Assembly (NCBI GenBank): GCA_021372295.1
Contig: JAJFUS010000027.1
Location: 8,378 to 72,377 of the forward strand
DNA length: 64,000 nt
Source: a bacterium
GTDB lineage: Bacteria; Armatimonadota; UBA5829
Reading direction: 5' to 3'
This document shows positions 1 to 64,000 of this stretch, piece by piece. The notes beneath the pieces were generated by a model. That model searched no databases, was not told where the DNA came from, and saw only the letters and a program-made list of their open reading frames with translations. Position 1 is the stretch's first letter, and the number at the start of each line of letters is the position of its first letter. The position numbers and the translations under genes were made by a program.

Positions 1-1
1 C

Positions 2-499
2 TGGAACCCTGGCGTTCACGCGTATATCGCAGACGAATATGCTAAAGTCGCCGAGACCTGGCGCGACAACATAAAGGAAGAGTTGGCGAAGCCCATCGAG
101 CTTGAGAGAGGCCACGAGTATGCCTCCCGCATATTCAACGCCACAATAGGCGACGGAGAGTTGTTTGAGTTTAACGGCAACGTCCGAAATTTCGGTCTCA
201 TCGACAATCTGCCGGAAGGCTGCTGCGTGGAAGTGCCTGTGCTGGCTTCAGAGCGCGGGTTCGACGCGATGCATGTCGGCGCTTTGCCCGCCCAACTGGC
301 CATCCTCAACAACATCAGCGCGCGCTGCGAAGAGTTGGCTGTCGAGGGATGTATCACAGGTGACCCGACAATGATTTACCACGCGATTCTCTTCGATCCT
401 CTGACATCAGCAGTTCTGAGCATGAGCGAGATACAGTCCATGGTCGACGAGATGTTCTATGCCAACAAGGACTGGCTGGCGCAGTTCAAAATAAGGTAA
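2..499 (+). CDS. GH4-family glycosidase (MelA/AglA-like), C-terminal part; 5' end is outside the window
   Basis: The frame of ORF 83..499 stays open back to nt 2. The segment ...FGLIDNLPEGCCVEVPVLA...HVGALPAQLAILN... matches the C-terminal region typical of NAD/Mn-dependent family 4 glycosidases. Confidence 0.7.
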   Translation, partial: WNPGVHAYIADEYAKVAETWRDNIKEELAKPIELERGHEYASRIFNATIGDGELFEFNGNVRNFGLIDNLPEGCCVEVPVLASERGFDAMHVGALPAQLAILNNISARCEELAVEGCITGDPTMIYHAILFDPLTSAVLSMSEIQSMVDEMFYANKDWLAQFKIR

Positions 500-603
500 C
501 GAAGTGCGGATAATATCGGACCTGTGAGCTGTGAGCCATTTTGCACTCGACTCGCAGGATAATATATAATATGAGTATTAGACAATAGGAGTTTTCATTA
601 CTG

Positions 604-1374
604 ATGCAACTAGGTAAGAGCGCTGGCGGCGATAAGCAGAACCCGATTGTAGCCGTCGTAGCAATTGTAATCATATTAGCTGCCGGGTTTATGGTGTATC
701 GCAATATAGCAGCAAACCGGTCTCCGACAGTGATGCCCGCCGACTCCCGAGGCAGTGTTCCTGTTTCATCGGGGCCTATCATGCCCGGAGGTTCGTCGCC
801 GGACGCGCAGAGTCAGCCTGGCGCAGCTCCGGCTGCACCCGCGACGCCTTCACCGAGCGCTTCGCAGGCAGCTCCGGTATCTCAACCTGCGCCGGCTCCT
901 CAGGCAGCTCCGGCTCCTAAAGCCAACCCCGCTCCCGCGCCGCAGCGGACAGCTCAAGTGGCCAAAGAAATACAAATGAAGACTATAAAGGTGTTCGGGT
1001 CGGTTACGGTGAGCTACCCGGACGGCTGGAAAATCAGCGCTTCGCGTGGAAACACATCCGCCCTCTTCACTAACGGGGCGGCTTCGTTCGAGGTGCTCGC
1101 TCCTGACGCAAAGGCAAACTCAGCTAAAGCGATAGCTCTGGCAGCCTTGAAGTCCATCGCGCCTGGGGCATCGGTCAAGAGTCAGGGCGCGGGCAATCTT
1201 AATGGCAGCGACATATACTGGGTTGGATTGACTCGCGGCGGCCAGAAAATGAGAATAGTAGGTGTGGATGCCGCGACTCGGGTCGTCCTGGTAATGCGAG
1301 CGCCAAGCGGCAAGTTCGCCTCACATGCCGATGTCTTCAACAAGATGCAGAACGCCCTGTCTTTCGGCCGATGA
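604..1374 (+). CDS. Membrane-anchored hypothetical protein with a Pro/Ala-rich linker
   Basis: There is an N-terminal TM helix (IVAVVAIVIILAAGFMVY), a long PAPAP-type low-complexity linker and a ~130-aa C-terminal globular part. No family was recognised. Confidence 0.5.
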   Translation: MQLGKSAGGDKQNPIVAVVAIVIILAAGFMVYRNIAANRSPTVMPADSRGSVPVSSGPIMPGGSSPDAQSQPGAAPAAPATPSPSASQAAPVSQPAPAPQAAPAPKANPAPAPQRTAQVAKEIQMKTIKVFGSVTVSYPDGWKISASRGNTSALFTNGAASFEVLAPDAKANSAKAIALAALKSIAPGASVKSQGAGNLNGSDIYWVGLTRGGQKMRIVGVDAATRVVLVMRAPSGKFASHADVFNKMQNALSFGR

Positions 1375-1455
1375 TGATACGCGCCGGTGGGTAAAGAACA
1401 AATAGCATGTCGACCATGGTTCGGCATGCTATATTCTTAAATCCGAGGTGCGCAA

Positions 1456-1944
1456 ATGGAAAGCATCGGTCACGAAATCAGCCCGGGAAAACTAATCCCG
1501 TATTTTTCGCTAGAGTCGACAGACGGCAAAATGATTTCCACCTGGGACTTCAAGGAGAAGATGGGGCTGGTCATCGTCTTTTTCAACCCTCGCAGCAGCG
1601 CCGACCTTGAGGCCATTGCCCAGATTAATAGCCGCTATCAAGAAATTACCGACGAAAACGCCGAGGTTCTGGCCGTGGGGTCGGGCGCGGTGGAAGAGAT
1701 GACAGGCTGCGTCGCCGGTATGAACTTCCGGTTTCCTCTTCTTATGGACTCCAACGGTGAGGCGGCACGCTCGTTTAACGTCGAGCAGGGCGCCATATTC
1801 GCTGCGGACAGATACGGTGAACTGCGTATGAAGGCGGCTCTGGCGGACGATCTGGATTCGACTCTGGACAACGCGATAAACGCCATATCGCTGTCGGAAC
1901 TCGAATGCCCGGAGTGCGGCGTCTCATCGTGGCCGGCGGAATAG
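1456..1944 (+). CDS. Redoxin (AhpC/TSA-fold) protein lacking the peroxidatic Cys, with a C-terminal CPEC motif
   Basis: The layout is peroxiredoxin-like (GLVIVFFNP...AEVLAVG...FPLLMDSNGEAARSFNV). The position of the usual FVCPTE motif reads RSSADLE. The C-terminus carries ECPECG. Confidence 0.55.
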   Translation: MESIGHEISPGKLIPYFSLESTDGKMISTWDFKEKMGLVIVFFNPRSSADLEAIAQINSRYQEITDENAEVLAVGSGAVEEMTGCVAGMNFRFPLLMDSNGEAARSFNVEQGAIFAADRYGELRMKAALADDLDSTLDNAINAISLSELECPECGVSSWPAE

Positions 1945-2196
1945 GCCGACAATCGGATTCCACACCAACCCCCATAGTTTGTTCAGATTGACTCGCATGT
2001 GATTACGGGCAGCGCGTATTGCCGACTTCTTTCAATAGTAATAAATCCAACGGAAGGAATTACGCGGCCGCTTGTCTAATACACACATTGTGGAAAGTTT
2101 CACAAACTCTAGCCATTTTGCTCCAGAAACGTTGTTTCGGAGCAGCACAGCAACTTTTTGGCTTTCCAACTTCGACTTATCAGTGAGGGACAAACT

Positions 2197-3279
2197 ATGG
2201 CACGAGTACATAATTTCAACGCCGGTCCGGCCGCATTGCCGCTGCCGGTTCTGGAAAAAGCGCAGAGCGAACTGCTGGACATAGCCGGCTCCGGCATGTC
2301 GGTGATGGAAATGAGCCACCGCAGCAAGGAGTTCCAGGCCATAATCGACGGCGCGGAGGCCGGAGTCCGCAAGCTGATGGGCGTCTCCGATGACTACAGT
2401 GTGTTGTTCCTGCAGGGTGGGGCGAGCCTGCAGTTTGCGATGATTCCGATGAACCTCCGCAGGCCCGGCAAGAGCGCGGATTATGTCGATACTGGAAGCT
2501 GGGCGTCGAAGGCCATCAAAGAAGCCAAGGTCGGTGACGGCGCGTGCAACGTAATCTGGTCGGGTAAAGAAGAAAAGTATATGCGTGCTCCCAAACCCGC
2601 TGAACTCAGCTTCAGCGCTGATGCCGAGTACGTGCATATCTGCTCGAACGAGACCATCGGCGGAATTCGTTATCCTGTCTTCCCAGAGACCGACGCTCCG
2701 CTGATTGCGGACATGTCCAGCGAGATTATGAGCCGCGTGATTGACGTAAACCGGTTCGGCATGATTTACGCAGGCGCTCAGAAGAACATCGGGCCGTCTG
2801 GGTTGGCGCTGGTAATCATCCGCAGGGATTTGATTGAGCGCACACCCGAGAACGTGCCGATTTTCCTGCGCTACGCCACTCATGCAAACGAGGGAAGCCT
2901 TTACAATACGCCAAACACATGGGGCATTTATATTGTGAAGCTCATCACCGACTGGGTGGAGTCTCTCGGCGGCCTTGCGGCGCTGCAGAAGATTAACGAG
3001 CAAAAATCGGGTAAGCTCTATGACCTGCTCGATTCCAGCGATTTCTGGACAGCGCCCGCCGACAAGTCCAGCCGCTCGATTATGAACGTGGTCTGGAGAC
3101 TGCCCAGCGAAGAGCTTGAAGCCACTTTCGTGAGCGAAGCCAAAAAAGCAGGTATGATTGGCCTGAAGGGTCACAGGTCGGTAGGCGGAATCCGCGCAAG
3201 CATCTATAATGCCGTCCCGATGGAAGCCATTGATGCGCTGGTCTCGTTTATGAAGGACTTCGAGGCGAAAATGGGTTAA
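2197..3279 (+). CDS. serC: Phosphoserine aminotransferase
   Basis: MARVHNFNAGPAALP...MEMSHRSKEF...FLQGGASLQF...GAQKNIGPSGL...GHRSVGGIRASIYNA are canonical SerC motifs. The ATG at 2197 was chosen because it gives the canonical N-terminus. Confidence 0.95.
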   Translation: MARVHNFNAGPAALPLPVLEKAQSELLDIAGSGMSVMEMSHRSKEFQAIIDGAEAGVRKLMGVSDDYSVLFLQGGASLQFAMIPMNLRRPGKSADYVDTGSWASKAIKEAKVGDGACNVIWSGKEEKYMRAPKPAELSFSADAEYVHICSNETIGGIRYPVFPETDAPLIADMSSEIMSRVIDVNRFGMIYAGAQKNIGPSGLALVIIRRDLIERTPENVPIFLRYATHANEGSLYNTPNTWGIYIVKLITDWVESLGGLAALQKINEQKSGKLYDLLDSSDFWTAPADKSSRSIMNVVWRLPSEELEATFVSEAKKAGMIGLKGHRSVGGIRASIYNAVPMEAIDALVSFMKDFEAKMG

Positions 3280-3323
3280 CTATTGACAGGCTTCGGCGGC
3301 CGGTAGTAAAATATATCGGTCGC

Positions 3324-3410
3324 GGGGACGTGGCGGAATGGCAGACGCGCTTGGTTGAGGGCCAAGTGAGCATAACGCTCATGTGAGTTCGACTCTCACC
3401 GTCCCCACCA
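3324..3410 (+). tRNA. tRNA-Leu (anticodon GAG), type II with a long variable arm, encoded CCA; copy 1 (attL side)
   Basis: Manual fold: acceptor GGGGACG/CGTCCCC; anticodon stem CTTGG/CCAAG with loop TTGAGGG; variable arm GAGC/GCTC; T arm GTGAG-TTCGACT-CTCAC; discriminator A plus CCA. Confidence 0.9.
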
Positions 3411-3483
3411 GTGAGTTCAATTGAACTCAAATCTTCCACCTGACAGACTTCCAAACGACTCAAGGACGCTTCCAAAAACTACG

Positions 3484-3527
3484 TAACCGACCTTGGTTTA
3501 TGACTTTCATGTTAACCGTCCTTGGTT
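3484..3527 (+). repeat. Two direct copies of the 15-mer TAACCGTCCTTGGTT (first copy has 1 mismatch) between tRNA copy 1 and int
   Basis: 3484-3498 is TAACCGACCTTGGTT and 3513-3527 is TAACCGTCCTTGGTT. The same 15-mer recurs at the other island end. Confidence 0.75.
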
Positions 3528-3567
3528 CAAATTACCGTGATTTCAGCCCGTTTTCGGGAGGTATATC

Positions 3568-4533
3568 ATGGCGTCAAATCTCGTTAGAGTACCCAACTTT
3601 ACAAGCCTTGCCGATGACCTACAGAGAGCCATTAACGGCTTCCTGAGCTATTGCAAGAGCAAGCACCTCAGCGACAGAACCACCGAATACTACAGCTATC
3701 GGCTTAAGGCACTGAGCAAGTATCTTGCCGACAAAGAAAAGCCTTCCGCCCCAATCTCCCTTACCGCGCAAACCGTCCGAGAGTTCATCACTGCAGAGTC
3801 CGACTCAAAGAGCGCAAGCACGGCAAACCACGACTATATAACCCTGTCGGCATTCTTCAATTACCTCGTGGGGGACGGCTTCATTGAGTCGAGCCCAATG
3901 GAACACGTTGACAGGCCAAAACGCCGGAAGACTGTCATCGACACGTTCTCAATGAAACAGGTCGATGATATTCTTACAACGTGTGGCCGTGACTTCGCTG
4001 GTGTCCGTGACAAGGCCATTGTCATGATGCTGGTGGACTGTGGGCTTCGCGCCTCTGAGATGTGTGGTATCACCTTAAATGACATTGACTGGACTGACTG
4101 CACTGTGCTTGTGTTGGGCAAGGGCGATAAAGAGCGCGTGGTTCCATTCGGGCAGGCGACAAGGCAGGCTCTTACAGCCTACAACGCTAGGCGCGCGGGA
4201 GTCGAAACGGATACCTACTTCGTAAGCACGCTTGGCGCACAGATTGACCGTCACCGGCTCAGAGAGATAATCGGACAACGGTGCGAGCTTGCCAAGATAA
4301 CGGGCGTAAGGTGTTCACCGCACACGTTCCGGCACACAATGGCGGTTCAATACCTCAGGAACGGCGGGGATGTCTTCAGTCTGCAGAAGTTATTAGGCCA
4401 TTCCTCGCTCGATATGACGCGCAAATACGCCGAGTTGAGCCAAACGGACGTTCAGGACAAACACCGGCTGTATAGCCCCGCTGACAGGCTTGAGGCGGCA
4501 AAGCAGACCAAGGGCAGAAAGAGACTGAAGTGA
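3568..4533 (+). CDS. Tyrosine recombinase / integrase (XerC/D-like, 321 aa)
   Basis: It has an N-terminal SAM-like core-binding domain and the catalytic signature ...GLRASE...HTFRHTMAVQYL...LLGHSSLDMTRKY (R..HxxR..Y). Confidence 0.93.
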   Translation: MASNLVRVPNFTSLADDLQRAINGFLSYCKSKHLSDRTTEYYSYRLKALSKYLADKEKPSAPISLTAQTVREFITAESDSKSASTANHDYITLSAFFNYLVGDGFIESSPMEHVDRPKRRKTVIDTFSMKQVDDILTTCGRDFAGVRDKAIVMMLVDCGLRASEMCGITLNDIDWTDCTVLVLGKGDKERVVPFGQATRQALTAYNARRAGVETDTYFVSTLGAQIDRHRLREIIGQRCELAKITGVRCSPHTFRHTMAVQYLRNGGDVFSLQKLLGHSSLDMTRKYAELSQTDVQDKHRLYSPADRLEAAKQTKGRKRLK

Positions 4534-4573
4534 GCGGAGTCAACTTTTCGCGTGGAAACCAAGCCTCTCAGAA

Positions 4574-4798
4574 TTACCTGGGAGGCTTGTAGTTACCAGG
4601 CCGCTTCCAGAGTTCCTCCATCGTTCGGCGGTCTTCCTCTGTCTCTTCCAACCCCACGACATCGCCGTCGATCTGGCCGGAAGCAATGCTAAACTGGAAG
4701 CGCGCCTTTGACCGGCTTATGCCCTGCACGCGCATAGCTTCTTCAATGTATTCGTTCTCGGACATTCCGCGAACGGTCAGTTTTTGTTTCATATTCAT
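4574..4798 (-). CDS. Small hypothetical protein, possible ribbon-helix-helix (CopG-like) fold
   Basis: KLTVRGMSENEYIEEAMRVQGISRSKARFQF resembles the strand-helix-helix pattern of RHH proteins. A 4-nt ATGA overlap with the upstream gene suggests translational coupling. Confidence 0.45.
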   Translation of the reverse strand: MNMKQKLTVRGMSENEYIEEAMRVQGISRSKARFQFSIASGQIDGDVVGLEETEEDRRTMEELWKRPGNYKPPR

Positions 4799-5109
4799 TG
4801 CTGTGTTCCAAAGAAAGCTCTTTTCAGAAACTCATGCACAATTCTTACCTGTGATTCAGACTCAGGAAAGACATATGCGCCAATGTATTCGTCGAAGACG
4901 ACTGTGAAGACAAGGCCGTTGCACTCCATTTTGATGTAAACCGCGTCGTCCGGCGCGAATTTCTTATCGGCAACTTCTGCCCCGTTCTGGTCGCACAAGT
5001 AAACGATAAGCTCGTCCAACTCTTCCTGGGAATCAATTCCACCAAGATAGAAGTGGTCGACCTTGCCTGACTCTTGCCGCAATCTTATCGATGTTACTAA
5101 GAAACTCAT
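4795..5109 (-). CDS. Hypothetical protein, paralog of the adjacent 5106..5444 product
   Basis: It aligns by eye with its neighbour (…AVYIKMECNGLVFTVVFDE…VRIVHEFLKRAF vs …TIFVKMNAGGMSFILTSDD…LDKLREFVEKTV). It has 4-nt overlaps on both sides. Confidence 0.5.
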   Translation of the reverse strand: MSFLVTSIRLRQESGKVDHFYLGGIDSQEELDELIVYLCDQNGAEVADKKFAPDDAVYIKMECNGLVFTVVFDEYIGAYVFPESESQVRIVHEFLKRAFFGTQQ

Positions 5110-5444
5110 GGCTTAACCAGTGCGACAGTTTTCTCCACAAACTCGCGCAATTTATCAAGACTATCATTTGATTCTGAATGCACTTCAGTAACGCCCATGT
5201 CGTCAGAAGTAAGTATAAACGACATACCACCCGCATTCATCTTCACAAAAATAGTTCCTTCAGGGCCAATAGTCTCATCGGTTATTATCACATGGCAGTT
5301 TTCGCGCCAATACCTAACGAGCGCATCCACCGCTTCAGGCGTTTCTATATCGAGAAGCATCAGGCGGGAATTGTCGAATATATAGTATTTTGTCGTTATG
5401 CTGCTCATTGCACACCAAGTTGTATATTGTGAACAGCTTCCCAC
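5106..5444 (-). CDS. Hypothetical protein, paralog of the 4795..5109 product (start may be Met13 at 5408)
   Basis: Same evidence as the previous entry. No known domain was recognised. Confidence 0.5.
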   Translation of the reverse strand: MGSCSQYTTWCAMSSITTKYYIFDNSRLMLLDIETPEAVDALVRYWRENCHVIITDETIGPEGTIFVKMNAGGMSFILTSDDMGVTEVHSESNDSLDKLREFVEKTVALVKP

Positions 5445-5514
5445 GTAAAAGGCGGAAGCTGTTCATGTCTGCAGTCGTCTATTCCAAGCAACTGGTATCC
5501 TAGAAAAATCCTAC

Positions 5515-6084
5515 CTATGCTGCAATGCGATCGTGCTCGTGTTTTTCCTTCAGTTTACATACGCCATTCAAGCGGCACATTGCACACGGATTTAAGGATT
5601 CCTGCACTTGGCAGATACTCTCGCAGTATCCCTGAGTTGGCGGTTCCCAAGTCCATACCGCGTGAACACTGTCATTAACACCATTTGTCATGGTCGAAAG
5701 GTGTAGAGCAACGGCACGAGCGACCAGAGTAATTTCTGTTTCAACTCCATGCCCTGATACTCCGCTGGGCAGGTGAGTTCCAGTAAAAAGCATTGCCTGC
5801 TCGCCTTCGTTGCGGATATACGCCCCCAACGTGTCACCGTCAAACGGCTTGTCAGATTGCCATTTGACGCCAAGTATTTTCAGTATGGCGTTCAAATGGT
5901 CGTAAAGGCCGTCCACATCGTCAGACATCAAATCCTGATTGAAGAATGTAGTATTTACGGAGTTGTGATATACTGGTGTTGTCTCCGTGTCTTCGGAGAC
6001 TGGGGCGGTTGCTTCTTCGCTGGGGCTGACCGCCTCTTTGATATTTACTACTTCCTGCACGTCCTTTTTGCGTAATGCTTGCAT
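5515..6084 (-). CDS. Hypothetical protein with a C-terminal Cys cluster
   Basis: 189-aa ORF ending CESICQVQESLNPCAMCRLNGVCKLKEKHEHD. No family was recognised. Confidence 0.45.
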   Translation of the reverse strand: MQALRKKDVQEVVNIKEAVSPSEEATAPVSEDTETTPVYHNSVNTTFFNQDLMSDDVDGLYDHLNAILKILGVKWQSDKPFDGDTLGAYIRNEGEQAMLFTGTHLPSGVSGHGVETEITLVARAVALHLSTMTNGVNDSVHAVWTWEPPTQGYCESICQVQESLNPCAMCRLNGVCKLKEKHEHDRIAA

Positions 6085-6149
6085 TTTTGGTTCCTCCTGA
6101 ATTGTGTTGCTATTTAGCCGGCTGCTTATGCGCCGGTAAATGCCGTACC

Positions 6150-6941
6150 TTACAAGCCATTGTCCTCGGATGCCTGCCGAAGTTTTTTGTGTGCGTCTCG
6201 TATCGCACTGTTCATAGAATCGCTGTCATCAGCACGGACAGTGATGCCTCTGCTCTTAAGCGTAGCTCCTTGAGGCATATTTTTTATGCCATCTGCTTCG
6301 ATTACCGTGCAACCATTTTTTAGTTCCTCAGCTTCATATTCAATGAAGTGACGTCCCTTTTTGGGCTTAATGCTTAAAACGCATGCGGCATCCTCGTAGC
6401 TGTTAATTACCACGATGTAATCCTTTGGATTTTCTTCAGCGGCACGGAAGTCCTTGTCCATACTGTTTGGGTCGTCCGACCACCCGTCAGCAGGCTTGAA
6501 CCTCTGCAAGGCAGCGCGAATACATTCATCACGATGCCTGTGATATTCTCTTTTGATAGTTTCGGGCTTATGCTTGTGGTTTGGATGAGTGCGATTCCAC
6601 TCGTCTGCCAATTTAGTCCACGAAATGCGTAATGTTGTCATTCGCTCCTGAAACTGGCCTACAAAGGAAACCAATTCCATTCGTGCAAGCACGCGCTTTA
6701 CCGATGGGCGGCGTTTGCCTGCACGTTTCTGCACACTATTAAGCCCCATAGCTTCCAAAGTCACTTCATAGGTGTCAAGAAAATCGTCTTCGTCAAGTGA
6801 GCCATACGTGTTCTCGTAATCTTTGACAAGTCGATTCAATGCTCCAAGAGCTATGGGAAAACCAAAGCGCTTCTCCACGCGCCCGCGAAATGCCTCGAAC
6901 TGCTCGAATGTGAATCCTGAAGGTAGTTCCTTTTTTGTCAA
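6150..6941 (-). CDS. Hypothetical protein (TTG start), divergent from the xis-like gene
   Basis: 263-aa ORF. It is basic in the middle (KRAGKRRPSVKR; WTKLADEWNRTHP...). Its position fits an island regulator, but no HTH could be assigned with confidence. Confidence 0.45.
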   Translation of the reverse strand: MTKKELPSGFTFEQFEAFRGRVEKRFGFPIALGALNRLVKDYENTYGSLDEDDFLDTYEVTLEAMGLNSVQKRAGKRRPSVKRVLARMELVSFVGQFQERMTTLRISWTKLADEWNRTHPNHKHKPETIKREYHRHRDECIRAALQRFKPADGWSDDPNSMDKDFRAAEENPKDYIVVINSYEDAACVLSIKPKKGRHFIEYEAEELKNGCTVIEADGIKNMPQGATLKSRGITVRADDSDSMNSAIRDAHKKLRQASEDNGL

Positions 6942-7055
6942 TGTAAGTCTCCCAACGGGGACTTTTTAGCTTAACTGTCCCCTGCTTTAATGTGTGTATG
7001 ATATACCATAAAACAATGGTTGTCAACTACTATTTTTTACTAGGAGGCACATAAC

Positions 7056-7256
7056 GTGAATGCTCAGACCCTTAAGGTGGAGGAAGCGGCGGAGATATTG
7101 AGGTTGAGCAGGACAGCGGCATATGCAGCAGTTCGGCGCGGTGATATACCGTCAATCAGGATCGGAAAATTGCTGTTTGTTCCCAAGCCCGCACTTGATG
7201 TCATGCTATTGAATGCCGGAAATCCTGCTAAGGTTGTGGGTGAAACAAATGCATAG
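7056..7256 (+). CDS. Excisionase-family / MerR-type HTH DNA-binding protein (Xis-like)
   Basis: LKVEEAAEILRLSRTAAYAAVRRGDIPSIRIGKLLFVPKPALDVML matches the HTH_17 excisionase pattern. AGGAGG lies 8 nt upstream of the GTG start. Confidence 0.8.
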   Translation: MNAQTLKVEEAAEILRLSRTAAYAAVRRGDIPSIRIGKLLFVPKPALDVMLLNAGNPAKVVGETNA

Positions 7257-7266
7257 AGGAAATGAG

Positions 7267-7734
7267 ATGACCAGAGGTTCCAAGCTTGGCGGCACGGCCT
7301 CTGGTCAAGAGTATAACGCTTTTCACAGCGCGTTACTATCCAAATGTTATCCCAAATCAAGCATGGAGTCAATCGGCACGCCGGTCATTGTGAAAACGGC
7401 GCAGGGCTTCCGTGACGCCGGGCACATCCGGTCTATCGGTGACAACCCGGTGTTCATCAAGACTGTGACCACATCCAGGCATTTGCAGCGCAATATGGAT
7501 GCGTGGGGCATCGATGTGCGAGTGGTTAATACGCTCAAGAAGCGCAATATCTGCCGGATACGCATAATCGACACGGAGTCGGGTGCAATCTATGACACGA
7601 TCCTCAATGTAATCGACAATCATGGGGTGTGCCGCGATTTCGGGTATGGCGCGCAGATATTCCTGTCGCGTAAATACTGGTTCCGGGGCGAATCGTATCG
7701 GTTCGGCGGGTCGGGGGCGCGCTATGGCGAATAG
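7267..7734 (+). CDS. Hypothetical protein (island replication module)
   Basis: The ATG at 7267 has GAGGA upstream. Its end overlaps the primase start (7724). Confidence 0.45.
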   Translation: MTRGSKLGGTASGQEYNAFHSALLSKCYPKSSMESIGTPVIVKTAQGFRDAGHIRSIGDNPVFIKTVTTSRHLQRNMDAWGIDVRVVNTLKKRNICRIRIIDTESGAIYDTILNVIDNHGVCRDFGYGAQIFLSRKYWFRGESYRFGGSGARYGE

Positions 7735-10417
7735 CAACCCCACCGAACTGATATTATCCAGGCTGAATGATGTCAGAAAATCCGGCACGGGTTACATAGC
7801 CAGATGCCCGGCTCACGATGACAATGCCCCATCGCTTTCCATATCCGAGGGTGACGCCGGTCAATGCCTGGTTCACTGCCATGCGGGATGTGAACCCGAG
7901 GCTATACTATCGACCATAGGTCTCACGCTCAAGGACCTCTATCCGCCAAAACATGGCGGGCAAATCACTGGTAGGGCGGCAATAGAGCAGGTTTATCCAT
8001 ACGTCAACAAGGCCGGAGAAGTGCTTTACGAGGTCGTGAGATACAAGAACCCCAAGGGTTTCAAGCAGCGCGTTCCAAACAGCACCGGCGGTTATTGCTG
8101 GTCTATGAAGGGTGTGACGCGGGTTCTCTACCAACTTCCGGCAGTGATGGCCGCAATCGAGCGCAATGTGGTCATATTCCTGGTCGAAGGCGAGAAGGAC
8201 GTCCACAGCCTTCACGATAAGCTCTTTCTTTCCGCAACGTGCAATGCAGGCGGGGCAGGCAAGTGGCAGCCGACCTATTCCAAGTCTCTCACCGGCGCGG
8301 ATGTGGTCATACTCCCCGATAATGACATCCCAGGCCGCGAACACGCCGGACGTGTAGCGCAGGCTCTTCAAGGCTATGCAAAGTCTGTGCGAGTACTGGA
8401 ACTGCCTGGTCTGCCTGATAAGGGCGACGTAAGCGACTGGATAGCGGCAGGCGGAAGTCGCGATGAGCTTGTCAGCCTGGTGGAATCCTGTCCGCAGTGG
8501 CAACCCAATACGCTGGAAGTTGCGAAGTCAGCGAACCTGGCGGGCAATGACGAGGGTTTTCCGCTCACCGACCTGGGAAACGCCGAACGCCTGATAGCTG
8601 CGCACGGTAAAAATCTCAGGTATAACGTAGACAGTGGAAAATGGCTCCACTGGAATGACAAGCGGTGGGAACCGGACTGCACAGGCGAAGTAGACCGGCT
8701 CGCACGGCAAACCATACGTGCAATCGCTGATGAAATCGCATCCATATATACTCAGCTAAGTGATGTCACCGACTCCGATGAACGCGATAATATGCGCAAG
8801 CGAGCTGAATCACTCAGCAGCCATATGAAAAACTCCGAATCCATAGCGCGTTTGGATGCTATGATTGCCCTTGCTCGATACTGTACGGGCGTTCCCGTGA
8901 CGGCAGGTCAATTGGACTCCGACGGGTGGCTGCTCAATTGTTCAAATGGGACTGTGGACTTGCGAACCGGCGAATTGCGGGAGCATTCCCAAGCCGATCT
9001 TATGACCAAGCTATGCCCCGTAGACTATGACCCGGCGGCAGCCTGTCCGACGTGGGAAAAGACCGTATCAGAGGTGTTTGACAATAACGCCGAACTCGTC
9101 AGTTACTACCAGCGAGCGCAGGGCTATTGCCTGACTGCAGATACGTCTGAACAGTGCTTCTTCCTGCTTCACGGCGACGGTTCAAACGGCAAATCCACGC
9201 TGCTCAATGTTGCAAAGGACATACTGGCGGACTATTCCCGGTCCACCGGCGTCGATACGTTGATGGTCAAAAGCGGCGCATCGGTTCGAGATATGGAAGG
9301 CGTCGGGCGGCTTATGGGCTCACGGTTCGTGAGCGCCATAGAAACCGACGTCTCCCAGCACCTGGCGGAAGGCCTGGTCAAAAGCCTTACGGGGCAAGAT
9401 GTCGTGACCGGCGCATTCCTTTACGGCTCGACATTCGAGTTCAGACCGACGTTCAAACTCTGGCTGGCCTGCAATCACAAGCCCGTCATTTCGGGCGATG
9501 ACTGGGGCGTATGGCGAAGAGTCCGGCTGGTACCGTTCAATGTCCAGTTCGACGGCGACCGGCGTGACGCAATGCTGCCGGATAAGCTCAAGCTCGAATA
9601 TATAGGGATACTCAACTGGATGGTCCAGGGCTGTCTTGCCTGGCAATCTGCCGGGCTTGGAACCTGCGACGCAGTGAATGACGCTACTGCCGATTATCGC
9701 AAATCACAGGACAAAATGAATGACTTTCTGTCTGACTGCTGCACGCTGGAACCCGATGCGACCTGCACATCAAAAGTCTTATACGACAGATACAAGCTGT
9801 GGTGTGTTGAAAATGGCCTGCGGCATCCGTGGACCAATAAAGTGTTTTCCCAGAAGCTTGGCCAGAGAGGCCTTGAGAGCAAACATATGGTTAACGGACG
9901 CACCTGGACCGGCATCGAACTGAATGAAAACAGCACTTTGCCGCCGGACGCCATTTTTATAGACGAGGAAGATGCTGACTCTACCGATTTGACGGATTAT
10001 GACGCATTGACGGAAAATCCTGAAACTTTTCCACATGAGGATTCACTTGAAAAACTTTCAAAAAAATCCGTCAATGCGTCAACTTTCGTCAAGTCGTGCT
10101 CAGATGGAGAAAAAAACCACGGTTTTGACCTGTCATCTGCCGTCATAAACCGTCATCCTGAGTGTAAGTCCAGGGCTATCACTCAAGAATTGCTTGCTTG
10201 GGGACAATCTCACAACTACCCGCGGCTGCCATTTCAGCCCGGTCACGCCATATGCGAGGGACAAGCCGCGTGGGCTGCATTCACTGCGCGATCCAGCATT
10301 GAACACCGGCAAGTTGCGCTATTGGCAGCAACTACAATCGATAGCGCTGCAGAAAATACGAAGACTAGGGGATTTACAGATGTTTGTGGATATACACAAG
10401 TCCGAGATATTGAGTGA
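7724..10417 (+). CDS. Bifunctional primase-helicase (Zn-finger + Toprim + D5_N/P4-family NTPase)
   Basis: ARCPAHDDNAPSLS...CHAGC zinc motif; Toprim motifs FLVEGEKDV...ILPDNDIPGREHA; Walker A LLHGDGSNGKST; the C-terminal half is like phage/plasmid P4-type primases. Confidence 0.88.
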   Translation: MANSNPTELILSRLNDVRKSGTGYIARCPAHDDNAPSLSISEGDAGQCLVHCHAGCEPEAILSTIGLTLKDLYPPKHGGQITGRAAIEQVYPYVNKAGEVLYEVVRYKNPKGFKQRVPNSTGGYCWSMKGVTRVLYQLPAVMAAIERNVVIFLVEGEKDVHSLHDKLFLSATCNAGGAGKWQPTYSKSLTGADVVILPDNDIPGREHAGRVAQALQGYAKSVRVLELPGLPDKGDVSDWIAAGGSRDELVSLVESCPQWQPNTLEVAKSANLAGNDEGFPLTDLGNAERLIAAHGKNLRYNVDSGKWLHWNDKRWEPDCTGEVDRLARQTIRAIADEIASIYTQLSDVTDSDERDNMRKRAESLSSHMKNSESIARLDAMIALARYCTGVPVTAGQLDSDGWLLNCSNGTVDLRTGELREHSQADLMTKLCPVDYDPAAACPTWEKTVSEVFDNNAELVSYYQRAQGYCLTADTSEQCFFLLHGDGSNGKSTLLNVAKDILADYSRSTGVDTLMVKSGASVRDMEGVGRLMGSRFVSAIETDVSQHLAEGLVKSLTGQDVVTGAFLYGSTFEFRPTFKLWLACNHKPVISGDDWGVWRRVRLVPFNVQFDGDRRDAMLPDKLKLEYIGILNWMVQGCLAWQSAGLGTCDAVNDATADYRKSQDKMNDFLSDCCTLEPDATCTSKVLYDRYKLWCVENGLRHPWTNKVFSQKLGQRGLESKHMVNGRTWTGIELNENSTLPPDAIFIDEEDADSTDLTDYDALTENPETFPHEDSLEKLSKKSVNASTFVKSCSDGEKNHGFDLSSAVINRHPECKSRAITQELLAWGQSHNYPRLPFQPGHAICEGQAAWAAFTARSSIEHRQVALLAATTIDSAAENTKTRGFTDVCGYTQVRDIE

Positions 10418-10631
10418 ATTGCTTGACATCGGCGCAACTGCTGTGGGCAAATATCTCGCGAAATGCCATACGTGCGGTTTTCCCGTGCGATGGTGGCTCA
10501 ACTCAGATAGCCGGACCGGCGACGACATACTCTGGTGGATCTGTGAAGAGTGCGGGTGTATTCGCCGGGAACGCCTGCAAGGTGATGACCAAACGTCAAT
10601 CAGCGGCGGATTGGCGGAAGGTGACCGGTAA
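10380..10631 (+). CDS. Small zinc-ribbon protein
   Basis: CHTCG...x20...CEECGC. It overlaps the primase stop, and its own stop overlaps the next ATG (TAATG). Confidence 0.45.
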   Translation: MFVDIHKSEILSELLDIGATAVGKYLAKCHTCGFPVRWWLNSDSRTGDDILWWICEECGCIRRERLQGDDQTSISGGLAEGDR

Positions 10632-11020
10632 TGTCAGTCAATCAGCAAAAAAGCAGCCGGAAAGATAAGGCTATATGCGCTCTGCTCAATGCTCCGACAG
10701 TAAGCGAAGCGGCAAAGGCAGCAGGTGTCGTGGAGCGCACGTTGTATCGATGGTTGCGCGAAGATTCTAACTTCATAGAAACCTACAAAGAGGCTCGACG
10801 GGAAACAATCCGTCAGGCGACTGCACGGCTTCAGCAGGCGTGTTCCACTGCTGTCGATACATTGCTTGACGTTATGCAAGATGACGGCGCAAAAGACATG
10901 GCGCGGGTGAATGCGGCAAAGTCAGTACTTGAACTGGCGCTCAAAGCCGTGGAACTGGAAGACCTTGCCGAGAGAGTAAATGCTCTTGAAATGAGACTGG
11001 AGGACAGTGTCGATGCTTGA
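10631..11020 (+). CDS. HTH protein resembling the N-terminal domain of phage small terminase (TerS-like)
   Basis: ...ALLNAPTVSEAAKAAGVVERTLYRWLREDSNFIETYKEARRE... followed by a coiled-coil tail. This pattern is common in TerS and phage HTH proteins. Confidence 0.5.
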   Translation: MSVNQQKSSRKDKAICALLNAPTVSEAAKAAGVVERTLYRWLREDSNFIETYKEARRETIRQATARLQQACSTAVDTLLDVMQDDGAKDMARVNAAKSVLELALKAVELEDLAERVNALEMRLEDSVDA

Positions 11021-11360
11021 TATTTCAAAGCGAATCAAGCGCCTGGAAGAAAAGGCGAATGACGGTGACCATGTGCTGGTGGTGATGATTTCCTCGGATG
11101 TTGCGTTTGACTGTGACAAGCAACAATATGTTGATGAATGCAAGGTTTCATTCGATGAAATGGACTGCTTGCTGGATACTTCAAAGGTGTTCTGCAAAGT
11201 CGGGAATCTCGCTGAACTGCGCAGGATATGCAGTGCAAAGCACGTGCATTTGACCACGCTTCCCGGCGGAACGAAAGAAGAGTTATGGTCTGATTATCAA
11301 GATGGGAAGGAGGGGCTTGAGACTGATGAAATAGACTTGCCGGATATAGATATTGAATAA
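11013..11360 (+). CDS. Hypothetical acidic protein
   Basis: ORF overlapping the previous stop. No domain was recognised. Confidence 0.4.
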   Translation: MLDISKRIKRLEEKANDGDHVLVVMISSDVAFDCDKQQYVDECKVSFDEMDCLLDTSKVFCKVGNLAELRRICSAKHVHLTTLPGGTKEELWSDYQDGKEGLETDEIDLPDIDIE

Positions 11361-11426
11361 GGAATTATCGAACACCGGCTTCATAGGCGAGCCAATACAA
11401 AATTAAAAGTGCGGAGGGCACAAACA

Positions 11427-12086
11427 ATGTTCAATTTCGATTGGTATAAGAATCATCTTCAGGATGCGGTAGGTATCATTTCTGACTACGTAAAAGTCCG
11501 AAGTCAGATAGCGTGCAACACAAACTATTCACAGGAGTTCAGGGACAAGAAGCTTTCCGACCTTAGCGACCGGACTTCAAATTCGCTGAATACGGCGTTT
11601 GTCGACATTTGCGACCAGGTTTCATACGAAGTAACAAGGGCTGTGAAGAAAGCCGCCCCACCCAGCGTTGACCCTGCCGAACGCTCGTATCAGGCACTGG
11701 CGGCATCACAGGATACCGCTGCTCGAAACGATGACCCAGTAATGTTACTCAGGCTCTATGAGCAGGCAGCAGAAAATGGCGAGAAGACTCGACAGACTGA
11801 ACTTGAGCGGCTTCTTGACCCTGTGTTTGCAGATAGCCAGCATTTTGCCGCGTGGGAAGATATGAAAGCAAAATATCGCACACCGGAGGAATCGGAAGCG
11901 CTCACGATGAAAACTCTTGCGCCAAGACTTCTTGAAATGCTCCAGGCTCAGAAAAGCTACATTATGACAACATTTTATGATGCCCAGACGGGCACAAGCG
12001 AAGAGCAAGTGCAAGGCGCTCTTGACGTCATACCGACGTCATTCAGCACCGTAGTGCGGAATCTTGGCGGCTCACTACTGAACTAG
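11427..12086 (+). CDS. Hypothetical protein upstream of the tape measure gene
   Basis: ATG with GGAGGG upstream. The sequence looks helical. No domain was recognised. Confidence 0.4.
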   Translation: MFNFDWYKNHLQDAVGIISDYVKVRSQIACNTNYSQEFRDKKLSDLSDRTSNSLNTAFVDICDQVSYEVTRAVKKAAPPSVDPAERSYQALAASQDTAARNDDPVMLLRLYEQAAENGEKTRQTELERLLDPVFADSQHFAAWEDMKAKYRTPEESEALTMKTLAPRLLEMLQAQKSYIMTTFYDAQTGTSEEQVQGALDVIPTSFSTVVRNLGGSLLN

Positions 12087-12169
12087 AAACAAGATTATAC
12101 TGAATGCATTCTCGCAACGGTCGTTAGTCAATGCGAGAATGCATAACTCAAAAACAAGGAGGTGCAATT

Positions 12170-13924
12170 ATGGCATTAAAAGTCGGAGAACTCTATGGAG
12201 AGTTGAGGCTGAATGATTCGGGCTGGAAAGCAACGATGAATTCAGCTCAGAATACATTGCAGAGTTTATCCAGCAATTTAACGGCGCTGGGCGCAACACT
12301 CACGGCCAGTGTAACCCTGCCCATCATTGGACTGGGCGCGGCTGCGATTAAGTCCGCTGGCGATATGGAGCAGACGAAAATCGCACTTACAACTATGCTT
12401 GGCAGCGCCCAACAGGCGACTTCTTTCATTAAGGATGTGCAGAACTTTGCCGCAAAGACCCCGTTCGAGTTTTCGGGGCTTATTCAAAACAGCAAACAGC
12501 TCATCGCATTCGGGTTTGAGGCCAATTCCATCATCCCGGTTATGACGAATCTGGGAAACGCTGTGGCGAGCGTCGGTGGCAACGGCGACACCATCAACCG
12601 TATCATTATGCAGCTTGGGCAGATGAAGAGTATCGGCAAGGCGAGCATGGAAGACATCCGGCCTATCGCCGAAGCTGGTGTGCCGGTATTCCGATATTTG
12701 GCGCAGGGATTGGGCAAGAGCCAGGGCGAAATCAGCAAGATGGTCGGTGCCGGACAACTGAGCGCAGAAGCGTTCATGGATGGCCTGATGAAAGGCATGT
12801 CCAATGATTCCAAGCTCAAGGGCATGATGGACAACCAGAGCAAGACATTCCTCGGGCAGTGGTCAAACCTGAAAGACCAGATATTCCAAACTCTTGTGCC
12901 GCTTGGTGAACCACTGATTAAGATTGCAAAAGACATCCTTAAGGCGACCCAGCCTCTTCTTGACATTGTTAAGAGGGTGGCTGAAGGATTTGCAAAGTCC
13001 CCAAAGTTCGTGCAGATTCTGGGAGTGACATTCGCTGGGGCTGCCGCGTTGGCTGGGCCTCTGCTGGTTGTGGCTGGCAGCATCGCGGGAGCCATCATCT
13101 CAATTATCGCCATTGCGTCGGTTGTGGGGCCTGCGCTCGGGGCCGCCTTTGCGGTTGCGACTGGCCCGGTGGGCTGGGTTGCTGGCGCTATTCTGGCTGT
13201 CGGCGCGGCGTTAGTTATTGCCTACAAAAAAATTGCGCCATTCCGGGATGCTGTGAATGAAGCATGCGGGCGGATTAAAGAGGCGTTTGGTGGGTTGTGG
13301 GACTCGATAAAGAAGTTGTGGAGCGTGCTTGCGCCGGTGAGAGAGGTGATGGGCGCAGTGGCTGGACGTGCGGCGAAAGCTGCGTTGAGTGGCATTGCTG
13401 CTGTGCTCAAAACCATTTCCCAAATCGTTTTAGCTGTGGCTATAAGTATTCAATGGGTGGTGTACCTGCTGAGTAATTTTTTTAATTTATTATTCGGGGG
13501 GAAGAACTCGGCGTTTTCTATCTCAGCGGTTAAAAGCACTGAAGCCCTTGCAAACATTATATACACGGCAAATGAAAAAATAAAAAAAGACAAAAAAAGC
13601 AACATCGCCGAAGCCGCCCAGGCTGAAATCGACAGCATAATGGACGTCATCAAAAAGCAGCGCGAGCAGGCTGAAGAACGCAGGCAGCAACTTCGCGACG
13701 CGATGGGATTCAAGGGCGTGACTGAACTCTGGCGCATGGCCATGGAGGCAGGCATCAAGGGAAGTTTAGGCAGGGCCAAAGAATCAACCGAAATCACGAC
13801 GGCAAATCTTCCGCAGGCCAAGGAACTGCAGGAAATACGGGCAGAAACAAGACGACTAAACCGGCAAGTTTCAGACCTGAATTCGCTTATCAGGGACAGA
13901 CTGGGGGTTGTCAGTGGCACTTAG
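12170..13924 (+). CDS. Phage tail tape measure protein (TP901-type core domain)
   Basis: GDMEQTKIALTTMLGS...AKTPFEF...LIAFG...NRIIMQLGQMKSIGKASMEDIRPIAEAGVPV is the classic TMP core. It is followed by a long Gly/Ala hydrophobic segment and a coiled-coil tail. AGGAGG lies 7 nt upstream of the ATG at 12170. Confidence 0.85.
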   Translation: MALKVGELYGELRLNDSGWKATMNSAQNTLQSLSSNLTALGATLTASVTLPIIGLGAAAIKSAGDMEQTKIALTTMLGSAQQATSFIKDVQNFAAKTPFEFSGLIQNSKQLIAFGFEANSIIPVMTNLGNAVASVGGNGDTINRIIMQLGQMKSIGKASMEDIRPIAEAGVPVFRYLAQGLGKSQGEISKMVGAGQLSAEAFMDGLMKGMSNDSKLKGMMDNQSKTFLGQWSNLKDQIFQTLVPLGEPLIKIAKDILKATQPLLDIVKRVAEGFAKSPKFVQILGVTFAGAAALAGPLLVVAGSIAGAIISIIAIASVVGPALGAAFAVATGPVGWVAGAILAVGAALVIAYKKIAPFRDAVNEACGRIKEAFGGLWDSIKKLWSVLAPVREVMGAVAGRAAKAALSGIAAVLKTISQIVLAVAISIQWVVYLLSNFFNLLFGGKNSAFSISAVKSTEALANIIYTANEKIKKDKKSNIAEAAQAEIDSIMDVIKKQREQAEERRQQLRDAMGFKGVTELWRMAMEAGIKGSLGRAKESTEITTANLPQAKELQEIRAETRRLNRQVSDLNSLIRDRLGVVSGT

Positions 13925-13982
13925 CGAGATGTATTGACACAGCCCGGCACGGGGTAGTATCATACCACCACATGGTAACACG

Positions 13983-14058
13983 AACCAAGGACGGTTACAG
14001 GTGCTTTATAACCGTCCTTGGTTTTGCGAATTACGTTGTTTTGTAATCGTCCTTGGTT
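13983..14058. repeat. Three copies of the 15-mer TAACCGTCCTTGGTT (one inverted, two direct) just inside the attR-side tRNA copy
   Basis: 13983-13997 is the exact reverse complement. 14009-14023 is exact. 14044-14058 is TAATCGTCCTTGGTT. Confidence 0.75.
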
Positions 14059-14102
14059 TTTTGCCCAAGGTGGAGAATTGAACGGGGTTGTGTTTGCCAA
14101 TC

Positions 14103-14189
14103 GGGGACGTGGCGGAATGGCAGACGCGCTTGGTTGAGGGCCAAGTGAGCATAACGCTCATGTGAGTTCGACTCTCACCGTCCCCACCA
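14103..14189 (+). tRNA. tRNA-Leu (GAG), copy 2 (attR side), 87/87 identical to copy 1
   Basis: Direct comparison of the two sequences. It is followed by a terminator hairpin. Confidence 0.9.
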
Positions 14190-14196
14190 CATGAAA

Positions 14197-14226
14197 GTCA
14201 CCGATATGTATCGGTGACTATTTTTA
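14197..14226 (+). terminator. Rho-independent terminator after tRNA-Leu copy 2
   Basis: GTCACCGATA-TG-TATCGGTGAC followed by TATTTTTA. Confidence 0.75.
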
Positions 14227-14494
14227 TGTACGCTCTCTCCCCATCGACGTCCGCCAAACTCGAAATGAGTCTAGGACATACTTGCAAACGCACGATATCC
14301 AGCATCGATCTGATGCTCAAAGGGGCGAATGTTGTAGCATCAAGCAAGCCGGAGACCGTTGTTTTTGTATATAATAAGGCAAAATAGCTGCAAGGTGGCT
14401 ATGTGTTCGATTATAATGTATTCATGCTGATGCTGGAGTATTGGCTAATGTGCCTGGTTAGTGTTGGGCTAAAGCTCAAGGAGAATTTGTTTCA

Positions 14495-17278
14495 ATGTTA
14501 AAGAAACTTCTGAAAACCGCTCCGTTAAGTGTGTTTCTCTTTCTCTATTCGTGGAGCTATGCAGTTTGTGGTAATGATGCATACGTGAAAAGCGAAGGCA
14601 CCAGATGGACTTTCGGAACGTCCCAAGTGGAACGGACCGTTACTTTGGAAAATGGAAAGTTCCTGCTGAAGAACTTCGTGAACAAAGCGTCTGGCCGTCA
14701 TTTGCTTCCAATTGGTAATGTGTCTCCTGAGTTCTGTTTGTCATATAACAATGAGGCGTTGAGCGGCGCTTCCGGCAATTGGGAGTTTGTGGATTTCAAG
14801 AAAACCAGACTTAATCAGGGCGAACTGCAACTGGACATAACCATTCGCCGCGGGTCGCTTCAGGCAACAAAGAGTTACGTCATATACCCGGTCACCAGCA
14901 TAATCAGGGAATGGGTTTCATTCAAAAATGTCGGCAGTGAGCCGTTTGAAGTAATGGATCCCTCGTTCCTTGTTTTTCGGATACGGCCCGGCGACAATTC
15001 GACACCCACGTTTCACTGGATGACAGGCGGCGAGAACAGGCCCGGCTCCTGGATGTTGAAAACCGAGCAACTCACGAGTTCGGTTGTCCGTGGGTTTGAT
15101 TCTTATGACCCGTTTCCCTCGGGAGAGAGTGTCGTGGCGACCAAAAAATACCGTCCCGGCTCAATGAGCTATGCCCCCTGGTATGCGCTCTGCGATGAGC
15201 AAAGCGGGCAAGGTCTGTTCATTGGCTGGGATTATTTCGGCCACTGGAAGTCATCGTTTGAGATGGACAAAACCGGCGTGATATCGGTGAATCTGGGCCT
15301 ATCGGGTCACAAACAGACCTTGAATAGCGGCGAGTCGATAACTACGCCCAAAGCATTCATCGGACTCTATCGGGGCGACCTGGATAATGCGGGCAATCAA
15401 TGCCTCGACTGGCAGTACCGGTACATGTGGGATTACACCAGAGACCGCTGGTTTCCCGGAATACGCATGCTGGGCTACTGGTATGCCGGCACGCAGTGGG
15501 GCAGTAACTGGTCGGGCGGCAACGGCGATTTTCGGAGTTGCTTCCTGAAGGTGTTTCGCCTGGCAGATTTGATAAGGTATGTCGGAGCTGATGTTTACCA
15601 TCGAGACTGGGGCTGGTGGGACAAGGCCGGCGATTGGAACGGCCCGGATTGGCGTGCTACAGGCGATTACCTGGGTAAATCCGACATCGGCCAGCTGATT
15701 TATGCTTTTGTCTATCACGCGGAACCGGGCTCCAAGATAGCCAATGAACACCCGGACTGGTTGATTCGAGACACATTCGCCACGAATTTAGTCATGTTGT
15801 GCGACCTGTCGCGGCCGGATGTGGTAGAAGGCCTGGGCAAGGTGCTCGACCGTTTTGCCACCGATTGGGGCGCGTATGAGTGGAGAAACGACAGCGTGTT
15901 CGCAGGTCCCATAGATGGCGACGACACCGTTCTGCTGGCCCAGGATCAAGGCATGCGCAAGTTAACTGAGGGTTTTCTGGACAGGAATCCCGACTGCGCA
16001 TTCCAGGCGGTTAATTTCGGAGGTACGTATGCCGGCTACGATTACGTTCGTTACGCTTCCTGCATTTCTTTCAGTGACGGCGGCGTGGGGGCTTTGAGAA
16101 ACTATTACGGTTCTCTGCTCTTCCCGCCGGACAAGACGAGCGACATCCCGGACGTATGGCAGCCGGACAGCTACGACAAGGCAACATGGCGCGGATTGCT
16201 CTGCATGAATTTCGATATGACCGGCGATACCATCGATCCGGCCAAGCTGGAAGGTGTCCGCGAGCTTATAGATATATACCATTATCTTCAAAAGAACGGC
16301 GTCGTCGGCAGATGGGTCAAGGTTTATCGTCCGATAATAACCGGCGACGACCCCACAATGTATTTCCAGAGGCTCAGCGGTGACTGCAAGCGTGGAATTA
16401 TCATCCCGAAGCGCCTTGCGCCGTCGGCAGTTACGATTCAGCCCAAAGGATTGCTTCCGAATCAGACATACATCGTCTCCTTCCAGGAATCCGAGGCAAC
16501 GCAGAAGAGAACCGGCGCTGATTTGATGGCAAATGGCGTAAAGATCGAAAAGATGCTTCCCGGCGAGCTGATTTACCTCAATCTTCCAATGCATCCGGGC
16601 AGCAAGCTGGACAAAGAGCCGCCTGTCGCTCCGTCGAATGTGGTGAAGTCTGCAGGCGAAAATATGGGATTTCCGGGAGTCGATCTTCGCTGGAAACCCA
16701 GTAAGGACAATAATTGGGTTTCGTACTATCAGATCATAAGAGACGGCGTGGTCATAGACAAGGTCTCCAAAGGAAGTTACTACTTTGACCACTCCGCTGG
16801 AGCTGATGCGGCTTCGCTCTATGAAGTCGTTGCGGTAGACGGCGCTGGCAATATCTCGGTTAAAGCTAAAGCGTCAGGTGTTGCCGTGAGCAGGTCTGAT
16901 ATTTATGACGATGCGGACAGCAACTTTATGTTCACCGGCTCATGGCAGCACGAGAAAGATCAGCTGCCTGCTCACGCGAAAACAGTCAGTTCATCCAATG
17001 AGAAGGGCGCCATCGTCGAGATCAAGTTCTCCGGCAAGCAAGTATTGCTATTCGTTAACCTGGGACCCGATTGCGGTAAGGCGGCTATCAGTATAGATGG
17101 AGGCCCAGCCGAGGTTGTAGATACATATTCAGCGGACACGCTATGGGGCACGTGTCTATTCAGAAAGAATCTCGATAGTGACGGCCCACATATAATGCGG
17201 CTTGAAGTATTGGATGAACGCAGCGAGAAGTCGAAAGATACATACATCAGGCTGGATGGCATCCGAATAGAGCACTAG
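14495..17278 (+). CDS. Secreted multidomain glycoside hydrolase candidate (GH36/clan GH-D-like core, FN3-like, C-terminal CBM-like domain)
   Basis: It has a signal peptide. The N-terminal region resembles the GH36 N-domain. An FN3-like segment (PPVAPSNV...LRWKPS...YYQIIRDG...VVAVDGAGN) and a C-terminal beta-sandwich-like segment follow. The family assignment is tentative. Confidence 0.45.
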   Translation: MLKKLLKTAPLSVFLFLYSWSYAVCGNDAYVKSEGTRWTFGTSQVERTVTLENGKFLLKNFVNKASGRHLLPIGNVSPEFCLSYNNEALSGASGNWEFVDFKKTRLNQGELQLDITIRRGSLQATKSYVIYPVTSIIREWVSFKNVGSEPFEVMDPSFLVFRIRPGDNSTPTFHWMTGGENRPGSWMLKTEQLTSSVVRGFDSYDPFPSGESVVATKKYRPGSMSYAPWYALCDEQSGQGLFIGWDYFGHWKSSFEMDKTGVISVNLGLSGHKQTLNSGESITTPKAFIGLYRGDLDNAGNQCLDWQYRYMWDYTRDRWFPGIRMLGYWYAGTQWGSNWSGGNGDFRSCFLKVFRLADLIRYVGADVYHRDWGWWDKAGDWNGPDWRATGDYLGKSDIGQLIYAFVYHAEPGSKIANEHPDWLIRDTFATNLVMLCDLSRPDVVEGLGKVLDRFATDWGAYEWRNDSVFAGPIDGDDTVLLAQDQGMRKLTEGFLDRNPDCAFQAVNFGGTYAGYDYVRYASCISFSDGGVGALRNYYGSLLFPPDKTSDIPDVWQPDSYDKATWRGLLCMNFDMTGDTIDPAKLEGVRELIDIYHYLQKNGVVGRWVKVYRPIITGDDPTMYFQRLSGDCKRGIIIPKRLAPSAVTIQPKGLLPNQTYIVSFQESEATQKRTGADLMANGVKIEKMLPGELIYLNLPMHPGSKLDKEPPVAPSNVVKSAGENMGFPGVDLRWKPSKDNNWVSYYQIIRDGVVIDKVSKGSYYFDHSAGADAASLYEVVAVDGAGNISVKAKASGVAVSRSDIYDDADSNFMFTGSWQHEKDQLPAHAKTVSSSNEKGAIVEIKFSGKQVLLFVNLGPDCGKAAISIDGGPAEVVDTYSADTLWGTCLFRKNLDSDGPHIMRLEVLDERSEKSKDTYIRLDGIRIEH

Positions 17279-17302
17279 AGTCAACAGCGGGGGATATTAT
17301 TG

Positions 17303-19456
17303 ATGAAGATCAGGATCATACAATTGATGGTGTGCATGTTTTTGCTGCTGTCTGCGGCGGCCGTTAATGCGACGGTGCTAGTAGAGATGCCGCGTGAAGA
17401 CGGCATGCTGCCTTACACGTCCGAGCTGCTCAAAGAACGGCTTATGCTGCTTACCGGTGAGGAAGTCAAAATCGTATCCGCCGGCGCGCACAAAGCGGAT
17501 GTGCGCCTCAAGTTCGACAAGTCAATTGAGAAGCAGCTCGGCTCAGAAGGTTACCGGATATCCACCGGCAAAGACGGTGCCACCATTTCCGCCGCCAGCC
17601 CTAGTGGTCTTCTGTATGGAGCCTGCGGCCTGATCGAATGGATTATGGCCGAGACAACTCCCAATCTTGCCAACAAGCAGGATGTGGACATAGACTTTCC
17701 GGTCAAGGCTGGCCAGGCGGCGAAGTTCTTCCGCGCCATGCCTAAGACAACCATAGAGGACAAGCCGTACTACTCCACCAGAGGTGTGGAACTTTCTAAC
17801 CTTGGTCTCGGTGTGGCCGATCTCATAGACACTCCCAAGGGTGCGGAGAAATACAACAGCTACAGTCAAGTGTCAGGTGGGTTCCGGGACACTGTCGAGG
17901 TATGGAAGAACTGGTGCGATTGGTGTGCACGGCACCGGATGAATTTCATAACCAGCTGGCCTTACAGCGCGGGCACCAACTGGTGGGATCTTGCGAGCGA
18001 CCCGATGACCAAGGGCACCAGCGTATACGATGCCGATGAGATCGAACGCTCCGCCGAAGTCAGGGAGAGCCTGTTCAAATACGCTCGCACTCGAGGCCTC
18101 GTTCCTTACCTGATGAATTACGTGCCCGGAGCAGCGTCCCCGGCGATCAATCGCGCTTATCCCGATATAATAGGCGTGAGCACCCAACCCGATTATCCAA
18201 CGCCTTACAAGCTGGTCGGCACAAAGGCAGTGGATATGTTCCGCGTTCAGATACGAGCAATAATGCGCACTTATCCATCCCTTGGGGGTCTGCATCTCCG
18301 ATGGTGGGGCGAGTCTTTCTTGAGCCGCGGCGAAGGCCATGCGCAGTTGGAAGGCCTCGCGCTTGCCATCATGGAATCTGCTAAGGAAGCGCGTCCTGAC
18401 GCCCGATTCATAATGAGCGGCTACTTCCGTAGCGGTGGCACTAAGGAGTTCGCCGCGAAGCTGCCGCAGGGGTCTACAATCCAGTCCAAGTGGGGTCTCC
18501 AAGTCCATAAGACACAACGCTTTAATGGGATTGGAGGCGACTGGGAGCCGAGCGTGGACCCCGACGTTCCATTCGACAGAATTCGGGAAGTGGAAAGGCC
18601 GTTCCTTATCAGCCAGAATCTGCCCGGAGAGGAGTACCATCCAATTGGTGGTGTCCAGTACAGGTCTCTTGCCAAAGGAGTGGATAAGTATTTCCGCGCA
18701 GCCGACCAGGTTCCCAACCTCGATGGGTTCGCCACTGTCTCCGGCGAAAAAGACCACGAATGGATCACCGAGACCAACTATATCACCTTTGCGCGTCTGA
18801 ATTGGAATCCCGGAAAGACTGATGTCAGTTCATTGATCCGCAATTACCTGACCACCCACTATGGTTCTAAGGTATCTGAACCCGCGTTCAAGGCGCTCGA
18901 ACTCACCCAGGACGCACTGGAGGAGTGGGTGCTGGACTTCGCGGGCATCGCGCCATACATGGATTATTCGCGTATTTCCGGCATGTTCGGTTTGCAGCGG
19001 GCCCAGAGTCTTAATCCCACACAGCTCAAAGAACGACTGGCGGTAGTGACGGCAGAAGCCGGGAAACTGGCTGAAGCATATCGGCTTGTGAGTCAAGCGG
19101 AGCAGGACGTTATAAGTGAGGGGAAGGCTTCCTATTCGGACTTTCTCATCCAGACCAAGTTCTACGCCGATTTCATAGAGTCACGCAGGCTGATGGCTGA
19201 TGCGTCCAACGACAAAGCCGCCAACAACTTCGACTCAATGGCTAAAAAGCTCATGCAGCTAAAGGAGATGGACAAGCAAATGCTGCAACTGGCGATGTCC
19301 AAGCCCAACATCTCCGACGATTTCGAGATGGAGGGCATGAAAACGGCAGTCAATATGCCTCCTTCTATCGAGGATGAGATTCGACAGATAGATGGCATTC
19401 TTAAACCCGAGGTGCTCTCCAGCTTCGATATCGACGCCGGTCTGACAGCCAAGTAG
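17303..19456 (+). CDS. Secreted glycoside hydrolase candidate with a GH20b/GH67N-type N-terminal domain
   Basis: It has a signal peptide. ...LGSEGYRISTGKDGATISAASPSGLLYGACGLIEWI... is the typical N-domain pattern of GH20/GH67/GH115-type enzymes. The catalytic family is not resolved. Confidence 0.4.
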   Translation: MKIRIIQLMVCMFLLLSAAAVNATVLVEMPREDGMLPYTSELLKERLMLLTGEEVKIVSAGAHKADVRLKFDKSIEKQLGSEGYRISTGKDGATISAASPSGLLYGACGLIEWIMAETTPNLANKQDVDIDFPVKAGQAAKFFRAMPKTTIEDKPYYSTRGVELSNLGLGVADLIDTPKGAEKYNSYSQVSGGFRDTVEVWKNWCDWCARHRMNFITSWPYSAGTNWWDLASDPMTKGTSVYDADEIERSAEVRESLFKYARTRGLVPYLMNYVPGAASPAINRAYPDIIGVSTQPDYPTPYKLVGTKAVDMFRVQIRAIMRTYPSLGGLHLRWWGESFLSRGEGHAQLEGLALAIMESAKEARPDARFIMSGYFRSGGTKEFAAKLPQGSTIQSKWGLQVHKTQRFNGIGGDWEPSVDPDVPFDRIREVERPFLISQNLPGEEYHPIGGVQYRSLAKGVDKYFRAADQVPNLDGFATVSGEKDHEWITETNYITFARLNWNPGKTDVSSLIRNYLTTHYGSKVSEPAFKALELTQDALEEWVLDFAGIAPYMDYSRISGMFGLQRAQSLNPTQLKERLAVVTAEAGKLAEAYRLVSQAEQDVISEGKASYSDFLIQTKFYADFIESRRLMADASNDKAANNFDSMAKKLMQLKEMDKQMLQLAMSKPNISDDFEMEGMKTAVNMPPSIEDEIRQIDGILKPEVLSSFDIDAGLTAK

Positions 19457-19553
19457 GGCGCCAACTTGTATTGAAGGAAGAGGCCCACTGAATATGCCGG
19501 CCTCTTCCCATCTCTGAATATGGCGCCGATCTCATTGTCCACACCGTATGAAT

Positions 19554-19583
19554 GTCACCGATTTGTGTCGGTGACTGTTTTTG
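19554..19583 (+). terminator. Rho-independent terminator, a sequence relative of the one at 14197
   Basis: GTCACCGA-TTTGTG-TCGGTGAC followed by TGTTTTTG. It is preceded by a second hairpin, GGAAGAGGCC...GGCCTCTTCC (19476-19508). Confidence 0.7.
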
Positions 19584-19815
19584 TGTACATCCTCCTGCCA
19601 ATCGACGCGTTCACACTACTCTTCATGATGTCAATATAACATGCTCATCGGGCCGCCACTGTGTTACCGGTTGTCAAATTCAGCGACAGTATTTGCACTT
19701 TGTATGACATGACTCACTGAAAAAGCATACTCAAAATATCACAGCCAATTATATGTGTGCTCTGCTATAATACAGCCACAATATCCCAGTTAACATCGAA
19801 AAGGAGTCGACGCGA

Positions 19816-20172
19816 ATGGTCAAGTTGTTCAAAAGGTTACTGATAGTTCTTTATGCGTATGTGTTGTGCCTGGGAATGACGGCTTTTGCTAATGTCAAGT
19901 CAGACTTCCTGTCCTCAAATTCTAATGCAAGTGATTGGGAAGTCGGTTTTTGGGACGATGACGGCCAGGGCATAGCGGGCTGGTGTCTAGACAACTGTCC
20001 CGGTTCTGAGGTTGGCATCACAATGAATTATACCGATCAGCCCATCGCTGGATACGGTGTTTATTGGGAGCCCGGCGGAGCCAGGCTTATGGATGACATG
20101 TTTACGAGAAATTCTGCTGATGAAACGGGCGGGATATCCGCATCTGTCGATACTGCGAAGGAGGCGATGTAG
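19816..20172 (+). CDS. Small secreted hypothetical protein, immediately upstream of the giant gene
   Basis: It has a signal peptide (LCLGMTAFA), AAGGAG upstream, and its stop lies 2 nt before the next ATG. Confidence 0.5.
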   Translation: MVKLFKRLLIVLYAYVLCLGMTAFANVKSDFLSSNSNASDWEVGFWDDDGQGIAGWCLDNCPGSEVGITMNYTDQPIAGYGVYWEPGGARLMDDMFTRNSADETGGISASVDTAKEAM

Positions 20173-20174
20173 AA

Positions 20175-23100
20175 ATGAGACGAATCTTCATATTTGCAAT
20201 CATCTGTTTTTGTGCGCTTGCTGCTTCTTGCCAGACAGGCGCGGATATACTTCGGGTCAAAGTTGGTGGTACCGGTAACGGCACCAGTTGGGCGAATGCG
20301 TACGGCAAAATACAAGATGCTATCACCGCTTCGTCTGAGGACGATAGGATCTGGGTTCAGGGCTATTCTGACACCACGGTTTATAACGAATGCATCACAC
20401 TGAAAAATGGTGTTTCGATTAAGGGCGGATACGTAGGCGATAACAACAATAATACTGATGACGACTTGCGCGATATCGGCGACAATCCGACTTACGTCAC
20501 GACCATTTCTGCCTCAGGCTTGGATAGTTGTGTGGTCTATGCAGATGGCATAACCAACACCGAGGGCACTATTATCGAGTACTGCACCATCCGGGACGGC
20601 GTCGGTAAGCTGGTTTCCAACTACCGATACGGCTGCGGTGTATGTTGCATAAGCGCCTCACCGACTATCAGCCACTGCCGAATTTGCACCAATTACTATG
20701 ATGAGAGCGGCACATATACTTATCATGGCGGTGGAATATATGGAGATGCCGACTCAACTCCGGTGATACAGAACTGTGTAATTGTGTCGAATACGAGTGA
20801 TTGTGGTGGCGGGATATATTTGTATCAAGGTATTTGCACTGACAACAATATTTCCTCGAACCGTGCATGGGGACAAGGTGGTGGAGCCAGTCTTGGAGGT
20901 TCCGGTGCCACGGAATCAACCTTTACCGGCAATACAGTCAGTTCAAACCATGCTGTTTACGGCGGTGGTGGCGTATTTCTTGGCAATGGATCCGCTTATA
21001 CTGTATTTTCAGATAATCTAATTGATAGTAATGGCGTAATTGATGATGGCGGTGGCATTTCTGCCTTAGGTTCATGCAGTATCTTGAATAACAGGATAAC
21101 CAACAATTCTGCATGGGGGTGCGGCGGAGGTATTTTCTGGTATGAAGGTTCCTCATCGGGCAGCCTATATAACAACGTCATAAGTGGCAATAAGGCATAT
21201 ACATGGGGTAAAGGAGCCTATATAAGTTCAAGCGCCCACACGGAAATAGTCAATAACACAATTGTGAATAACACAAGTCAAGATGGCGGTATTAATCCAT
21301 GTGCTATCTACCTGACTGGCGGCACTGTTGGACTATACAACAATATTATCGCCAATAATTCCACGTACGGTGTTTATACTGTCGGGCAGATTACTTATTC
21401 CTATTACAACTGTTTATATAATAACGGCACAGACTATAACGTAACCCCGGTTAACAGCCTGGGCAATATCAATACATCTCCCAGCTTTGAGACAGACGGT
21501 TATCATCTGGCGGCGAATTCTACTAATTGCATCGACGCCGGTTACTACGATATCGTTGCTTGGGATACAGATATTGACACTCAGCCTCGTGTCCAAGGCA
21601 ACAATGTCGATATCGGCGCTGATGAGATTGACAATGACCCGCCAAGGGGAAGTATTGTGATTAGCGGGAGCGATGTGTTGTATACGCTGTCGACTACTGT
21701 CACTCTAATTCTCCACGCAACCGATTATTCCAGCGGAGTCTATCAGATGCGCTTCAGCAATGATGATTCAACTTGGAGTGAATGGGAGAGCTATGGATCC
21801 ATTAAGAGCTGGACTCTGGCCTCCGGCGACGGTGAGAAGACTGTTTACGTGCAGTATAAAGATAATGCCGGCAATGTGTCTGCCAGTTTCAGTGACCGCA
21901 TATACCTGCGTGTTGGTAATAAGGTTATATATGTAAATAACCAGACAGGCAATGACAATAACTATGGATTCACCTGGGCCACTGCGAAGGCGACTATCTG
22001 GAGAGGCGTTCAAGCTGCGCAGAGTGGCGATGAGGTGTGGGTAGCCGAGGGAACATATACTATTACCGTTATTTGCCCCACCAAGTCCAATATTGGCATA
22101 TATGGTGGCTTTGCCGGCGATGAGCTCAATCGTAATGACAGAGATTGGGTTACACACGAAACCATAATCGATGGTAGTGCGAATTATCTCGTAGTGGACG
22201 TTCCCATTGAGGGCAGCGGATCAGTCATAGATGGCTTTACCTTCCGCAACGGTGTCCCTTATGATGTTGGTGGGTACATATGGTGCTCTGGCTCAGTCAC
22301 CATTGCCCATAACAAGGTACTCATTGATGAGGCAGATTCTGCAATTTACATTGATGCAGCAGCAACGTTTCATGACAACCTTGTTATTGCAAGCTTTTTG
22401 AGTGGTGAGCCTATCAAGAATGGTGTTGTAGTTGGGTCGGGTGCGCAAATATTCAACAACACGATCGTTAACGCCTGTATAGCGTATAGTGACAGCGGCA
22501 CCTACGCAGTGGATAATAATATCATAGCGAATTGGGGAGATACCGCGACAATCACTTTGGATGCTGATTCCTGTTATAACAACTGTTTCTATGGTTTCGA
22601 CGCAGCAGACATCATAGGTGTCAACAACAACTTCTCAGGCGATCCACTGTTTGTGGACTCAGCGAACGGGGATTATCATTTATCAAACATCTCGCCATGT
22701 ATCGACGCCGGTTTGGGCAGTGTTGTGGGTACTGGCTGGCTGGATATTGATAATCAGCCTCGCATCCAGGGCAACAGCGTGGACATTGGTGTTGATGAGG
22801 TCGACAATGTTGTTCCGGTCGGCAGTGTGCTGATAAACCAAGGTGACACTTACGCACAATTAGCGGACGTGGTCTTAACTCTCACGGCGACGGATGCCGT
22901 CAGTGGCGTTTCCAAGATGCGTTTCAGCAATGACGGTTCAACTTGGAGCAGTTGGGAAAACTATGATACCAGTTGGGACTGGACTCTGGCTTCCGGCGAC
23001 GGAAACAAGACCGTCTATGCGCAGTTTAAGGATAATGCCGGCAATGTTTCTGCAACCTATAGTGACAGCATATACTTGCGTGTTGGTGAGAAAACCATAT

Positions 23101-26100
23101 ACGTCAACGGTCAAACCGGCAGCGACAATAACTACGGGTTTACCTGGGCGAGTGCAAAGGCGACTGTTTCCGGAGCTATCAGCACTGCATTAAGTGGCGA
23201 CCAGGTGTGGGTGGCGCAAGGAACATATTATGGGTGTATTACCCTGCCTGTGGGCGTGAAGCTGTATGGTGGATTCCCGACAACAAGCGAAAGCATACCC
23301 AATCCTGGTTTGAGCGACAGAGATTGGACAACAAATGTCTCAATATTGGATGCCAATGGTGCCGCAAGCACCGTGATATGCAATGTGGGTGTTACGAATA
23401 CAAGTGTCATAGACGGTTTCACGATAACCAATGCCACCAGCACAAGTGGGATTAAGTGCACAGACGCGCATCCGGTTATTTCTCACAATATTATTGATAT
23501 CAATGCGGTAAGCGGCATTTCATGCTGGGGCAATTCGCATCCCACCATTTGGGGGAATATCATATGTGATACAGCAACTTCAGCATCGCCATTATATGGT
23601 GAAATATATGATGGTATAGATATCAATGATACCTCATCTCCGCTGATAGTCAACAACACCATTGTTGATTTGCCGTGCAACGGCATTCATCTGACCAATA
23701 GACTTACTGTTTTTCCAACGATCGCCAACAACATTATTGCATACAACTCACGTGGGATATGTAGCGATGGCATCAATACGACCTCTGTCCTTGTGAATAA
23801 TCTTGTAGCCGTTAATAGCACCAATTATGTCTACGTTACAATGGGGGCCACCGACCTTATTCCATATGCCCCTGGCTTTGTTGACCGATCTGGCGCAGAT
23901 TACCACTTGATAGCAACTTCGCACGCCATTAATGGTGGTGATAGCAGCTACGTTGGTGAAGATTGGACTGACATTGATGGCGAGTCTCGTATAATGGGTT
24001 CGCATGTAGATATCGGCGCTGATGAATTTGTTGATTTTGCTGCTCCAACTAATGGAAGCATTGTGATCAATAGTGGCGCTGAGAATACTGAATCTCTTAG
24101 CGTTACCCTGACTCTTTCTGCAACTGATGACTATAGCGGCGTGTATCAGATGCGTTTCAGCAATGATGGCTCGACCTGGAGCGATTGGTATAGCTATGCA
24201 ACCACTAAGGGTTGGACTTTAGCCGCCAACGCTGCTGCGGAAAAGACAGTATACGTTCAGTTTCAAGATAAAGCATATCAAATATCTGACAGCTACAGCG
24301 ATACAATTGTATTGGTGGATATAACACCTCCTACTGGAAGCGTTGGTATTTCAGGAAGTAACGGTACCTGTACGCTTACTACATCAGTAACCCTTGTCTT
24401 GAGTGCGTCAGATTCGGGAAGCGGCGTGTATCAGATGCGTTTCAGCAATGACGGTTCGACCTGGAGCGATTGGGAGAGCTATGCAACCAGTAAGAGTTGG
24501 ACTCTGACTTCCGGCGAAGGGGAAAAGATAGTCTATGCGCAGTTCAAGGACTATTTCGGAAATGTAGCTGACGCCTCTGACGCGATATATTATCGTGTTG
24601 GTGAGAAGATTATATATGTTAATGCCGCAACAGGCGATGACGATAACTATGGATTTACCTGGGCGACTGCGAAGAAGAGTATCTACGGTGCCACATATCA
24701 GTTTGTGCAAAGTGGCGATGAAATATGGGTTGCCGCGGGGCAATATTCCAACATTGTCTCCGGCTTTATCAGTGTGCCCAACGTTGCGATATATGGCGGC
24801 TTTTTGGGCAGTGAAACCTCACTCGATCAAAGAAACTGGGTTGCCAACGAGACCGAAGTCATCAACTGGGGAGAAGCTTCCTGGGGATATATTGGTCTTT
24901 CTGGGCTGGTCATAGATGGTTTTACCCTTACTGATGTGTCTTCCCGAGGGTGGACCAGCGCAGTTACTATGGCTCATAATAAGATATGGATAACTGAGGC
25001 GGATGAAACAATCAACTTAAGTGCGGCAGTGGCGTTTCATGATAACTTGGTTATAACAGACACGTCGCAAATGTATGGCGAGACCATTACGGGTGGCGTT
25101 GCATTCGGATCAGGTGCGCAAATAATTAACAACACACTTATCGACACCAAGATATCGTACAGCGGCACTGGCACATATGCACTTAAAAACAACATCGTTG
25201 CAAATTTGGGAGACACTTCTACACTTTCCTTGGATCTTGCCTCATGCTACAACAACTGTTTCTACGGGTTCGATGTGCCGGGCGTTATCGGGAGCAACGG
25301 CAATTTTTCCAGTGATCCTCTGTTTGTGTATAAGGCGCATTATTGCGGTGACTACCACTTGACTTACGCTTCTCCGTGCATCGATACCGGACTTGACAGC
25401 GCTGTCGTGTCTGATCTGGATCTGGATAAGAATGATCGACAAATTGATCTTGCAGTAGGAACCTCGGGTGTCGCGGTAGATATTGGCGCTTACGAATATC
25501 CAGACTTGGCTTCTCCAAGTGGAAGTATCGTGATCAAAAATGGCGATGCGTATACGCAATCTACTACTGTCGACTTGACCCTTTCCGCAACTGATGATTA
25601 TAGCGGCGTGTATCAGATGCGCTTCAGCAATGATGGCTCGACTTGGAGCAGTTGGGTAAACTACCAAACCAGCTCAAGCTGCTCTTTGACTTCCGGCGAC
25701 GGCACAAAGACCGTTTATGTTCAGTTTATGGACAATGTAGGACGTGTGTCCGGTTCCTTCAGCGATACCATCATTTTGGATACAACATCTCCCACAGGAA
25801 GTATTAGTATTTCAAACGGAGCCCTTTACGCGACTGCGACATCAGTGACTCTTAACTTGAGCGCATCAGATGCTCGGAGTGGCGTATATCAGATGCGCTT
25901 TAGCAATGATGGCTCGACGTGGGGCAATTGGATTAATTATGCGACCAGCGCGAGTTGGTCTCTGACCTCCGGTGACGGAGAGAAGACCGTATATGCTCAG
26001 TTCAAGGACAATGTCGGCAATGTGTCGGCCAGCTATAGCGACAAAATATACCTGCGCGTCGGTGCGAAAACCATATATGTCAATGGCGAGACGGGCGGCA

Positions 26101-28622
26101 ACAATAACTATGGATTCGCATGGGCGAGTGCGAAGGCGACCGTTTCAGGAGCTATCAGCGCTGCATTAAGTGGCGACCAAATATGGGTAGCGCAAGGAAC
26201 GTACGAAGAATGCATTACATTGCCCAGCGGCGTGAAGCTGTACGGTGGATTTGAAGGCACGGAGTCAGTGAGCACCGGGCGGCGTTATGCTTCATATGAG
26301 ACGATACTGGATGGAGACGGCTTTGATACCAGCGTCGTGACAATTCCCGCAAGCGCCACAAGCGCTACTGAGATAAACGGATTTACAATTCGGAATGGCG
26401 CAGGCACTTTAGTCGGAGTTAAAAAATACGGCGGCGGCATTATATGCAATAGCAGCAGTTCTCCAGTCATATCTAACAACAAGATAATTTCAAATATAAC
26501 TAACGACGGCGGCCAAGTGAGTGATCCCACCGTTGTTTTTCAGGGTGCTGGTATATACTGCGGAAGCGGATGCACGGCAACTATCATCAATAATCTGATT
26601 GCCGGTAACGGCATGTACGGTGGCACCGCAAATTCATCGGTTGGAGGTGGCATCAACTGTGACGGATGTAGTGGTGTTCTGCTTGTAAACAACACGATAG
26701 TGCGAAACGCTGCGGATCACGCAGTTGGTGTGCTTGTCAATAACAACGGCGTGATGACTGCATCTAATAACATCCTAGCATATAACTTTGGTAGGCCGAA
26801 CACTGGTGGTTTTGGCTTATATCTGTCGACTGGCACATTGACCACACATAACAACTGCAGCTATCCAGAAAGTAATAACACTCACAATGCTGATTCAAGT
26901 ACAGACATCAAGTCATCTCCGGGTTTTGTCAGTTTTACCGATAACACATCGCTGCCTGTTACCGGCATGGACTTTCATCTGGTGCTGACTTCCCTTTGTA
27001 TTGACGCCGGGTATCCCAGTGCAGTCGGAACAGGTTGGACGGATATAGATGGAGACACACGAAGCCTCAACCTGTGTGTAGACATTGGGGCAGATGAGCA
27101 CGGATATACCGATACAACTTTGCCCTCGGCTCCTGTCGTATCTGACGAGGGCGTATATACCTCATCGACCACCCAGCTTAGCGCTACCTGGACTGCGTCA
27201 ACTGACACAGGTCGCGGTTTGAAAGGCTATGAGATTGCACTATCAGAAGGCGGGACCGAAAATCTCGCATGGACGTATGTGGGTAACGTTACCAGCTATA
27301 CACTGACCGGGCTCAGCCTTAACTATGGAACCATATACTTTATCGCAGTGCGCGCAGTTGATAGAGCAGGGAATTACAATACTGGCATGTCAGATGGGAT
27401 CATGCCGCAGAAGACCGTGTATGTCAAAACCAGCGCCAACGGCGGCAGCGATGCTAATAATGGGCTAAGCTGGACGTCAGCCAAAGCCACATTCACAGGA
27501 GTTACAGGCGCATTGTCAATTGCTCCGGCCGGAACTATTATAAAAGTTGCCGCAGGGACATATAACGAGGCTATAGAATGTAGCGAAGTCTTTCTTTATG
27601 GAGCCTATCCATCCGCCGGCGGGGAGACTCGAAATTACACTAACAATATAACCACCATCAATGCCTCAGGTATTGCAGCCAGTGCGGTCTACATAAACAG
27701 TGATGATACGCCTTGGGGCTGTGCTGTCATAGATGGCTTTACGATAACCGGAGGATCGGGGACGGATGGTAAAGGCGGAGGTGTTTATGCAGATGGTTGT
27801 GTATCAGGTGACGGCTATTTGGTCATCAGCAATTGTCACATTACCTGCAATACCGCCGAGAATGGAGGCGGCATCTACGGCTACGGAGCAACCATCATTG
27901 ATAATGTGATCGATTACAATACTGTCAGTGATCAATATACAGCCACAGGCGCAGGTATCGCGTTTAGGTGTAATGGTGTTATCTCAGGAAACACGATCAC
28001 TCATAACACAGGCGATAGCGATCAACTGGGTTATGGTGGCGGCATTTATGTCAGTTCTAGTGCTATTGCCGGCCTTACAATCAGTGGCAACTTAATTGAA
28101 TTGAATACCATGCTTGGCGACACAATCTCAAGAGGTGGCGGTATCAGTATGAAGTGCAGTGGAGCGGTTGTTGCCGACAATATAATTGCAAAGTGCAAGG
28201 CGGAGGTAGGAGCAGGTATATATAGTGAAGAGACTGATTGTGATGCCGCAAACAACACCATAGTCAATATGTATGATGAAAACGGCAGTGCAAACAATGG
28301 CGAGGCCGTGAATGGCTGGTTCAGTGTATTCTTCAACAATATCATTGCCTATAATGGAACTGGGCTAAATGGTGGTGGGTCATGGCTCCAGACCAAGAAT
28401 TACTTCTACTCAAACGACGACAACGGAGATATCAGCAGCAACGACATTGCTGCCAGTGTGAGCCCTGGTCTGACCAGCACGTATCATCTTAGCTCAACTT
28501 CCCCATGTATTGACGCAGGGTATCTGTATTGGAACGCGTATATAGATGTAGACTATGACTACGACGGGCAATATAGAGAGAACAATATAGTTGACATAGG
28601 GGCAGACGAGTACTACCAGTAA
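20175..28622 (+). CDS. Giant (2815 aa) surface/secreted modular protein: six right-handed beta-helix (PbH1/pectate-lyase-like) modules, six Ig-like 'MRFSNDGSTWS' modules and one FN3-like module
   Basis: The N-terminus is lipoprotein-like (FCALAASC). Each beta-helix module starts (K/E)xIYVN..TG.DNNYGFTWA.AKAT and ends D.D.QPR..G..VDIGADE. The FN3-like module is at nt ~27120-27404. No C-terminal sorting signal was recognised. Confidence 0.85.
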   Translation: MRRIFIFAIICFCALAASCQTGADILRVKVGGTGNGTSWANAYGKIQDAITASSEDDRIWVQGYSDTTVYNECITLKNGVSIKGGYVGDNNNNTDDDLRDIGDNPTYVTTISASGLDSCVVYADGITNTEGTIIEYCTIRDGVGKLVSNYRYGCGVCCISASPTISHCRICTNYYDESGTYTYHGGGIYGDADSTPVIQNCVIVSNTSDCGGGIYLYQGICTDNNISSNRAWGQGGGASLGGSGATESTFTGNTVSSNHAVYGGGGVFLGNGSAYTVFSDNLIDSNGVIDDGGGISALGSCSILNNRITNNSAWGCGGGIFWYEGSSSGSLYNNVISGNKAYTWGKGAYISSSAHTEIVNNTIVNNTSQDGGINPCAIYLTGGTVGLYNNIIANNSTYGVYTVGQITYSYYNCLYNNGTDYNVTPVNSLGNINTSPSFETDGYHLAANSTNCIDAGYYDIVAWDTDIDTQPRVQGNNVDIGADEIDNDPPRGSIVISGSDVLYTLSTTVTLILHATDYSSGVYQMRFSNDDSTWSEWESYGSIKSWTLASGDGEKTVYVQYKDNAGNVSASFSDRIYLRVGNKVIYVNNQTGNDNNYGFTWATAKATIWRGVQAAQSGDEVWVAEGTYTITVICPTKSNIGIYGGFAGDELNRNDRDWVTHETIIDGSANYLVVDVPIEGSGSVIDGFTFRNGVPYDVGGYIWCSGSVTIAHNKVLIDEADSAIYIDAAATFHDNLVIASFLSGEPIKNGVVVGSGAQIFNNTIVNACIAYSDSGTYAVDNNIIANWGDTATITLDADSCYNNCFYGFDAADIIGVNNNFSGDPLFVDSANGDYHLSNISPCIDAGLGSVVGTGWLDIDNQPRIQGNSVDIGVDEVDNVVPVGSVLINQGDTYAQLADVVLTLTATDAVSGVSKMRFSNDGSTWSSWENYDTSWDWTLASGDGNKTVYAQFKDNAGNVSATYSDSIYLRVGEKTIYVNGQTGSDNNYGFTWASAKATVSGAISTALSGDQVWVAQGTYYGCITLPVGVKLYGGFPTTSESIPNPGLSDRDWTTNVSILDANGAASTVICNVGVTNTSVIDGFTITNATSTSGIKCTDAHPVISHNIIDINAVSGISCWGNSHPTIWGNIICDTATSASPLYGEIYDGIDINDTSSPLIVNNTIVDLPCNGIHLTNRLTVFPTIANNIIAYNSRGICSDGINTTSVLVNNLVAVNSTNYVYVTMGATDLIPYAPGFVDRSGADYHLIATSHAINGGDSSYVGEDWTDIDGESRIMGSHVDIGADEFVDFAAPTNGSIVINSGAENTESLSVTLTLSATDDYSGVYQMRFSNDGSTWSDWYSYATTKGWTLAANAAAEKTVYVQFQDKAYQISDSYSDTIVLVDITPPTGSVGISGSNGTCTLTTSVTLVLSASDSGSGVYQMRFSNDGSTWSDWESYATSKSWTLTSGEGEKIVYAQFKDYFGNVADASDAIYYRVGEKIIYVNAATGDDDNYGFTWATAKKSIYGATYQFVQSGDEIWVAAGQYSNIVSGFISVPNVAIYGGFLGSETSLDQRNWVANETEVINWGEASWGYIGLSGLVIDGFTLTDVSSRGWTSAVTMAHNKIWITEADETINLSAAVAFHDNLVITDTSQMYGETITGGVAFGSGAQIINNTLIDTKISYSGTGTYALKNNIVANLGDTSTLSLDLASCYNNCFYGFDVPGVIGSNGNFSSDPLFVYKAHYCGDYHLTYASPCIDTGLDSAVVSDLDLDKNDRQIDLAVGTSGVAVDIGAYEYPDLASPSGSIVIKNGDAYTQSTTVDLTLSATDDYSGVYQMRFSNDGSTWSSWVNYQTSSSCSLTSGDGTKTVYVQFMDNVGRVSGSFSDTIILDTTSPTGSISISNGALYATATSVTLNLSASDARSGVYQMRFSNDGSTWGNWINYATSASWSLTSGDGEKTVYAQFKDNVGNVSASYSDKIYLRVGAKTIYVNGETGGNNNYGFAWASAKATVSGAISAALSGDQIWVAQGTYEECITLPSGVKLYGGFEGTESVSTGRRYASYETILDGDGFDTSVVTIPASATSATEINGFTIRNGAGTLVGVKKYGGGIICNSSSSPVISNNKIISNITNDGGQVSDPTVVFQGAGIYCGSGCTATIINNLIAGNGMYGGTANSSVGGGINCDGCSGVLLVNNTIVRNAADHAVGVLVNNNGVMTASNNILAYNFGRPNTGGFGLYLSTGTLTTHNNCSYPESNNTHNADSSTDIKSSPGFVSFTDNTSLPVTGMDFHLVLTSLCIDAGYPSAVGTGWTDIDGDTRSLNLCVDIGADEHGYTDTTLPSAPVVSDEGVYTSSTTQLSATWTASTDTGRGLKGYEIALSEGGTENLAWTYVGNVTSYTLTGLSLNYGTIYFIAVRAVDRAGNYNTGMSDGIMPQKTVYVKTSANGGSDANNGLSWTSAKATFTGVTGALSIAPAGTIIKVAAGTYNEAIECSEVFLYGAYPSAGGETRNYTNNITTINASGIAASAVYINSDDTPWGCAVIDGFTITGGSGTDGKGGGVYADGCVSGDGYLVISNCHITCNTAENGGGIYGYGATIIDNVIDYNTVSDQYTATGAGIAFRCNGVISGNTITHNTGDSDQLGYGGGIYVSSSAIAGLTISGNLIELNTMLGDTISRGGGISMKCSGAVVADNIIAKCKAEVGAGIYSEETDCDAANNTIVNMYDENGSANNGEAVNGWFSVFFNNIIAYNGTGLNGGGSWLQTKNYFYSNDDNGDISSNDIAASVSPGLTSTYHLSSTSPCIDAGYLYWNAYIDVDYDYDGQYRENNIVDIGADEYYQ
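21639..21908 (+). repeat. Ig-like 'MRFSN' module 1 (aa 489-578 of the giant ORF)
   Basis: PPRGSIVISG...TDYSSGVYQMRFSNDDSTWSEWESY...GDGEKTVYVQYKDNAGNVS. Confidence 0.8.
22809..23078 (+). repeat. Ig-like 'MRFSN' module 2 (aa 879-968)
   Basis: VVPVGSVLINQG...TDAVSGVSKMRFSNDGSTWSSWENY...GDGNKTVYAQFKDNAGNVS. Confidence 0.8.
24039..24314 (+). repeat. Ig-like 'MRFSN' module 3 (aa 1289-1380)
   Basis: AAPTNGSIVINSG...TDDYSGVYQMRFSNDGSTWSDWYSY...EKTVYVQFQDKAYQIS. Confidence 0.8.
24324..24593 (+). repeat. Ig-like 'MRFSN' module 4 (aa 1384-1473), tandem to module 3
   Basis: TPPTGSVGISGS...SDSGSGVYQMRFSNDGSTWSDWESY...GEGEKIVYAQFKDYFGNVA. Confidence 0.8.
25509..25778 (+). repeat. Ig-like 'MRFSN' module 5 (aa 1779-1868)
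   Basis: ASPSGSIVIKNG...TDDYSGVYQMRFSNDGSTWSSWVNY...GDGTKTVYVQFMDNVGRVS. Confidence 0.8.
25785..26054 (+). repeat. Ig-like 'MRFSN' module 6 (aa 1871-1960), tandem to module 5
   Basis: TSPTGSISISNG...SDARSGVYQMRFSNDGSTWGNWINY...GDGEKTVYAQFKDNVGNVS. Confidence 0.8.
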
Positions 28623-28634
28623 GACCTTCACGAC

Positions 28635-28676
28635 GTTCAGGATCGCGGATTGTTTATCATGTTCGCGATCCTGAAC
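28635..28676. terminator. Bidirectional terminator hairpin between the convergent giant gene and the ABC ATPase gene
   Basis: 13-bp perfect stem GTTCAGGATCGCG ... CGCGATCCTGAAC with a 16-nt loop. Confidence 0.6.
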
Positions 28677-28680
28677 ATCA

Positions 28681-29412
28681 TTACACCGACTTGAATTCCT
28701 CTTCCACCTTCACCACATCGTAATCGGCCACGATATGGCCGTCCTCCACCATCACAATCCGCTCGGCTTCCTGCGCCAGGCGATCGTCGTGAGTGACAAG
28801 CACAAACGCAATTCCAAACTGCGAGTTGAGCTCGCGGAGCATATCGAAGACGAGCGCGCCATTCTGGCTGTCGAGGTTGCCGGTGGGTTCGTCGGCTAGA
28901 ATCAGCTTAGGTTGATTCGCAAGCGCCCTCACGATTGCCGCGCGCTGCTGCTGGCCGCCCGAAAGCTGGGTGGGACGAGCCTTCATTTTGTCGGCAAGAC
29001 CCACCTTCGCCAGGAGATGTTTCACCCACTCAAGTTCGTCCCTGCTCGCGCCGCCCTTGCGGATTGAAAGAGGCATCATGGCATTTTCCAGCACGCTGAA
29101 CTCGTTCAAGAGGTAGTGAAACTGGAATATGAACCCGATGGTATCGCCGCGCAGTGCCGCCAAGCCCTCGTCGTTCAGGGTCGAAGTGTGTTTGCCGTTG
29201 ATTATCACATCGCCCGAGGTCGGTCTGTCGAGCGCGCCAATCATGTTGAGCATCGTGCTCTTGCCCGAACCAGACGCCCCCACCACAGCCGTGAACTCAC
29301 CGGGTTCCACGCTGAAATTGACTCCTCGCAGCGCCCATGTCCCTACGCCTTCGCCATATCTTTTCGCAAGGTTTACGGTTTGGACGACCGGTATCGCGCC
29401 ATTGTTATCCAC
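28681..29412 (-). CDS. ABC transporter ATP-binding protein (LolD/MacB-ATPase type)
   Basis: Walker A GASGSGKST, signature LSGGQQQRAAIVRAL, Walker B ILADEPTGNLD, H-loop VTHD. Confidence 0.9.
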   Translation of the reverse strand: MDNNGAIPVVQTVNLAKRYGEGVGTWALRGVNFSVEPGEFTAVVGASGSGKSTMLNMIGALDRPTSGDVIINGKHTSTLNDEGLAALRGDTIGFIFQFHYLLNEFSVLENAMMPLSIRKGGASRDELEWVKHLLAKVGLADKMKARPTQLSGGQQQRAAIVRALANQPKLILADEPTGNLDSQNGALVFDMLRELNSQFGIAFVLVTHDDRLAQEAERIVMVEDGHIVADYDVVKVEEEFKSV

Positions 29413-30658
29413 GTCTTATCGCCTCCACCGGATCGAGCCTTGATGCGCGCCACGCGGGAACCAGACTGCTCATCAGGCCGACCACAATCGCCACAACCGA
29501 TGCCGCCATCACATACTTTATGTCCCAGTTCATCGGCACGATTGTAGCGGGTCTGCCGCCGAACGTCTCGCCCGGAGCCGGGATATTCATCACCAGGAAA
29601 CACAGCCCCGTCCCGATTCCCGAGCCCAAAACCGCGCCGCCGATGCCCACGCCCAATCCTTCGAGCACGAATATCTTTTGAATCTGCTTTGCCGTCGCGC
29701 CCATACTCTTTAAGATGCCGATATCGCGCGCTTTCTGGACGACAAACACAATCATCACGCTCGCGACCCCGAATGCCGAGGCCATCAGCGTCATCGCCTG
29801 AATAATCGCGGCGGCAGTGTTCTGAGCGCGCAGCGTGTCCAGAAACGCCTTGTTCGACTCCATCCAGCTCGTCACCTTAAGCGTCGAGAAACTCCTGATT
29901 TCTTCCGCGATGCTCTTCGCGCTGAACAGCCCCCTGCCGCGCACGTTCAGAGTGGTCACGTCTTTGCCGATATTAAACATCGCCTGCGCCGCGGATAGAC
30001 CCGTGTAAACCCACGATTCATTTGCCTGGTCCATCCCCATATCGAAAAGGCATGCGACCCTGAAAGTCTGAATAATTCCCTGATCTGAGACGAGCCTTAT
30101 CCGGCTGCCGAGTTTTGCGCCGATATCGTCGGCCAGTTTCACGCCTATCGCAGCGTTCTGACTATCCACACTGTTGAAATCGCCTTCGACGACCCTGTTC
30201 TGCAGTGACATGACCTTCATCTGCTGGGACGGAACCACGCCGATTATCATCGCGCCGACAGTCTTAGCCCCGCGGCTGACAAACCCGCTTCCCTCGGCCG
30301 ATGGCGCCACTCCTGCCACGTCCGGCAGCCCGCGGACAGTCTCGCAGACGCGCTCCCACTGCCGTATCTTGCGCTTTTGGGTGGACATTTTTTCGAGGTC
30401 GGTCACCACCGTCCCCCTGACTCCGCCCTGATCCGAGACCTGCCATAGAGGCTTGGCTCCGGGCGTCTCGGCCTCGACGGTAACATGAGGGATCGAACCG
30501 ACCATGTCCTCGATCAGCCCAATCTGCAATCCGTTTATGAGCGACGACAAAAACACCACCAGCAGCACACCCACCGCCACCGCGCCGACCGTGAGTTCGG
30601 TCTGGCCGTGACTTGTAAGCAGATGCCGCCACGCCACTTTTAGCTCGAATTTCTTCAA
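29405..30658 (-). CDS. ABC transporter permease, FtsX/LolC-E/MacB family
   Basis: It has an N-terminal TM helix, a large periplasmic domain and a C-terminal FtsX-like 3-TM bundle (...VQKARDIGILKSMGA...). It overlaps the ATPase gene by 8 nt. Confidence 0.85.
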   Translation of the reverse strand: MKKFELKVAWRHLLTSHGQTELTVGAVAVGVLLVVFLSSLINGLQIGLIEDMVGSIPHVTVEAETPGAKPLWQVSDQGGVRGTVVTDLEKMSTQKRKIRQWERVCETVRGLPDVAGVAPSAEGSGFVSRGAKTVGAMIIGVVPSQQMKVMSLQNRVVEGDFNSVDSQNAAIGVKLADDIGAKLGSRIRLVSDQGIIQTFRVACLFDMGMDQANESWVYTGLSAAQAMFNIGKDVTTLNVRGRGLFSAKSIAEEIRSFSTLKVTSWMESNKAFLDTLRAQNTAAAIIQAMTLMASAFGVASVMIVFVVQKARDIGILKSMGATAKQIQKIFVLEGLGVGIGGAVLGSGIGTGLCFLVMNIPAPGETFGGRPATIVPMNWDIKYVMAASVVAIVVGLMSSLVPAWRASRLDPVEAIRRG

Positions 30659-30662
30659 ATCG

Positions 30663-32231
30663 CTATCTTCCTAACGCTTTGACATCTGAGTTCGCAGTGA
30701 CGTTGGTCGCGTCCCTGATTACCCGTTCGCCATCTTTCAGGTCGCCCGAGACCACTATCCCGTCCCTGCCGACCGCTCCGGGAGTCACCGGTACGGGCAG
30801 AGCCTTGCCGCCGCGCAATACAAACACAGCCGACCCTCCGCCATATCGAGTGACGGTATCGGCGGGAAGTATGATTCGTCTTGCTGAGCGCTTCGTGACT
30901 ATATTGACGTCCACGGTGAGGTCAGGGCGCAGCCACGCGGCGGACTGAGTGAGGCTCAAGAGCACTTGAACCGTGCCGCGCTCCGAGTTCACTTTCGACC
31001 CGAGATCCGTCACCACGGCATGCAGTTCGCGGCCGGGGAATGCGTCAGCCGTTATCACGGCCTGCTGCCCGATTGTCAGAGCGCTGAGGTTTTCCTCATC
31101 GGTCTCGACCTCGACCAACGGTTTGGTCATCTCATGTAGGACGACCAGCTTTTGACCCGGCGAGATAGACTGTCCTTGCTCCACAGGCACGTCGGCGACA
31201 ATTCCCGTAAACGGCGCTGTGAGCTCAGACTTGGAAGTCATATCCAGGGAGCGGCGATATTCGGCTCTGGCTTGGTCCACTTTCGCCCGAGCGGCGCTAA
31301 CGTCTTCATATCGAGGCTGTGCGAGGATCGTGTTGAGCCGTTCTCTGGCCGACGCCACATTGGTCTCTCGACTGGCTCTGGCTTCGGCAAGACCCGCGTT
31401 GGCCTCGGCTATCTCGTCGGAGCTCGCTCCCTCTTTAATGAGGCTCAATCGCGACTTCTGCGCATCGGCGCTCGACCTGGATGTGACCACCGCGACTTTC
31501 GCATCATCCAACTGAGACTCGGATATCGCGCCCTGTTTATAAAGTTTTTGCAATCGACCGTAATCGAGTTCGGCTTTAGCGAGGATGTCCTGACGACGCT
31601 GCAGTTCGGATTGAGCTTCTGCCACTTCCTGCGGCCTGGAACCGCGCTTGACGGTTCTCAGTTTAGCTTCAGCCTGATTGATTCTCGCTTGACCGACAGA
31701 CTGTGCCTGGGCAAGCTGCGCTCTGGCCTCGCGGATTTCTGAAGGAAGCGGGCCGCGGCTGGCGCGCGCAAGTTCGGCATTGGCACTCTCTAGAGCAGCT
31801 CGGGCCGCCTCGGCGCTCGAACGAAGCTCGGGTTGCGCCAGAGCGAGAAGCGGCTGTCCGGCCGTCACCGAATCGCCCTCTTTGACGTATATACTTTTGA
31901 TGACACCCGAGGAATCCAGCCCCAAATCGGCTACGCGGCTGCCTCGGATTTTGCCCGTCGCGCCGATGGTCTCCGCAGTGGTGACGGTTTTGACGACGGC
32001 CACATTGACACTATCCGGCGCGCTCACATATTGGTATAATGCCAGCGCAATAATTCCCGGCACAGCCAGCTTAGCAAGGCGCTTCCACTGGTTGGTCACA
32101 AATGCTGTCGCCCACGATAGTCGACGAGTGGGAATCGGGACAGACGGCGCGCTGTCCTGGGCGACGGACTCGGAATAGTAGTCCGAGCCGGTTCGAGCTT
32201 CTTTTAATTCTTCCGGCAATACTCCACGCAT
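30663..32231 (-). CDS. HlyD/MacA-type periplasmic adaptor (membrane fusion protein); start uncertain (32231 or 32306)
   Basis: It has a TM anchor, a barrel-sandwich lipoyl-like motif (VKEGDSVTAGQPLLAL), a long coiled-coil hairpin and a beta-barrel C-terminus. Confidence 0.8.
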   Translation of the reverse strand: MRGVLPEELKEARTGSDYYSESVAQDSAPSVPIPTRRLSWATAFVTNQWKRLAKLAVPGIIALALYQYVSAPDSVNVAVVKTVTTAETIGATGKIRGSRVADLGLDSSGVIKSIYVKEGDSVTAGQPLLALAQPELRSSAEAARAALESANAELARASRGPLPSEIREARAQLAQAQSVGQARINQAEAKLRTVKRGSRPQEVAEAQSELQRRQDILAKAELDYGRLQKLYKQGAISESQLDDAKVAVVTSRSSADAQKSRLSLIKEGASSDEIAEANAGLAEARASRETNVASARERLNTILAQPRYEDVSAARAKVDQARAEYRRSLDMTSKSELTAPFTGIVADVPVEQGQSISPGQKLVVLHEMTKPLVEVETDEENLSALTIGQQAVITADAFPGRELHAVVTDLGSKVNSERGTVQVLLSLTQSAAWLRPDLTVDVNIVTKRSARRIILPADTVTRYGGGSAVFVLRGGKALPVPVTPGAVGRDGIVVSGDLKDGERVIRDATNVTANSDVKALGR

Positions 32232-32546
32232 CCTGCGCAACGTACCTCCCACAATCCGCGTATTAATCCGTGTTAGAATACGGAAGCTGCACATGAAATA
32301 GTTCATTCATGGCGCTGCAAACAAAACTATTGTAACACTTGTCGAAAAATCGCCCAAGCTGGCAGACGCGTGGATACAGCTAAAGACTGGAGTCAGAATG
32401 TCCAGGAAACAGGGTTTCCTGGCAGAGTCTCTTGCAAAGCCCCAAATTTAGCGCAAATCCGAGCGCATGGTTTAACTCAGGCGGGCTTTGTGTATCATGG
32501 TGATGAGTTAGGTTTTTTGACTTTTCAACGGACTCATCTTATACTC

Positions 32547-33404
32547 ATGAATGTGATTGACGAACTGAGAGAACTATACAAATACCGTGACATGCTCAAG
32601 CAGCTTGTGGTGCGCGACCTCAAAGTGCGCTACAAGAACTCTGTGCTGGGGTTTTTCTGGTCGCTGGCGAACCCATTGGTGCAGGTCGCCACGATTACCA
32701 TAGTAATCAAATATGTAATGCGGCTGGATATACCAAACTACTCGGCATACCTGCTGGTGGGCTATCTGCCGTGGGTATTTTTTCAGATGACTCTGCTGGA
32801 CTCCAGCCAGGTAATCCTTATGCACCGTGACTTGCTGCGAAAGGTCTACTTTCCGAGAGAACTGCTGCCGCTGTCGGTAGTGATAGCAAACGTGATTCAC
32901 TTTGTTCTGGCTCTGGTGGTGTTCTTTTCATATTTGCTGTTTTACCGAGTTTTTCTGCACGGCGCTCCGATTGCGCTCACCGCAGCGTGGCTGCCCGTGC
33001 TGATATTGCTCCAGACACTGCTTTTGGTTGGGCTGACGTTCATCGTCTCGTGCATGAACGTGTTTTTCGACGACACCAAGTACCTCCTGACCGTGCTCTT
33101 GAACGTCCTCTTTTACCTGACGCCGGTGATGTATGTTTCGGAGTTGGTTTACACCAGGCTGCCTGAGGCGCATCGTGGGCTGCTGTTCAAACTCTATCTG
33201 CTTTGCCCGCTCAATATGCTCACTGAAGCCTATCGCAAGACTCTTCTGCCGGCGTTTCATGGTGGCATAAAAGGGTCGGAAATAAGCAGTGTCCCGCTGG
33301 ATTATGGCATGCTCGGCGTGTGTGCGATTGTCTGCATATTGGCGGCAATCGGCGGTTATGCGTATTTCAACGCCCGAAAATGGCTGTTCGCGGAGCGAGT
33401 GTAG
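32547..33404 (+). CDS. ABC-2 type polysaccharide/teichoic-acid-type export permease (Wzm/TagG-like)
   Basis: YKYRDMLKQLVVRDLKVRYKNSVLGFFWSLANPL is the hallmark ABC-2 N-terminus, and there are six predicted TM segments. The ATG at 32547 gives this canonical N-terminus. Confidence 0.85.
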   Translation: MNVIDELRELYKYRDMLKQLVVRDLKVRYKNSVLGFFWSLANPLVQVATITIVIKYVMRLDIPNYSAYLLVGYLPWVFFQMTLLDSSQVILMHRDLLRKVYFPRELLPLSVVIANVIHFVLALVVFFSYLLFYRVFLHGAPIALTAAWLPVLILLQTLLLVGLTFIVSCMNVFFDDTKYLLTVLLNVLFYLTPVMYVSELVYTRLPEAHRGLLFKLYLLCPLNMLTEAYRKTLLPAFHGGIKGSEISSVPLDYGMLGVCAIVCILAAIGGYAYFNARKWLFAERV

Positions 33405-34145
33405 ATGAAACCAGCGATACAACTCACCGACATCACAAAGACGTTCCTAATGGTTCACGAGAAACAGACCTCGCTGAAGTCGGCGATTCTGTCGTTCAGA
33501 CGGACTCCTTCGCAGAAGTTGCTCGCTATCAAGAGCCTCAATCTGACCATCGACTGCGGCGAAACAGTCGCCATTATCGGCAGGAACGGCTCCGGCAAGA
33601 GCACGCTGCTGAGAATAATCGGCAGAGTCTACAAGCCCAATGGCGGGAATGTCGAGGTGAATGGACGGATGTCGACCATGCTCGACCTGGGTGCGGGTTT
33701 CCACCCTGAGCTTACGGGTCGCGAAAACATATTTTTTAATGGCGCGATCATGGGGCTTTCCACCGCGCAGATTAAGAGCAGAATCGACCTTATAATCAAC
33801 TTTTCTGAGCTCAACGAGTTCATAGACACCCCAATCAAAACATATTCCGCCGGCATGCTGATGCGTCTTGGGTTTGCAATCGCAGTCGAGACCGGCCCCG
33901 ATATACTGCTCATAGATGAAGTTCTGGCGGTCGGCGACGCGGCGTTTCAGGAAAAGTGTTACGACCGCATAGACTCGTTCAAGGCCGACGGCCGCACGAT
34001 AGTCTTCGTCACTCACGACCTGGAGGCGGCGCGCGCCGTAGCCACGAGAACTATCTGGTTCGACAAAGGCGAAATCCGAGCGGACGGCAAGACCAATGAT
34101 GTGATTGGAGAGTATCTGGCGACTGTTCCGGCGCATCATCACTGA
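33405..34145 (+). CDS. ABC transporter ATP-binding protein (Wzt/TagH-like)
   Basis: GRNGSGKSTLL, YSAGMLMRLGFA signature variant, LLIDEVLAVGD. It is adjacent to the ABC-2 permease. Confidence 0.88.
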   Translation: MKPAIQLTDITKTFLMVHEKQTSLKSAILSFRRTPSQKLLAIKSLNLTIDCGETVAIIGRNGSGKSTLLRIIGRVYKPNGGNVEVNGRMSTMLDLGAGFHPELTGRENIFFNGAIMGLSTAQIKSRIDLIINFSELNEFIDTPIKTYSAGMLMRLGFAIAVETGPDILLIDEVLAVGDAAFQEKCYDRIDSFKADGRTIVFVTHDLEAARAVATRTIWFDKGEIRADGKTNDVIGEYLATVPAHHH

Positions 34146-34167
34146 GCCGTAATGAGTTTGTTAAAAG

Positions 34168-34199
34168 ACAGGGCAGATGAGTAATCCGCCCCTGTTTTT
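34168..34199 (+). terminator. Possible rho-independent terminator after the wzt-like gene
   Basis: ACAGGGC...GCCCCTGT (one bulge) followed by TTTTT. Confidence 0.35.
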
Positions 34200-34247
34200 G
34201 TTGCCTGGTTATCAGAAGTAGTCCGAACCGCGCTCTTTCAGAGCCTG

Positions 34248-35333
34248 TCAGATGACCTCAAGATAATCCTTGTCCGGCAGATCAGCAAACGGAGCCGTCG
34301 GCAGCGTCTGATACCAATAGGCGACTGACGCTATATCGTCCTGCAATGGAAGATATCTTCCGCCGCTTCGCCATCCAAGCGCTTGAATCGTGACTTTCAA
34401 GTCCTGCTCAAAGCGTATTGGGTCCATTATATGCCACCGGTACATCCCGAACCGCGTCTGAGAGGAATAAGTACCGTCAGGACGTATCACCTGTGGTAGA
34501 CCGGTATGCGGCGTAGTGAACTCGCGATACCCGCCGTTTTCCTTGCCCACGTCAAAGTTGTAAGACCCGCAGAAATAGTCTTCCGTCCCGGTTCCGCAGA
34601 TAGTTGGGAACTCGTCATCGCCATCCATATAGAACTTGATCTCGCCCTCGCCCCACCAACCGGTGTTATTGACGCCCCACGCCATGTAAGTTCCCACGTA
34701 CTGCCCTTGACCTTTGACGCCATCAAGAATGGTATATACTTCCTTGTAAGGCAGCGGATTTGTTCTACGAAACTGCGCGTGAAAATAGGCCGCGTCGTCC
34801 GGTACCAGCGTGAGAGTATAATCAATCTGATAGTAGAGCGTCATCGGCTCGACCGCTATATTGGTCAGAGTGATTTTGCACGATTTGTGGAACGGCATTT
34901 CCCAGTAACAGTTAAACGCGCTTCCTGGGTTCACGCACACCGGCAGTGATGAAACCTGCGCGTATCTGCCCCATCCGCAGGCAAAGAAATCGCCTATCGG
35001 GCATTCCACCGATGGCGTTTCCGAGCCGTCCCAGTATATGCGAAGTATGCTGAATCGCCAGTTGCCGGTGGGTGTCATCCATATATGCTGGATCGCTCCC
35101 GAGTCATTGATGTCGGCCAGAACGCGGCACTCTCCCGGTTCTATCACGATAGACGGAGATACTTTCCATCCTCGTCCAAGGTCTCTGGCAGCGCCCGCCC
35201 CGGTGCCTTCGACGGCCATTCCCCCTTTTCCCTTTTCGCCGGTAAAGTTTTCCGGGCTTATGGAGCGCGTTTTTGCGGATGAAAGTAAAGATATATTGCC
35301 CAAATTGAGTCCTAATCCGTTAAAATCGGCCAT
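34248..35333 (-). CDS. DUF2961 / glycoside hydrolase family 172-like protein
   Basis: MADFNGLGLNLGNISLLSSAKTRSISPENFTGEKG...IQHIWMT...LRIYWDG...PIGDFF are typical DUF2961 motifs. The ATG at 35333 has GGAGA upstream. The longer track ORF reads through an intergenic repeat-like sequence. Confidence 0.8.
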   Translation of the reverse strand: MADFNGLGLNLGNISLLSSAKTRSISPENFTGEKGKGGMAVEGTGAGAARDLGRGWKVSPSIVIEPGECRVLADINDSGAIQHIWMTPTGNWRFSILRIYWDGSETPSVECPIGDFFACGWGRYAQVSSLPVCVNPGSAFNCYWEMPFHKSCKITLTNIAVEPMTLYYQIDYTLTLVPDDAAYFHAQFRRTNPLPYKEVYTILDGVKGQGQYVGTYMAWGVNNTGWWGEGEIKFYMDGDDEFPTICGTGTEDYFCGSYNFDVGKENGGYREFTTPHTGLPQVIRPDGTYSSQTRFGMYRWHIMDPIRFEQDLKVTIQALGWRSGGRYLPLQDDIASVAYWYQTLPTAPFADLPDKDYLEVI

Positions 35334-35503
35334 TATTGTCTCCAAAAAAGCTGAAAGCTGAGGGCTAAGAGCCCAGACTTGTGTCAGCCCCTGCTCCTTC
35401 TCCTGGGGGAGAGGGCCGGGGTGAGGACGCAACGTATCAACAATGAGTTCGCCAAACCCTGATCGTTATCATCCAATTATTTGATGCGGAATATCCTTGA
35501 TGT

Positions 35504-35541
35504 TTGACGCAGCAGGGATATTTGGTTATAATACCAAATAT
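35504..35541 (+). promoter_or_regulatory. Sigma70-type promoter (TTGACG-17-TATAAT) with a 9-bp inverted repeat straddling the -10; candidate ArsR operator
   Basis: TTGACG is at 35504-35509 and TATAAT at 35527-35532. ATATTTGGT (35518-26) and ACCAAATAT (35533-41) flank the -10 hexamer. Confidence 0.55.
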
Positions 35542-35557
35542 GGGGGTGCAACCAGAT

Positions 35558-35869
35558 ATGAACAGGCGAGCATACGAAGAGAGAGCGAAAATAATAAAGG
35601 CCCTGGCGCATCCCAGCCGGCTCATGATGGTCGATGCCATGGTGGACGGCGAAAAGTGCGTCTGCGAACTGCGTGACCTTGTTGGCTCGGATATGTCGAC
35701 TGTCTCCAAACATTTGTCACTCTTGAGAGAGGCCGGAATAGTCGATGACCGTAAAGTTGGTCAGCAGGTTTTTTACGGTCTGCGTTGTCCTTGCATTGTG
35801 AGCTTTTTCGGCTGTATCGAGGCGGTAATGAAATCCAATGCAAAAGATAAAATGGAACTAGTTGGATAG
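35558..35869 (+). CDS. ArsR/SmtB-family metalloregulator
   Basis: ...IIKALAHPSRLMMVDAM..GEKCVCELRDLVGSDMSTVSKHLSLLREAGIV... is a winged HTH with the CVC motif of arsenite-type ArsR. There are extra C-terminal Cys residues (CPC...GC). The start was chosen downstream of the mapped promoter. Confidence 0.85.
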   Translation: MNRRAYEERAKIIKALAHPSRLMMVDAMVDGEKCVCELRDLVGSDMSTVSKHLSLLREAGIVDDRKVGQQVFYGLRCPCIVSFFGCIEAVMKSNAKDKMELVG

Positions 35870-35978
35870 GCCCTGCGTATATTTAAGTGTTGAGCTCGAG
35901 GGAGCTTCTCTTTTTTGTTACACATTTGGTAATTTAGCCAATACACCAACAAGCGCGACTTTATATTGGAGGACAGTA

Positions 35979-36215
35979 ATGAAGAAAATCCAGATTCTGG
36001 GCACCGGCTGTGCGAAGTGCAAGACTCTTTACGAAAATGCGAAAAAGGCGGTCGAAGAGACCGGAGTGGAAGCCGAGATCGAGAAAGTCGAGGATATCAA
36101 GGACATCATGAAATTCAACATACTGATGACTCCCGGCCTGGTGGTCGATGGTGAGGTCAAGGCCGCCGGCAGAGTGTTGTCGCCCGAAGATATCAGGAAG
36201 CTTTTGGTAAGCTGA
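35979..36215 (+). CDS. Small thioredoxin-fold protein (redox-active disulfide protein 2 / Thioredoxin_3 type)
   Basis: MKKIQILGTGCAKCKTLYENAKKA...ILMTPGLVVDGEV... It is 78 aa with a CxxC motif. GGAGGA lies upstream. Confidence 0.8.
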   Translation: MKKIQILGTGCAKCKTLYENAKKAVEETGVEAEIEKVEDIKDIMKFNILMTPGLVVDGEVKAAGRVLSPEDIRKLLVS

Positions 36216-36227
36216 GGAGGCCTTGAA

Positions 36228-36605
36228 ATGTCCAAAGAACTGCCCGGCCTGATAATGTGCGTCTGCACCGGCAAATGCCCCGGATTTTCCAAGATGGATA
36301 TATGGGACTTCATCAACCGTGTGCGCGTCGAGCTTCCTGTGGAATACGCGTTCATTCATCCACAGCTCTGTGAAGAGGACGGCGACAGGTTCCTTGCCGA
36401 CCTGCTGAAATCGGGTCGCAAACTGGTGATTGCCGGATGCGCGCCCAATATGCAGTACAAGATGTTCCGCGATGCATTTGAGACTGTCGGTATGGATGTC
36501 AAAGTGGATATGGTTCCGCTGGATATTCGTGACATGTCGACTGACGAGGCCGTCAAGAAAGTCTCGAAGGCACTTGTCGAGATGGGAGTAGAGCACGATG
36601 GCTGA
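36228..36605 (+). CDS. Cys-rich small protein, divergent DGC-like / MvhD(FlpD)-like fold (uncertain)
   Basis: LIMCVCTGKCPG...PQLCEED...LVIAGCAPN... is co-linear with the DGC paralogs downstream but has AGC instead of DGC and lacks the fourth Cys. Confidence 0.4.
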   Translation: MSKELPGLIMCVCTGKCPGFSKMDIWDFINRVRVELPVEYAFIHPQLCEEDGDRFLADLLKSGRKLVIAGCAPNMQYKMFRDAFETVGMDVKVDMVPLDIRDMSTDEAVKKVSKALVEMGVEHDG

Positions 36606-36885
36606 CGACACTTTCATGGGCGTGAAGCGCGATAAGATAGACTGGTCTCCAACCATCGATTACTCCAAATGCGATTTTTGCATGGAGTGCGACAAGTTCT
36701 GCCCGCACCATGTTTTCGAGCGGCGCGACGATGATCCGAAGCTGGTGGTTGCAAACCCGCACAACTGCGTCGTTTTTTGCAGAGCGTGCGCGAAGACATG
36801 CGGGCCGGACGCGATATCGTTTCCAAGCAAGCCCGAGACCATCGCGGCGATCAAGAAAATCCGCGAGCAGGAGGATGGGCAATGA
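36598..36885 (+). CDS. 4Fe-4S dicluster-type ferredoxin
   Basis: CDFCMECDKFCP (CxxCxxCxxxCP) and CVVFCRACAKTC. It overlaps both neighbouring genes (8 nt and 4 nt). Confidence 0.8.
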   Translation: MADDTFMGVKRDKIDWSPTIDYSKCDFCMECDKFCPHHVFERRDDDPKLVVANPHNCVVFCRACAKTCGPDAISFPSKPETIAAIKKIREQEDGQ

Positions 36886-37724
36886 AACGCGCGGTGCTGC
36901 CATGTAACGGGTTGGACAAAGCATTCGGTGTGCTTGCTCGTGAGCTGGCTTTGAAGCTCTCTGAAACTCAAGGCGCGCAGATAATCTGTCCGGTGCTGCT
37001 GAACAATTCTCCAGCTAGATATGAGAATACTCTGGCTGAGGCTGATCTTCTGGTTATAGACGGCTGCCCGACACGCTGCGCGACAAAACTCGCCAACAAA
37101 CTGGGATTAAAGATTGACGATAAGCTGCTGGTGTCCGAGCAGGCGAAGAGTTCAGGGCTGGAAGTCGGGAAGTCGCTGAGACCTGGACCGCTGGGAATTC
37201 AGTTGGTTGAAATTATGGCCAATGGGCTTTCCGCGTCAAAAGAGAAGTCGGCAGAATCGGTCGCATCCGATGTTTTTGAATCTCCGGGCGACTTCCTGAC
37301 CGTCACCTACGACAAATTCGTCTTCAAGATACCCGTAGAGGGCTACCTGTTCAATGAGAATGACTGCTGGGTTCGAGTAATCGGCGACAGAGCGCGAGTT
37401 GGGGTGTCGGACTTTGTTCAGCAGAATATGACCGATATTACCTATTTTGAACCGGCGCAGCTCGGCGCTGAAATCGAGCAGTTCGATGAAGTCGGATCGC
37501 TTGAGTCGGGCAAGTCGATGATGGATGTATTATCACCAGTTTCGGGCGTGATTGTTGCGGTCAACACCCAACTTTCCGACAATCCCGAACTAGTAAATGA
37601 AGATCCATACGGCAAGGGTTGGATCGCAGAAATAAAACTTCGAGACTTTGATTCGGACAAAGCGCTGCTTATTGACGCCTATGCTTACTCTAGGGCCGTC
37701 GAAAAGAAAGCCGCCGAAGCATGA
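36882..37724 (+). CDS. Fusion protein: N-terminal DGC (putative Zn-binding, four-Cys) domain + C-terminal GcvH-like lipoyl-carrier domain
   Basis: DGC part: LPCNG...IICPVL...VIDGCPTRCA. GcvH part: ...VRVGVSDFVQQ...GSLESGKSMMDVLSPVSGVIVAVN...PYGKGWIAEI, with the lipoyl-Lys motif ES(V/G)K...SPVSG conserved. Confidence 0.75.
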   Translation: MKRAVLPCNGLDKAFGVLARELALKLSETQGAQIICPVLLNNSPARYENTLAEADLLVIDGCPTRCATKLANKLGLKIDDKLLVSEQAKSSGLEVGKSLRPGPLGIQLVEIMANGLSASKEKSAESVASDVFESPGDFLTVTYDKFVFKIPVEGYLFNENDCWVRVIGDRARVGVSDFVQQNMTDITYFEPAQLGAEIEQFDEVGSLESGKSMMDVLSPVSGVIVAVNTQLSDNPELVNEDPYGKGWIAEIKLRDFDSDKALLIDAYAYSRAVEKKAAEA

Positions 37725-37785
37725 TCTTATGCTGCTCCATATCCTGGGGGAGATGAAGCAGCATAGTATTTGAAAGGACTATGAA

Positions 37786-38196
37786 TTGACAACTGACACA
37801 GGCAAACGAAAAATCATAGTAATGCCATGCAGCGGCATCGGCAAAGTTCACGGCCTTATCGCTCGTGAGGCGACCTACGCCGTCGCCGATGAGATGGAGA
37901 ACGTCGAGACTATGTGCCTGGCGCTATTGGTTTCAGGCGACGAAGAAGCTCTGGCAAAACTCAGAAAAACCGACTGCATAGCGATAGACGGCTGCCCGAA
38001 GCTTTGCGCGGCCAAGAATGTGGAAATGGCAGGAGGCAAAGTAGTCAGGTCGATCCGTGTGGTCGATTCGTTCAAAAATCATCGCGGAGCCGAGCCCGGC
38101 ACGGCAACCACGCTTGCCAATGACGGCTGGACGATAGTTCAGGAAATAACTGGAGATATAACGGGCTGCGGATGCTCGGAAAGCGAGGTGAGCTAA
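37786..38196 (+). CDS. DGC-domain protein (paralog 2; TTG start)
   Basis: IIVMPCSGIGKVHG...TMCLALL...IAIDGCPKLCAAK. The C-terminal tail carries GCGC. Confidence 0.7.
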   Translation: MTTDTGKRKIIVMPCSGIGKVHGLIAREATYAVADEMENVETMCLALLVSGDEEALAKLRKTDCIAIDGCPKLCAAKNVEMAGGKVVRSIRVVDSFKNHRGAEPGTATTLANDGWTIVQEITGDITGCGCSESEVS

Positions 38197-38197
38197 T

Positions 38198-38881
38198 ATG
38201 TCCGACGGCGATATCAAGGTTGGGATCATTTCATGCAGCGGTGAGGAGATACCTGAAGGCACAATCTCCCGCCTGGCGACGCGAAGGGTTCTGGAACTTA
38301 TGCGGCCAGACAATACCGTGACAATCTGTCTGCCGTTATTCCTGGCTGGAAATCAAGCTGAACAGGAATTTGCCAAGAAACATCCGACCATAACCGTGGA
38401 CGGCTGCGACAAACTCTGCGCCAAGAAAGGCACCGAAAAGCATAGTGGGCCGGTAAGCGCTGCGCTGATTGTGTCGGATATACTCAACGGCGACTGCGCC
38501 TGTTGTGCTCGTTCGGCGAAGGATCGCACTGAGAGTGATAAGGCAGCTATCTGGACTGTCTCCGAGGAGATCGCCAAAGCAGTAGATTCGATTATCGCCA
38601 AAGATGCCTGTTGCGGTTCGGCAGATGCGGACGACGGTGCGGCCTGCGCGTGTTCAAAGCCGGTTCCCGGAATAGAGATCCAGGTCGACGGCAAGCCGGT
38701 CACCGTCGCCGGACTCGCGCTTATATTCGATCATCTGGCGGAAAATGGCCTTGCCGCCGACGATTCGTGTGGCGATAAGCTGCTCGAGACCGTTCGCATA
38801 TATCATCCGATCGAACCTGAAGAAGAGGATGCATATAAGGCAGCACTGATATCGGCATACAAAACACACAGGAGAATATAA
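38198..38881 (+). CDS. DGC-domain protein (paralog 3) with a Cys-rich C-terminal extension
   Basis: GIISCSGEEIPEG...TICLPLF...ITVDGCDKLCAKK, then ...CACCARS...DACCGS...ACAC... Confidence 0.7.
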   Translation: MSDGDIKVGIISCSGEEIPEGTISRLATRRVLELMRPDNTVTICLPLFLAGNQAEQEFAKKHPTITVDGCDKLCAKKGTEKHSGPVSAALIVSDILNGDCACCARSAKDRTESDKAAIWTVSEEIAKAVDSIIAKDACCGSADADDGAACACSKPVPGIEIQVDGKPVTVAGLALIFDHLAENGLAADDSCGDKLLETVRIYHPIEPEEEDAYKAALISAYKTHRRI

Positions 38882-39441
38882 TGAAAATCAAGTGGCTCAG
38901 ATTATTTGCAGTTATTTCGTTGATCGCCGCAATAGGGGTGAGCGCTCCGGTTTATAGTGCGCAGAAGAAAGCTGCAGCAAAAGTGAAGACCGGCGCGGTA
39001 TGCTCAAAGCCGGCTCCGGCAAAGAGCGTAAAAAAGTCCACGACAAAAAAGAACGCTTCAAAAGCTAAAGCCAAAGCAACCAAGAAACACGCTGCAAAGA
39101 AGTCGGCAACAAAGAAGAAAACCATTAAGGCAAAGCCTGCAGCATCTGTTTCGAAGGCTCTTCCGAGGTTGCTTGATCTGGGAGCGACCAAGTGTGTCCC
39201 ATGCAAGATGATGGTTCCTGTTCTGGACGACTTGAGCAAGGAGTATAAGGGTAAACTCAAGGTCGATTTCATCGATGTGTGGAAAGATCAGTCCGCTGGT
39301 GAGAAATACAACGTCCAGAGCATCCCTACTCAGATATTTTTCGATGCTAAGGGCAAAGAAGTCTATCGTCATGTCGGTTATTTCCCGAAAGCAGACATTT
39401 TGAAAGCATTCAAAGATCACGGAATCAAACTCACCAAGTAA
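38881..39441 (+). CDS. Exported thioredoxin (CVPC) with a Lys/Ala-rich linker
   Basis: It has a signal peptide (LIAAIGVSAPVYSA), a basic KKxAxK linker and a thioredoxin domain: LDLGATKCVPCKMMVPVLDDL...VQSIPTQIFFDAKGKEVYRHVG. Confidence 0.85.
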   Translation: MKIKWLRLFAVISLIAAIGVSAPVYSAQKKAAAKVKTGAVCSKPAPAKSVKKSTTKKNASKAKAKATKKHAAKKSATKKKTIKAKPAASVSKALPRLLDLGATKCVPCKMMVPVLDDLSKEYKGKLKVDFIDVWKDQSAGEKYNVQSIPTQIFFDAKGKEVYRHVGYFPKADILKAFKDHGIKLTK

Positions 39442-39455
39442 CAGGAGAGATTGCT

Positions 39456-39611
39456 TTGAAGCCTTATGTGAAGTTATTATTGGTGGTGGCTGTTTTTGCG
39501 CTTTGGGTGATGCTGAACCATCTGTCCAGCAAGAATGCGCCGGAGGCGTCGAGTGGCTGCTGTTGCGACGGAGGAAGTTGCCCCATCACTTCTCCGGCGA
39601 CACCCAAGTAA
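39456..39611 (+). CDS. Unannotated 51-aa membrane peptide with a C-terminal GCCCDGGSCP motif (TTG start; GTG at 39468 is an alternative)
   Basis: Hand translation: (M)KPYVKLLLVVAVFALWVMLNHLSSKNAPEASSGCCCDGGSCPITSPATPK. AGGAGAGA lies 5 nt upstream. It is below the 60-aa cutoff of the ORF track and fills the gap between two thioredoxin genes. Confidence 0.55.
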   Translation: MKPYVKLLLVVAVFALWVMLNHLSSKNAPEASSGCCCDGGSCPITSPATPK

Positions 39612-39649
39612 CCCAATATCAAATACTCTGATTAAGGAGTCCAGGTCGT

Positions 39650-40561
39650 ATGAAAACATTACTTTCTATACTTGCACTGACTTTGTCATGCGTTACGTGC
39701 GCAGTTGCGGATACAGCGGTTGTTACCGTCAAAGACACGTATCCGACCCTTACAAGCGGTGCGCTTGCGTCAGCGAGGCTTGTGGAACTTCCATCCGGCA
39801 CGATATTGCGCTCAGGGCAGATCAATCTCACACAGAAAGACCTGGATGCCGAGATAGCCAAGTCGCCCGAGGCAATACGCTCGCAACTCAAGCGCAACCT
39901 GTTCTTCGTGCTGGAGAACAAGGCTACGCAGGATTTCCTGGAGTATGAGGCTGACGCTTGGACCAGGCAAAACAAAACACATTCAAACCTCAATCAGGAC
40001 GATCTCGTAAAATCATATCTGTCGAGTCTAGCCGACAAATTAACGGTCAGCGACGAAGAAACCAAGGCTTTCTTCGACAAGAACGCCGACATGATGGGCG
40101 GCGCGACATTCGATCAGGTAAAAGATCAGCTCAAGGACTATGTTCTGGATCAGAAGCGTCAAGATGCAATAGACGCTCACATTGCATCAATGGGCACAAG
40201 ATACGAGATCGATGTAGACAATAGTTGGGCTGCAAAGCAATACTCTGCAGCAATTGACAATCCGATAGACAAGGCAAGGGTGTCAGGTAAGCCCACAATG
40301 GTAGATCTCGGCGCTGACGGCTGTCGCCCGTGCGATATGATGACTCCGATCCTGGAATCGCTGAAAAGTGAATATGCCGGAAGAGTAAATGTGCTTTTTG
40401 TGCACGTGCGCAAGGAGCAGGTTCTTGCGGCGCGTTATGGCGTGCAGTCGATTCCGGTGCAAGTCTTTTTTGACAAGGATGGTAAGGAAGTTTATCGACA
40501 CCTTGGATTTTTCCCAAAAGACCAGATAGTCGCGAAACTCGCCGAGATGGGGGTTAAGTAA
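39650..40561 (+). CDS. Exported two-domain protein: SurA-N/chaperone-like N-domain + thioredoxin (CRPC)
   Basis: It has a signal peptide. The C-terminal 110 aa (MVDLGADGCRPCDMMTPILESL...VQSIPVQVFFDKDGKEVYRHLG) are paralogous to the 38881 thioredoxin. Confidence 0.8.
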   Translation: MKTLLSILALTLSCVTCAVADTAVVTVKDTYPTLTSGALASARLVELPSGTILRSGQINLTQKDLDAEIAKSPEAIRSQLKRNLFFVLENKATQDFLEYEADAWTRQNKTHSNLNQDDLVKSYLSSLADKLTVSDEETKAFFDKNADMMGGATFDQVKDQLKDYVLDQKRQDAIDAHIASMGTRYEIDVDNSWAAKQYSAAIDNPIDKARVSGKPTMVDLGADGCRPCDMMTPILESLKSEYAGRVNVLFVHVRKEQVLAARYGVQSIPVQVFFDKDGKEVYRHLGFFPKDQIVAKLAEMGVK

Positions 40562-40562
40562 T

Positions 40563-41261
40563 TTGGAGCAACTGTTCATTACGTTGTCAAAAGCAATCGA
40601 GGCGTCCGCGCCGATTGCATTGGGCGCTTCACTAATATGGGGTATACTGAGCGTTATCCTGAGTCCGTGCCACCTGTCGAGCATCCCGCTCATCATCGGA
40701 TTTATCAGCGAACAGGGTAAGCTGACGACGCGCAAAGCGTTTGGGCTGTCATTTCTGTTCGGCCTTGGAATACTCGTCACTATTGCGGTCATAGGCATTA
40801 TGACTGCGGCTATGGGCCGGATGATGGGCGATGTAGGCAGATACGGTAACTACGCCGTTGCTGCTGTCTTTTTTGTGGTCGGTTTGCATCTGATCGGAGT
40901 GATACCTATGCCGTTCTCGGGGCCGGGTAATGTCGGTATGCAGCGCAAGGGACTGTTCGCGTCGTTCATACTGGGGCTGGTGTTCGGTGTCGCGCTTGGC
41001 CCATGCACGTTCGCGTATATGGCTCCGGTTCTCACGCTGACATTCAAGGTCTCGGCAACAAACGCCGTATATGCGGTATTGCTGCTTGCCGCTTATGGTA
41101 TCGGGCACTGCTCGGTGATCGTAGCCGCAGGCACGTCAGCGGAGGCGGTTCAGAACTATCTCAACTGGAACGAGAGGTCAAAAGGGACAACTATCCTTAA
41201 GCGTATTTGCGGCGTTCTGGTTGTGTTGGGTGGGATCTACCTGATTTATGTGGCAAACTGA
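40563..41261 (+). CDS. ccdA: CcdA/DsbD-family transmembrane thiol:disulfide electron transporter
   Basis: Six TM segments carry the two conserved membrane Cys motifs (LSPCHLSSIPL and LGPCTFAYMAP). Confidence 0.85.
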   Translation: MEQLFITLSKAIEASAPIALGASLIWGILSVILSPCHLSSIPLIIGFISEQGKLTTRKAFGLSFLFGLGILVTIAVIGIMTAAMGRMMGDVGRYGNYAVAAVFFVVGLHLIGVIPMPFSGPGNVGMQRKGLFASFILGLVFGVALGPCTFAYMAPVLTLTFKVSATNAVYAVLLLAAYGIGHCSVIVAAGTSAEAVQNYLNWNERSKGTTILKRICGVLVVLGGIYLIYVAN

Positions 41262-41910
41262 GCTGGAAATCATAAAATGGTCGGAACCGACAGTCGAGCA
41301 GAATTTGCTAATGGATGAGCGCCTCGCGCGAGAGGCAAAGCAGACGGGCAGACGGGTTCTGCGTTTATGGTGGGGCAGCAACGCCACGGCAGTTCTTGGA
41401 TGTGGTGACAAACCCGAAGTTGCCCTGGATCTCGACGAGTGCGTTCGTCGTGGAATCGGTTGGGTGAAGAGAGTCACGGGTGGTGGAACGGTGCTGCAGA
41501 CGCCCGGAGTGTTCAACTATTCGTATACCGCGCCGGATGGCGGGCGCATGGATATGCAGCGAACGTTCCAACAAGGCGCAGAGCTTATTGTAAACGCCCT
41601 GGCGCGTTTCGGATTAAGCGCGCAGCAGCGTGGAATATCAGATGTTACAGTAGGTAATCTGAAAATTTCGGGAAACGCGCAGGCTCGAAAGTGGCATTCT
41701 GTGCTGCTTCATGGAACACTGTTGGCCGACATAGATCGTAAACTTATGGAGGCAGTACTAAAACATCCGAGTAAGGAACCGGATTATCGAAACGGCCGCG
41801 CTCACAAAGACTTTATTGTCACACTCAATGATCTTGGCGTAACAGCCAATCAGGTGGAAATTGAAAACGTCTTTGCATCGACGGCAATCGAAGTTTTTGG
41901 GCAAATATGA
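41248..41910 (+). CDS. Lipoate-protein ligase family protein (BPL_LplA_LipB catalytic domain)
   Basis: ...LRLWW...RRGIGWVKRVTGGGTVLQ...NLKISGNAQARKW...LHGTLL... matches the LplA/LipB-type catalytic core with the K-x-SG-x-AQ lysine. It overlaps ccdA by 14 nt. Confidence 0.75.
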   Translation: MWQTELEIIKWSEPTVEQNLLMDERLAREAKQTGRRVLRLWWGSNATAVLGCGDKPEVALDLDECVRRGIGWVKRVTGGGTVLQTPGVFNYSYTAPDGGRMDMQRTFQQGAELIVNALARFGLSAQQRGISDVTVGNLKISGNAQARKWHSVLLHGTLLADIDRKLMEAVLKHPSKEPDYRNGRAHKDFIVTLNDLGVTANQVEIENVFASTAIEVFGQI

Positions 41911-41933
41911 TTGTATAATCGAGGTTATGTAAA

Positions 41934-42365
41934 ATGGCTGATTTGACAATTGCAGTAGAAGCAAAATCTTGCAGCAAGACGCGCACGGATGTTAGCGTCC
42001 GTGACCTGGTTTTTAGTATTGATGAACCTGAAAAACTCGGTGGCACCAATACTGGGCCAAATCCAATTGAATATGTGCTGGGTGCCCTCGCGGGTTGCAT
42101 CAACGTTGTTGGACATATTGTCGCAAAAGAGATGGGCTTTGATATCAGTTCGATGAAGCTGCATTTGGAGGGAAACCTTGATCCACTGGGCTATATGGGC
42201 AGAAAAACCGGTGTTCGCCCCGGCTTCAAGGAGATACGAGTGTCGATTGATATAGAGTCCACTGCAAGCGCCGACGTATTGCAAGAGTGGGCCAGGGCAA
42301 TAGAGGCTCGATGCCCGGTAAGCGACAATCTTGGTCAAATGACTCCGATAAATATTAGTTTGTGA
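41934..42365 (+). CDS. OsmC/Ohr-family peroxiredoxin-like protein
   Basis: ...GTNTGPNPIEYVLGALAGCINV...ARCPVSDNL... has the two conserved OsmC Cys positions. Confidence 0.8.
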   Translation: MADLTIAVEAKSCSKTRTDVSVRDLVFSIDEPEKLGGTNTGPNPIEYVLGALAGCINVVGHIVAKEMGFDISSMKLHLEGNLDPLGYMGRKTGVRPGFKEIRVSIDIESTASADVLQEWARAIEARCPVSDNLGQMTPINISL

Positions 42366-42680
42366 ACCTGATACAACGAATTGACGAGGCTGTTTGCCGC
42401 ATAGCTGAAGCTCTCGAAATGAGCTGGCTGGTTCCCGAAGAGGCTGTGTCCCGGCTCGGCATGGAAAAGGTTTTCTGATCGGATGGAGACTTTTGCCAGC
42501 GCATTTGTCAGGGCCACAAAGCCGAGATACTGCTGCCGCGGATAAGATGCAGGTCAGACATGAAAGCAGCTAGATTCACCACCCCTTAAAATCTGACTAT
42601 TGACAGTGGCCGAACGCATGTGTAAACTATCACCTTGGTATAATGGATAAACGCCGCAAAGCGCGGTGGAGGAAGTGGAA

Positions 42681-43151
42681 ATGAAAGTGGTAATACTCGG
42701 CTGTGGAAGGGTCGGCGCGACAATCGCGACCACCATGGCCCGCGAAGGGCACGATATTACAATAGTAGACCTGAACAAAGACTCATTCCGCAGGCTCGCG
42801 AACGATTTCACCGGCAAGACCATCGTCGGCAACGGTCTGTCCGAAGAGACTCTGCGCAAGGCCGATGTGGAACACGCGGACGCATTCGTGGCGGTCACTA
42901 ACGGCGACAACAGAAACATTATGTCTGTGCAACTGGCTAAAGTCCGGTTCAAAGTGCCGAAGGTCATCGCCAGAATATACGATCCCATAAGATCGTACGC
43001 CTATGCTGATATGGGCATAGACACCATCTGCACGACATGCGTCGGCGCCGGGGTCATTCACGACAGAATCCTCGGAAAGCCGTATGCGGCCGTTGAGGAC
43101 TACTGCCAGTTCGGGCTGGAAGACAAAGCGCTGGAGGCCACCAATGACTAG
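42681..43151 (+). CDS. trkA: TrkA-N domain K+ transport regulatory protein
   Basis: MKVVILGCGRVGATIA...GHDITIVD is a Rossmann GxGxxG motif. GGAGGAAG lies upstream. Confidence 0.85.
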   Translation: MKVVILGCGRVGATIATTMAREGHDITIVDLNKDSFRRLANDFTGKTIVGNGLSEETLRKADVEHADAFVAVTNGDNRNIMSVQLAKVRFKVPKVIARIYDPIRSYAYADMGIDTICTTCVGAGVIHDRILGKPYAAVEDYCQFGLEDKALEATND

Positions 43152-43827
43152 GAAAAACCCGATGTACGTGATAATTGTCGGCGGCGGCAAGGTCGGATAC
43201 CATCTCTCCAGAACGCTCACCGAAGAGGGCCATGAAGTCCTCATAATCGAAAAAGACAGAAAGACGGCTGAGTCTTTGGCCGAAAAACTCGGCGAAATGG
43301 TGATGCACGGCGACGGCTGCGAGATCCGCACCATGACCGAAGCGGGCATGAGCAGGGCGAACGTGGTGGTGGCCGTAACCGGCGACGACGAAGACAACCT
43401 GGTCATCTGCCAGATGGCGAAGAGAAAATTTGGCGTCCCGCGCACGCTCGCTCGCGTCAACGACCCCAAAAACGAAGAACTCTTTCAACAGCTCGGAATC
43501 GACCAGACCGTCAGCAGCACCCGGATCATATTCAATCTGCTCGAACAGCAAATCGAGACCGGCCAGGTCATCCCTCTGGCGGCTCTGAAGAAGGGCGAGA
43601 TCGAGGTCGTGGAAGCCGACATCACCCCCAACTCACCAGCCCTGGGGATGAAAATAGGCCAGCTCGATCTTCCCGCGAACGCGCTCATCATATCCGTCAT
43701 CCGTGACGGTCACGCAATCATCCCCCACGCGGACACAAAACTCCGCGCGGGCGACAGCGTAATCACCATGATAAAAGCCGAAAGAGAAAAAGAACTGCGC
43801 TCAATATTCACCGGCGAACAGCAATAA
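43144..43827 (+). CDS. trkA: TrkA K+ uptake protein (TrkA-N + TrkA-C)
   Basis: YVIIVGGGKVGYHL...GHEVLIIE plus a C-terminal RCK_C segment (...LRAGDSVITMI...). Confidence 0.85.
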   Translation: MTRKNPMYVIIVGGGKVGYHLSRTLTEEGHEVLIIEKDRKTAESLAEKLGEMVMHGDGCEIRTMTEAGMSRANVVVAVTGDDEDNLVICQMAKRKFGVPRTLARVNDPKNEELFQQLGIDQTVSSTRIIFNLLEQQIETGQVIPLAALKKGEIEVVEADITPNSPALGMKIGQLDLPANALIISVIRDGHAIIPHADTKLRAGDSVITMIKAEREKELRSIFTGEQQ

Positions 43828-43840
43828 AAGACAGAAAACA

Positions 43841-43880
43841 GTAGAAAGCAGAAAGCATAATGCAACTTTCTGCTTTCTAC
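43841..43880. terminator. Bidirectional terminator hairpin (15-bp stem)
   Basis: GTAGAAAGCAGAAAG-10 nt-CTTTCTGCTTTCTAC between convergent genes. Confidence 0.6.
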
Positions 43881-43902
43881 TTTCTGCTTTCAGCTATGCC
43901 TT

Positions 43903-44109
43903 CTAACCTCTCGCGTTCGCAAGCAGAGATGGCCCCAGCCTGGTCGACTCTATGCCCAACACCGTCGCGTGCACGGCCTGTCCGACCATTCCCCCAGCTC
44001 CGGCAACCACCACCATTGTGTCGTCAGGCAAATGTCCGACTCCTTCGTCACAGCCCAACCCATCCCGATCAATTACGATTTCAATCTCATCTCCATAGCG
44101 GTAACCCAT
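43903..44109 (-). CDS. Stand-alone TRAM-domain protein (resembles the C-terminus of YacL-type PIN/TRAM proteins)
   Basis: GDEIEIVIDRDG...EGVGHLPDDTMVVVAGAGGMVGQAVHATVLGI... aligns by eye with the YacL C-terminal TRAM domain. GGAGGTG lies 6 nt upstream, and an in-frame TAA sits directly before the ATG. Confidence 0.5.
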   Translation of the reverse strand: MGYRYGDEIEIVIDRDGLGCDEGVGHLPDDTMVVVAGAGGMVGQAVHATVLGIESTRLGPSLLANARG

Positions 44110-44493
44110 TTACACACCTCCGGTCATCCATGCCAGTATAGTAATGCCCAAACATGCAAAAGAGACAGGAACCATATAAAAGTTCCTGCCTCAAATACAG
44201 ACTACCGATATTGACAACACGCCCGCCGGAACGCCGGGCGCACCAACGCCAGACTCTTCCCGGCCAACCGCGCTTGTAATGCGCGCCAGCCCGAGACCAT
44301 ACATCCTGTAGGTCAGAATCAACCCATTCAAAGCAATGATCCTTCGCCGAAAGCGGCTTGCTGAAAGATTTGCCTGGATTATAGCACCCTTGCCGTAAGA
44401 TTACAACCCCCTAATTTAGGCAAATTTACAGGGGTGGCAACTTCCCTCAATAAACGCTACAATATACGTAATGACAAACTCTGGAGTGGATTA

Positions 44494-46500
44494 ATGTCGC
44501 AAGCGATTGTCGATGCGAGACTTGACGATCTCGCCGTAAACACCATCAAATTTCTAGCCGTCGACGGTATAGAAAAAGCCAAATCCGGCCACCCCGGCCT
44601 GCCGATGGGCGCGGCGGATTACGCTTATGTCCTCTGGGCGAAATACCTTCGCTACAACCCCAAAGACCCCAAATGGCCCAACAGAGACAGGTTTGTGCTG
44701 TCGGGCGGCCACGGCTCGATGCTGCTGTATTCCCTTCTGCATCTTGCCGGGTTCGACATGCCCTATGAGGAACTGCAGAAATTCAGACAGTGGGGCTCTC
44801 TCACGCCGGGCCACCCCGAGCATGAGATCGAGCGAGGAATCGAGACCACCACCGGCCCACTCGGCCAGGGCATAGCCAACGCCGTTGGAATGGGCATGGC
44901 TGCGCATCGACTGTCGGCTATCTTCAACAGGCCGGGTTATGACATCATCAACCACTGGATCTACGTAATCCTCGGCGACGGCGACATGATGGAAGGTATC
45001 AGCCACGAGGCGTGCAGCCTTGCCGGTCATCTCGGGCTGGGCAACATCGTAGCGATCTATGACGACAACTGCATCTGCATCGAAGGTGACACCTGCCTGA
45101 CTTATTCCGACGATATAAAAATGCGCTTCGAGTCGTACGGTTGGCACGTTCAGATGATCGACGGCCACGACAGAGCCGCCGCATCCGAAGCTCTCGCCAA
45201 GGCCAAGGCCGAAACCGGCAAACCGAGCCTCATAGTGGCGCGCACGATCATCGCGCACGGCGCGCCCAACAAGTGCGGCACCGCTTCCGCGCACGGCGAA
45301 CCCCTCGGGCCGGATGAAACCAAAGCAGCCAAGGAATGCGCCAACTGGCCTGTGGACAAACCGTTTTACATCCCCGACGAGGTCAAACAGTTCTTTTCCT
45401 CGCATGCCGGCGATCTGCGCAAAGAGTATGACGCATGGCAGGCAATGTTCGCCAAATACAAAGAGGAATTCCCCGAGCTTGCCAAACTATGGACAAAAAT
45501 GATGGACAAAGAAGTTCCGGCCGACTTGGACGACCAGCTCCTGGCGAAGCTCGATTGCGTGAAGCCGACCGCGACCCGCGCATCCTCGGGCAGCGCGATT
45601 CAAGAGATCGCGAAGAGTGTTCCGGCATTCTGGGGCGGTTCGGCAGACCTTTGCCCGAGCAACAAGACAGACGTCAAAGGCGGCGGTGACTTCTCCCATG
45701 CATACCCGCTCGGTCGAAATATCCACTTCGGCGTGCGCGAGCATGCAATGGGCTCCGCGATGAATGGAATGGCTGTCTACGGCGGAGTAATCCCCTACGG
45801 CGGAACGTTCCTGGTGTTTTGCGACTACATGCGCCCGACAATCCGCCTGGCCGCTCTGATGAAGCAACAAGTGGTCTACGTCTTCACGCACGACAGCATA
45901 TTCGTCGGTGAGGACGGCCCGACCCATGAGCCCATCGAGCAAATCGCGTCGATGAGGATGATCCCGAATGTGACCGTAATCCGGCCCGCCGACACCGCCG
46001 AGACGGCTGTCGCATGGGCCTGGGCGCTCGATCACAAGGACGGCCCGACCGTGCTGGCTCTCACCAGACAGAATCTCTCGCCGGTAAACGACGACCCCGC
46101 CAAAGCCAAGCAGCTTCGCAAGGGCGCATACATCGTGCGGGACGCCGGTAAGATCGACGTCGTGCTGATCGCGACAGGTTCGGAAGTGGGAATCTCGCTG
46201 GGAGCCGCCGATATACTCGCCGCCAAGGGCATCAACGCCCGCGTGGTCTCAATGCCGAGCCGCGAGATCTTCGAGGCTCAAGATAAAGCCTACCAAGACA
46301 GCGTAATTCCGCCGTCTGTGAAGAAGCGCGTAGTCGTGGAAGCGGGAATTCCGTTCGGCTGGGAAAAATACTCAGGCGACGAAGGCCTCATCATCGGCAT
46401 GGATCGCTTCGGCGCGTCGGCTCCTTACCAGGTGCTCGCCGAGAAATTCGGGTTCACTGCGCAGTCAGTGGCGGAACATACCGAGGCATACTTGAAGTAG
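44494..46500 (+). CDS. tkt: Transketolase
   Basis: ...KAKSGHPGLPMGAA...LSGGHGSMLLYSLLHL...GPLGQGI...GDGDMMEG...FGVREHAM...THDSIFVGEDGPTHEPIE... Confidence 0.95.
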   Translation: MSQAIVDARLDDLAVNTIKFLAVDGIEKAKSGHPGLPMGAADYAYVLWAKYLRYNPKDPKWPNRDRFVLSGGHGSMLLYSLLHLAGFDMPYEELQKFRQWGSLTPGHPEHEIERGIETTTGPLGQGIANAVGMGMAAHRLSAIFNRPGYDIINHWIYVILGDGDMMEGISHEACSLAGHLGLGNIVAIYDDNCICIEGDTCLTYSDDIKMRFESYGWHVQMIDGHDRAAASEALAKAKAETGKPSLIVARTIIAHGAPNKCGTASAHGEPLGPDETKAAKECANWPVDKPFYIPDEVKQFFSSHAGDLRKEYDAWQAMFAKYKEEFPELAKLWTKMMDKEVPADLDDQLLAKLDCVKPTATRASSGSAIQEIAKSVPAFWGGSADLCPSNKTDVKGGGDFSHAYPLGRNIHFGVREHAMGSAMNGMAVYGGVIPYGGTFLVFCDYMRPTIRLAALMKQQVVYVFTHDSIFVGEDGPTHEPIEQIASMRMIPNVTVIRPADTAETAVAWAWALDHKDGPTVLALTRQNLSPVNDDPAKAKQLRKGAYIVRDAGKIDVVLIATGSEVGISLGAADILAAKGINARVVSMPSREIFEAQDKAYQDSVIPPSVKKRVVVEAGIPFGWEKYSGDEGLIIGMDRFGASAPYQVLAEKFGFTAQSVAEHTEAYLK

Positions 46501-46654
46501 TTATTTGAGACTCCGTGCCAAATCCTTTTGCGGGGATTGGGGCGGAGTCCCAAAAGTGCCTGCACGGTGAAGTTCAGCCGCAAGTCTACCGATAATGTAC
46601 CTGACCCGGCAATTATGCTGGCGTGTCGCCATTAAGAGGGAGGCCGACTCCATT

Positions 46655-47776
46655 ATGCAGGCTATTATTCTGGCGGGTGGAAAACCGACTCAACTTTATT
46701 GCCCCACCACGGACTGCCCAAAGTCCATGGTTCCATTATTTGATCGACCCGTGATGGAACACACCATCCAGTGGCTTGCGCGGCATGGCGTAAAAGACAT
46801 AGTCGTGGCGGTCTCGCATCTCGCGCAGGATCTTATGGAGCACTTCAACGACGGCTCGCGCTGGGGCGTGAATATCCGCTACTCAATCGAAAGCGAGCCT
46901 CTGGGCACTGCGGGCGCGGTCAAGCAGGCGCGAAACATGCTCGACGGCAGGTTCCTGGTGATATCGGGCGACGTCATTACGGATTTTGACCTAAAGGCGG
47001 CGATAGAGTATCACTCAAAGACCCGTGCCGTCGCGACAATCCTCCTGGGCGAAGCGGACGAACCCACGCAGTACGGTGTGGTAGGCCGCGACGATTCCGG
47101 CAGAGTGACTCGAATTATCGAGAAACCAAAGTCCGGCGAAGTGTTTTCAAACACTGTCAGCGCCGGCATATATATTTGCGAGCCTGAGGTCATCAGCTGT
47201 ATCCCCTACGATCAATCGTGTGATTTCGCGATGCGTGTCTTTCCGGCGATGCTTGCCAATCAGGAACGCATTTTCGGTCTTAAAGCGTCGGGCTACTGGT
47301 GCGACGTCGGCGACTTGAACAATTATCGCAACCTGCACTTCGACGCGCTCGTAGGCAAGCTCAAGCTCGATCTGCATGCCACTCACATCGGCGAAGGTAT
47401 TTGGATCGGGGAGCGCGTTGTGATCGACCCGTCAGCCGAACTGGCCGCGCCTGTCTATATAGGCGATGGGGCGAGTATCGGACGAGGGACGAAGCTCGGT
47501 GAACGGACGATAATCGGCGAGGGAGCGGTTATTGACGATCACGCGAATATCTCGCGCAGTGTGATCGGCAGAAAATCGTTCGTGGGACGCAGTTCGCGTA
47601 TTGTGAACTGTGTCATCGGAGGCGGCTGCAGCGTTTCCGAGAGCGAGAATATCTCATGCCAGACTATCTTGTCTCGCGGCGTATATGAACAGCCCGCAAC
47701 ACATGTCACGCCAGCGCCCAAACCCGAAAGGCGGACGGCGGAGACTCCGAGAGAAGCGGACAGGGTTACGATTTAG
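46655..47776 (+). CDS. Sugar-1-phosphate nucleotidylyltransferase with a C-terminal left-handed beta-helix
   Basis: MQAIILAGGKPTQL...PKSMVP...LGTAGAV... plus hexapeptide repeats in the C-terminal half. The G-loop deviates from the canonical GGxGTRL. Confidence 0.75.
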   Translation: MQAIILAGGKPTQLYCPTTDCPKSMVPLFDRPVMEHTIQWLARHGVKDIVVAVSHLAQDLMEHFNDGSRWGVNIRYSIESEPLGTAGAVKQARNMLDGRFLVISGDVITDFDLKAAIEYHSKTRAVATILLGEADEPTQYGVVGRDDSGRVTRIIEKPKSGEVFSNTVSAGIYICEPEVISCIPYDQSCDFAMRVFPAMLANQERIFGLKASGYWCDVGDLNNYRNLHFDALVGKLKLDLHATHIGEGIWIGERVVIDPSAELAAPVYIGDGASIGRGTKLGERTIIGEGAVIDDHANISRSVIGRKSFVGRSSRIVNCVIGGGCSVSESENISCQTILSRGVYEQPATHVTPAPKPERRTAETPREADRVTI

Positions 47777-47828
47777 CTGATGGAGTTTATGTATCAGGGC
47801 AAGTATGTCCCGATACAACAAATATTCG

Positions 47829-48476
47829 TTACTTTCTGAATTCGTGCCCGTCAAGCATAATCCGCCCAATGTCGTAGTACATCTTCATCCTGGCGGAGAA
47901 GCCCTTCAAAAACCCGAGTTTTTCTTCTTTCATGTGGTGAGTGCAGCCCGTCAGACCGACACGGCTGACCTTGAGATTGTGGGATCGAAAATACTTGGTG
48001 ATGGCCGTCTCGACGCCTGAGCGCACGCCGTCAATCCGTGGTATCTTCAGAAAAATCTCGCGCTTCATCGCCCGCTGGCCTGATATATAAGGCGCCACAA
48101 ACTGCGCCAGATCGGTAGCTCCTCTGCCGCCTCTGAAGATGCCTATTGCCATATCGGCCTCGCCTTCAGCAACAGGGCGCACAATGGCATCGACTTTCTC
48201 GCCGTCCATTCCCACCAGGTCGGCGTCCAGGAACAGGACTACATCCGCGTCGGTATCCATAGCGCCAGCGCGCATCGCCCCGCCTTTGCCCAGGTTCGCG
48301 TCGAGTTTCACGACCCGGATATCGGGGTCAGCCGAGACCAGTTCATACGTGCCGTCGGTGCTGCCGTCCGAGACGACAAGTATCTCATCGACCGTTTCCG
48401 CCCGCTTGATTGCGTCCAGAACGACCGAAATCCGTTCTCTTTCGTTATATGCGGGCACTATCGCCGCAACTTTCAT
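47829..48476 (-). CDS. Family 2 glycosyltransferase
   Basis: VAAIVPAYNERERI...ILVVSDGSTDGT...LFLDADL (DxD). Confidence 0.8.
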   Translation of the reverse strand: MKVAAIVPAYNERERISVVLDAIKRAETVDEILVVSDGSTDGTYELVSADPDIRVVKLDANLGKGGAMRAGAMDTDADVVLFLDADLVGMDGEKVDAIVRPVAEGEADMAIGIFRGGRGATDLAQFVAPYISGQRAMKREIFLKIPRIDGVRSGVETAITKYFRSHNLKVSRVGLTGCTHHMKEEKLGFLKGFSARMKMYYDIGRIMLDGHEFRK

Positions 48477-48484
48477 TCTGTTTC

Positions 48485-48889
48485 CTACTTTTTTTGAGTC
48501 TTGGCTTCTTCCGAGATGTCGTTCCAGGCTTTTTGGAACGTGCGAACCGTGCGATCTCGCGCGTTGCCCAGAAACTCCGCCGCGTCTCCAACTATATCTT
48601 TTGAGACCGAATTCGCCGACTGAAGCCGCTTCAGCGCCTTGTCCAGCTCGGCCTGCGCCTGGCCCGGTTTTTTCTTCGCGATCAGGTCTTTTGCGTTTTT
48701 GGCGTGTCGTTCGGCTTCGGCGAGAGCGGTCACCAGATCGGAACCGGATTTGCCGCCGCTGTCCTTGCTTTCGACATGCACCTTAGCTGAAATCGCGCGC
48801 ACTTCTTGTCTGAGTTGCTCGATGCGCCACTGGTCGTAACCGATTACCAGCAGCACAATCACAAACAGCAAGCATCCCATTCTTTTCAT
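48485..48889 (-). CDS. Membrane-anchored hypothetical protein
   Basis: N-terminal TM helix (CLLFVIVLLVIGY) followed by a helical soluble part. Confidence 0.45.
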   Translation of the reverse strand: MKRMGCLLFVIVLLVIGYDQWRIEQLRQEVRAISAKVHVESKDSGGKSGSDLVTALAEAERHAKNAKDLIAKKKPGQAQAELDKALKRLQSANSVSKDIVGDAAEFLGNARDRTVRTFQKAWNDISEEAKTQKK

Positions 48890-48898
48890 CGGATCACA

Positions 48899-49513
48899 TC
48901 AACTCATCTTTCTGACAAGCCCCACGACCTTGCCGATAATATCTACGTTGTCGAAATACATAGGTTCCATTGACGAATTCGCGGGCTGCAGCCTGACCCT
49001 GCCTGTCTCCACAAAAAAACGCTTAACCGTAGCCTCGTCCTCGACCATCGCAACCACGGTGTCGCCATTGTCGGCTACGGTCTGACGGCGCACTATAACA
49101 TAATCGCCGTCCATAATTCCGTCTTCGATCATGCTTTCGCCCTTGACTCGAAGCATAAACCCCTCGCCGCCAGCAAGAAACTCGCCCGGGACTGGGAAGG
49201 TCTCCTCGATGTTCTCATAAGCAAGCGTCGGCTGCCCAGCGGCCACCTGACCCACCACAGGAAGGTTTGCCACGTTCTTTGGTTTGCGCGACTCCGCCGC
49301 GTCCACCACGCGAATGGCCCTGGTGAGAGCGGCATCGCGGCAGATCAAACCGGCGTGCTCCAGACCCCTGAGGTGGGCGTGGACTGTCGAGCTGGAACTC
49401 AAACGCACTGCCTCACCTATCTCTCGCACAGTAGGCGGGTAGCCATGCGCATCTGTATGCTCAACTATATATTGCAGGATTTGCCTCTGTCTTGCAGTCA
49501 GCTTTTTTTCCAT
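48899..49513 (-). CDS. lexA: LexA repressor
   Basis: LTARQRQILQYI...GYPPTVREIGEAV.LSSSSTVHAHL..LE..G...VAAGQP...GESM...I.DGD...V are the winged HTH plus the Ala-Gly cleavage site and the S24 Ser/Lys peptidase. Confidence 0.93.
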   Translation of the reverse strand: MEKKLTARQRQILQYIVEHTDAHGYPPTVREIGEAVRLSSSSTVHAHLRGLEHAGLICRDAALTRAIRVVDAAESRKPKNVANLPVVGQVAAGQPTLAYENIEETFPVPGEFLAGGEGFMLRVKGESMIEDGIMDGDYVIVRRQTVADNGDTVVAMVEDEATVKRFFVETGRVRLQPANSSMEPMYFDNVDIIGKVVGLVRKMS

Positions 49514-49629
49514 ACCTCACCTCCACCGGATCGGCCCGCATCTATTGTAAAGCAAGTTGCGAAGAACAAGCAAATGATAATCACTATCACACGGAAAATC
49601 AATACACAAACTGGGAGAGATTTGGGACT

Positions 49630-49648
49630 CTGAGGGTGAAACCCTCAA
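49630..49648. repeat. Solo copy of the hairpin CTGAGGGT-GAA-ACCCTCA(g) in the lexA/aroF intergenic region
   Basis: It has the same sequence as the terminal hairpin of the array at 54945-54963, with one mismatch in the last stem base. Confidence 0.6.
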
Positions 49649-49741
49649 CCGTCTGGCTGGATTTTTGAACACGACTTAAGCTATACTAATAGTGGAGCTT
49701 CCAACCTCTAATTTCCTACTTATAACTTCTGGAGCATCCGC

Positions 49742-50764
49742 ATGATTATCATTATGGATCCGCGCGCAAGCGAGGAAAAAGTAGAATCGGTTCAAGAAGA
49801 GATCAAAGCGATAGGGTTCAGGCCGTTTATGAACCCCGGCGTCGAGCGCAAAGTCATTGCCGTGCTCGGCGAATTGGACGTGCGCAAGGCAGACCTGGTG
49901 GAACATTTCCAGGCGATGCCGGGAGTCGTGCGGGTCGAACTTATATCCGATTTGTGGAAACTCGCCTCGCGCTCGTATCACCCTGAAAACACGATTGTAA
50001 CGATAGGCGATATAAAAGTCGGCGCGGATGAGATAATTGTGGCGGCAGGCCCCTGCAGCGTGGAGTCCGAGCGCCAGACAATCGAACTCGCTCATCAGGT
50101 AAAGGCCGCGGGAGCGAAAGTTTTTCGCGGGGGCGCGTTCAAACCCAGAACATCACCTTACGCATTCCAGGGGCTGGGCGAAAAAGGTCTGAAGATACTT
50201 GCAAAGGCCCGCAAGGAGACCGGGCTGCCCATCGTCACGGAAGTGATGGACACGCATGAGGTCGACCTGGTCTGCAAATACGCCGATGTCCTCCAGATCG
50301 GCGCGCGCAATATGCAAAATTTTGCCCTCCTGAAGAAAGTCGGCTCCGTCAGACGCCCCGTGCTTCTCAAGCGCGGGCTTGGGTCAAAAGTAAAGGATTT
50401 GCTGATGTCGGCCGAGTATATAATTTCCGAGGGCAACCAGAATGTGATTCTCTGCGAGCGCGGAATCACGACGTTCGAGGATTCAACCAGAAACACTACG
50501 GACATCAGCGCCATCCCCGTGCTGAAGAACTGGACGCATCTGCCCGTCGTGCTCGACCCGAGCCATGCCACCGGCCACTGGCAGTATGTGGCGTCGGTCG
50601 CAAAGGCCGCCGTCGCGGGAGGAGCGGACGGCCTCCTGCTGGAAGTCCACAACGACCCCGCCCATGCAATGAGCGACGGCCCGCAGTCCCTCAAGCCGGA
50701 AAAGTTTGCGGACTTGATGCGGCAGCTCTCAAGAGTGGCGCAGGCCGTAGACAGGCTGGTATAA
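49742..50764 (+). CDS. 3-deoxy-7-phosphoheptulonate (DAHP) synthase, type I-beta with an N-terminal ferredoxin-like regulatory domain
   Basis: ...AGPCSVES...[22 protein letters not shown]...ARNMQNF.LL...KRG...DPSHATG... Confidence 0.9.
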
Positions 50765-50855
50765 TTACCGGTTTTGTCACGCGCGACCCCGCAAATCCCA
50801 CAGGACATGGAACACAAAGAGTGTGGAACTGAATTCATCGCCTGTGGAGGTTTGT

Positions 50856-51317
50856 ATGCGAAGAATTATGCTGGTAATGTGTATATCTGCCATCGCACTG
50901 ATCGCCGGATGCGGAGGAGGCGGAGGGGGTTCTACTTCAACTTCACTCTCGACACTGTCATCAGATATAACCGGCGCATGGCAGGTCGAAAACCTGTCGC
51001 TGCCCGATAATGAGATCATCGTGGAAGAAGACGGTGACGTGGTGGTCGACTCCGACAGTCCGCAGACCATCGGAACATGCAGCAGCCTCGGAGTGTTGAA
51101 CCTGTCAGGCAGTTGGGTTTCCTCAGATGTGCAGCATACCATCGAAGCCACGGGAGCCATAAACACCAGCACAAGCCAACTCTCTATATGCGCGACCGTA
51201 ACACAAGCCGATGAAACAATGTGCGAAAATGCCACAGTAATCGGAACCAGAACCCAGGATGCCGATGATGATGAAGATGATGAAGAAATGGATGTGCCGC
51301 CGGCTCCGCCGTATTAA
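50856..51317 (+). CDS. Small lipoprotein with a poly-Gly linker and an acidic tail
   Basis: MRRIMLVMCISAIALIAGCGGGGGG (lipobox LIAGC). The C-terminus is DADDDEDDEEMDVPPAPPY. Confidence 0.6.
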   Translation: MRRIMLVMCISAIALIAGCGGGGGGSTSTSLSTLSSDITGAWQVENLSLPDNEIIVEEDGDVVVDSDSPQTIGTCSSLGVLNLSGSWVSSDVQHTIEATGAINTSTSQLSICATVTQADETMCENATVIGTRTQDADDDEDDEEMDVPPAPPY

Positions 51318-51445
51318 TTCCAAATTATTGAACAAAACTGATTAAAAAGCACCCCTGCTTCTGGTATAATAATGATAGATAAGTGTTATTATGACCCTGA
51401 TTGCAAACAAACAACGCTATTAATACTTGGAGACCACGCAATACT

Positions 51446-52960
51446 ATGGACTCTACAGCGGCAGTTGCGTACATTGACCTGCAGTTCAACTACATTTGGG
51501 CTAACGGTCAATATGAGCGACTGTGCGGACATGCTGTCGGCGAACTGGCCGGACGTAATTTCTTCAAAATTCACTCTTCTACCGAATATCGTGCAGCATT
51601 TATGCGCGTAATGGACAAAGGCATCCCGGAAAAACTGCCCGCGCCTATCGACTTGCCGAGCGCACAGCAAGAAACCGGGCTTTTCTGCATTGTGGCGCCG
51701 CTGAAAAATCGGTTGGGGAATCTATATGGGTTGGCGGTCTCAATCGCACATGAGACCCAACGCCTTCCCGCGGCAGACGTACGTCACAGCGCCACCGAAA
51801 TTGAAGCGTTTGTGTCAGTGATGACAGACGGCATCGCGCTGTTTGACGCCGATGGCAACGCCCACCTCGTAAACGAGGCTGCTCAACAAATGCTGGAAGT
51901 CGGCCAGCGCGTATTGCGCAAGGATTGGCCGTCGGCTACGGTCTATCCCACGGAAGAAGGGACTGCGCTGCCTCTGGAACAACTGCCATCGTCACGAGCG
52001 CTGCGCGGAGAGACAATCGTTGATGCGCGCTGCCGGCTCATTACGCGATCAGGCAGGGAGTTTGTCGCCAACATAAGCGCCGCTCCGGTAATAAACAATC
52101 ACGGAGGCGTCGTTGGAGCGACGGTCGTCTTCCGGGACATCAGTGATATGGTCGCGTTTGAGGAGAAACGGCGCGAAGTGTACGAACGCGAACACCGAAT
52201 AGCGGAAATACTTCAGCAAGCTCTGATTCCACCGCAGGTATACTACAACATTGGCCGGTGCGGGATTGTCGTCAAATATCAACCCGCGCTCGACGAGGCC
52301 GCCGTGGGAGGTGATTTCTACGACATCTTCGAGATGGACGACGGGCGTATCGGAGTCCTAATAGGCGACGTAGCGGGCAAGGGGCTGCCGGCCGCCATAC
52401 GCGTTGCAGCCGCGCGATACTCCATTCGCAGCTATGCGTTCCTTGATCCAAGCCCTTCAGTGGTCATGACACTTGCCAACCAGGTGCTCTGCAGGGAAGA
52501 AGCCGAAGAGATCGGTCTGCTTACAGCGTTTTTTGCCATGGTTGACGTTCAGACCGGAGTCATAACCTATTCCAATGGCGGGCATGAGCCTCCGCTCTTG
52601 CTCACCGCAGACGGGCGCGTTGAAGAACTCGAACTGCAGGGTGGGGGTCTTGGGTTTTACGATGGGTTTATTTACGCCGAAGCATGTCTTCATCTGCATT
52701 CCGGCGACGCGATTGTAATGGTCACCGATGGGATTACTGAAGCCAGGTCTCCCAACGGCGATTTTTTTGACAAGAGCGGCCTAATGCGCTGCCTGGCCGA
52801 GAATCATCACAAAGACCTCGATTCACTGGCTCAGGGAATCGTTGACGCAGCTCGCGCTCACGCCCACGGAAACCTGCAGGACGATGCCGCGGTTGTCGTC
52901 ATGAAAATGACTGAAGACAACGCCGAACTGAGGGTTTCACCCTCAGAGCCCCAAGACTAA
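51446..52960 (+). CDS. PAS-domain sensor fused to a PP2C/SpoIIE-family serine phosphatase
   Basis: Two PAS-like segments are followed by ...GGDFYDIFEMDDGRIGVLIGDVAGKGLPAA...NGGHEPP...VMVTDGITEA... The last ~11 codons overlap a repeat hairpin. Confidence 0.85.
   Translation: MDSTAAVAYIDLQFNYIWANGQYERLCGHAVGELAGRNFFKIHSSTEYRAAFMRVMDKGIPEKLPAPIDLPSAQQETGLFCIVAPLKNRLGNLYGLAVSIAHETQRLPAADVRHSATEIEAFVSVMTDGIALFDADGNAHLVNEAAQQMLEVGQRVLRKDWPSATVYPTEEGTALPLEQLPSSRALRGETIVDARCRLITRSGREFVANISAAPVINNHGGVVGATVVFRDISDMVAFEEKRREVYEREHRIAEILQQALIPPQVYYNIGRCGIVVKYQPALDEAAVGGDFYDIFEMDDGRIGVLIGDVAGKGLPAAIRVAAARYSIRSYAFLDPSPSVVMTLANQVLCREEAEEIGLLTAFFAMVDVQTGVITYSNGGHEPPLLLTADGRVEELELQGGGLGFYDGFIYAEACLHLHSGDAIVMVTDGITEARSPNGDFFDKSGLMRCLAENHHKDLDSLAQGIVDAARAHAHGNLQDDAAVVVMKMTEDNAELRVSPSEPQD
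52928..52946. repeat. Solo hairpin CTGAGGGT-TTC-ACCCTCAG (inverted orientation) inside the 3' end of the phosphatase CDS
   Basis: It is the reverse complement of the 54945-54963 hairpin. The adjacent AGAGCCCCAAGAC is the reverse complement of the TTGGGGCTCT part of the array. Confidence 0.6.
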
Positions 52961-53283
52961 AGCTCTGAGACACGCTTCTCAAGATGGCTCAGGCGCTTCT
53001 CCAGCATGTCGATTTCCTCTTCTAGCTCCACAACCTTCACGGCTTCAGCGGCTCCGGCCTGCTGCAGCATCTTGGATGCCTGGTCTCGCAGCCAGTCCTG
53101 CAGAGACTGTTTTTCTTCTTCAGCCTTTTTTGAGACATCGTCCACAAACTGTCTCGCCTCTTCGGAGCTCATCTCGCCTTTAGAGACGGCTTCGTCCGCG
53201 AACTGTTTGAGTTTCTCGGCACTCAAGGCCGCAGCTCCCACACTAAATGTCAGAGACTTCTTAAGCAAATCCATCATACTCAA
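52957..53283 (-). CDS. Phasin-like coiled-coil protein (COG3937-type)
   Basis: MMDLLKKSLTFSVGAAALSAEKLKQFADEAVSKGEMSSEEARQFVDDV... is typical of polyhydroxyalkanoate-regulator/phasin-family small proteins. Confidence 0.55.
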   Translation of the reverse strand: MSMMDLLKKSLTFSVGAAALSAEKLKQFADEAVSKGEMSSEEARQFVDDVSKKAEEEKQSLQDWLRDQASKMLQQAGAAEAVKVVELEEEIDMLEKRLSHLEKRVSEL

Positions 53284-53298
53284 CGCTCAGTCCTCCGA

Positions 53299-53832
53299 TT
53301 ATTCTCTGTGCCAGTTTATTCTGGCGAGTTTATCGTCTCCCGACCACTTATACTCAATGCTGCCTCTATAAGCTCTATGAATTGCCTTACCTATCCGCTG
53401 GGCCAGCTTCTCATTAGTAGTGCTTATTTCTATTCCGCCCTTCACTGTTTCCAAGCTCATAATCCGCTCCAAAGGGTTATCAGCGAGGGCGTCGCCACTC
53501 TCGTTGCGGATCAGGTTCATTATCTCATCTCTATGACGGTCTATAAATGCGCCGCTCAGCTTCAAAACTCCTCCAGGAACGTGATCCCTCATTTTTCGAC
53601 ATGCAGGACAGATTGTCTCATATTGTATGCCCTCGGCGGCTTTTTCCTTGGTCAACTCGCCTTTAAGGTACCATCGTCCGGATGTATATACCGAACCACA
53701 CTTCGTGCAGATGCTGTTTTCGCACAGAGATTCTTCGTCGATATAAGGATCGGTAAATGATTCAACGTTGCGTCGGATGTTGACAAGTAGTTTGTTGCTC
53801 AATGTTTTGTACCCCCTTCGTGCAGAGGCCAC
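53299..53832 (-). CDS. Zinc-ribbon hypothetical protein (NMD3-like / BCAM0308-type)
   Basis: CxxC...CxxC (CTKCGSVY...ICPACRK) followed by a conserved-looking C-terminal domain. The family name is from memory only. Confidence 0.4.
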   Translation of the reverse strand: MASARRGYKTLSNKLLVNIRRNVESFTDPYIDEESLCENSICTKCGSVYTSGRWYLKGELTKEKAAEGIQYETICPACRKMRDHVPGGVLKLSGAFIDRHRDEIMNLIRNESGDALADNPLERIMSLETVKGGIEISTTNEKLAQRIGKAIHRAYRGSIEYKWSGDDKLARINWHRE

Positions 53833-53890
53833 TTCACATTATAGAGTTACCCGCGCATTGAGAGCGTTCAAACGAAAGCCGCGCCTGTTT

Positions 53891-54613
53891 TCAGGAACGA
53901 GCTGAACCCACCAACGCCCATCCCGTCGCAGCGACGGCCAGCAGCCCGGCCGGTATCAGAGCGTATCGCCATGGCAGCAGCATCACCGAACCCGCAATCA
54001 GCGCCACACCGAACAAAACAAGCGTATAGTAACGAATCCCAGGCAGGCGTCCTCCCGACAGCCACTTGCCCAGCGAACTCTGGTAAGACAGACGTCCTCC
54101 GCATTTCTTGCAGACATGAGTCCCCTGCGGATAATCCACCAAACACATCTTGCAATAGGGGTTCTGCGTATCTCTGATGTATCGCTCCCGCCGCCATGCC
54201 GTCAGATTGTATTCGCACTCGATATTCGAGCCGGTATCCACAACCACCTGGAGTTCGTCTATAGCTCGATCAAGTTCGCCGAGTTTGTAGAGAGTCTCGG
54301 CCAGATACTGCCTTGCCGCCATATTGCGAGGATCGGCATTTACCGACTCAACATACTCCTCGCACTGCTTCCTGTAAAACGACCGCAGCCCTCCGATTTT
54401 GAACGAGTAGGACACATATCCCCCTACTCCAACCATCGGCAGGAGAATCAGCGCCCACTGCCAAAATGTGTGCGCCCTGCACATACCAAACGACGCGAAA
54501 CACAAGATTGCCGCCAGTATGATTGCGTCGGACAAGTCAATCATCCCCTCCGACCACCAGTGCAACATCACCATTAAAAACATGAAAGCCAGTATTACGC
54601 CTATAATGATCAT
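53891..54613 (-). CDS. Membrane protein with a TPR-like segment and a zinc ribbon
   Basis: It has N- and C-terminal TM helices. The central part is ...ARQYLAETLYKLGELDRAIDEL... and CKMC...CKKCG. Confidence 0.45.
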   Translation of the reverse strand: MIIIGVILAFMFLMVMLHWWSEGMIDLSDAIILAAILCFASFGMCRAHTFWQWALILLPMVGVGGYVSYSFKIGGLRSFYRKQCEEYVESVNADPRNMAARQYLAETLYKLGELDRAIDELQVVVDTGSNIECEYNLTAWRRERYIRDTQNPYCKMCLVDYPQGTHVCKKCGGRLSYQSSLGKWLSGGRLPGIRYYTLVLFGVALIAGSVMLLPWRYALIPAGLLAVAATGWALVGSARS

Positions 54614-54760
54614 CTATCGGCTGAGAGTCCTTTGCGGGAAAGATGAGTTTATTATACCACGCGCGGCAAGTCTGGGTCTGACCGGCAAATTTATTCAACA
54701 TAACCTGAGTGACAGGCCCGTATTTGCCCTGTGTAAGGGTGTATGTCAAATGTGGGAAGA

Positions 54761-54963
54761 TTTGGGGCTCTGCCCCAAACCCTGCCAGAGACCCTGTCTC
54801 TGGACTCTGCAAGGAAACCATGTTTCCTTGACCTTCTGACCCGAACTTAATTATCCCCTTAAGGGGATAATTAAGTTCGATACGGGGGTACAGGGGCCAC
54901 TCGGCTCCTGGCGGGATCCAAGGGCAGAGCCCTTGGTCAGGAGTCTGAGGGTGAAACCCTCAG
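54761..54963 (+). repeat. Compound array 'X' of six perfect short hairpins (8-9 bp stems, 3-nt loops, plus one 36-nt palindrome) with one conserved non-palindromic spacer block
   Basis: Hairpins: TTTGGGGC-TCT-GCCCCAAA; CCAGAGAC-CCT-GTCTCTGG; CAAGGAAAC-CAT-GTTTCCTTG; the 36-nt palindrome GAACTTAATTATCCCCTTAAGGGGATAATTAAGTTC; CCAAGGGC-AGA-GCCCTTGG; CTGAGGGT-GAA-ACCCTCAG. A conserved non-palindromic block lies between the 36-nt palindrome and the fifth hairpin. Confidence 0.85.
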
Positions 54964-55008
54964 ATCACTTCCCCCATTTTTGACACGCACCCCCTGTGTA
55001 ACGACACC

Positions 55009-55037
55009 TTGACTCGCCTCGCCTTGCCTGGTACAAT
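55009..55037 (+). promoter_or_regulatory. Sigma70-type promoter (TTGACT-17-TACAAT) ending 6 nt before the methyltransferase GTG
   Basis: The hexamers are at 55009-55014 and 55032-55037. The CDS start is at 55044. Confidence 0.4.
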
Positions 55038-55043
55038 TTCTTT

Positions 55044-55862
55044 GTGGAAGACAAAAGACTCGCTGGCAAACTGGATTACTCCGACATCGACCTCAAGCAG
55101 TGGAAGGAATATGACGATATCCTCACCGACTCGCTCTGGCTGCTCAAATCGCGGCAGCACACCGACGGTCATGTTTTCGATTATCACGGCAACTTTATCC
55201 CTCAGATCGCAAACCAGGTTTTCAGGCGCTACACTCGCGAGGGCGAAATCGTCATAGACTGGTTCCTTGGCTCTGGCACCAGCGCTATCGAGGCGGCCAA
55301 TCTCAACAGGCGGCTTATCGGACTTGAGCTGAAAGCCGAACTTGTTGAGCATGTAAAGAGCAAGCTGCCGGTCGAGTCCGTCGGCGACGCCATCCGGCTG
55401 GTTCAGGCCGACAGCGCCTCGGACGATGCCTTGAGGCGCGTTCAGACCCAGCTTGCCGGAATGGGTTCGGACTTCGCTCAACTTGCCGTGCTGCACCCGC
55501 CGTACGCCGACATTATCAAATTCAGCGAACTGGAATCCGATCTTTCCAACTGCTCTTCTACGGACGATTTCCTCGCCGGGTTCAAACGAGTCGCAAAAAA
55601 CGCTTACGATACGCTGGAAAACGGGCGTTTCGCCGTTCTTGTGATCGGCGATAAATATTGCGCGGGCGTCCTCGATCCGCTCGGGTTCAAATGCATGAAC
55701 GTGATGAATGAAGTGGGCTTCAAAACCAAGTCGATCATCGTCAAGAATATCGAGGGCAACGAAAAGGCAAAAGGCAAAAACAACAACCTTTGGCGTTATC
55801 GCGCCCTCAAGGGCGGGTTCTACATATTCAAGCACGAATATGTGATTATCTTCTTTAAGTGA
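55044..55862 (+). CDS. Orphan N6-adenine/N4-cytosine DNA methyltransferase
   Basis: SAM-binding motif I (VIDWFLGSGTSAIEA) and catalytic motif IV variant (LHPPYADII). No restriction endonuclease gene is adjacent. Confidence 0.75.
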   Translation: MEDKRLAGKLDYSDIDLKQWKEYDDILTDSLWLLKSRQHTDGHVFDYHGNFIPQIANQVFRRYTREGEIVIDWFLGSGTSAIEAANLNRRLIGLELKAELVEHVKSKLPVESVGDAIRLVQADSASDDALRRVQTQLAGMGSDFAQLAVLHPPYADIIKFSELESDLSNCSSTDDFLAGFKRVAKNAYDTLENGRFAVLVIGDKYCAGVLDPLGFKCMNVMNEVGFKTKSIIVKNIEGNEKAKGKNNNLWRYRALKGGFYIFKHEYVIIFFK

Positions 55863-56041
55863 GCTGTCAGACCAGATGACGTCCGGCTGATTGTGCCGAC
55901 AAATAGCGAGCCGACTACCAGCCGGCTCGCTATCCGTCAAAGCATATTTCGCTTTACTTGCGCGTTCGCAAGAGAGTCTTGAGGCTCCCCTAATCTGCAA
56001 ACGCCGCACATGCGGCATCAGCATTCAAAGAGAATGACGGG

Positions 56042-56233
56042 TCAGGACTGGCCTTTTTTCTTTCGTCCTCCGCCGTGACTTGCTTCGCCGCCTTTTCGGC
56101 CTGCGGTGCGAGCCTCATCGCTAGTCCACTCATGGGCCGTACCCTTCTGATGAGCGGCGCGGCCACCTTTGCGAGCGATCTCTCTTTGCTTGTCGGGGTC
56201 CATGGAGGCGAACCCCCTAAGCCGAGTGGACAT
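56042..56233 (-). CDS. KGG-repeat general stress protein
   Basis: ...IARKGGRAAHQKG...AGRKGGEASHGGG... has KGG motifs. GGAGGGAGG lies upstream of the ATG at 56233. Confidence 0.7.
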   Translation of the reverse strand: MSTRLRGFASMDPDKQREIARKGGRAAHQKGTAHEWTSDEARTAGRKGGEASHGGGRKKKGQS

Positions 56234-56404
56234 TCGGACACCTCCCTCCATCCCTGGGCTACAATATATTGTAGAGCTAATCACCTTTTAGCTTTTACCC
56301 CAGCTTGAGGAAGGTTAAACTGAGCAAGATTTGTTTTTATGTTGATGAGCAGACCAACAACTGTCGCAAAATTGCTGTGTTCGGTCTTCAGGGCTGAGCA
56401 CTTA

Positions 56405-57019
56405 CTATGAGTTGGAGCGCCTGACCAAAAAAATCCCATAGTCCGCAAAGAAGTTGGGCAATGCGCAAACAGGTTTGCAATCCTGCTCGCCAATCACCAG
56501 ATCGGTTTCGTGGATGATCTCAAGATTGTGCTCTCTGCAAAATCGCCTGAAGTCGAATATCGTTGTGAGGTGGATATTCGGCGAGTCGTACCAGTCGTAA
56601 GGCAGGCGGCTGGTGCGGGGCATCGTTCCTTTGAACATCAGTTGGATGCGAACCCGCCAGTAGCCGAAGTTGGGTATGGATATGATGCACTGCCTGCCGA
56701 CTCTCGCCGCTTCCCGTATTAGAAAATCAGGACGATGCAGCACCTGAATTGTGTTCGTGAGGATGACATAGTCGACGCTGTTGTCGTTGAAATCGGCGAG
56801 GCCTTCGTTGAGGTCGCCGTGATAGACAAACAATCCTTTCGCGATACACTCCTGGATTGCCATGTCTTCAAGTTCGATCCCCTGCACGCGGGCGCGTCTT
56901 TCGGTCTGCAGCGCCTTGAGCAGATCGCCTTCGCCGCAGCCGAGGTCGAGCACGCGGCTGCCGGGTTTTACCAGTTCCACGATGGGACGAAATTCAGGCC
57001 GCAGATCGTTAATAGTCAT
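56405..57019 (-). CDS. metW: Methionine biosynthesis protein MetW
   Basis: ...[15 protein letters not shown]...VQGIELE...[11 protein letters not shown]...YVILTNTIQ... It overlaps metX by 11 nt. Confidence 0.88.
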
Positions 57020-58172
57020 CGTTGTGTCCGTTCATTGGGTCGGCATATTCCAGGAAGCTCTCGATCAGGCGGCTCAGCGCCTCCACTTCCAGCAGAAATG
57101 CGTCGTGGCCGTAGTCTGACTGAATTTCGGCGTAGCTGACGTCAACATTGTTGCGACGCAGCGCCGAGACGATTTCTTTCGACATATACGACGGAAACAG
57201 CCAGTCCGACGAGAACGATACCACCAGAAACGCCGATTTTACACGCGAAAGCTCTTTTCTGAGCTCGCCGCTGGGTTGGGAGAGGTCGAAATAGTCCATC
57301 GCTTTGGTGATGTACAGGTAAGAGTTGGCGTCGAAGCGCTTAACGAAAGTGTCGCCCTGATGATTGAGATAGCTTTCCACCTGAAACTCGGTGACGAAGT
57401 CGTAGTCGGGGGTGACCTTGTCCTGCAGGTTTCGCCCGAATTTGGAGTGCATCGACTTGTCCGAAAGATACGTAATGTGGCCGACCATCCGCGCTATGCT
57501 CAGGCCGCTGCTGGGAACCGGGCCGCCGTAATAGTTGCCCTCGTTCCAGTTCGGATCGACCATAATAGCCTGCCTGCCGACTGCGTCGAACGCGATGGCC
57601 TGTGGAGATAGCCTGGCCGACGTGGCGATAGGGATGGCCATCCGCATCATCTCAGGGTATGTCATAGCCCACTGCAGCACCAGCATCCCGCCCATGCTTC
57701 CGCCGACCACGCACATGAGCTGCTTGATCCCCAAATGGTCGATCAGGGCTTTCTGCGCGTTCACCATATCGGGTATGGTGACCATCGGGAAGTTCAGCGC
57801 GTAAGGCTTGCCTGTATCAGGATTGGTCGAACCCGGCCCGGTGCTGCCTTTGCATCCACCGATCATGTTGGAACAGATTATAAAGTATTTGGATGTGTCG
57901 AACGCCTTGCCGGGGCCGATCATGTTGTCCCACCAGCCGGGTTTGGGGTCGTCGGGAGTGTGAAAGCCGGCGGCGTGCGCGTCGCCGGTCAGGGCATGAC
58001 ATATCAGGATGCAGTTGCTTTTGTCGGCGTTCATCTTGCCGTACGTCTCGTAGGCGAGCGTGACCGGCCCGAGCTTGAGCCCGCATTCGAGATCCAGCTC
58101 GTCAGGAGACGCGGCAAAGGTGAAATGCTGCGTCTCGACGATCCCGACCGATCCCGCTTCAGTGGTAATCAT
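57009..58172 (-). CDS. metX: Homoserine O-acetyltransferase
   Basis: ...[12 protein letters not shown]...GWWD..IGPGKA.DT..YF.IC.N..GGC.GSTGP...VVGGSMGGM... is an alpha/beta-hydrolase with the GxSxGG nucleophile elbow. Confidence 0.92.
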
Positions 58173-58175
58173 CGC

Positions 58176-59456
58176 TCACCTCTGCGATTCCTTCAGCGCC
58201 TGGTCGATGTCGGCCAAAATGTCATCAATGTCTTCGATGCCGATGGATAAACGGATGAAGTCGTCCGTGGCTCCCGCCGCCGCGCGTTCTTCGGCTGAAA
58301 GCTGCTGATGGGTCGTGCTGGCAGGGTGGATCACCAGCGACCGCGAGTCGCCGATATTCGCCAGGTGCGAGAGCAGCTTCGCCGAATTGATAAACTTGAC
58401 TCCCGCCTCATAACCGCCCTTGATGCCGAACCCAACCATACTGCTGCAGCCTTTGGGCAGGTATTTCTTCGTCAGTTCATATCCGGGATGGCTGGGCAGA
58501 CCCGGATAGTTGACCCAATTCACGGCGTTATGGCCCTCAAGGAACTTCGCCACGGCCAGCGCGTTGGACGAATGCCTCTCCATGCGAAGCGAAAGGGTCT
58601 CGATTCCCTGCAGTATCAGAAATGCGTTCAAGGGGCTCAGGGTCGGGCCCATATCCCTCATTGCAGTGACTCTGAGCCGCGCTATATACGCCGCATTCCC
58701 GAACTGAGTTGTAAATGACATCCCATGATAGCTCGGATCGGGGTCGACGAGGTCTGGGAAATTGCCGTTTTTCCAATTGAACTTGCCCGAATCGACCACA
58801 ATTCCGCCCAGCGACGAACCATGCCCGCCCATCCACTTCGTGAGCGAGTGGATTACGATGTCCGCGCCCCACTCGATGGGTCTGCAGAGGTACGGCGTCG
58901 CGACGGTGTTGTCGATAATGAGCGGGATACCGGCCTCGTGCGCGATTTTTGCGATGGCCTCGATATCCGCAACGTCCAGCTTGGGATTGCCGAGAGTCTC
59001 GACGTAGAGCAGCCTGGTTTTGGGCGTAAGCGCTCTGCGGAAGTTCTCGGGGTCGGTTGCATCAACGAATATCGTATTGATTCCAAGCCTGCGCAGGGTG
59101 TTGTTGAACAGAGTATACGTTCCACCATAGAGCGCCGTCGACGAGACTATGTCGTCTCCGGCCTTGGCGATATTTAGCACGCACAATGTCTCCGCGGCCT
59201 GGCCGGAAGCTGTCGATACGGCGGCTAATCCGCCTTCCAGCGCGGCGACTCGCTTTTCGAGGACGTCCAGCGTCGGGTTTTGCAGCCTGGTATACATAAA
59301 GCCCGGCGTTTCCAGAGCGAAAAGCTGGGCGGCGTGGTTTGTGTCTCTGAAAACGTAGGAGGTGGTTTGGTATATGGGGACGGCTCGCGAGCCGGTAGCA
59401 TCGATTTCGTGACCCGCGTGCAGCGCTAAAGTGTCGAATTTCGTGTTGTCAGCCAT
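58176..59456 (-). CDS. metY: O-acetylhomoserine aminocarboxypropyltransferase (sulfhydrylase)
   Basis: ...FDTLALHAG...YTRL.NPT...[13 protein letters not shown]... has the PLP Lys motif. The ATG at 59456 has AAAGGAGG upstream. Confidence 0.9.
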
Positions 59457-59643
59457 TTTGATCCTCCTTTGAGAGCATACCATTTTTTTACTTGAGTTGC
59501 AATGTCGGACCGCTCTCCATACCTATATAGCCCGAGACTTGTTTACTGGCAAAATCACGGTTGGGAGTTTCGGGCAATTTGAGGAAGAATAGAATGGGCG
59601 CCATAGAGGCAAGCATTGCCCAACGTAATCTACGGAGGCATCC

Positions 59644-60522
59644 ATGTTCGGCCGTTCATCAAGAAAGATCGACCTGCCAAGTATGCCGGCGACGTTGGCA
59701 CGCATCATTCAAATTACCAACAAGTCGGACTCTACAGCAGAACAGCTGTCTAAAACCGTGATGCTGGATCAGTCATTATCTACTAAAGTTCTTCGCCTTG
59801 CGAATTCCGCATATTTCGGCAGACGGAACAAAGCCGAAAACATTACTGAGGCTGTTGTCACACTGGGATTTGGCTCGGTGCGAAATCTTGCCGCATCTGC
59901 GTCGGTAGTGGAGGCGCTGTTTCCGAAGAGAATGTTTCCGGGGTTCAACTGGCAGGATATGTGGTCTCACTCGGTAACGTGCGCGGTCGCCGCCGAAAGT
60001 ATATACTCGTGTATGGCGGGTCATGTGGCGGGCAATAACGAATCCGCTTTTCTTGCCGGGCTTTTGCACGATGTCGGCAAACTGATAATCGCGCGCGCGC
60101 TTCCTCAGCGCTTTCTGCAAATTGTTGAGGCGTGTCGGGACTATAACTTCGAGATGGTTCGCGCTGAAAATAATATCTTGAGCACGACCCATTGCAAGAT
60201 CGGTTTCGACCTGGCGCAGCAGTGGGACTTCCCAGAGAAGATCAGCGCGGGAATCGCGTATCATCACATCCCGGAGGACGCCTGCGAACATGAAGACCTC
60301 GCCAGAGCCGTACATGCGGGCAACTTGCTCGCGAAGAGATTGGGGAAGAATTATGTGGTCGGCGTTCCTGTTGATGTCAGTATAAACGATGTAGCGGAAG
60401 CCGCCGGGCTGCCCCCCGGAGACATAAATTTCATTGTGGATCAGGTGCGCGGCAAACTTCAGCAATGCGGCGAGCTTCTGGCCTGGGGCGACAGGATGCC
60501 CTGTCAGAGGAATGCAGCTTAG
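59644..60522 (+). CDS. HDOD-domain signalling protein
   Basis: LPSMPATLARIIQIT...LSKTVMLDQSLSTKVLRLANSAYFG...GLLHDVGKLI... are typical HDOD motifs. Confidence 0.8.
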   Translation: MFGRSSRKIDLPSMPATLARIIQITNKSDSTAEQLSKTVMLDQSLSTKVLRLANSAYFGRRNKAENITEAVVTLGFGSVRNLAASASVVEALFPKRMFPGFNWQDMWSHSVTCAVAAESIYSCMAGHVAGNNESAFLAGLLHDVGKLIIARALPQRFLQIVEACRDYNFEMVRAENNILSTTHCKIGFDLAQQWDFPEKISAGIAYHHIPEDACEHEDLARAVHAGNLLAKRLGKNYVVGVPVDVSINDVAEAAGLPPGDINFIVDQVRGKLQQCGELLAWGDRMPCQRNAA

Positions 60523-60590
60523 TGACTTAATGCTCAGCTTGGACTCGTATTTTAGACAGCTATGCGTGAAACCATCAACACGGTTTGCTG

Positions 60591-62486
60591 TCAGTCAAGT
60601 ATGGCTGTCCCGAATCTGTCGGGATTGTGAAAACCGCCATACAGAACCGCCCACGTAAGATATTCCATGCTGCCGGAAGTCGTTCTGTTGCGTGTGAGGT
60701 TCAGCGCCATTTTCGTGCCGTGAGCAGGAGTAGATATGCCGAATATGGAGAACGGAATCGCCATCTCGACGGTATATCCGGCGGAGTTAGTCTGAGCGGC
60801 TGAGAGCCATTCACCGTTCCAATTTGTGTCGAAGACTTTCTGGTCGAACCTTGTGCCAAGCGTGTTTGTCGACAGATGATAGTAGGCGCGGCGCATATCG
60901 GCCGGGTCGATGAAAACTTCCACCGAGTCGTCGTAAAACGTCGGGCCGTCGCGCTTGGTGACAGTCGCCTTCAGCTTGTCCATGTTCGGTTCGACTGCCT
61001 GGAACGCCACATAAAGATTGTCATCGTCATAGGTGAGCAGGGCGGTGGTCTCGACGGAGGCGGGCGCGCCGTCGTTTGTATAGGCGAGCGCGACTTTTGC
61101 AGCGGACTGCCAAGCCGAATCATTGAGATCGCCGTCGACGTTTACAGGAGAGGCTGTCTTCGGTATGTCGACTGTCGGCAGCGGGATGATATTTTCAGGA
61201 ATATCCAGAGGCGGATCGGTCGGCGCGACATACCCGATGCTGCCGGACTGATAAGCGGCATAGTCCGCAAGCGCAGTCGACCGGGCGGCAAAATAAGCTT
61301 GAGACGCGGCGTCCGTTGATTTCTCGGCGCAATTGCAAAGCAGAGCACTCTTGCACGCGGGGTCTCTGAACGGCAGCAGGGCGGGCGAGGAGTATGGTTC
61401 GCACTTGAGCATCAAGGCCAGAGGATCGCTATAATATGCCGACGCAAACAACGCCTGCCCGCCGGCGTCAAGCTCGCGAGCGATGCCGATTTGGGCGATA
61501 GTCTGGTCGGGCTTATTCTTTTGCATGTGCAGCCCAATGCCGGGGACGATTATAGTCTTGTGCCCGACCGCCTGCAACTGATTCGTCACCAGTTGGGTGA
61601 ATGTGGCGTCGTTGGAAGTGTAGGCCATAGGGGTCAGGAAATCGACCCACTTGTTATCGACCCAGTTCGGCCAGTTTTGCAACAGATTGAGCCGTGCGGT
61701 AGTCGGGTCTGAGCCGACCGCTGCCGAAATCTTTAAGTTGGGCTTGATGGCGCGAGTCTGCGCGGAGATTCTCTGTACAAACGAGTTCACCAGACGTTCT
61801 CTGAACTTGTTCCAGAGAATTTGATTGATCGAGAGGCGCTGAATGTCTATCGGGTCGATGCCGTATTGTTGTTTGAACGCGCATCGCGAGGTCTGGTCGT
61901 AACCATAGGGTATCGGCGATTGAACTTCATAGCGTATATAATCCAGATGCAGGCCGTCTACATCATATTTTGAGACCAGTTCGGCGAAAAGGCACGCGAG
62001 GAAGTCTCGCGCCTCGGGTATTGCGGGGCTGATCCACAGTCCTCCGTTTGCCGAAAGGTCTTCGCCATATTTGCCCAGCATTACCCAGTCGGGGTGGGCG
62101 GTGAGTATTGCGCCGCGGTCTTTTGTGTATCCCGCTCGAAAGACCCACACCCACGGATGGACTTCCATCCCCAGCTTGTGAGCTTCATCAATCATCGGAG
62201 GCAGCGGGTCGACGGCTCCTGTAAAGCGCGGGTCGCGTGCGAGGAGCCTGGTAGGATACGCCGCGTACCCTCGAGCTATCACTTCCGGGAAAAGCACGTT
62301 GATATTTGCGTTATGATACGACCGTACCAGTTCGCGGATGGCTTTATCGGTCTTGGGAATGGCGTCGGCGTTGACCCATATCGCTCGAACTTCGACTATA
62401 GGATCGATGCGAGTATAGTCAATCGACTCCGCCGCCTGCGCGCTGCATGCCACCAGAGCTATTAGTGCGATCAGACACTTCAACAT
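60591..62486 (-). CDS. Lipoprotein with a glycosyl-hydrolase-like 10 (GHL10/YngK-type) domain and a C-terminal CBM9-like domain
   Basis: MLKCLIALIALVACS lipobox. GHL10 motifs: RAIWV...NVLFPEV...MEVHPWVWVF...GLHLDYIRY. C-terminal motifs: VDGDLNDSAW...DDSVEVFIDP...YYHL. GGAGG lies 7 nt upstream of the ATG at 62486. Confidence 0.75.
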   Translation of the reverse strand: MLKCLIALIALVACSAQAAESIDYTRIDPIVEVRAIWVNADAIPKTDKAIRELVRSYHNANINVLFPEVIARGYAAYPTRLLARDPRFTGAVDPLPPMIDEAHKLGMEVHPWVWVFRAGYTKDRGAILTAHPDWVMLGKYGEDLSANGGLWISPAIPEARDFLACLFAELVSKYDVDGLHLDYIRYEVQSPIPYGYDQTSRCAFKQQYGIDPIDIQRLSINQILWNKFRERLVNSFVQRISAQTRAIKPNLKISAAVGSDPTTARLNLLQNWPNWVDNKWVDFLTPMAYTSNDATFTQLVTNQLQAVGHKTIIVPGIGLHMQKNKPDQTIAQIGIARELDAGGQALFASAYYSDPLALMLKCEPYSSPALLPFRDPACKSALLCNCAEKSTDAASQAYFAARSTALADYAAYQSGSIGYVAPTDPPLDIPENIIPLPTVDIPKTASPVNVDGDLNDSAWQSAAKVALAYTNDGAPASVETTALLTYDDDNLYVAFQAVEPNMDKLKATVTKRDGPTFYDDSVEVFIDPADMRRAYYHLSTNTLGTRFDQKVFDTNWNGEWLSAAQTNSAGYTVEMAIPFSIFGISTPAHGTKMALNLTRNRTTSGSMEYLTWAVLYGGFHNPDRFGTAILD

Positions 62487-62555
62487 ATTCATACCTCCGC
62501 GCTTTGTGAAGAATATATCAGTAACGAGCAATGCGCGTCAAATGCGGAGGGTTTT

Positions 62556-62720
62556 GCTCTTGGATCCCGTCAGAAGCCGAGTGGCCCCTGGACCCCCGTT
62601 CCAGAGTTGAACGATCCCTTAAGGGATCGTTCAACTCTGAGTCAGAAGGTCAAGGAAACCTGGTTTCCTTGCAGAGTCCAGAGACAGGGTCTCTGGCAGG
62701 GTTTGGGGCAGAGCCCCAAA
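62556..62720 (-). repeat. Compound hairpin array 'Y', an inverted copy of array X that lacks its last two hairpins
   Basis: The reverse complement matches X at 82/83 nt over the first three hairpins and 38/41 nt in the block after the long palindrome. The central 36-nt palindrome is replaced by a different one (AGAGTTGAACGATCCCTTAAGGGATCGTTCAACTCT, 62603-62638). Confidence 0.85.
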
Positions 62721-62721
62721 T

Positions 62722-64000
62722 CTATTCACACGCGCCGCAAGCTTTGCAAGCACCCACATTGCATGGCGTGGTAATCTCTTCCTTAAGCGCCTTTTGATAC
62801 TCGTTCCAAAGGTATTCCTTCGTCAGATGATTATCTATATGATCCCATGGCAGCACCTCGTCGCGCTCGCGAGTTCTGTATAAATACTGCGCCGGATCGA
62901 TCCCAGATTCGCGCACGGCAGACGAGTAATCCCCGCCATTTTCGAGTGCGAGGCACAGTATTTCGCCCATCCGCCTGTCCCCGCGAGCAAGATAACTTTG
63001 GATTGTGGCCAGTCTGGGGCTTTCCCCACTGAAACTTGCGCCTTTGATCGACGATATCCCCGATCTCAACGCTGCATATCGCTTCTTTAATATATTCTCA
63101 CGCTCCATTGTATGCCACTGGAACGGCGTGCTTGGTTTGGGCACAAAACTGCTGGCCGAGACCTGGAAATTCGTCGTCGAAAACTCGGATGAAAGGCGTT
63201 TGACCAGGTCGATTATGGCGCTGATGTCAGTATCGATTTCGGTCGGCAGGCCGATCATGAAATAGAGCTTGATGCGATTGATCCCGGAAGCGCATGCGGC
63301 CGAAACCGCGCCGAAAATGTCCGTTTCCGATGCGTTTTTGTTTATTACGCGCCTCAAACGGTCGCTTCCGGCCTCTGGAGCGATCGTAAGTGTCCGTTGA
63401 CCGGCTTCGGCCATTAACGCGGTCAAATTGGACGAAACTGTCTCTAATCGGACGGAACTGGTCGAAAACTGTCCGCCGCGGTCCGTAATGAGACGGCAAA
63501 TTTCGGGCGCGTCGGGGTGGTCGAACACTGCTGCGCCGACCATGCCGACCCTGGGCGCATCGCATTCGTTAATTATGTCACGAATGCGTGGCGGGCGAGT
63601 AATATGACCCGCCACGCAGAATCTGCATTTCCTGCCACATCCTCGCGCAATCTCGACCAGCCTGATGTTCCCGAACTCGGCTTCGTCCGTCTGTATCAGT
63701 GATGATGCAGGATAAGCATCGAGATCAGATGTGACCTGCCGGACGATTTTACAGCCGTCTTCAAGATTATGGATGGCCGGAACGTAGATTCCGGGGATCT
63801 CGGCCATAGCTTGCAGAGAATCTTGGCGCGAGGCGCGCTGGGTACTCTCCAGAGCGTTTGCGAGGCTGGGCAGCACGCCTTCCGCGTCGCCGATTACGAA
63901 CGCATCTATGAAGTCGGATAAAGGCTCGGGGTTGAACGTGGCGCACGGGCCTCCGGCGATTATTATGGGGTCGAAATCGTCTCGATCTGATCGCCTTATG
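62722..64000 (-). CDS. B12-binding-domain radical SAM protein (TIGR03960-like), N-terminus outside the window
   Basis: ...IIIAGGPCATFNPEPL...EIARGCGRKCRFCVAGHITRP (CxxxCxxC). The C-terminus is ...CNVGACKACGACE. The frame is open to the window edge. Confidence 0.8.
   Translation of the reverse strand, partial: IRRSDRDDFDPIIIAGGPCATFNPEPLSDFIDAFVIGDAEGVLPSLANALESTQRASRQDSLQAMAEIPGIYVPAIHNLEDGCKIVRQVTSDLDAYPASSLIQTDEAEFGNIRLVEIARGCGRKCRFCVAGHITRPPRIRDIINECDAPRVGMVGAAVFDHPDAPEICRLITDRGGQFSTSSVRLETVSSNLTALMAEAGQRTLTIAPEAGSDRLRRVINKNASETDIFGAVSAACASGINRIKLYFMIGLPTEIDTDISAIIDLVKRLSSEFSTTNFQVSASSFVPKPSTPFQWHTMERENILKKRYAALRSGISSIKGASFSGESPRLATIQSYLARGDRRMGEILCLALENGGDYSSAVRESGIDPAQYLYRTRERDEVLPWDHIDNHLTKEYLWNEYQKALKEEITTPCNVGACKACGACE

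What the first reader, a model, noticed from the sequence alone, without database searches (positions are those of the whole stretch)
36882..37724. Fusion of a DGC four-Cys domain to a lipoylatable GcvH-like domain
The N-terminal ~110 aa carry the DGC signature (LPCNG, IICP, VIDGCPTRCA). The C-terminal ~125 aa align with glycine-cleavage H proteins, and the lipoyl-lysine motif is conserved (ESGKSMMDVLSPVSG versus the canonical ESVKAASD(L/I)YSPVSG). No gcvP or gcvT genes and no 2-oxoacid dehydrogenase genes are present in the window. The fusion therefore physically links a dithiol(lipoyl) carrier to a domain of unknown function. Its ATG overlaps the ferredoxin stop (ATGA).
Basis: partly seen in the sequence, partly recalled or inferred. 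Interest (0 to 1): 0.7.

Follow-up and report, generated by a model that had tools for sequence, protein, structure and literature searches.

The report
Arsenic-island lipoyl carrier fused to DGC
This gene really does fuse a four-cysteine DGC domain to a lipoic-acid-carrying H-protein domain, and it sits at the centre of a widespread, uncharacterised gene cassette that usually lies in arsenic-resistance islands, not in glycine metabolism.

Summary
ORF 36882-37724 (+) encodes 280 aa with a DGC domain (PF08859, E 1e-17) and a GcvH domain (PF01597, E 5e-32). The GcvH half models onto solved H proteins (TM 0.89-0.94), with the invariant Lys211 in the hairpin turn. It is not an artefact: at least 120 protein clusters share the architecture, in Acidobacteriota, Clostridia and Asgard archaea, among others.

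The fusion is the third gene of a core cassette found in 27 of 27 loci: a 125-aa five-Cys protein (remote match to the HdrA N-terminal domain), a 2x[4Fe-4S] ferredoxin, the fusion, and two more DGC proteins. An ArsR lies nearby in 23 of 27 loci, arsenic structural genes (ArsC, Acr3, ArsA, ArsD, ArsM) in 19, and a lipoate ligase or true Lpd in 12.

The H domain is a distinct subfamily. The canonical KEHEW motif is replaced by ENDCW, the Ser three residues after the lipoyl Lys becomes hydrophobic, and it scores just under NCBI's GcvH cut-offs. No gcvT or gcvP lies nearby.

My best reading is an arsenic-induced, iron-sulfur-fed dithiol (lipoyl) relay or arsenical-handling module. The mechanism is inferred, not shown. 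The DGC fold has no solved relative, and I found no paper on this system.

The parts
35490..35541 (+). Promoter with overlapping palindromic operator(s) of the operon
   Evidence: TTGACG-17-TATAAT at 35504-35532, 11 of 12 matches. Inverted repeat 35490-35502/35510-35522 spans the -35 hexamer. A perfect 9-nt inverted repeat ATATTTGGT/ACCAAATAT (35518-35526/35533-35541) flanks the -10 hexamer. Its function as an ArsR operator is inferred.
35558..35869 (+). ArsR/SmtB-family repressor with a C-V-C-E-L dyad in helix 3
   Evidence: PF01022 HTH_5 E 1.8e-12. NCBIfam HTH_metalloreg 82.6 bits, above its cut-off of 55. The gene caller starts it at 35558. The CxC dyad is kept in about 30 of 34 cassette-adjacent ArsR copies.
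35979..36215 (+). Small thioredoxin-like protein of the MTH895/ArsE family
   Evidence: PF13192 E 4.8e-28. TIGR00412 'MTH895/ArsE family thioredoxin-like protein' 111.1 bits, above its cut-off of 62. Present in 13 of 27 related loci.
36228..36605 (+). 'Cys125': 125-aa protein with five invariant Cys, a probable iron-sulfur electron-transfer module
   Evidence: No Pfam or NCBIfam hit even at E 10. A profile of 15 orthologues has as its top three PDB hits the N-terminal domain (res 5-93) of three HdrA proteins: 7bkb E 4.6e-4, 9sfi 1.4e-3, 5odc 0.06. Four of the five Cys align to HdrA Cys. Present in 27 of 27 loci at 67-80% identity.
36598..36885 (+). 2x[4Fe-4S] ferredoxin, with best below-threshold NCBIfam matches to HgcB/HgcAB-like ferredoxins
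   Evidence: Fer4 family hits. Motifs CxxCxxCxxxCP and CxxxCxxCxxxCG are visible in the translation. Its stop overlaps the fusion's ATG. Present in 27 of 27 loci.
36882..37724 (+). The finding: the DGC-GcvH fusion protein (280 aa)
36891..37145 (+). DGC domain (aa 4-88) with invariant C8, C36, D60-G61-C62 and C66
   Evidence: PF08859. Invariance. The domain-only model has pLDDT 95.3 and pTM 0.89. The Cys sit just after strands 1, 2 and 3 and at the first turn of the following helix. No PDB relative by sequence profile or by fold (best Foldseek E 0.035, TM below 0.5).
37353..37706 (+). GcvH-fold lipoyl-carrier domain (aa 158-275), preceded by a subfamily-specific beta-hairpin (aa 138-151)
   Evidence: PF01597. 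Foldseek TM 0.89-0.94 to H proteins. Extra strands at 138-143 and 146-151. Subfamily signature F-N-E-N-D-C-W (aa 157-163).
37512..37514 (+). Codon of Lys211, the predicted lipoylation site
   Evidence: Invariant in 61 fused and 54 stand-alone sequences. Lies in the hairpin turn. Aligns with the lipoyl Lys of the E. coli and T. thermophilus H proteins. Lipoylation itself is not shown.
37786..38196 (+). Second DGC protein (136 aa)
   Evidence: PF08859 E 2.3e-16. Present in 27 of 27 loci.
38198..38881 (+). Third DGC protein (227 aa) with an unassigned Cys-rich C-terminal extension
   Evidence: PF08859 E 2.3e-15. The extension has no Pfam hit. Present in 26 of 27 loci.
38881..39441 (+). Exported thioredoxin
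   Evidence: PF00085 E 4e-14. The N-terminal signal-like hydrophobic segment is read from the translation.
39456..39611 (+). 51-aa membrane-anchored Cys-rich peptide (GCCCDGGSC); membership of the system is uncertain
   Evidence: Called as a gene in the public assembly. Translation.
39650..40561 (+). Second exported thioredoxin-domain protein
   Evidence: PF00085 E 4.5e-12 at aa 212-298.
40563..41261 (+). CcdA/DsbD-type membrane thiol-disulfide electron conduit (weakly ArsG-like)
   Evidence: PF02683 E 1.3e-10. NCBIfam ArsG NF040495 scores only 48.5 bits against a cut-off of 200. Present in 6 of 27 loci.
41248..41910 (+). Catalytic-domain-only lipoate/octanoate protein ligase-like enzyme, a candidate dedicated modifier of Lys211
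   Evidence: PF21948 LplA-B_cat E 3.6e-36. TIGR00545 scores 88.8 bits, below its cut-off of 280. A homologue follows the cassette in L004, L017 and L086 and lies near it in L088.
41934..42365 (+). OsmC-like thiol peroxidase-fold protein
   Evidence: PF02566 E 7.2e-18. An OsmC gene also directly follows the third DGC gene in L087, and an OsmC-like ORF does so in the unfused Terriglobia variant L046.

Best explanation
Shown: the gene encodes a real, conserved two-domain protein. It has an N-terminal Rossmann-like DGC domain with four invariant cysteines clustered at the strand ends, which is a metal or iron-sulfur site. A flexible linker joins it to a GcvH-fold domain that keeps the lipoyl-lysine hairpin. 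The H domain belongs to a separate subfamily that has lost the residues and the gene neighbours typical of glycine-cleavage H proteins. The protein is the middle gene of a fixed cassette: HdrA-N-terminal-like Cys protein, 2x[4Fe-4S] ferredoxin, DGC-GcvH, DGC, DGC. The cassette is usually preceded by an ArsE-type mini-thioredoxin and an ArsR repressor, and in most genomes it is embedded among arsC, acr3, arsA, arsD and arsM.

Inferred mechanism: the operon is derepressed when ArsR binds As(III). Low-potential electrons pass from the ferredoxin and the HdrA-like protein to the cysteine-ligated centres of the DGC domains, and from there to the lipoyl disulfide carried on Lys211. In Acetobacterium and Clostridium thailandense the electrons can come instead from NADH through the Lpd encoded next to the cassette. 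The reduced swinging dithiol arm is then the working group. It reduces thiol partners: the ArsE-like thioredoxin, thioredoxin-coupled ArsC, and CcdA feeding the exported thioredoxins in this window. It may also capture trivalent arsenicals, for which dihydrolipoyl groups are the classical high-affinity ligand, and pass them to the cysteine sites. Fusing the carrier to one DGC domain keeps the arm next to its redox or metalloid-binding partner.

In this window the cassette has been combined with an LplA-like modifier, an export branch (two secreted thioredoxins and CcdA) and OsmC, but with no arsenic pump.
For: Real fusion and lipoyl-carrier fold. Not a glycine-cleavage H protein: it scores just under both NCBIfam GcvH cut-offs (116.4 vs 117; 108.1 vs 115.85). 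No gcvT or gcvP is present in the window or in any of 27 loci. Canonical Y-(H/S)-K-E-H-(E/T)-W is replaced by F-N-E-N-D-C-W, and the Ser three residues after the Lys (46 of 54 stand-alone) is replaced by F/M/L (56 of 61 fused). Cassette: Cys125, Fd and DGC2 in 27 of 27 loci and DGC3 in 26 of 27, across Acidobacteriota, Actinomycetes, Clostridia, Bacteroidales and Asgard archaea. Functional link independent of the fusion: Terriglobia loci L046 and L053 encode an unfused GcvH-like protein followed by the two DGC proteins, an ArsE-type thioredoxin and ArsR, with an OsmC-like ORF in L046. Arsenic link: ArsR in 23 of 27 loci, with the C-V-C-[DE]-L dyad in about 30 of 34 copies. At least one of ArsC, Acr3, ArsA, ArsD or ArsM lies within 8-10 kb in 19 of 27 loci. 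Identities were checked by Pfam and NCBIfam, and ArsM passes its cut-off at 338.9 vs 263. Gene orders such as ArsR-ArsC-ArsM-Acr3-ArsR-Trx3-Cys125-Fd-fusion-DGC-DGC-OsmC support this. Experimental precedent for a DGC protein: the ArsR5-ArsP-ArsE-DGC operon of P. mercurii ND132 is up-regulated by As(III) and As(V) (bioRxiv 10.1101/2022.10.17.512643). Lipoate handling: an LplA-like gene or a true dihydrolipoyl dehydrogenase (TIGR01350, 509.8 bits, cut-off 408.8) lies in 12 of 27 loci. Electron-transfer partners: the ferredoxin, and Cys125 with a remote match to the HdrA N-terminal domain and aligned Cys. Promoter with palindromes over the -35 and -10 hexamers.
Against: No step of the mechanism has been tested. 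The direction of electron flow, the cofactor of DGC (Zn, Fe-S, or As itself) and the substrate are all inferred. DGC has no solved or characterised relative, and no detectable profile similarity to the HdrA-like protein (hhalign probability 1.7%). The HdrA link of Cys125 is weak (best E 4.6e-4 against PDB only) and was not recovered by a single-sequence search of 1.84 billion proteins. This window contains no ArsA, ArsC, ArsD, ArsM, Acr3 or Lpd gene, so here the arsenic link rests on orthology and on the ArsR motif. CxC ArsR/SmtB sensors can also respond to Sb, Cd, Pb or Bi (own knowledge). Eight of 27 loci show no arsenic structural gene within the flanks held. Lipoylation of Lys211 is unproven.
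Confidence: 0.5

Rival explanations
1. Arsenical sink or metallochaperone without redox catalysis. The reduced lipoyl arm and the DGC cysteines simply bind As(III) or methyl/aryl-As(III). This protects essential lipoyl enzymes and hands the metalloid to ArsA/Acr3, as ArsD does. The iron-sulfur partners only keep the arm reduced.
For: The arsenic-island context and the ArsA/ArsD neighbours in Clostridia. Three DGC domains each have four invariant Cys. A Cys replaces the canonical Glu next to the arm-docking site in 48 of 61 fused domains, which would give a three-sulfur site together with the two lipoyl thiols. The affinity of dihydrolipoyl groups for trivalent arsenicals is classical (own knowledge).
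Against: It does not explain why a ferredoxin and an HdrA-like Cys protein are invariant members (27 of 27) while pumps are not. Cys162 is not invariant. Four invariant Cys per DGC domain fit a structural or redox metal site better than a three-coordinate As site.
Confidence: 0.2
2. General thiol/peroxide-stress module. The lipoyl domain is the reductant of the OsmC-like peroxidase and of the thioredoxin/CcdA export branch. The ArsR-family regulator senses another signal, such as persulfide, reactive oxygen species or another metal.
For: In this window the operon ends with two exported thioredoxins, CcdA, LplA and OsmC, with no arsenic pump. OsmC recurs in L087 and an OsmC-like ORF in L046. 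The regulator also gives a sub-threshold hit to sulfite/persulfide sensor BigR (64.5 bits, cut-off 155). Ohr/OsmC peroxidases can use lipoylated proteins as reductants (own knowledge). S. aureus GcvH-L promotes oxidative-stress resistance (abstract of PMC12440151).
Against: My tblastn table scored OsmC in 1 of 27 loci. Pfam calls and ORF reading add L087 and an OsmC-like ORF in unfused L046. CcdA is in 6 of 27, whereas arsenic structural genes are in 19 of 27. The regulators keep the metalloid-type CVC dyad.
Confidence: 0.12
3. Sulfur or arsenic-transforming enzyme. The lipoyl arm carries a persulfide or an arsenical intermediate, as proposed for LbpA in sHdr sulfur oxidation. Possible roles are thioarsenical formation, anaerobic reduction or demethylation of organoarsenicals, or iron-sulfur repair after arsenic damage.
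For: A cysteine desulfurase (TIGR01977, 453 bits, cut-off 377) lies in 11 of 27 loci, with a PF04060 Fe-S protein in 8 of 27 and an IscA/HesB-like protein in the Acetobacterium islands. A rhodanese lies in L083. ArsM is a neighbour. ND132 makes unidentified thioarsenicals. An HdrA-like module together with a GcvH-like carrier recalls sHdr-LbpA (abstract of PMC6067878).
Against: No HdrB, HdrC, DsrE or TusA genes were seen in the Pfam-annotated loci. The desulfurase is confined to Firmicutes loci and is mostly divergently transcribed. No candidate catalytic subunit beyond DGC is known.
Confidence: 0.13
4. Ordinary glycine-cleavage H protein that happens to carry an extra N-terminal domain, as public annotation says ('glycine cleavage system protein GcvH').
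For: 37% identity to E. coli and T. thermophilus H proteins and near-threshold NCBIfam scores. Source names.
Against: No gcvT or gcvP in the window or in 27 loci. The subfamily-specific replacement of conserved H-protein residues. The fixed iron-sulfur/DGC partners and the ArsR control.
Confidence: 0.03
5. Frameshift or assembly artefact joining two genes.
For: None found.
Against: The identical protein occurs in two independent assemblies. At least 120 clusters share the architecture at about 280 aa. The linker and an extra hairpin are conserved and confidently modelled.
Confidence: 0.01

Closest known systems
Glycine cleavage system H protein (GcvH; PF01597, TIGR00527)
   Same: Same fold (TM 0.89-0.94). 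Same E-S-x-K lipoyl-lysine hairpin and the P-V-S-G and N-E-D-P-Y-G-x-G-W motifs. About 37% identity.
   Different: Fused to a DGC domain and carrying an extra N-terminal beta-hairpin. KEHEW is replaced by ENDCW, and the Ser three residues after the Lys by F/M/L. It scores just below both NCBIfam cut-offs. It is never next to gcvT or gcvP, and always sits in the Cys125-Fd-DGC cassette.
LbpA, the lipoate-binding protein of the Hdr-like (sHdr) sulfur-oxidation system (eLife 2018, PMC6067878)
   Same: A GcvH-like lipoyl carrier used outside glycine cleavage. It is encoded with Hdr-related iron-sulfur proteins and, in some genomes, a dedicated lipoate ligase (abstract seen).
   Different: No HdrB/HdrC (CCG) subunits, full-length HdrA, DsrE or TusA were seen in the Pfam-annotated loci. 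The partners are DGC proteins, the control is ArsR, and the context is arsenic genes rather than sulfur oxidation. Sequence relationship to LbpA was not tested.
GcvH-L of Firmicutes (S. pyogenes 5a35; S. aureus GcvH-L)
   Same: A non-canonical H-like lipoyl carrier tied to stress resistance (abstract of PMC12440151). 5a35 is a structural match (E 1e-7, TM 0.86).
   Different: Much weaker sequence match than to true GcvH (5a35 E 1.5e-4 against 1e-20 or better). No sirtuin or macrodomain neighbours were seen in the Pfam-annotated loci. The fusion partner differs.
ArsR-ArsP-ArsE-DGC operon of Pseudodesulfovibrio mercurii ND132, and the ArsEFG organoarsenical system of Shewanella putrefaciens (Chen, Zhang, Rosen 2019)
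   Same: An ArsR-controlled operon that pairs an ArsE-type mini-thioredoxin with a PF08859 DGC protein, and is induced by As(III) and As(V) in ND132. The window also has an ArsE-family thioredoxin (above cut-off) and a DsbD_TM membrane protein whose best NCBIfam match is ArsG.
   Different: Those operons have no lipoyl carrier, ferredoxin or HdrA-like protein. The ArsG match is far below its cut-off (48.5 vs 200). I could not read the 2019 paper, so I could not check what ArsF is.
Iron-sulfur disulfide reductases (HdrABC, ferredoxin:thioredoxin reductase); a functional analogy only
   Same: A ferredoxin plus cysteine-ligated clusters delivering electrons to a disulfide. Cys125 aligns with the HdrA N-terminal domain, including four Cys.
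   Different: No homology of DGC to HdrB, FTR or any solved structure. The activity is untested.
ArsD arsenic metallochaperone; a functional analogy only
   Same: A cysteine-rich soluble protein in ars operons that could bind As(III). ArsD and ArsA are neighbours of the cassette in Acetobacterium and Eubacterium.
   Different: No sequence or fold relationship was found. ArsD has no cofactor arm.

Membership tests
GcvH (glycine cleavage H protein) | H-protein fold | tested here: met
   Foldseek against PDB: TM 0.89-0.94, rmsd 0.9-1.7 A to E. coli, bovine, human and T. thermophilus H proteins. PF01597 E 5.5e-32.
GcvH (glycine cleavage H protein) | Lipoyl-lysine in the E-S-x-K motif at the hairpin tip | tested here: met
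   K211 is invariant, lies in the turn between strands 203-208 and 213-217, and aligns to the lipoyl Lys. The modification itself was not tested.
GcvH (glycine cleavage H protein) | Score above the curated equivalog cut-off | tested here: not met
   TIGR00527 108.1 bits vs 115.85. PRK01202 116.4 vs 117. The miss is narrow.
GcvH (glycine cleavage H protein) | Conserved K-E-H-E-W motif and Ser three residues after the Lys (residues that line the arm-docking cavity in H proteins; own knowledge) | tested here: not met
   The fused domains have E-N-D-C-W (N160 in 61 of 61, D161 in 59 of 61, C162 in 48 of 61) and F/M/L three residues after the Lys (56 of 61). Stand-alone H proteins have K-E-H-E/T-W and Ser (46 of 54).
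GcvH (glycine cleavage H protein) | Works with GcvT, GcvP and Lpd (gene linkage) | tested here: not met
   No gcvT or gcvP in the window or in the neighbour sets of 27 loci. Lpd lies next to the cassette only in Acetobacterium and C. thailandense, and there inside ars islands.
DGC domain family (PF08859) | Profile match above the gathering score, with the D-G-C motif and four conserved Cys | tested here: met
   64.3 bits vs 27. C8, C36, D60-G61-C62 and C66 are invariant.
DGC domain family (PF08859) | Binds zinc, as Pfam and the ND132 preprint suppose | not testable with these tools
   Only the geometry is suggestive: the Cys sit at strand ends in the model. Zn, Fe-S and As cannot be told apart here.
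LbpA / sHdr system | Encoded with shdr genes (hdrA, hdrB1/B2, hdrC1/C2) and sulfur-transfer proteins (DsrE3, TusA) | tested here: not met
   None of these Pfam families appears in the annotated loci. Only a 125-aa HdrA-N-terminal-like protein is present.
LbpA / sHdr system | Dedicated lipoate-protein ligase in the cluster | tested here: inconclusive
   An LplA-like catalytic-domain protein lies in or next to the cassette in 5 of 27 loci, including the window. Its relation to sLpl(AB) was not tested.
GcvH-L / SirTM-macrodomain operon | Neighbouring sirtuin (SirTM), macrodomain and LplA2 genes | tested here: not met
   No such families appear among the neighbours of the Pfam-annotated loci. Sequence match to 5a35 is weak (E 1.5e-4).
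ars (arsenic resistance) operon component | Under an ArsR repressor with the metalloid-binding CxC dyad | tested here: met
   ArsR is the first gene of the operon. The CVCEL dyad is present and conserved in about 30 of 34 cassette-adjacent copies. A promoter and palindromes lie upstream. Binding and induction were not tested.
ars (arsenic resistance) operon component | Linked to established ars structural genes | tested here: inconclusive
   Met for the family: 19 of 27 loci have ArsC, Acr3, ArsA, ArsD or ArsM. Not met for this window, which has none in 64 kb.
ars (arsenic resistance) operon component | Confers resistance to, or transforms, an arsenical | not testable with these tools
   The only indirect evidence is arsenic induction of a DGC-containing operon in ND132.
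ArsEFG organoarsenical system | ArsE-family thioredoxin-like protein | tested here: met
   TIGR00412 'MTH895/ArsE family' 111.1 bits vs 62 for ORF 35979-36215.
ArsEFG organoarsenical system | ArsG efflux permease | tested here: not met
   NF040495 48.5 bits vs 200 for ORF 40563-41261. It is a generic DsbD_TM/CcdA protein.
ArsEFG organoarsenical system | ArsF | not tested
   The 2019 paper is not held, so the nature of ArsF is unknown to me. DGC2 and DGC3 match no NCBIfam model.

The most novel reading that the evidence does not exclude
The cassette would be a previously unrecognised, horizontally mobile arsenic-handling enzyme system of anaerobes and soil bacteria, and the first use of protein-bound lipoate in metalloid detoxification. 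In it, a ferredoxin-fed set of DGC metal centres and a tethered lipoyl arm catalyse a reaction on an arsenical. Candidates are ferredoxin-dependent reduction of As(V) or pentavalent organoarsenicals, anaerobic demethylation, or thiolation. This reading would also give the DGC domain (PF08859) its first function.
Probability: 0.25. Interest if true: 0.85.

Novelty: new variant of a known kind. Interest (0 to 1): 0.72.

Why it matters
Protein-bound dihydrolipoate is the textbook target of arsenite and of arsenical war gases. A dedicated lipoyl-carrier protein placed under an arsenic sensor and inside arsenic-resistance islands would turn the target into part of the defence. It would be a third non-canonical role for H-like lipoyl proteins, after sulfur oxidation (LbpA) and the SirTM/GcvH-L stress system.

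It would also give a first functional handle on two orphan families: the DGC domain (PF08859) and the 125-aa HdrA-N-like protein, which has no Pfam model.

It would correct a systematic misannotation, since these proteins are named 'glycine cleavage system protein H' in public records.

It would point to how strict anaerobes such as acetogens and Asgard archaea supply reducing power for arsenic detoxification.

The cassette occurs in cultured, genetically accessible acetogens (Acetobacterium, Eubacterium callanderi), so the hypothesis is directly testable.

Tried and rejected
- Sequence-profile search of the DGC domain against PDB (22 sequences): nothing significant. The best hit was a motif-level resemblance to the GCPxxCA cluster loop of nitrite reductase NirA (E 0.84), which I did not use as evidence.
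- Fold search with a high-confidence DGC-only model: only generic Rossmann 2x2, flavodoxin-like and CheY-like hits (best E 0.035, TM below 0.5). The fold class is clear, but there is no informative relative.
- The idea that DGC and the HdrA-N-like protein are remote homologues: hhalign probability 1.7%. Rejected.
- Single-sequence search of Cys125 against 1.84 billion representatives: 113 hits, nearly all short stand-alone proteins, and no long HdrA-type proteins that would confirm the link. The HdrA link therefore rests on the PDB profile search alone.
- Plasmid collection: no fused homologue and no DGC2 match.
- Nine literature searches on DGC/PF08859, GcvH with arsenic, ArsEFG, and Lpd with ars operons. 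They found only the ND132 preprint for PF08859 and nothing on the fusion. The ArsEFG paper could not be read.
- Distance between Lys211 and the DGC cysteines: not obtainable, because model coordinates and PAE are not exposed.
- My naive ORF-based neighbour maps are noisy in GC-rich genomes because of antisense ORFs. Counts were therefore taken from tblastn with defined queries and from the collection's own gene calls.


Full report
**1. The observation**

ORF 36882-37724 (+) exists as described. Its ATG overlaps the TGA of the upstream ferredoxin gene (ATGA at 36882-36885), and a GGAGGA lies 7-12 nt upstream. The translation contains LPCNG, IICP, VIDGCPTRCA and ESGKSMMDVLSPVSG. Pfam places a DGC domain (PF08859) at aa 4-88 (E 1.2e-17, 64 bits, cut-off 27). 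It places a GCV_H domain (PF01597) at aa 158-275 (E 5.5e-32, 111 bits, cut-off 22). The chance of these matches arising at random is negligible.

**2. Not an artefact**

The identical protein is encoded in an NCBI assembly (GCA_039698155.1, contig JBDKTN010000011) and in an independent Logan assembly of run SRR15035647. A search of 5.8 billion proteins returned 975 relatives. The 120 best (50-81% identity, about 280 aa) all carry both Pfam domains.

In one-genome-per-species contigs the full-length fusion occurs in about 26 species. These include cultured Acetobacterium wieringae, A. malicum (two copies), Eubacterium callanderi, Clostridium thailandense, Moorella naiadis and Acididesulfobacillus acetoxydans. 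They also include Acidobacteriota, a Bacteroidales MAG, an Actinomycetes MAG and several Asgard archaea. Public names call it 'glycine cleavage system protein H'.

**3. Anatomy of the protein**

An alignment of 35 homologues shows these positions invariant: C8, C36, D60-G61-C62, C66, E208, S209, K211, P219-V220-x-G222 and the NxDPYGxGW block.

AlphaFold2 with that alignment gives mean pLDDT 90 (pTM 0.66), with only residues 121-125 below 50. The C-terminal half superposes on solved H proteins with target-normalised TM 0.89-0.94 and rmsd 0.9-1.7 A. K211 sits in the turn between strands 203-208 and 213-217, as the lipoyl lysine does in H proteins. Two further strands (138-143 and 146-151) precede the canonical H fold. 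They are conserved, and they also occur in an unfused relative.

The DGC half modelled alone (pLDDT 95.3, pTM 0.89) is a small alpha/beta sandwich. Its four Cys lie directly after strands 1, 2 and 3 and at the start of the next helix. That is the usual place for a cofactor or metal site. It has no relative in the PDB by sequence profile or by fold (best E 0.035, TM below 0.5). I could not measure whether the lipoyl arm reaches the cysteine cluster, because coordinates and PAE are not available to me.

**4. The H domain is a distinct subfamily**

It scores just under both NCBIfam GcvH cut-offs: 116.4 vs 117 and 108.1 vs 115.85. I compared 61 fused domains with 54 stand-alone H proteins from the same search.

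- Canonical Y-(H/S)-K-E-H-(E/T)-W becomes F-N-E-N-D-C-W. F157 and N160 are in 61 of 61, D161 in 59 of 61, and C162 in 48 of 61.
- The Ser three residues after the lipoyl Lys (46 of 54 stand-alone) becomes F, M or L (56 of 61 fused).

In H proteins these positions line the cavity that holds the loaded arm (own knowledge, not checked here). Their concerted replacement argues against an aminomethyl-carrier role. No gcvT, gcvP or 2-oxoacid dehydrogenase gene is present among the large ORFs of the window or near any homologue.

**5. The surroundings in the window**

A near-consensus promoter lies at 35504-35532 (TTGACG-17-TATAAT, 11 of 12). It is overlapped by an imperfect palindrome across the -35 hexamer and by a perfect 9-nt inverted repeat flanking the -10 hexamer. 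Thirteen same-strand ORFs follow, overlapping or separated by gaps of about 110 nt or less. One of them is a 51-aa Cys-rich peptide whose membership is uncertain.

| Gene | Coordinates |
|---|---|
| ArsR-family repressor with a CVCEL dyad | 35558-35869 |
| MTH895/ArsE-family mini-thioredoxin | 35979-36215 |
| 125-aa five-Cys protein with no Pfam model ('Cys125') | 36228-36605 |
| 2x[4Fe-4S] ferredoxin | 36598-36885 |
| The fusion | 36882-37724 |
| Second DGC protein | 37786-38196 |
| Third DGC protein | 38198-38881 |
| Exported thioredoxin | 38881-39441 |
| 51-aa Cys-rich peptide | 39456-39611 |
| Second exported thioredoxin | 39650-40561 |
| CcdA/DsbD-type membrane protein | 40563-41261 |
| LplA-like catalytic-domain protein | 41248-41910 |
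| OsmC-like protein | 41934-42365 |

A profile of 15 Cys125 orthologues finds, as its three best PDB hits, the N-terminal domain (residues 5-93) of three different HdrA proteins (E 4.6e-4, 1.4e-3, 0.06). Four of the five invariant Cys align to HdrA Cys. This is a weak but consistent sign of an iron-sulfur electron-transfer module.

**6. The surroundings elsewhere**

I ran tblastn with the window's proteins and with verified ars queries against 27 loci that hold at least 9 kb.

| Feature within the flanks | Loci (of 27) |
|---|---|
| Cys125 | 27 |
| Ferredoxin | 27 |
| DGC2 | 27 |
| DGC3 | 26 |
| ArsR | 23 |
| ArsE-type thioredoxin | 13 |
| At least one of ArsC, Acr3, ArsA, ArsD, ArsM | 19 |
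| LplA-like gene or Lpd | 12 |
| Cysteine desulfurase | 11 |
| CcdA | 6 |

The identities of the ars neighbours were checked by Pfam and NCBIfam. ArsA matches PF02374 (E 2.5e-106). Acr3 matches PF01758. ArsM scores 338.9 bits against a cut-off of 263. The ArsC-like protein has its best match to thioredoxin-type arsenate reductase, below the cut-off. Lpd scores 509.8 on TIGR01350 against 408.8.

Typical gene orders are:

- ArsR-ArsC-ArsM-Acr3-ArsR-Trx3-Cys125-Fd-fusion-DGC-DGC-OsmC (L087).
- ArsR-Acr3-ArsC-ArsR-Trx3-Cys125-Fd-fusion-DGC-DGC-Trx-Fd-LplA-DGC-Trx-Trx-DsbD_TM (L086).
- In Acetobacterium: ArsC, ArsC, DGC and ArsR divergent from Cys125-Fd-fusion-DGC-DGC, then a cysteine desulfurase and a PF04060 Fe-S protein, then Lpd-ArsA-(IscA-like)-ArsD-ArsM.

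The cassette-adjacent ArsR proteins keep the C-V-C-[DE]-L dyad in about 30 of 34 copies. This is the metalloid-binding motif of classical ArsR (own knowledge).

Two Terriglobia loci encode the H-like domain unfused. It is followed by the two DGC proteins, an ArsE-type thioredoxin and ArsR, with an OsmC-like ORF in L046. The GcvH-DGC partnership therefore does not depend on the fusion.

Cys125 is 67-80% identical between bacteria and Asgard archaea. The whole family has only 113 representatives in 1.84 billion proteins. That pattern fits a horizontally mobile resistance-type module.

**7. Literature**

The only paper in the library that mentions PF08859 describes an ArsR5-ArsP-ArsE-DGC operon in Pseudodesulfovibrio mercurii ND132. 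It reports that this operon is up-regulated by As(III) and As(V) (bioRxiv 10.1101/2022.10.17.512643). Nine searches found nothing on a DGC-GcvH fusion or on a lipoyl protein in ars operons.

Non-canonical H-like carriers are known: LbpA in Hdr-like sulfur oxidation (PMC6067878) and GcvH-L in S. aureus oxidative-stress resistance (PMC12440151). I saw only the abstracts of both.

**8. Most likely mechanism**

What is shown:
- a lipoylatable carrier domain is fused to a four-Cys domain;
- its partners are fixed: a ferredoxin, an HdrA-like protein and two more DGC proteins;
- it is under ArsR-type control;
- it is frequently embedded in ars islands;
- a lipoate ligase or Lpd is frequently nearby.

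What is inferred: ArsR releases the promoter on binding As(III). Electrons flow from ferredoxin and Cys125 through the DGC metal centres, or from NADH through Lpd where present, to the lipoyl disulfide on K211. The reduced arm then reduces thiol partners (the ArsE-like thioredoxin, thioredoxin-type ArsC, and CcdA feeding the exported thioredoxins). It may also chelate trivalent arsenicals and pass them on. Dihydrolipoyl groups bind trivalent arsenicals very tightly (classical knowledge).

I give the general statement 'arsenic-linked lipoyl carrier module, not glycine cleavage' about 0.85. I give this specific redox-relay mechanism about 0.4-0.5.

**9. Rivals**

- A non-catalytic arsenical sink or chaperone (0.2). 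It does not explain the invariant ferredoxin and Cys125.
- A general thiol/peroxide-stress module using OsmC and exported thioredoxins (0.12). It fits this window, which has no ars pump in 64 kb, but it does not fit the family-wide pattern.
- A sulfur- or arsenic-transforming enzyme with a persulfide- or arsenical-carrying arm (0.13). It is suggested by the desulfurase, rhodanese and ArsM neighbours.
- A canonical H protein (0.03).
- An artefact (0.01).

**10. Comparison and novelty**

By fold and motif the C-terminal half is a member of the GcvH superfamily. It fails three defining features of the glycine-cleavage H protein: curated score, conserved cavity residues and gene partners. It also lacks the partners that define LbpA/sHdr and GcvH-L/SirTM in the annotated loci. 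The N-terminal half is a clear member of PF08859, a family with no known function or structure.

The sequences are already in public databases, named as GcvH. I found the cassette, its arsenic association and the distinct H-domain subfamily described nowhere.

I rate it a new variant of a known kind: a third class of non-canonical lipoyl-carrier system. There is a real chance (about 0.25) that it is a new arsenic-transforming enzyme system.

Noticed in passing
window 39456-39611 (+): A 51-aa ORF with one hydrophobic helix followed by GCCCDGGSC lies between the two exported thioredoxin genes. It is called as a gene in the public assembly. It may be a small metal(loid)-binding membrane peptide.
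   Followed up: no
window 36228-36605 (+), and L001-L026 orthologues: The 125-aa five-Cys protein has no Pfam or NCBIfam model. It is 67-80% identical between Acidobacteriota, Clostridia and Asgard archaea. Its family has only 113 representatives in 1.84 billion proteins. Its only detectable relative is the N-terminal domain of HdrA.
   Followed up: partly
window 37365-37367 (Cys162 codon): In 48 of 61 fused H domains a Cys replaces the canonical Glu/Thr just before the conserved Trp. This lies next to where the lipoyl arm docks in H proteins. Together with the two lipoyl thiols it could form a three-sulfur arsenic site. This is speculative.
   Followed up: partly
window 38600-38881 (+); L046 9300-9572: The C-terminal ~90 aa of the third DGC protein (Cys-rich stretch ACCGS...CACS followed by a compact domain) has no Pfam match. 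It is conserved in Acidobacteriota and Terriglobia but absent from the Clostridia orthologues.
   Followed up: partly
window 35518-35541: A perfect 9-nt inverted repeat ATATTTGGT/ACCAAATAT brackets the -10 hexamer TATAAT of the operon promoter. A second palindrome spans the -35 hexamer. This is probably the ArsR operator.
   Followed up: partly
L008, L011, L012, L014, L024, L025 (Acetobacterium) and L009 (C. thailandense): The ars islands of these acetogens and clostridia contain a bona fide dihydrolipoyl dehydrogenase (TIGR01350, 510 bits). The Acetobacterium islands also hold a TIGR01977 cysteine desulfurase and a PF04060 Fe-S protein, and three of them an IscA/HesB-like protein, next to ArsA/ArsD/ArsM.
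   Followed up: partly
L046 7944-10778 and L053 (Terriglobia): An unfused variant of the system: a 169-aa GcvH-like protein (E-T-M-K motif), two DGC proteins, an ArsE-type thioredoxin and ArsR, with an OsmC-like ORF in L046. It lacks Cys125 and the ferredoxin.
   Followed up: partly
window 7622-19456: A phage or mobile-element remnant: a D5-type primase (7622-10417) and a tape-measure protein (12131-13924).
   Followed up: no
window 20175-28622 (+): A 2815-aa beta-helix repeat protein (PF13229, Big_7), followed by MacB/FtsX-type ABC export genes on the opposite strand.
   Followed up: no
window 62722-63876 (-): A 384-aa radical SAM protein of unknown specificity, 21 kb from the lipoyl-carrier operon. 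I did not check whether it is a lipoyl synthase.
   Followed up: no
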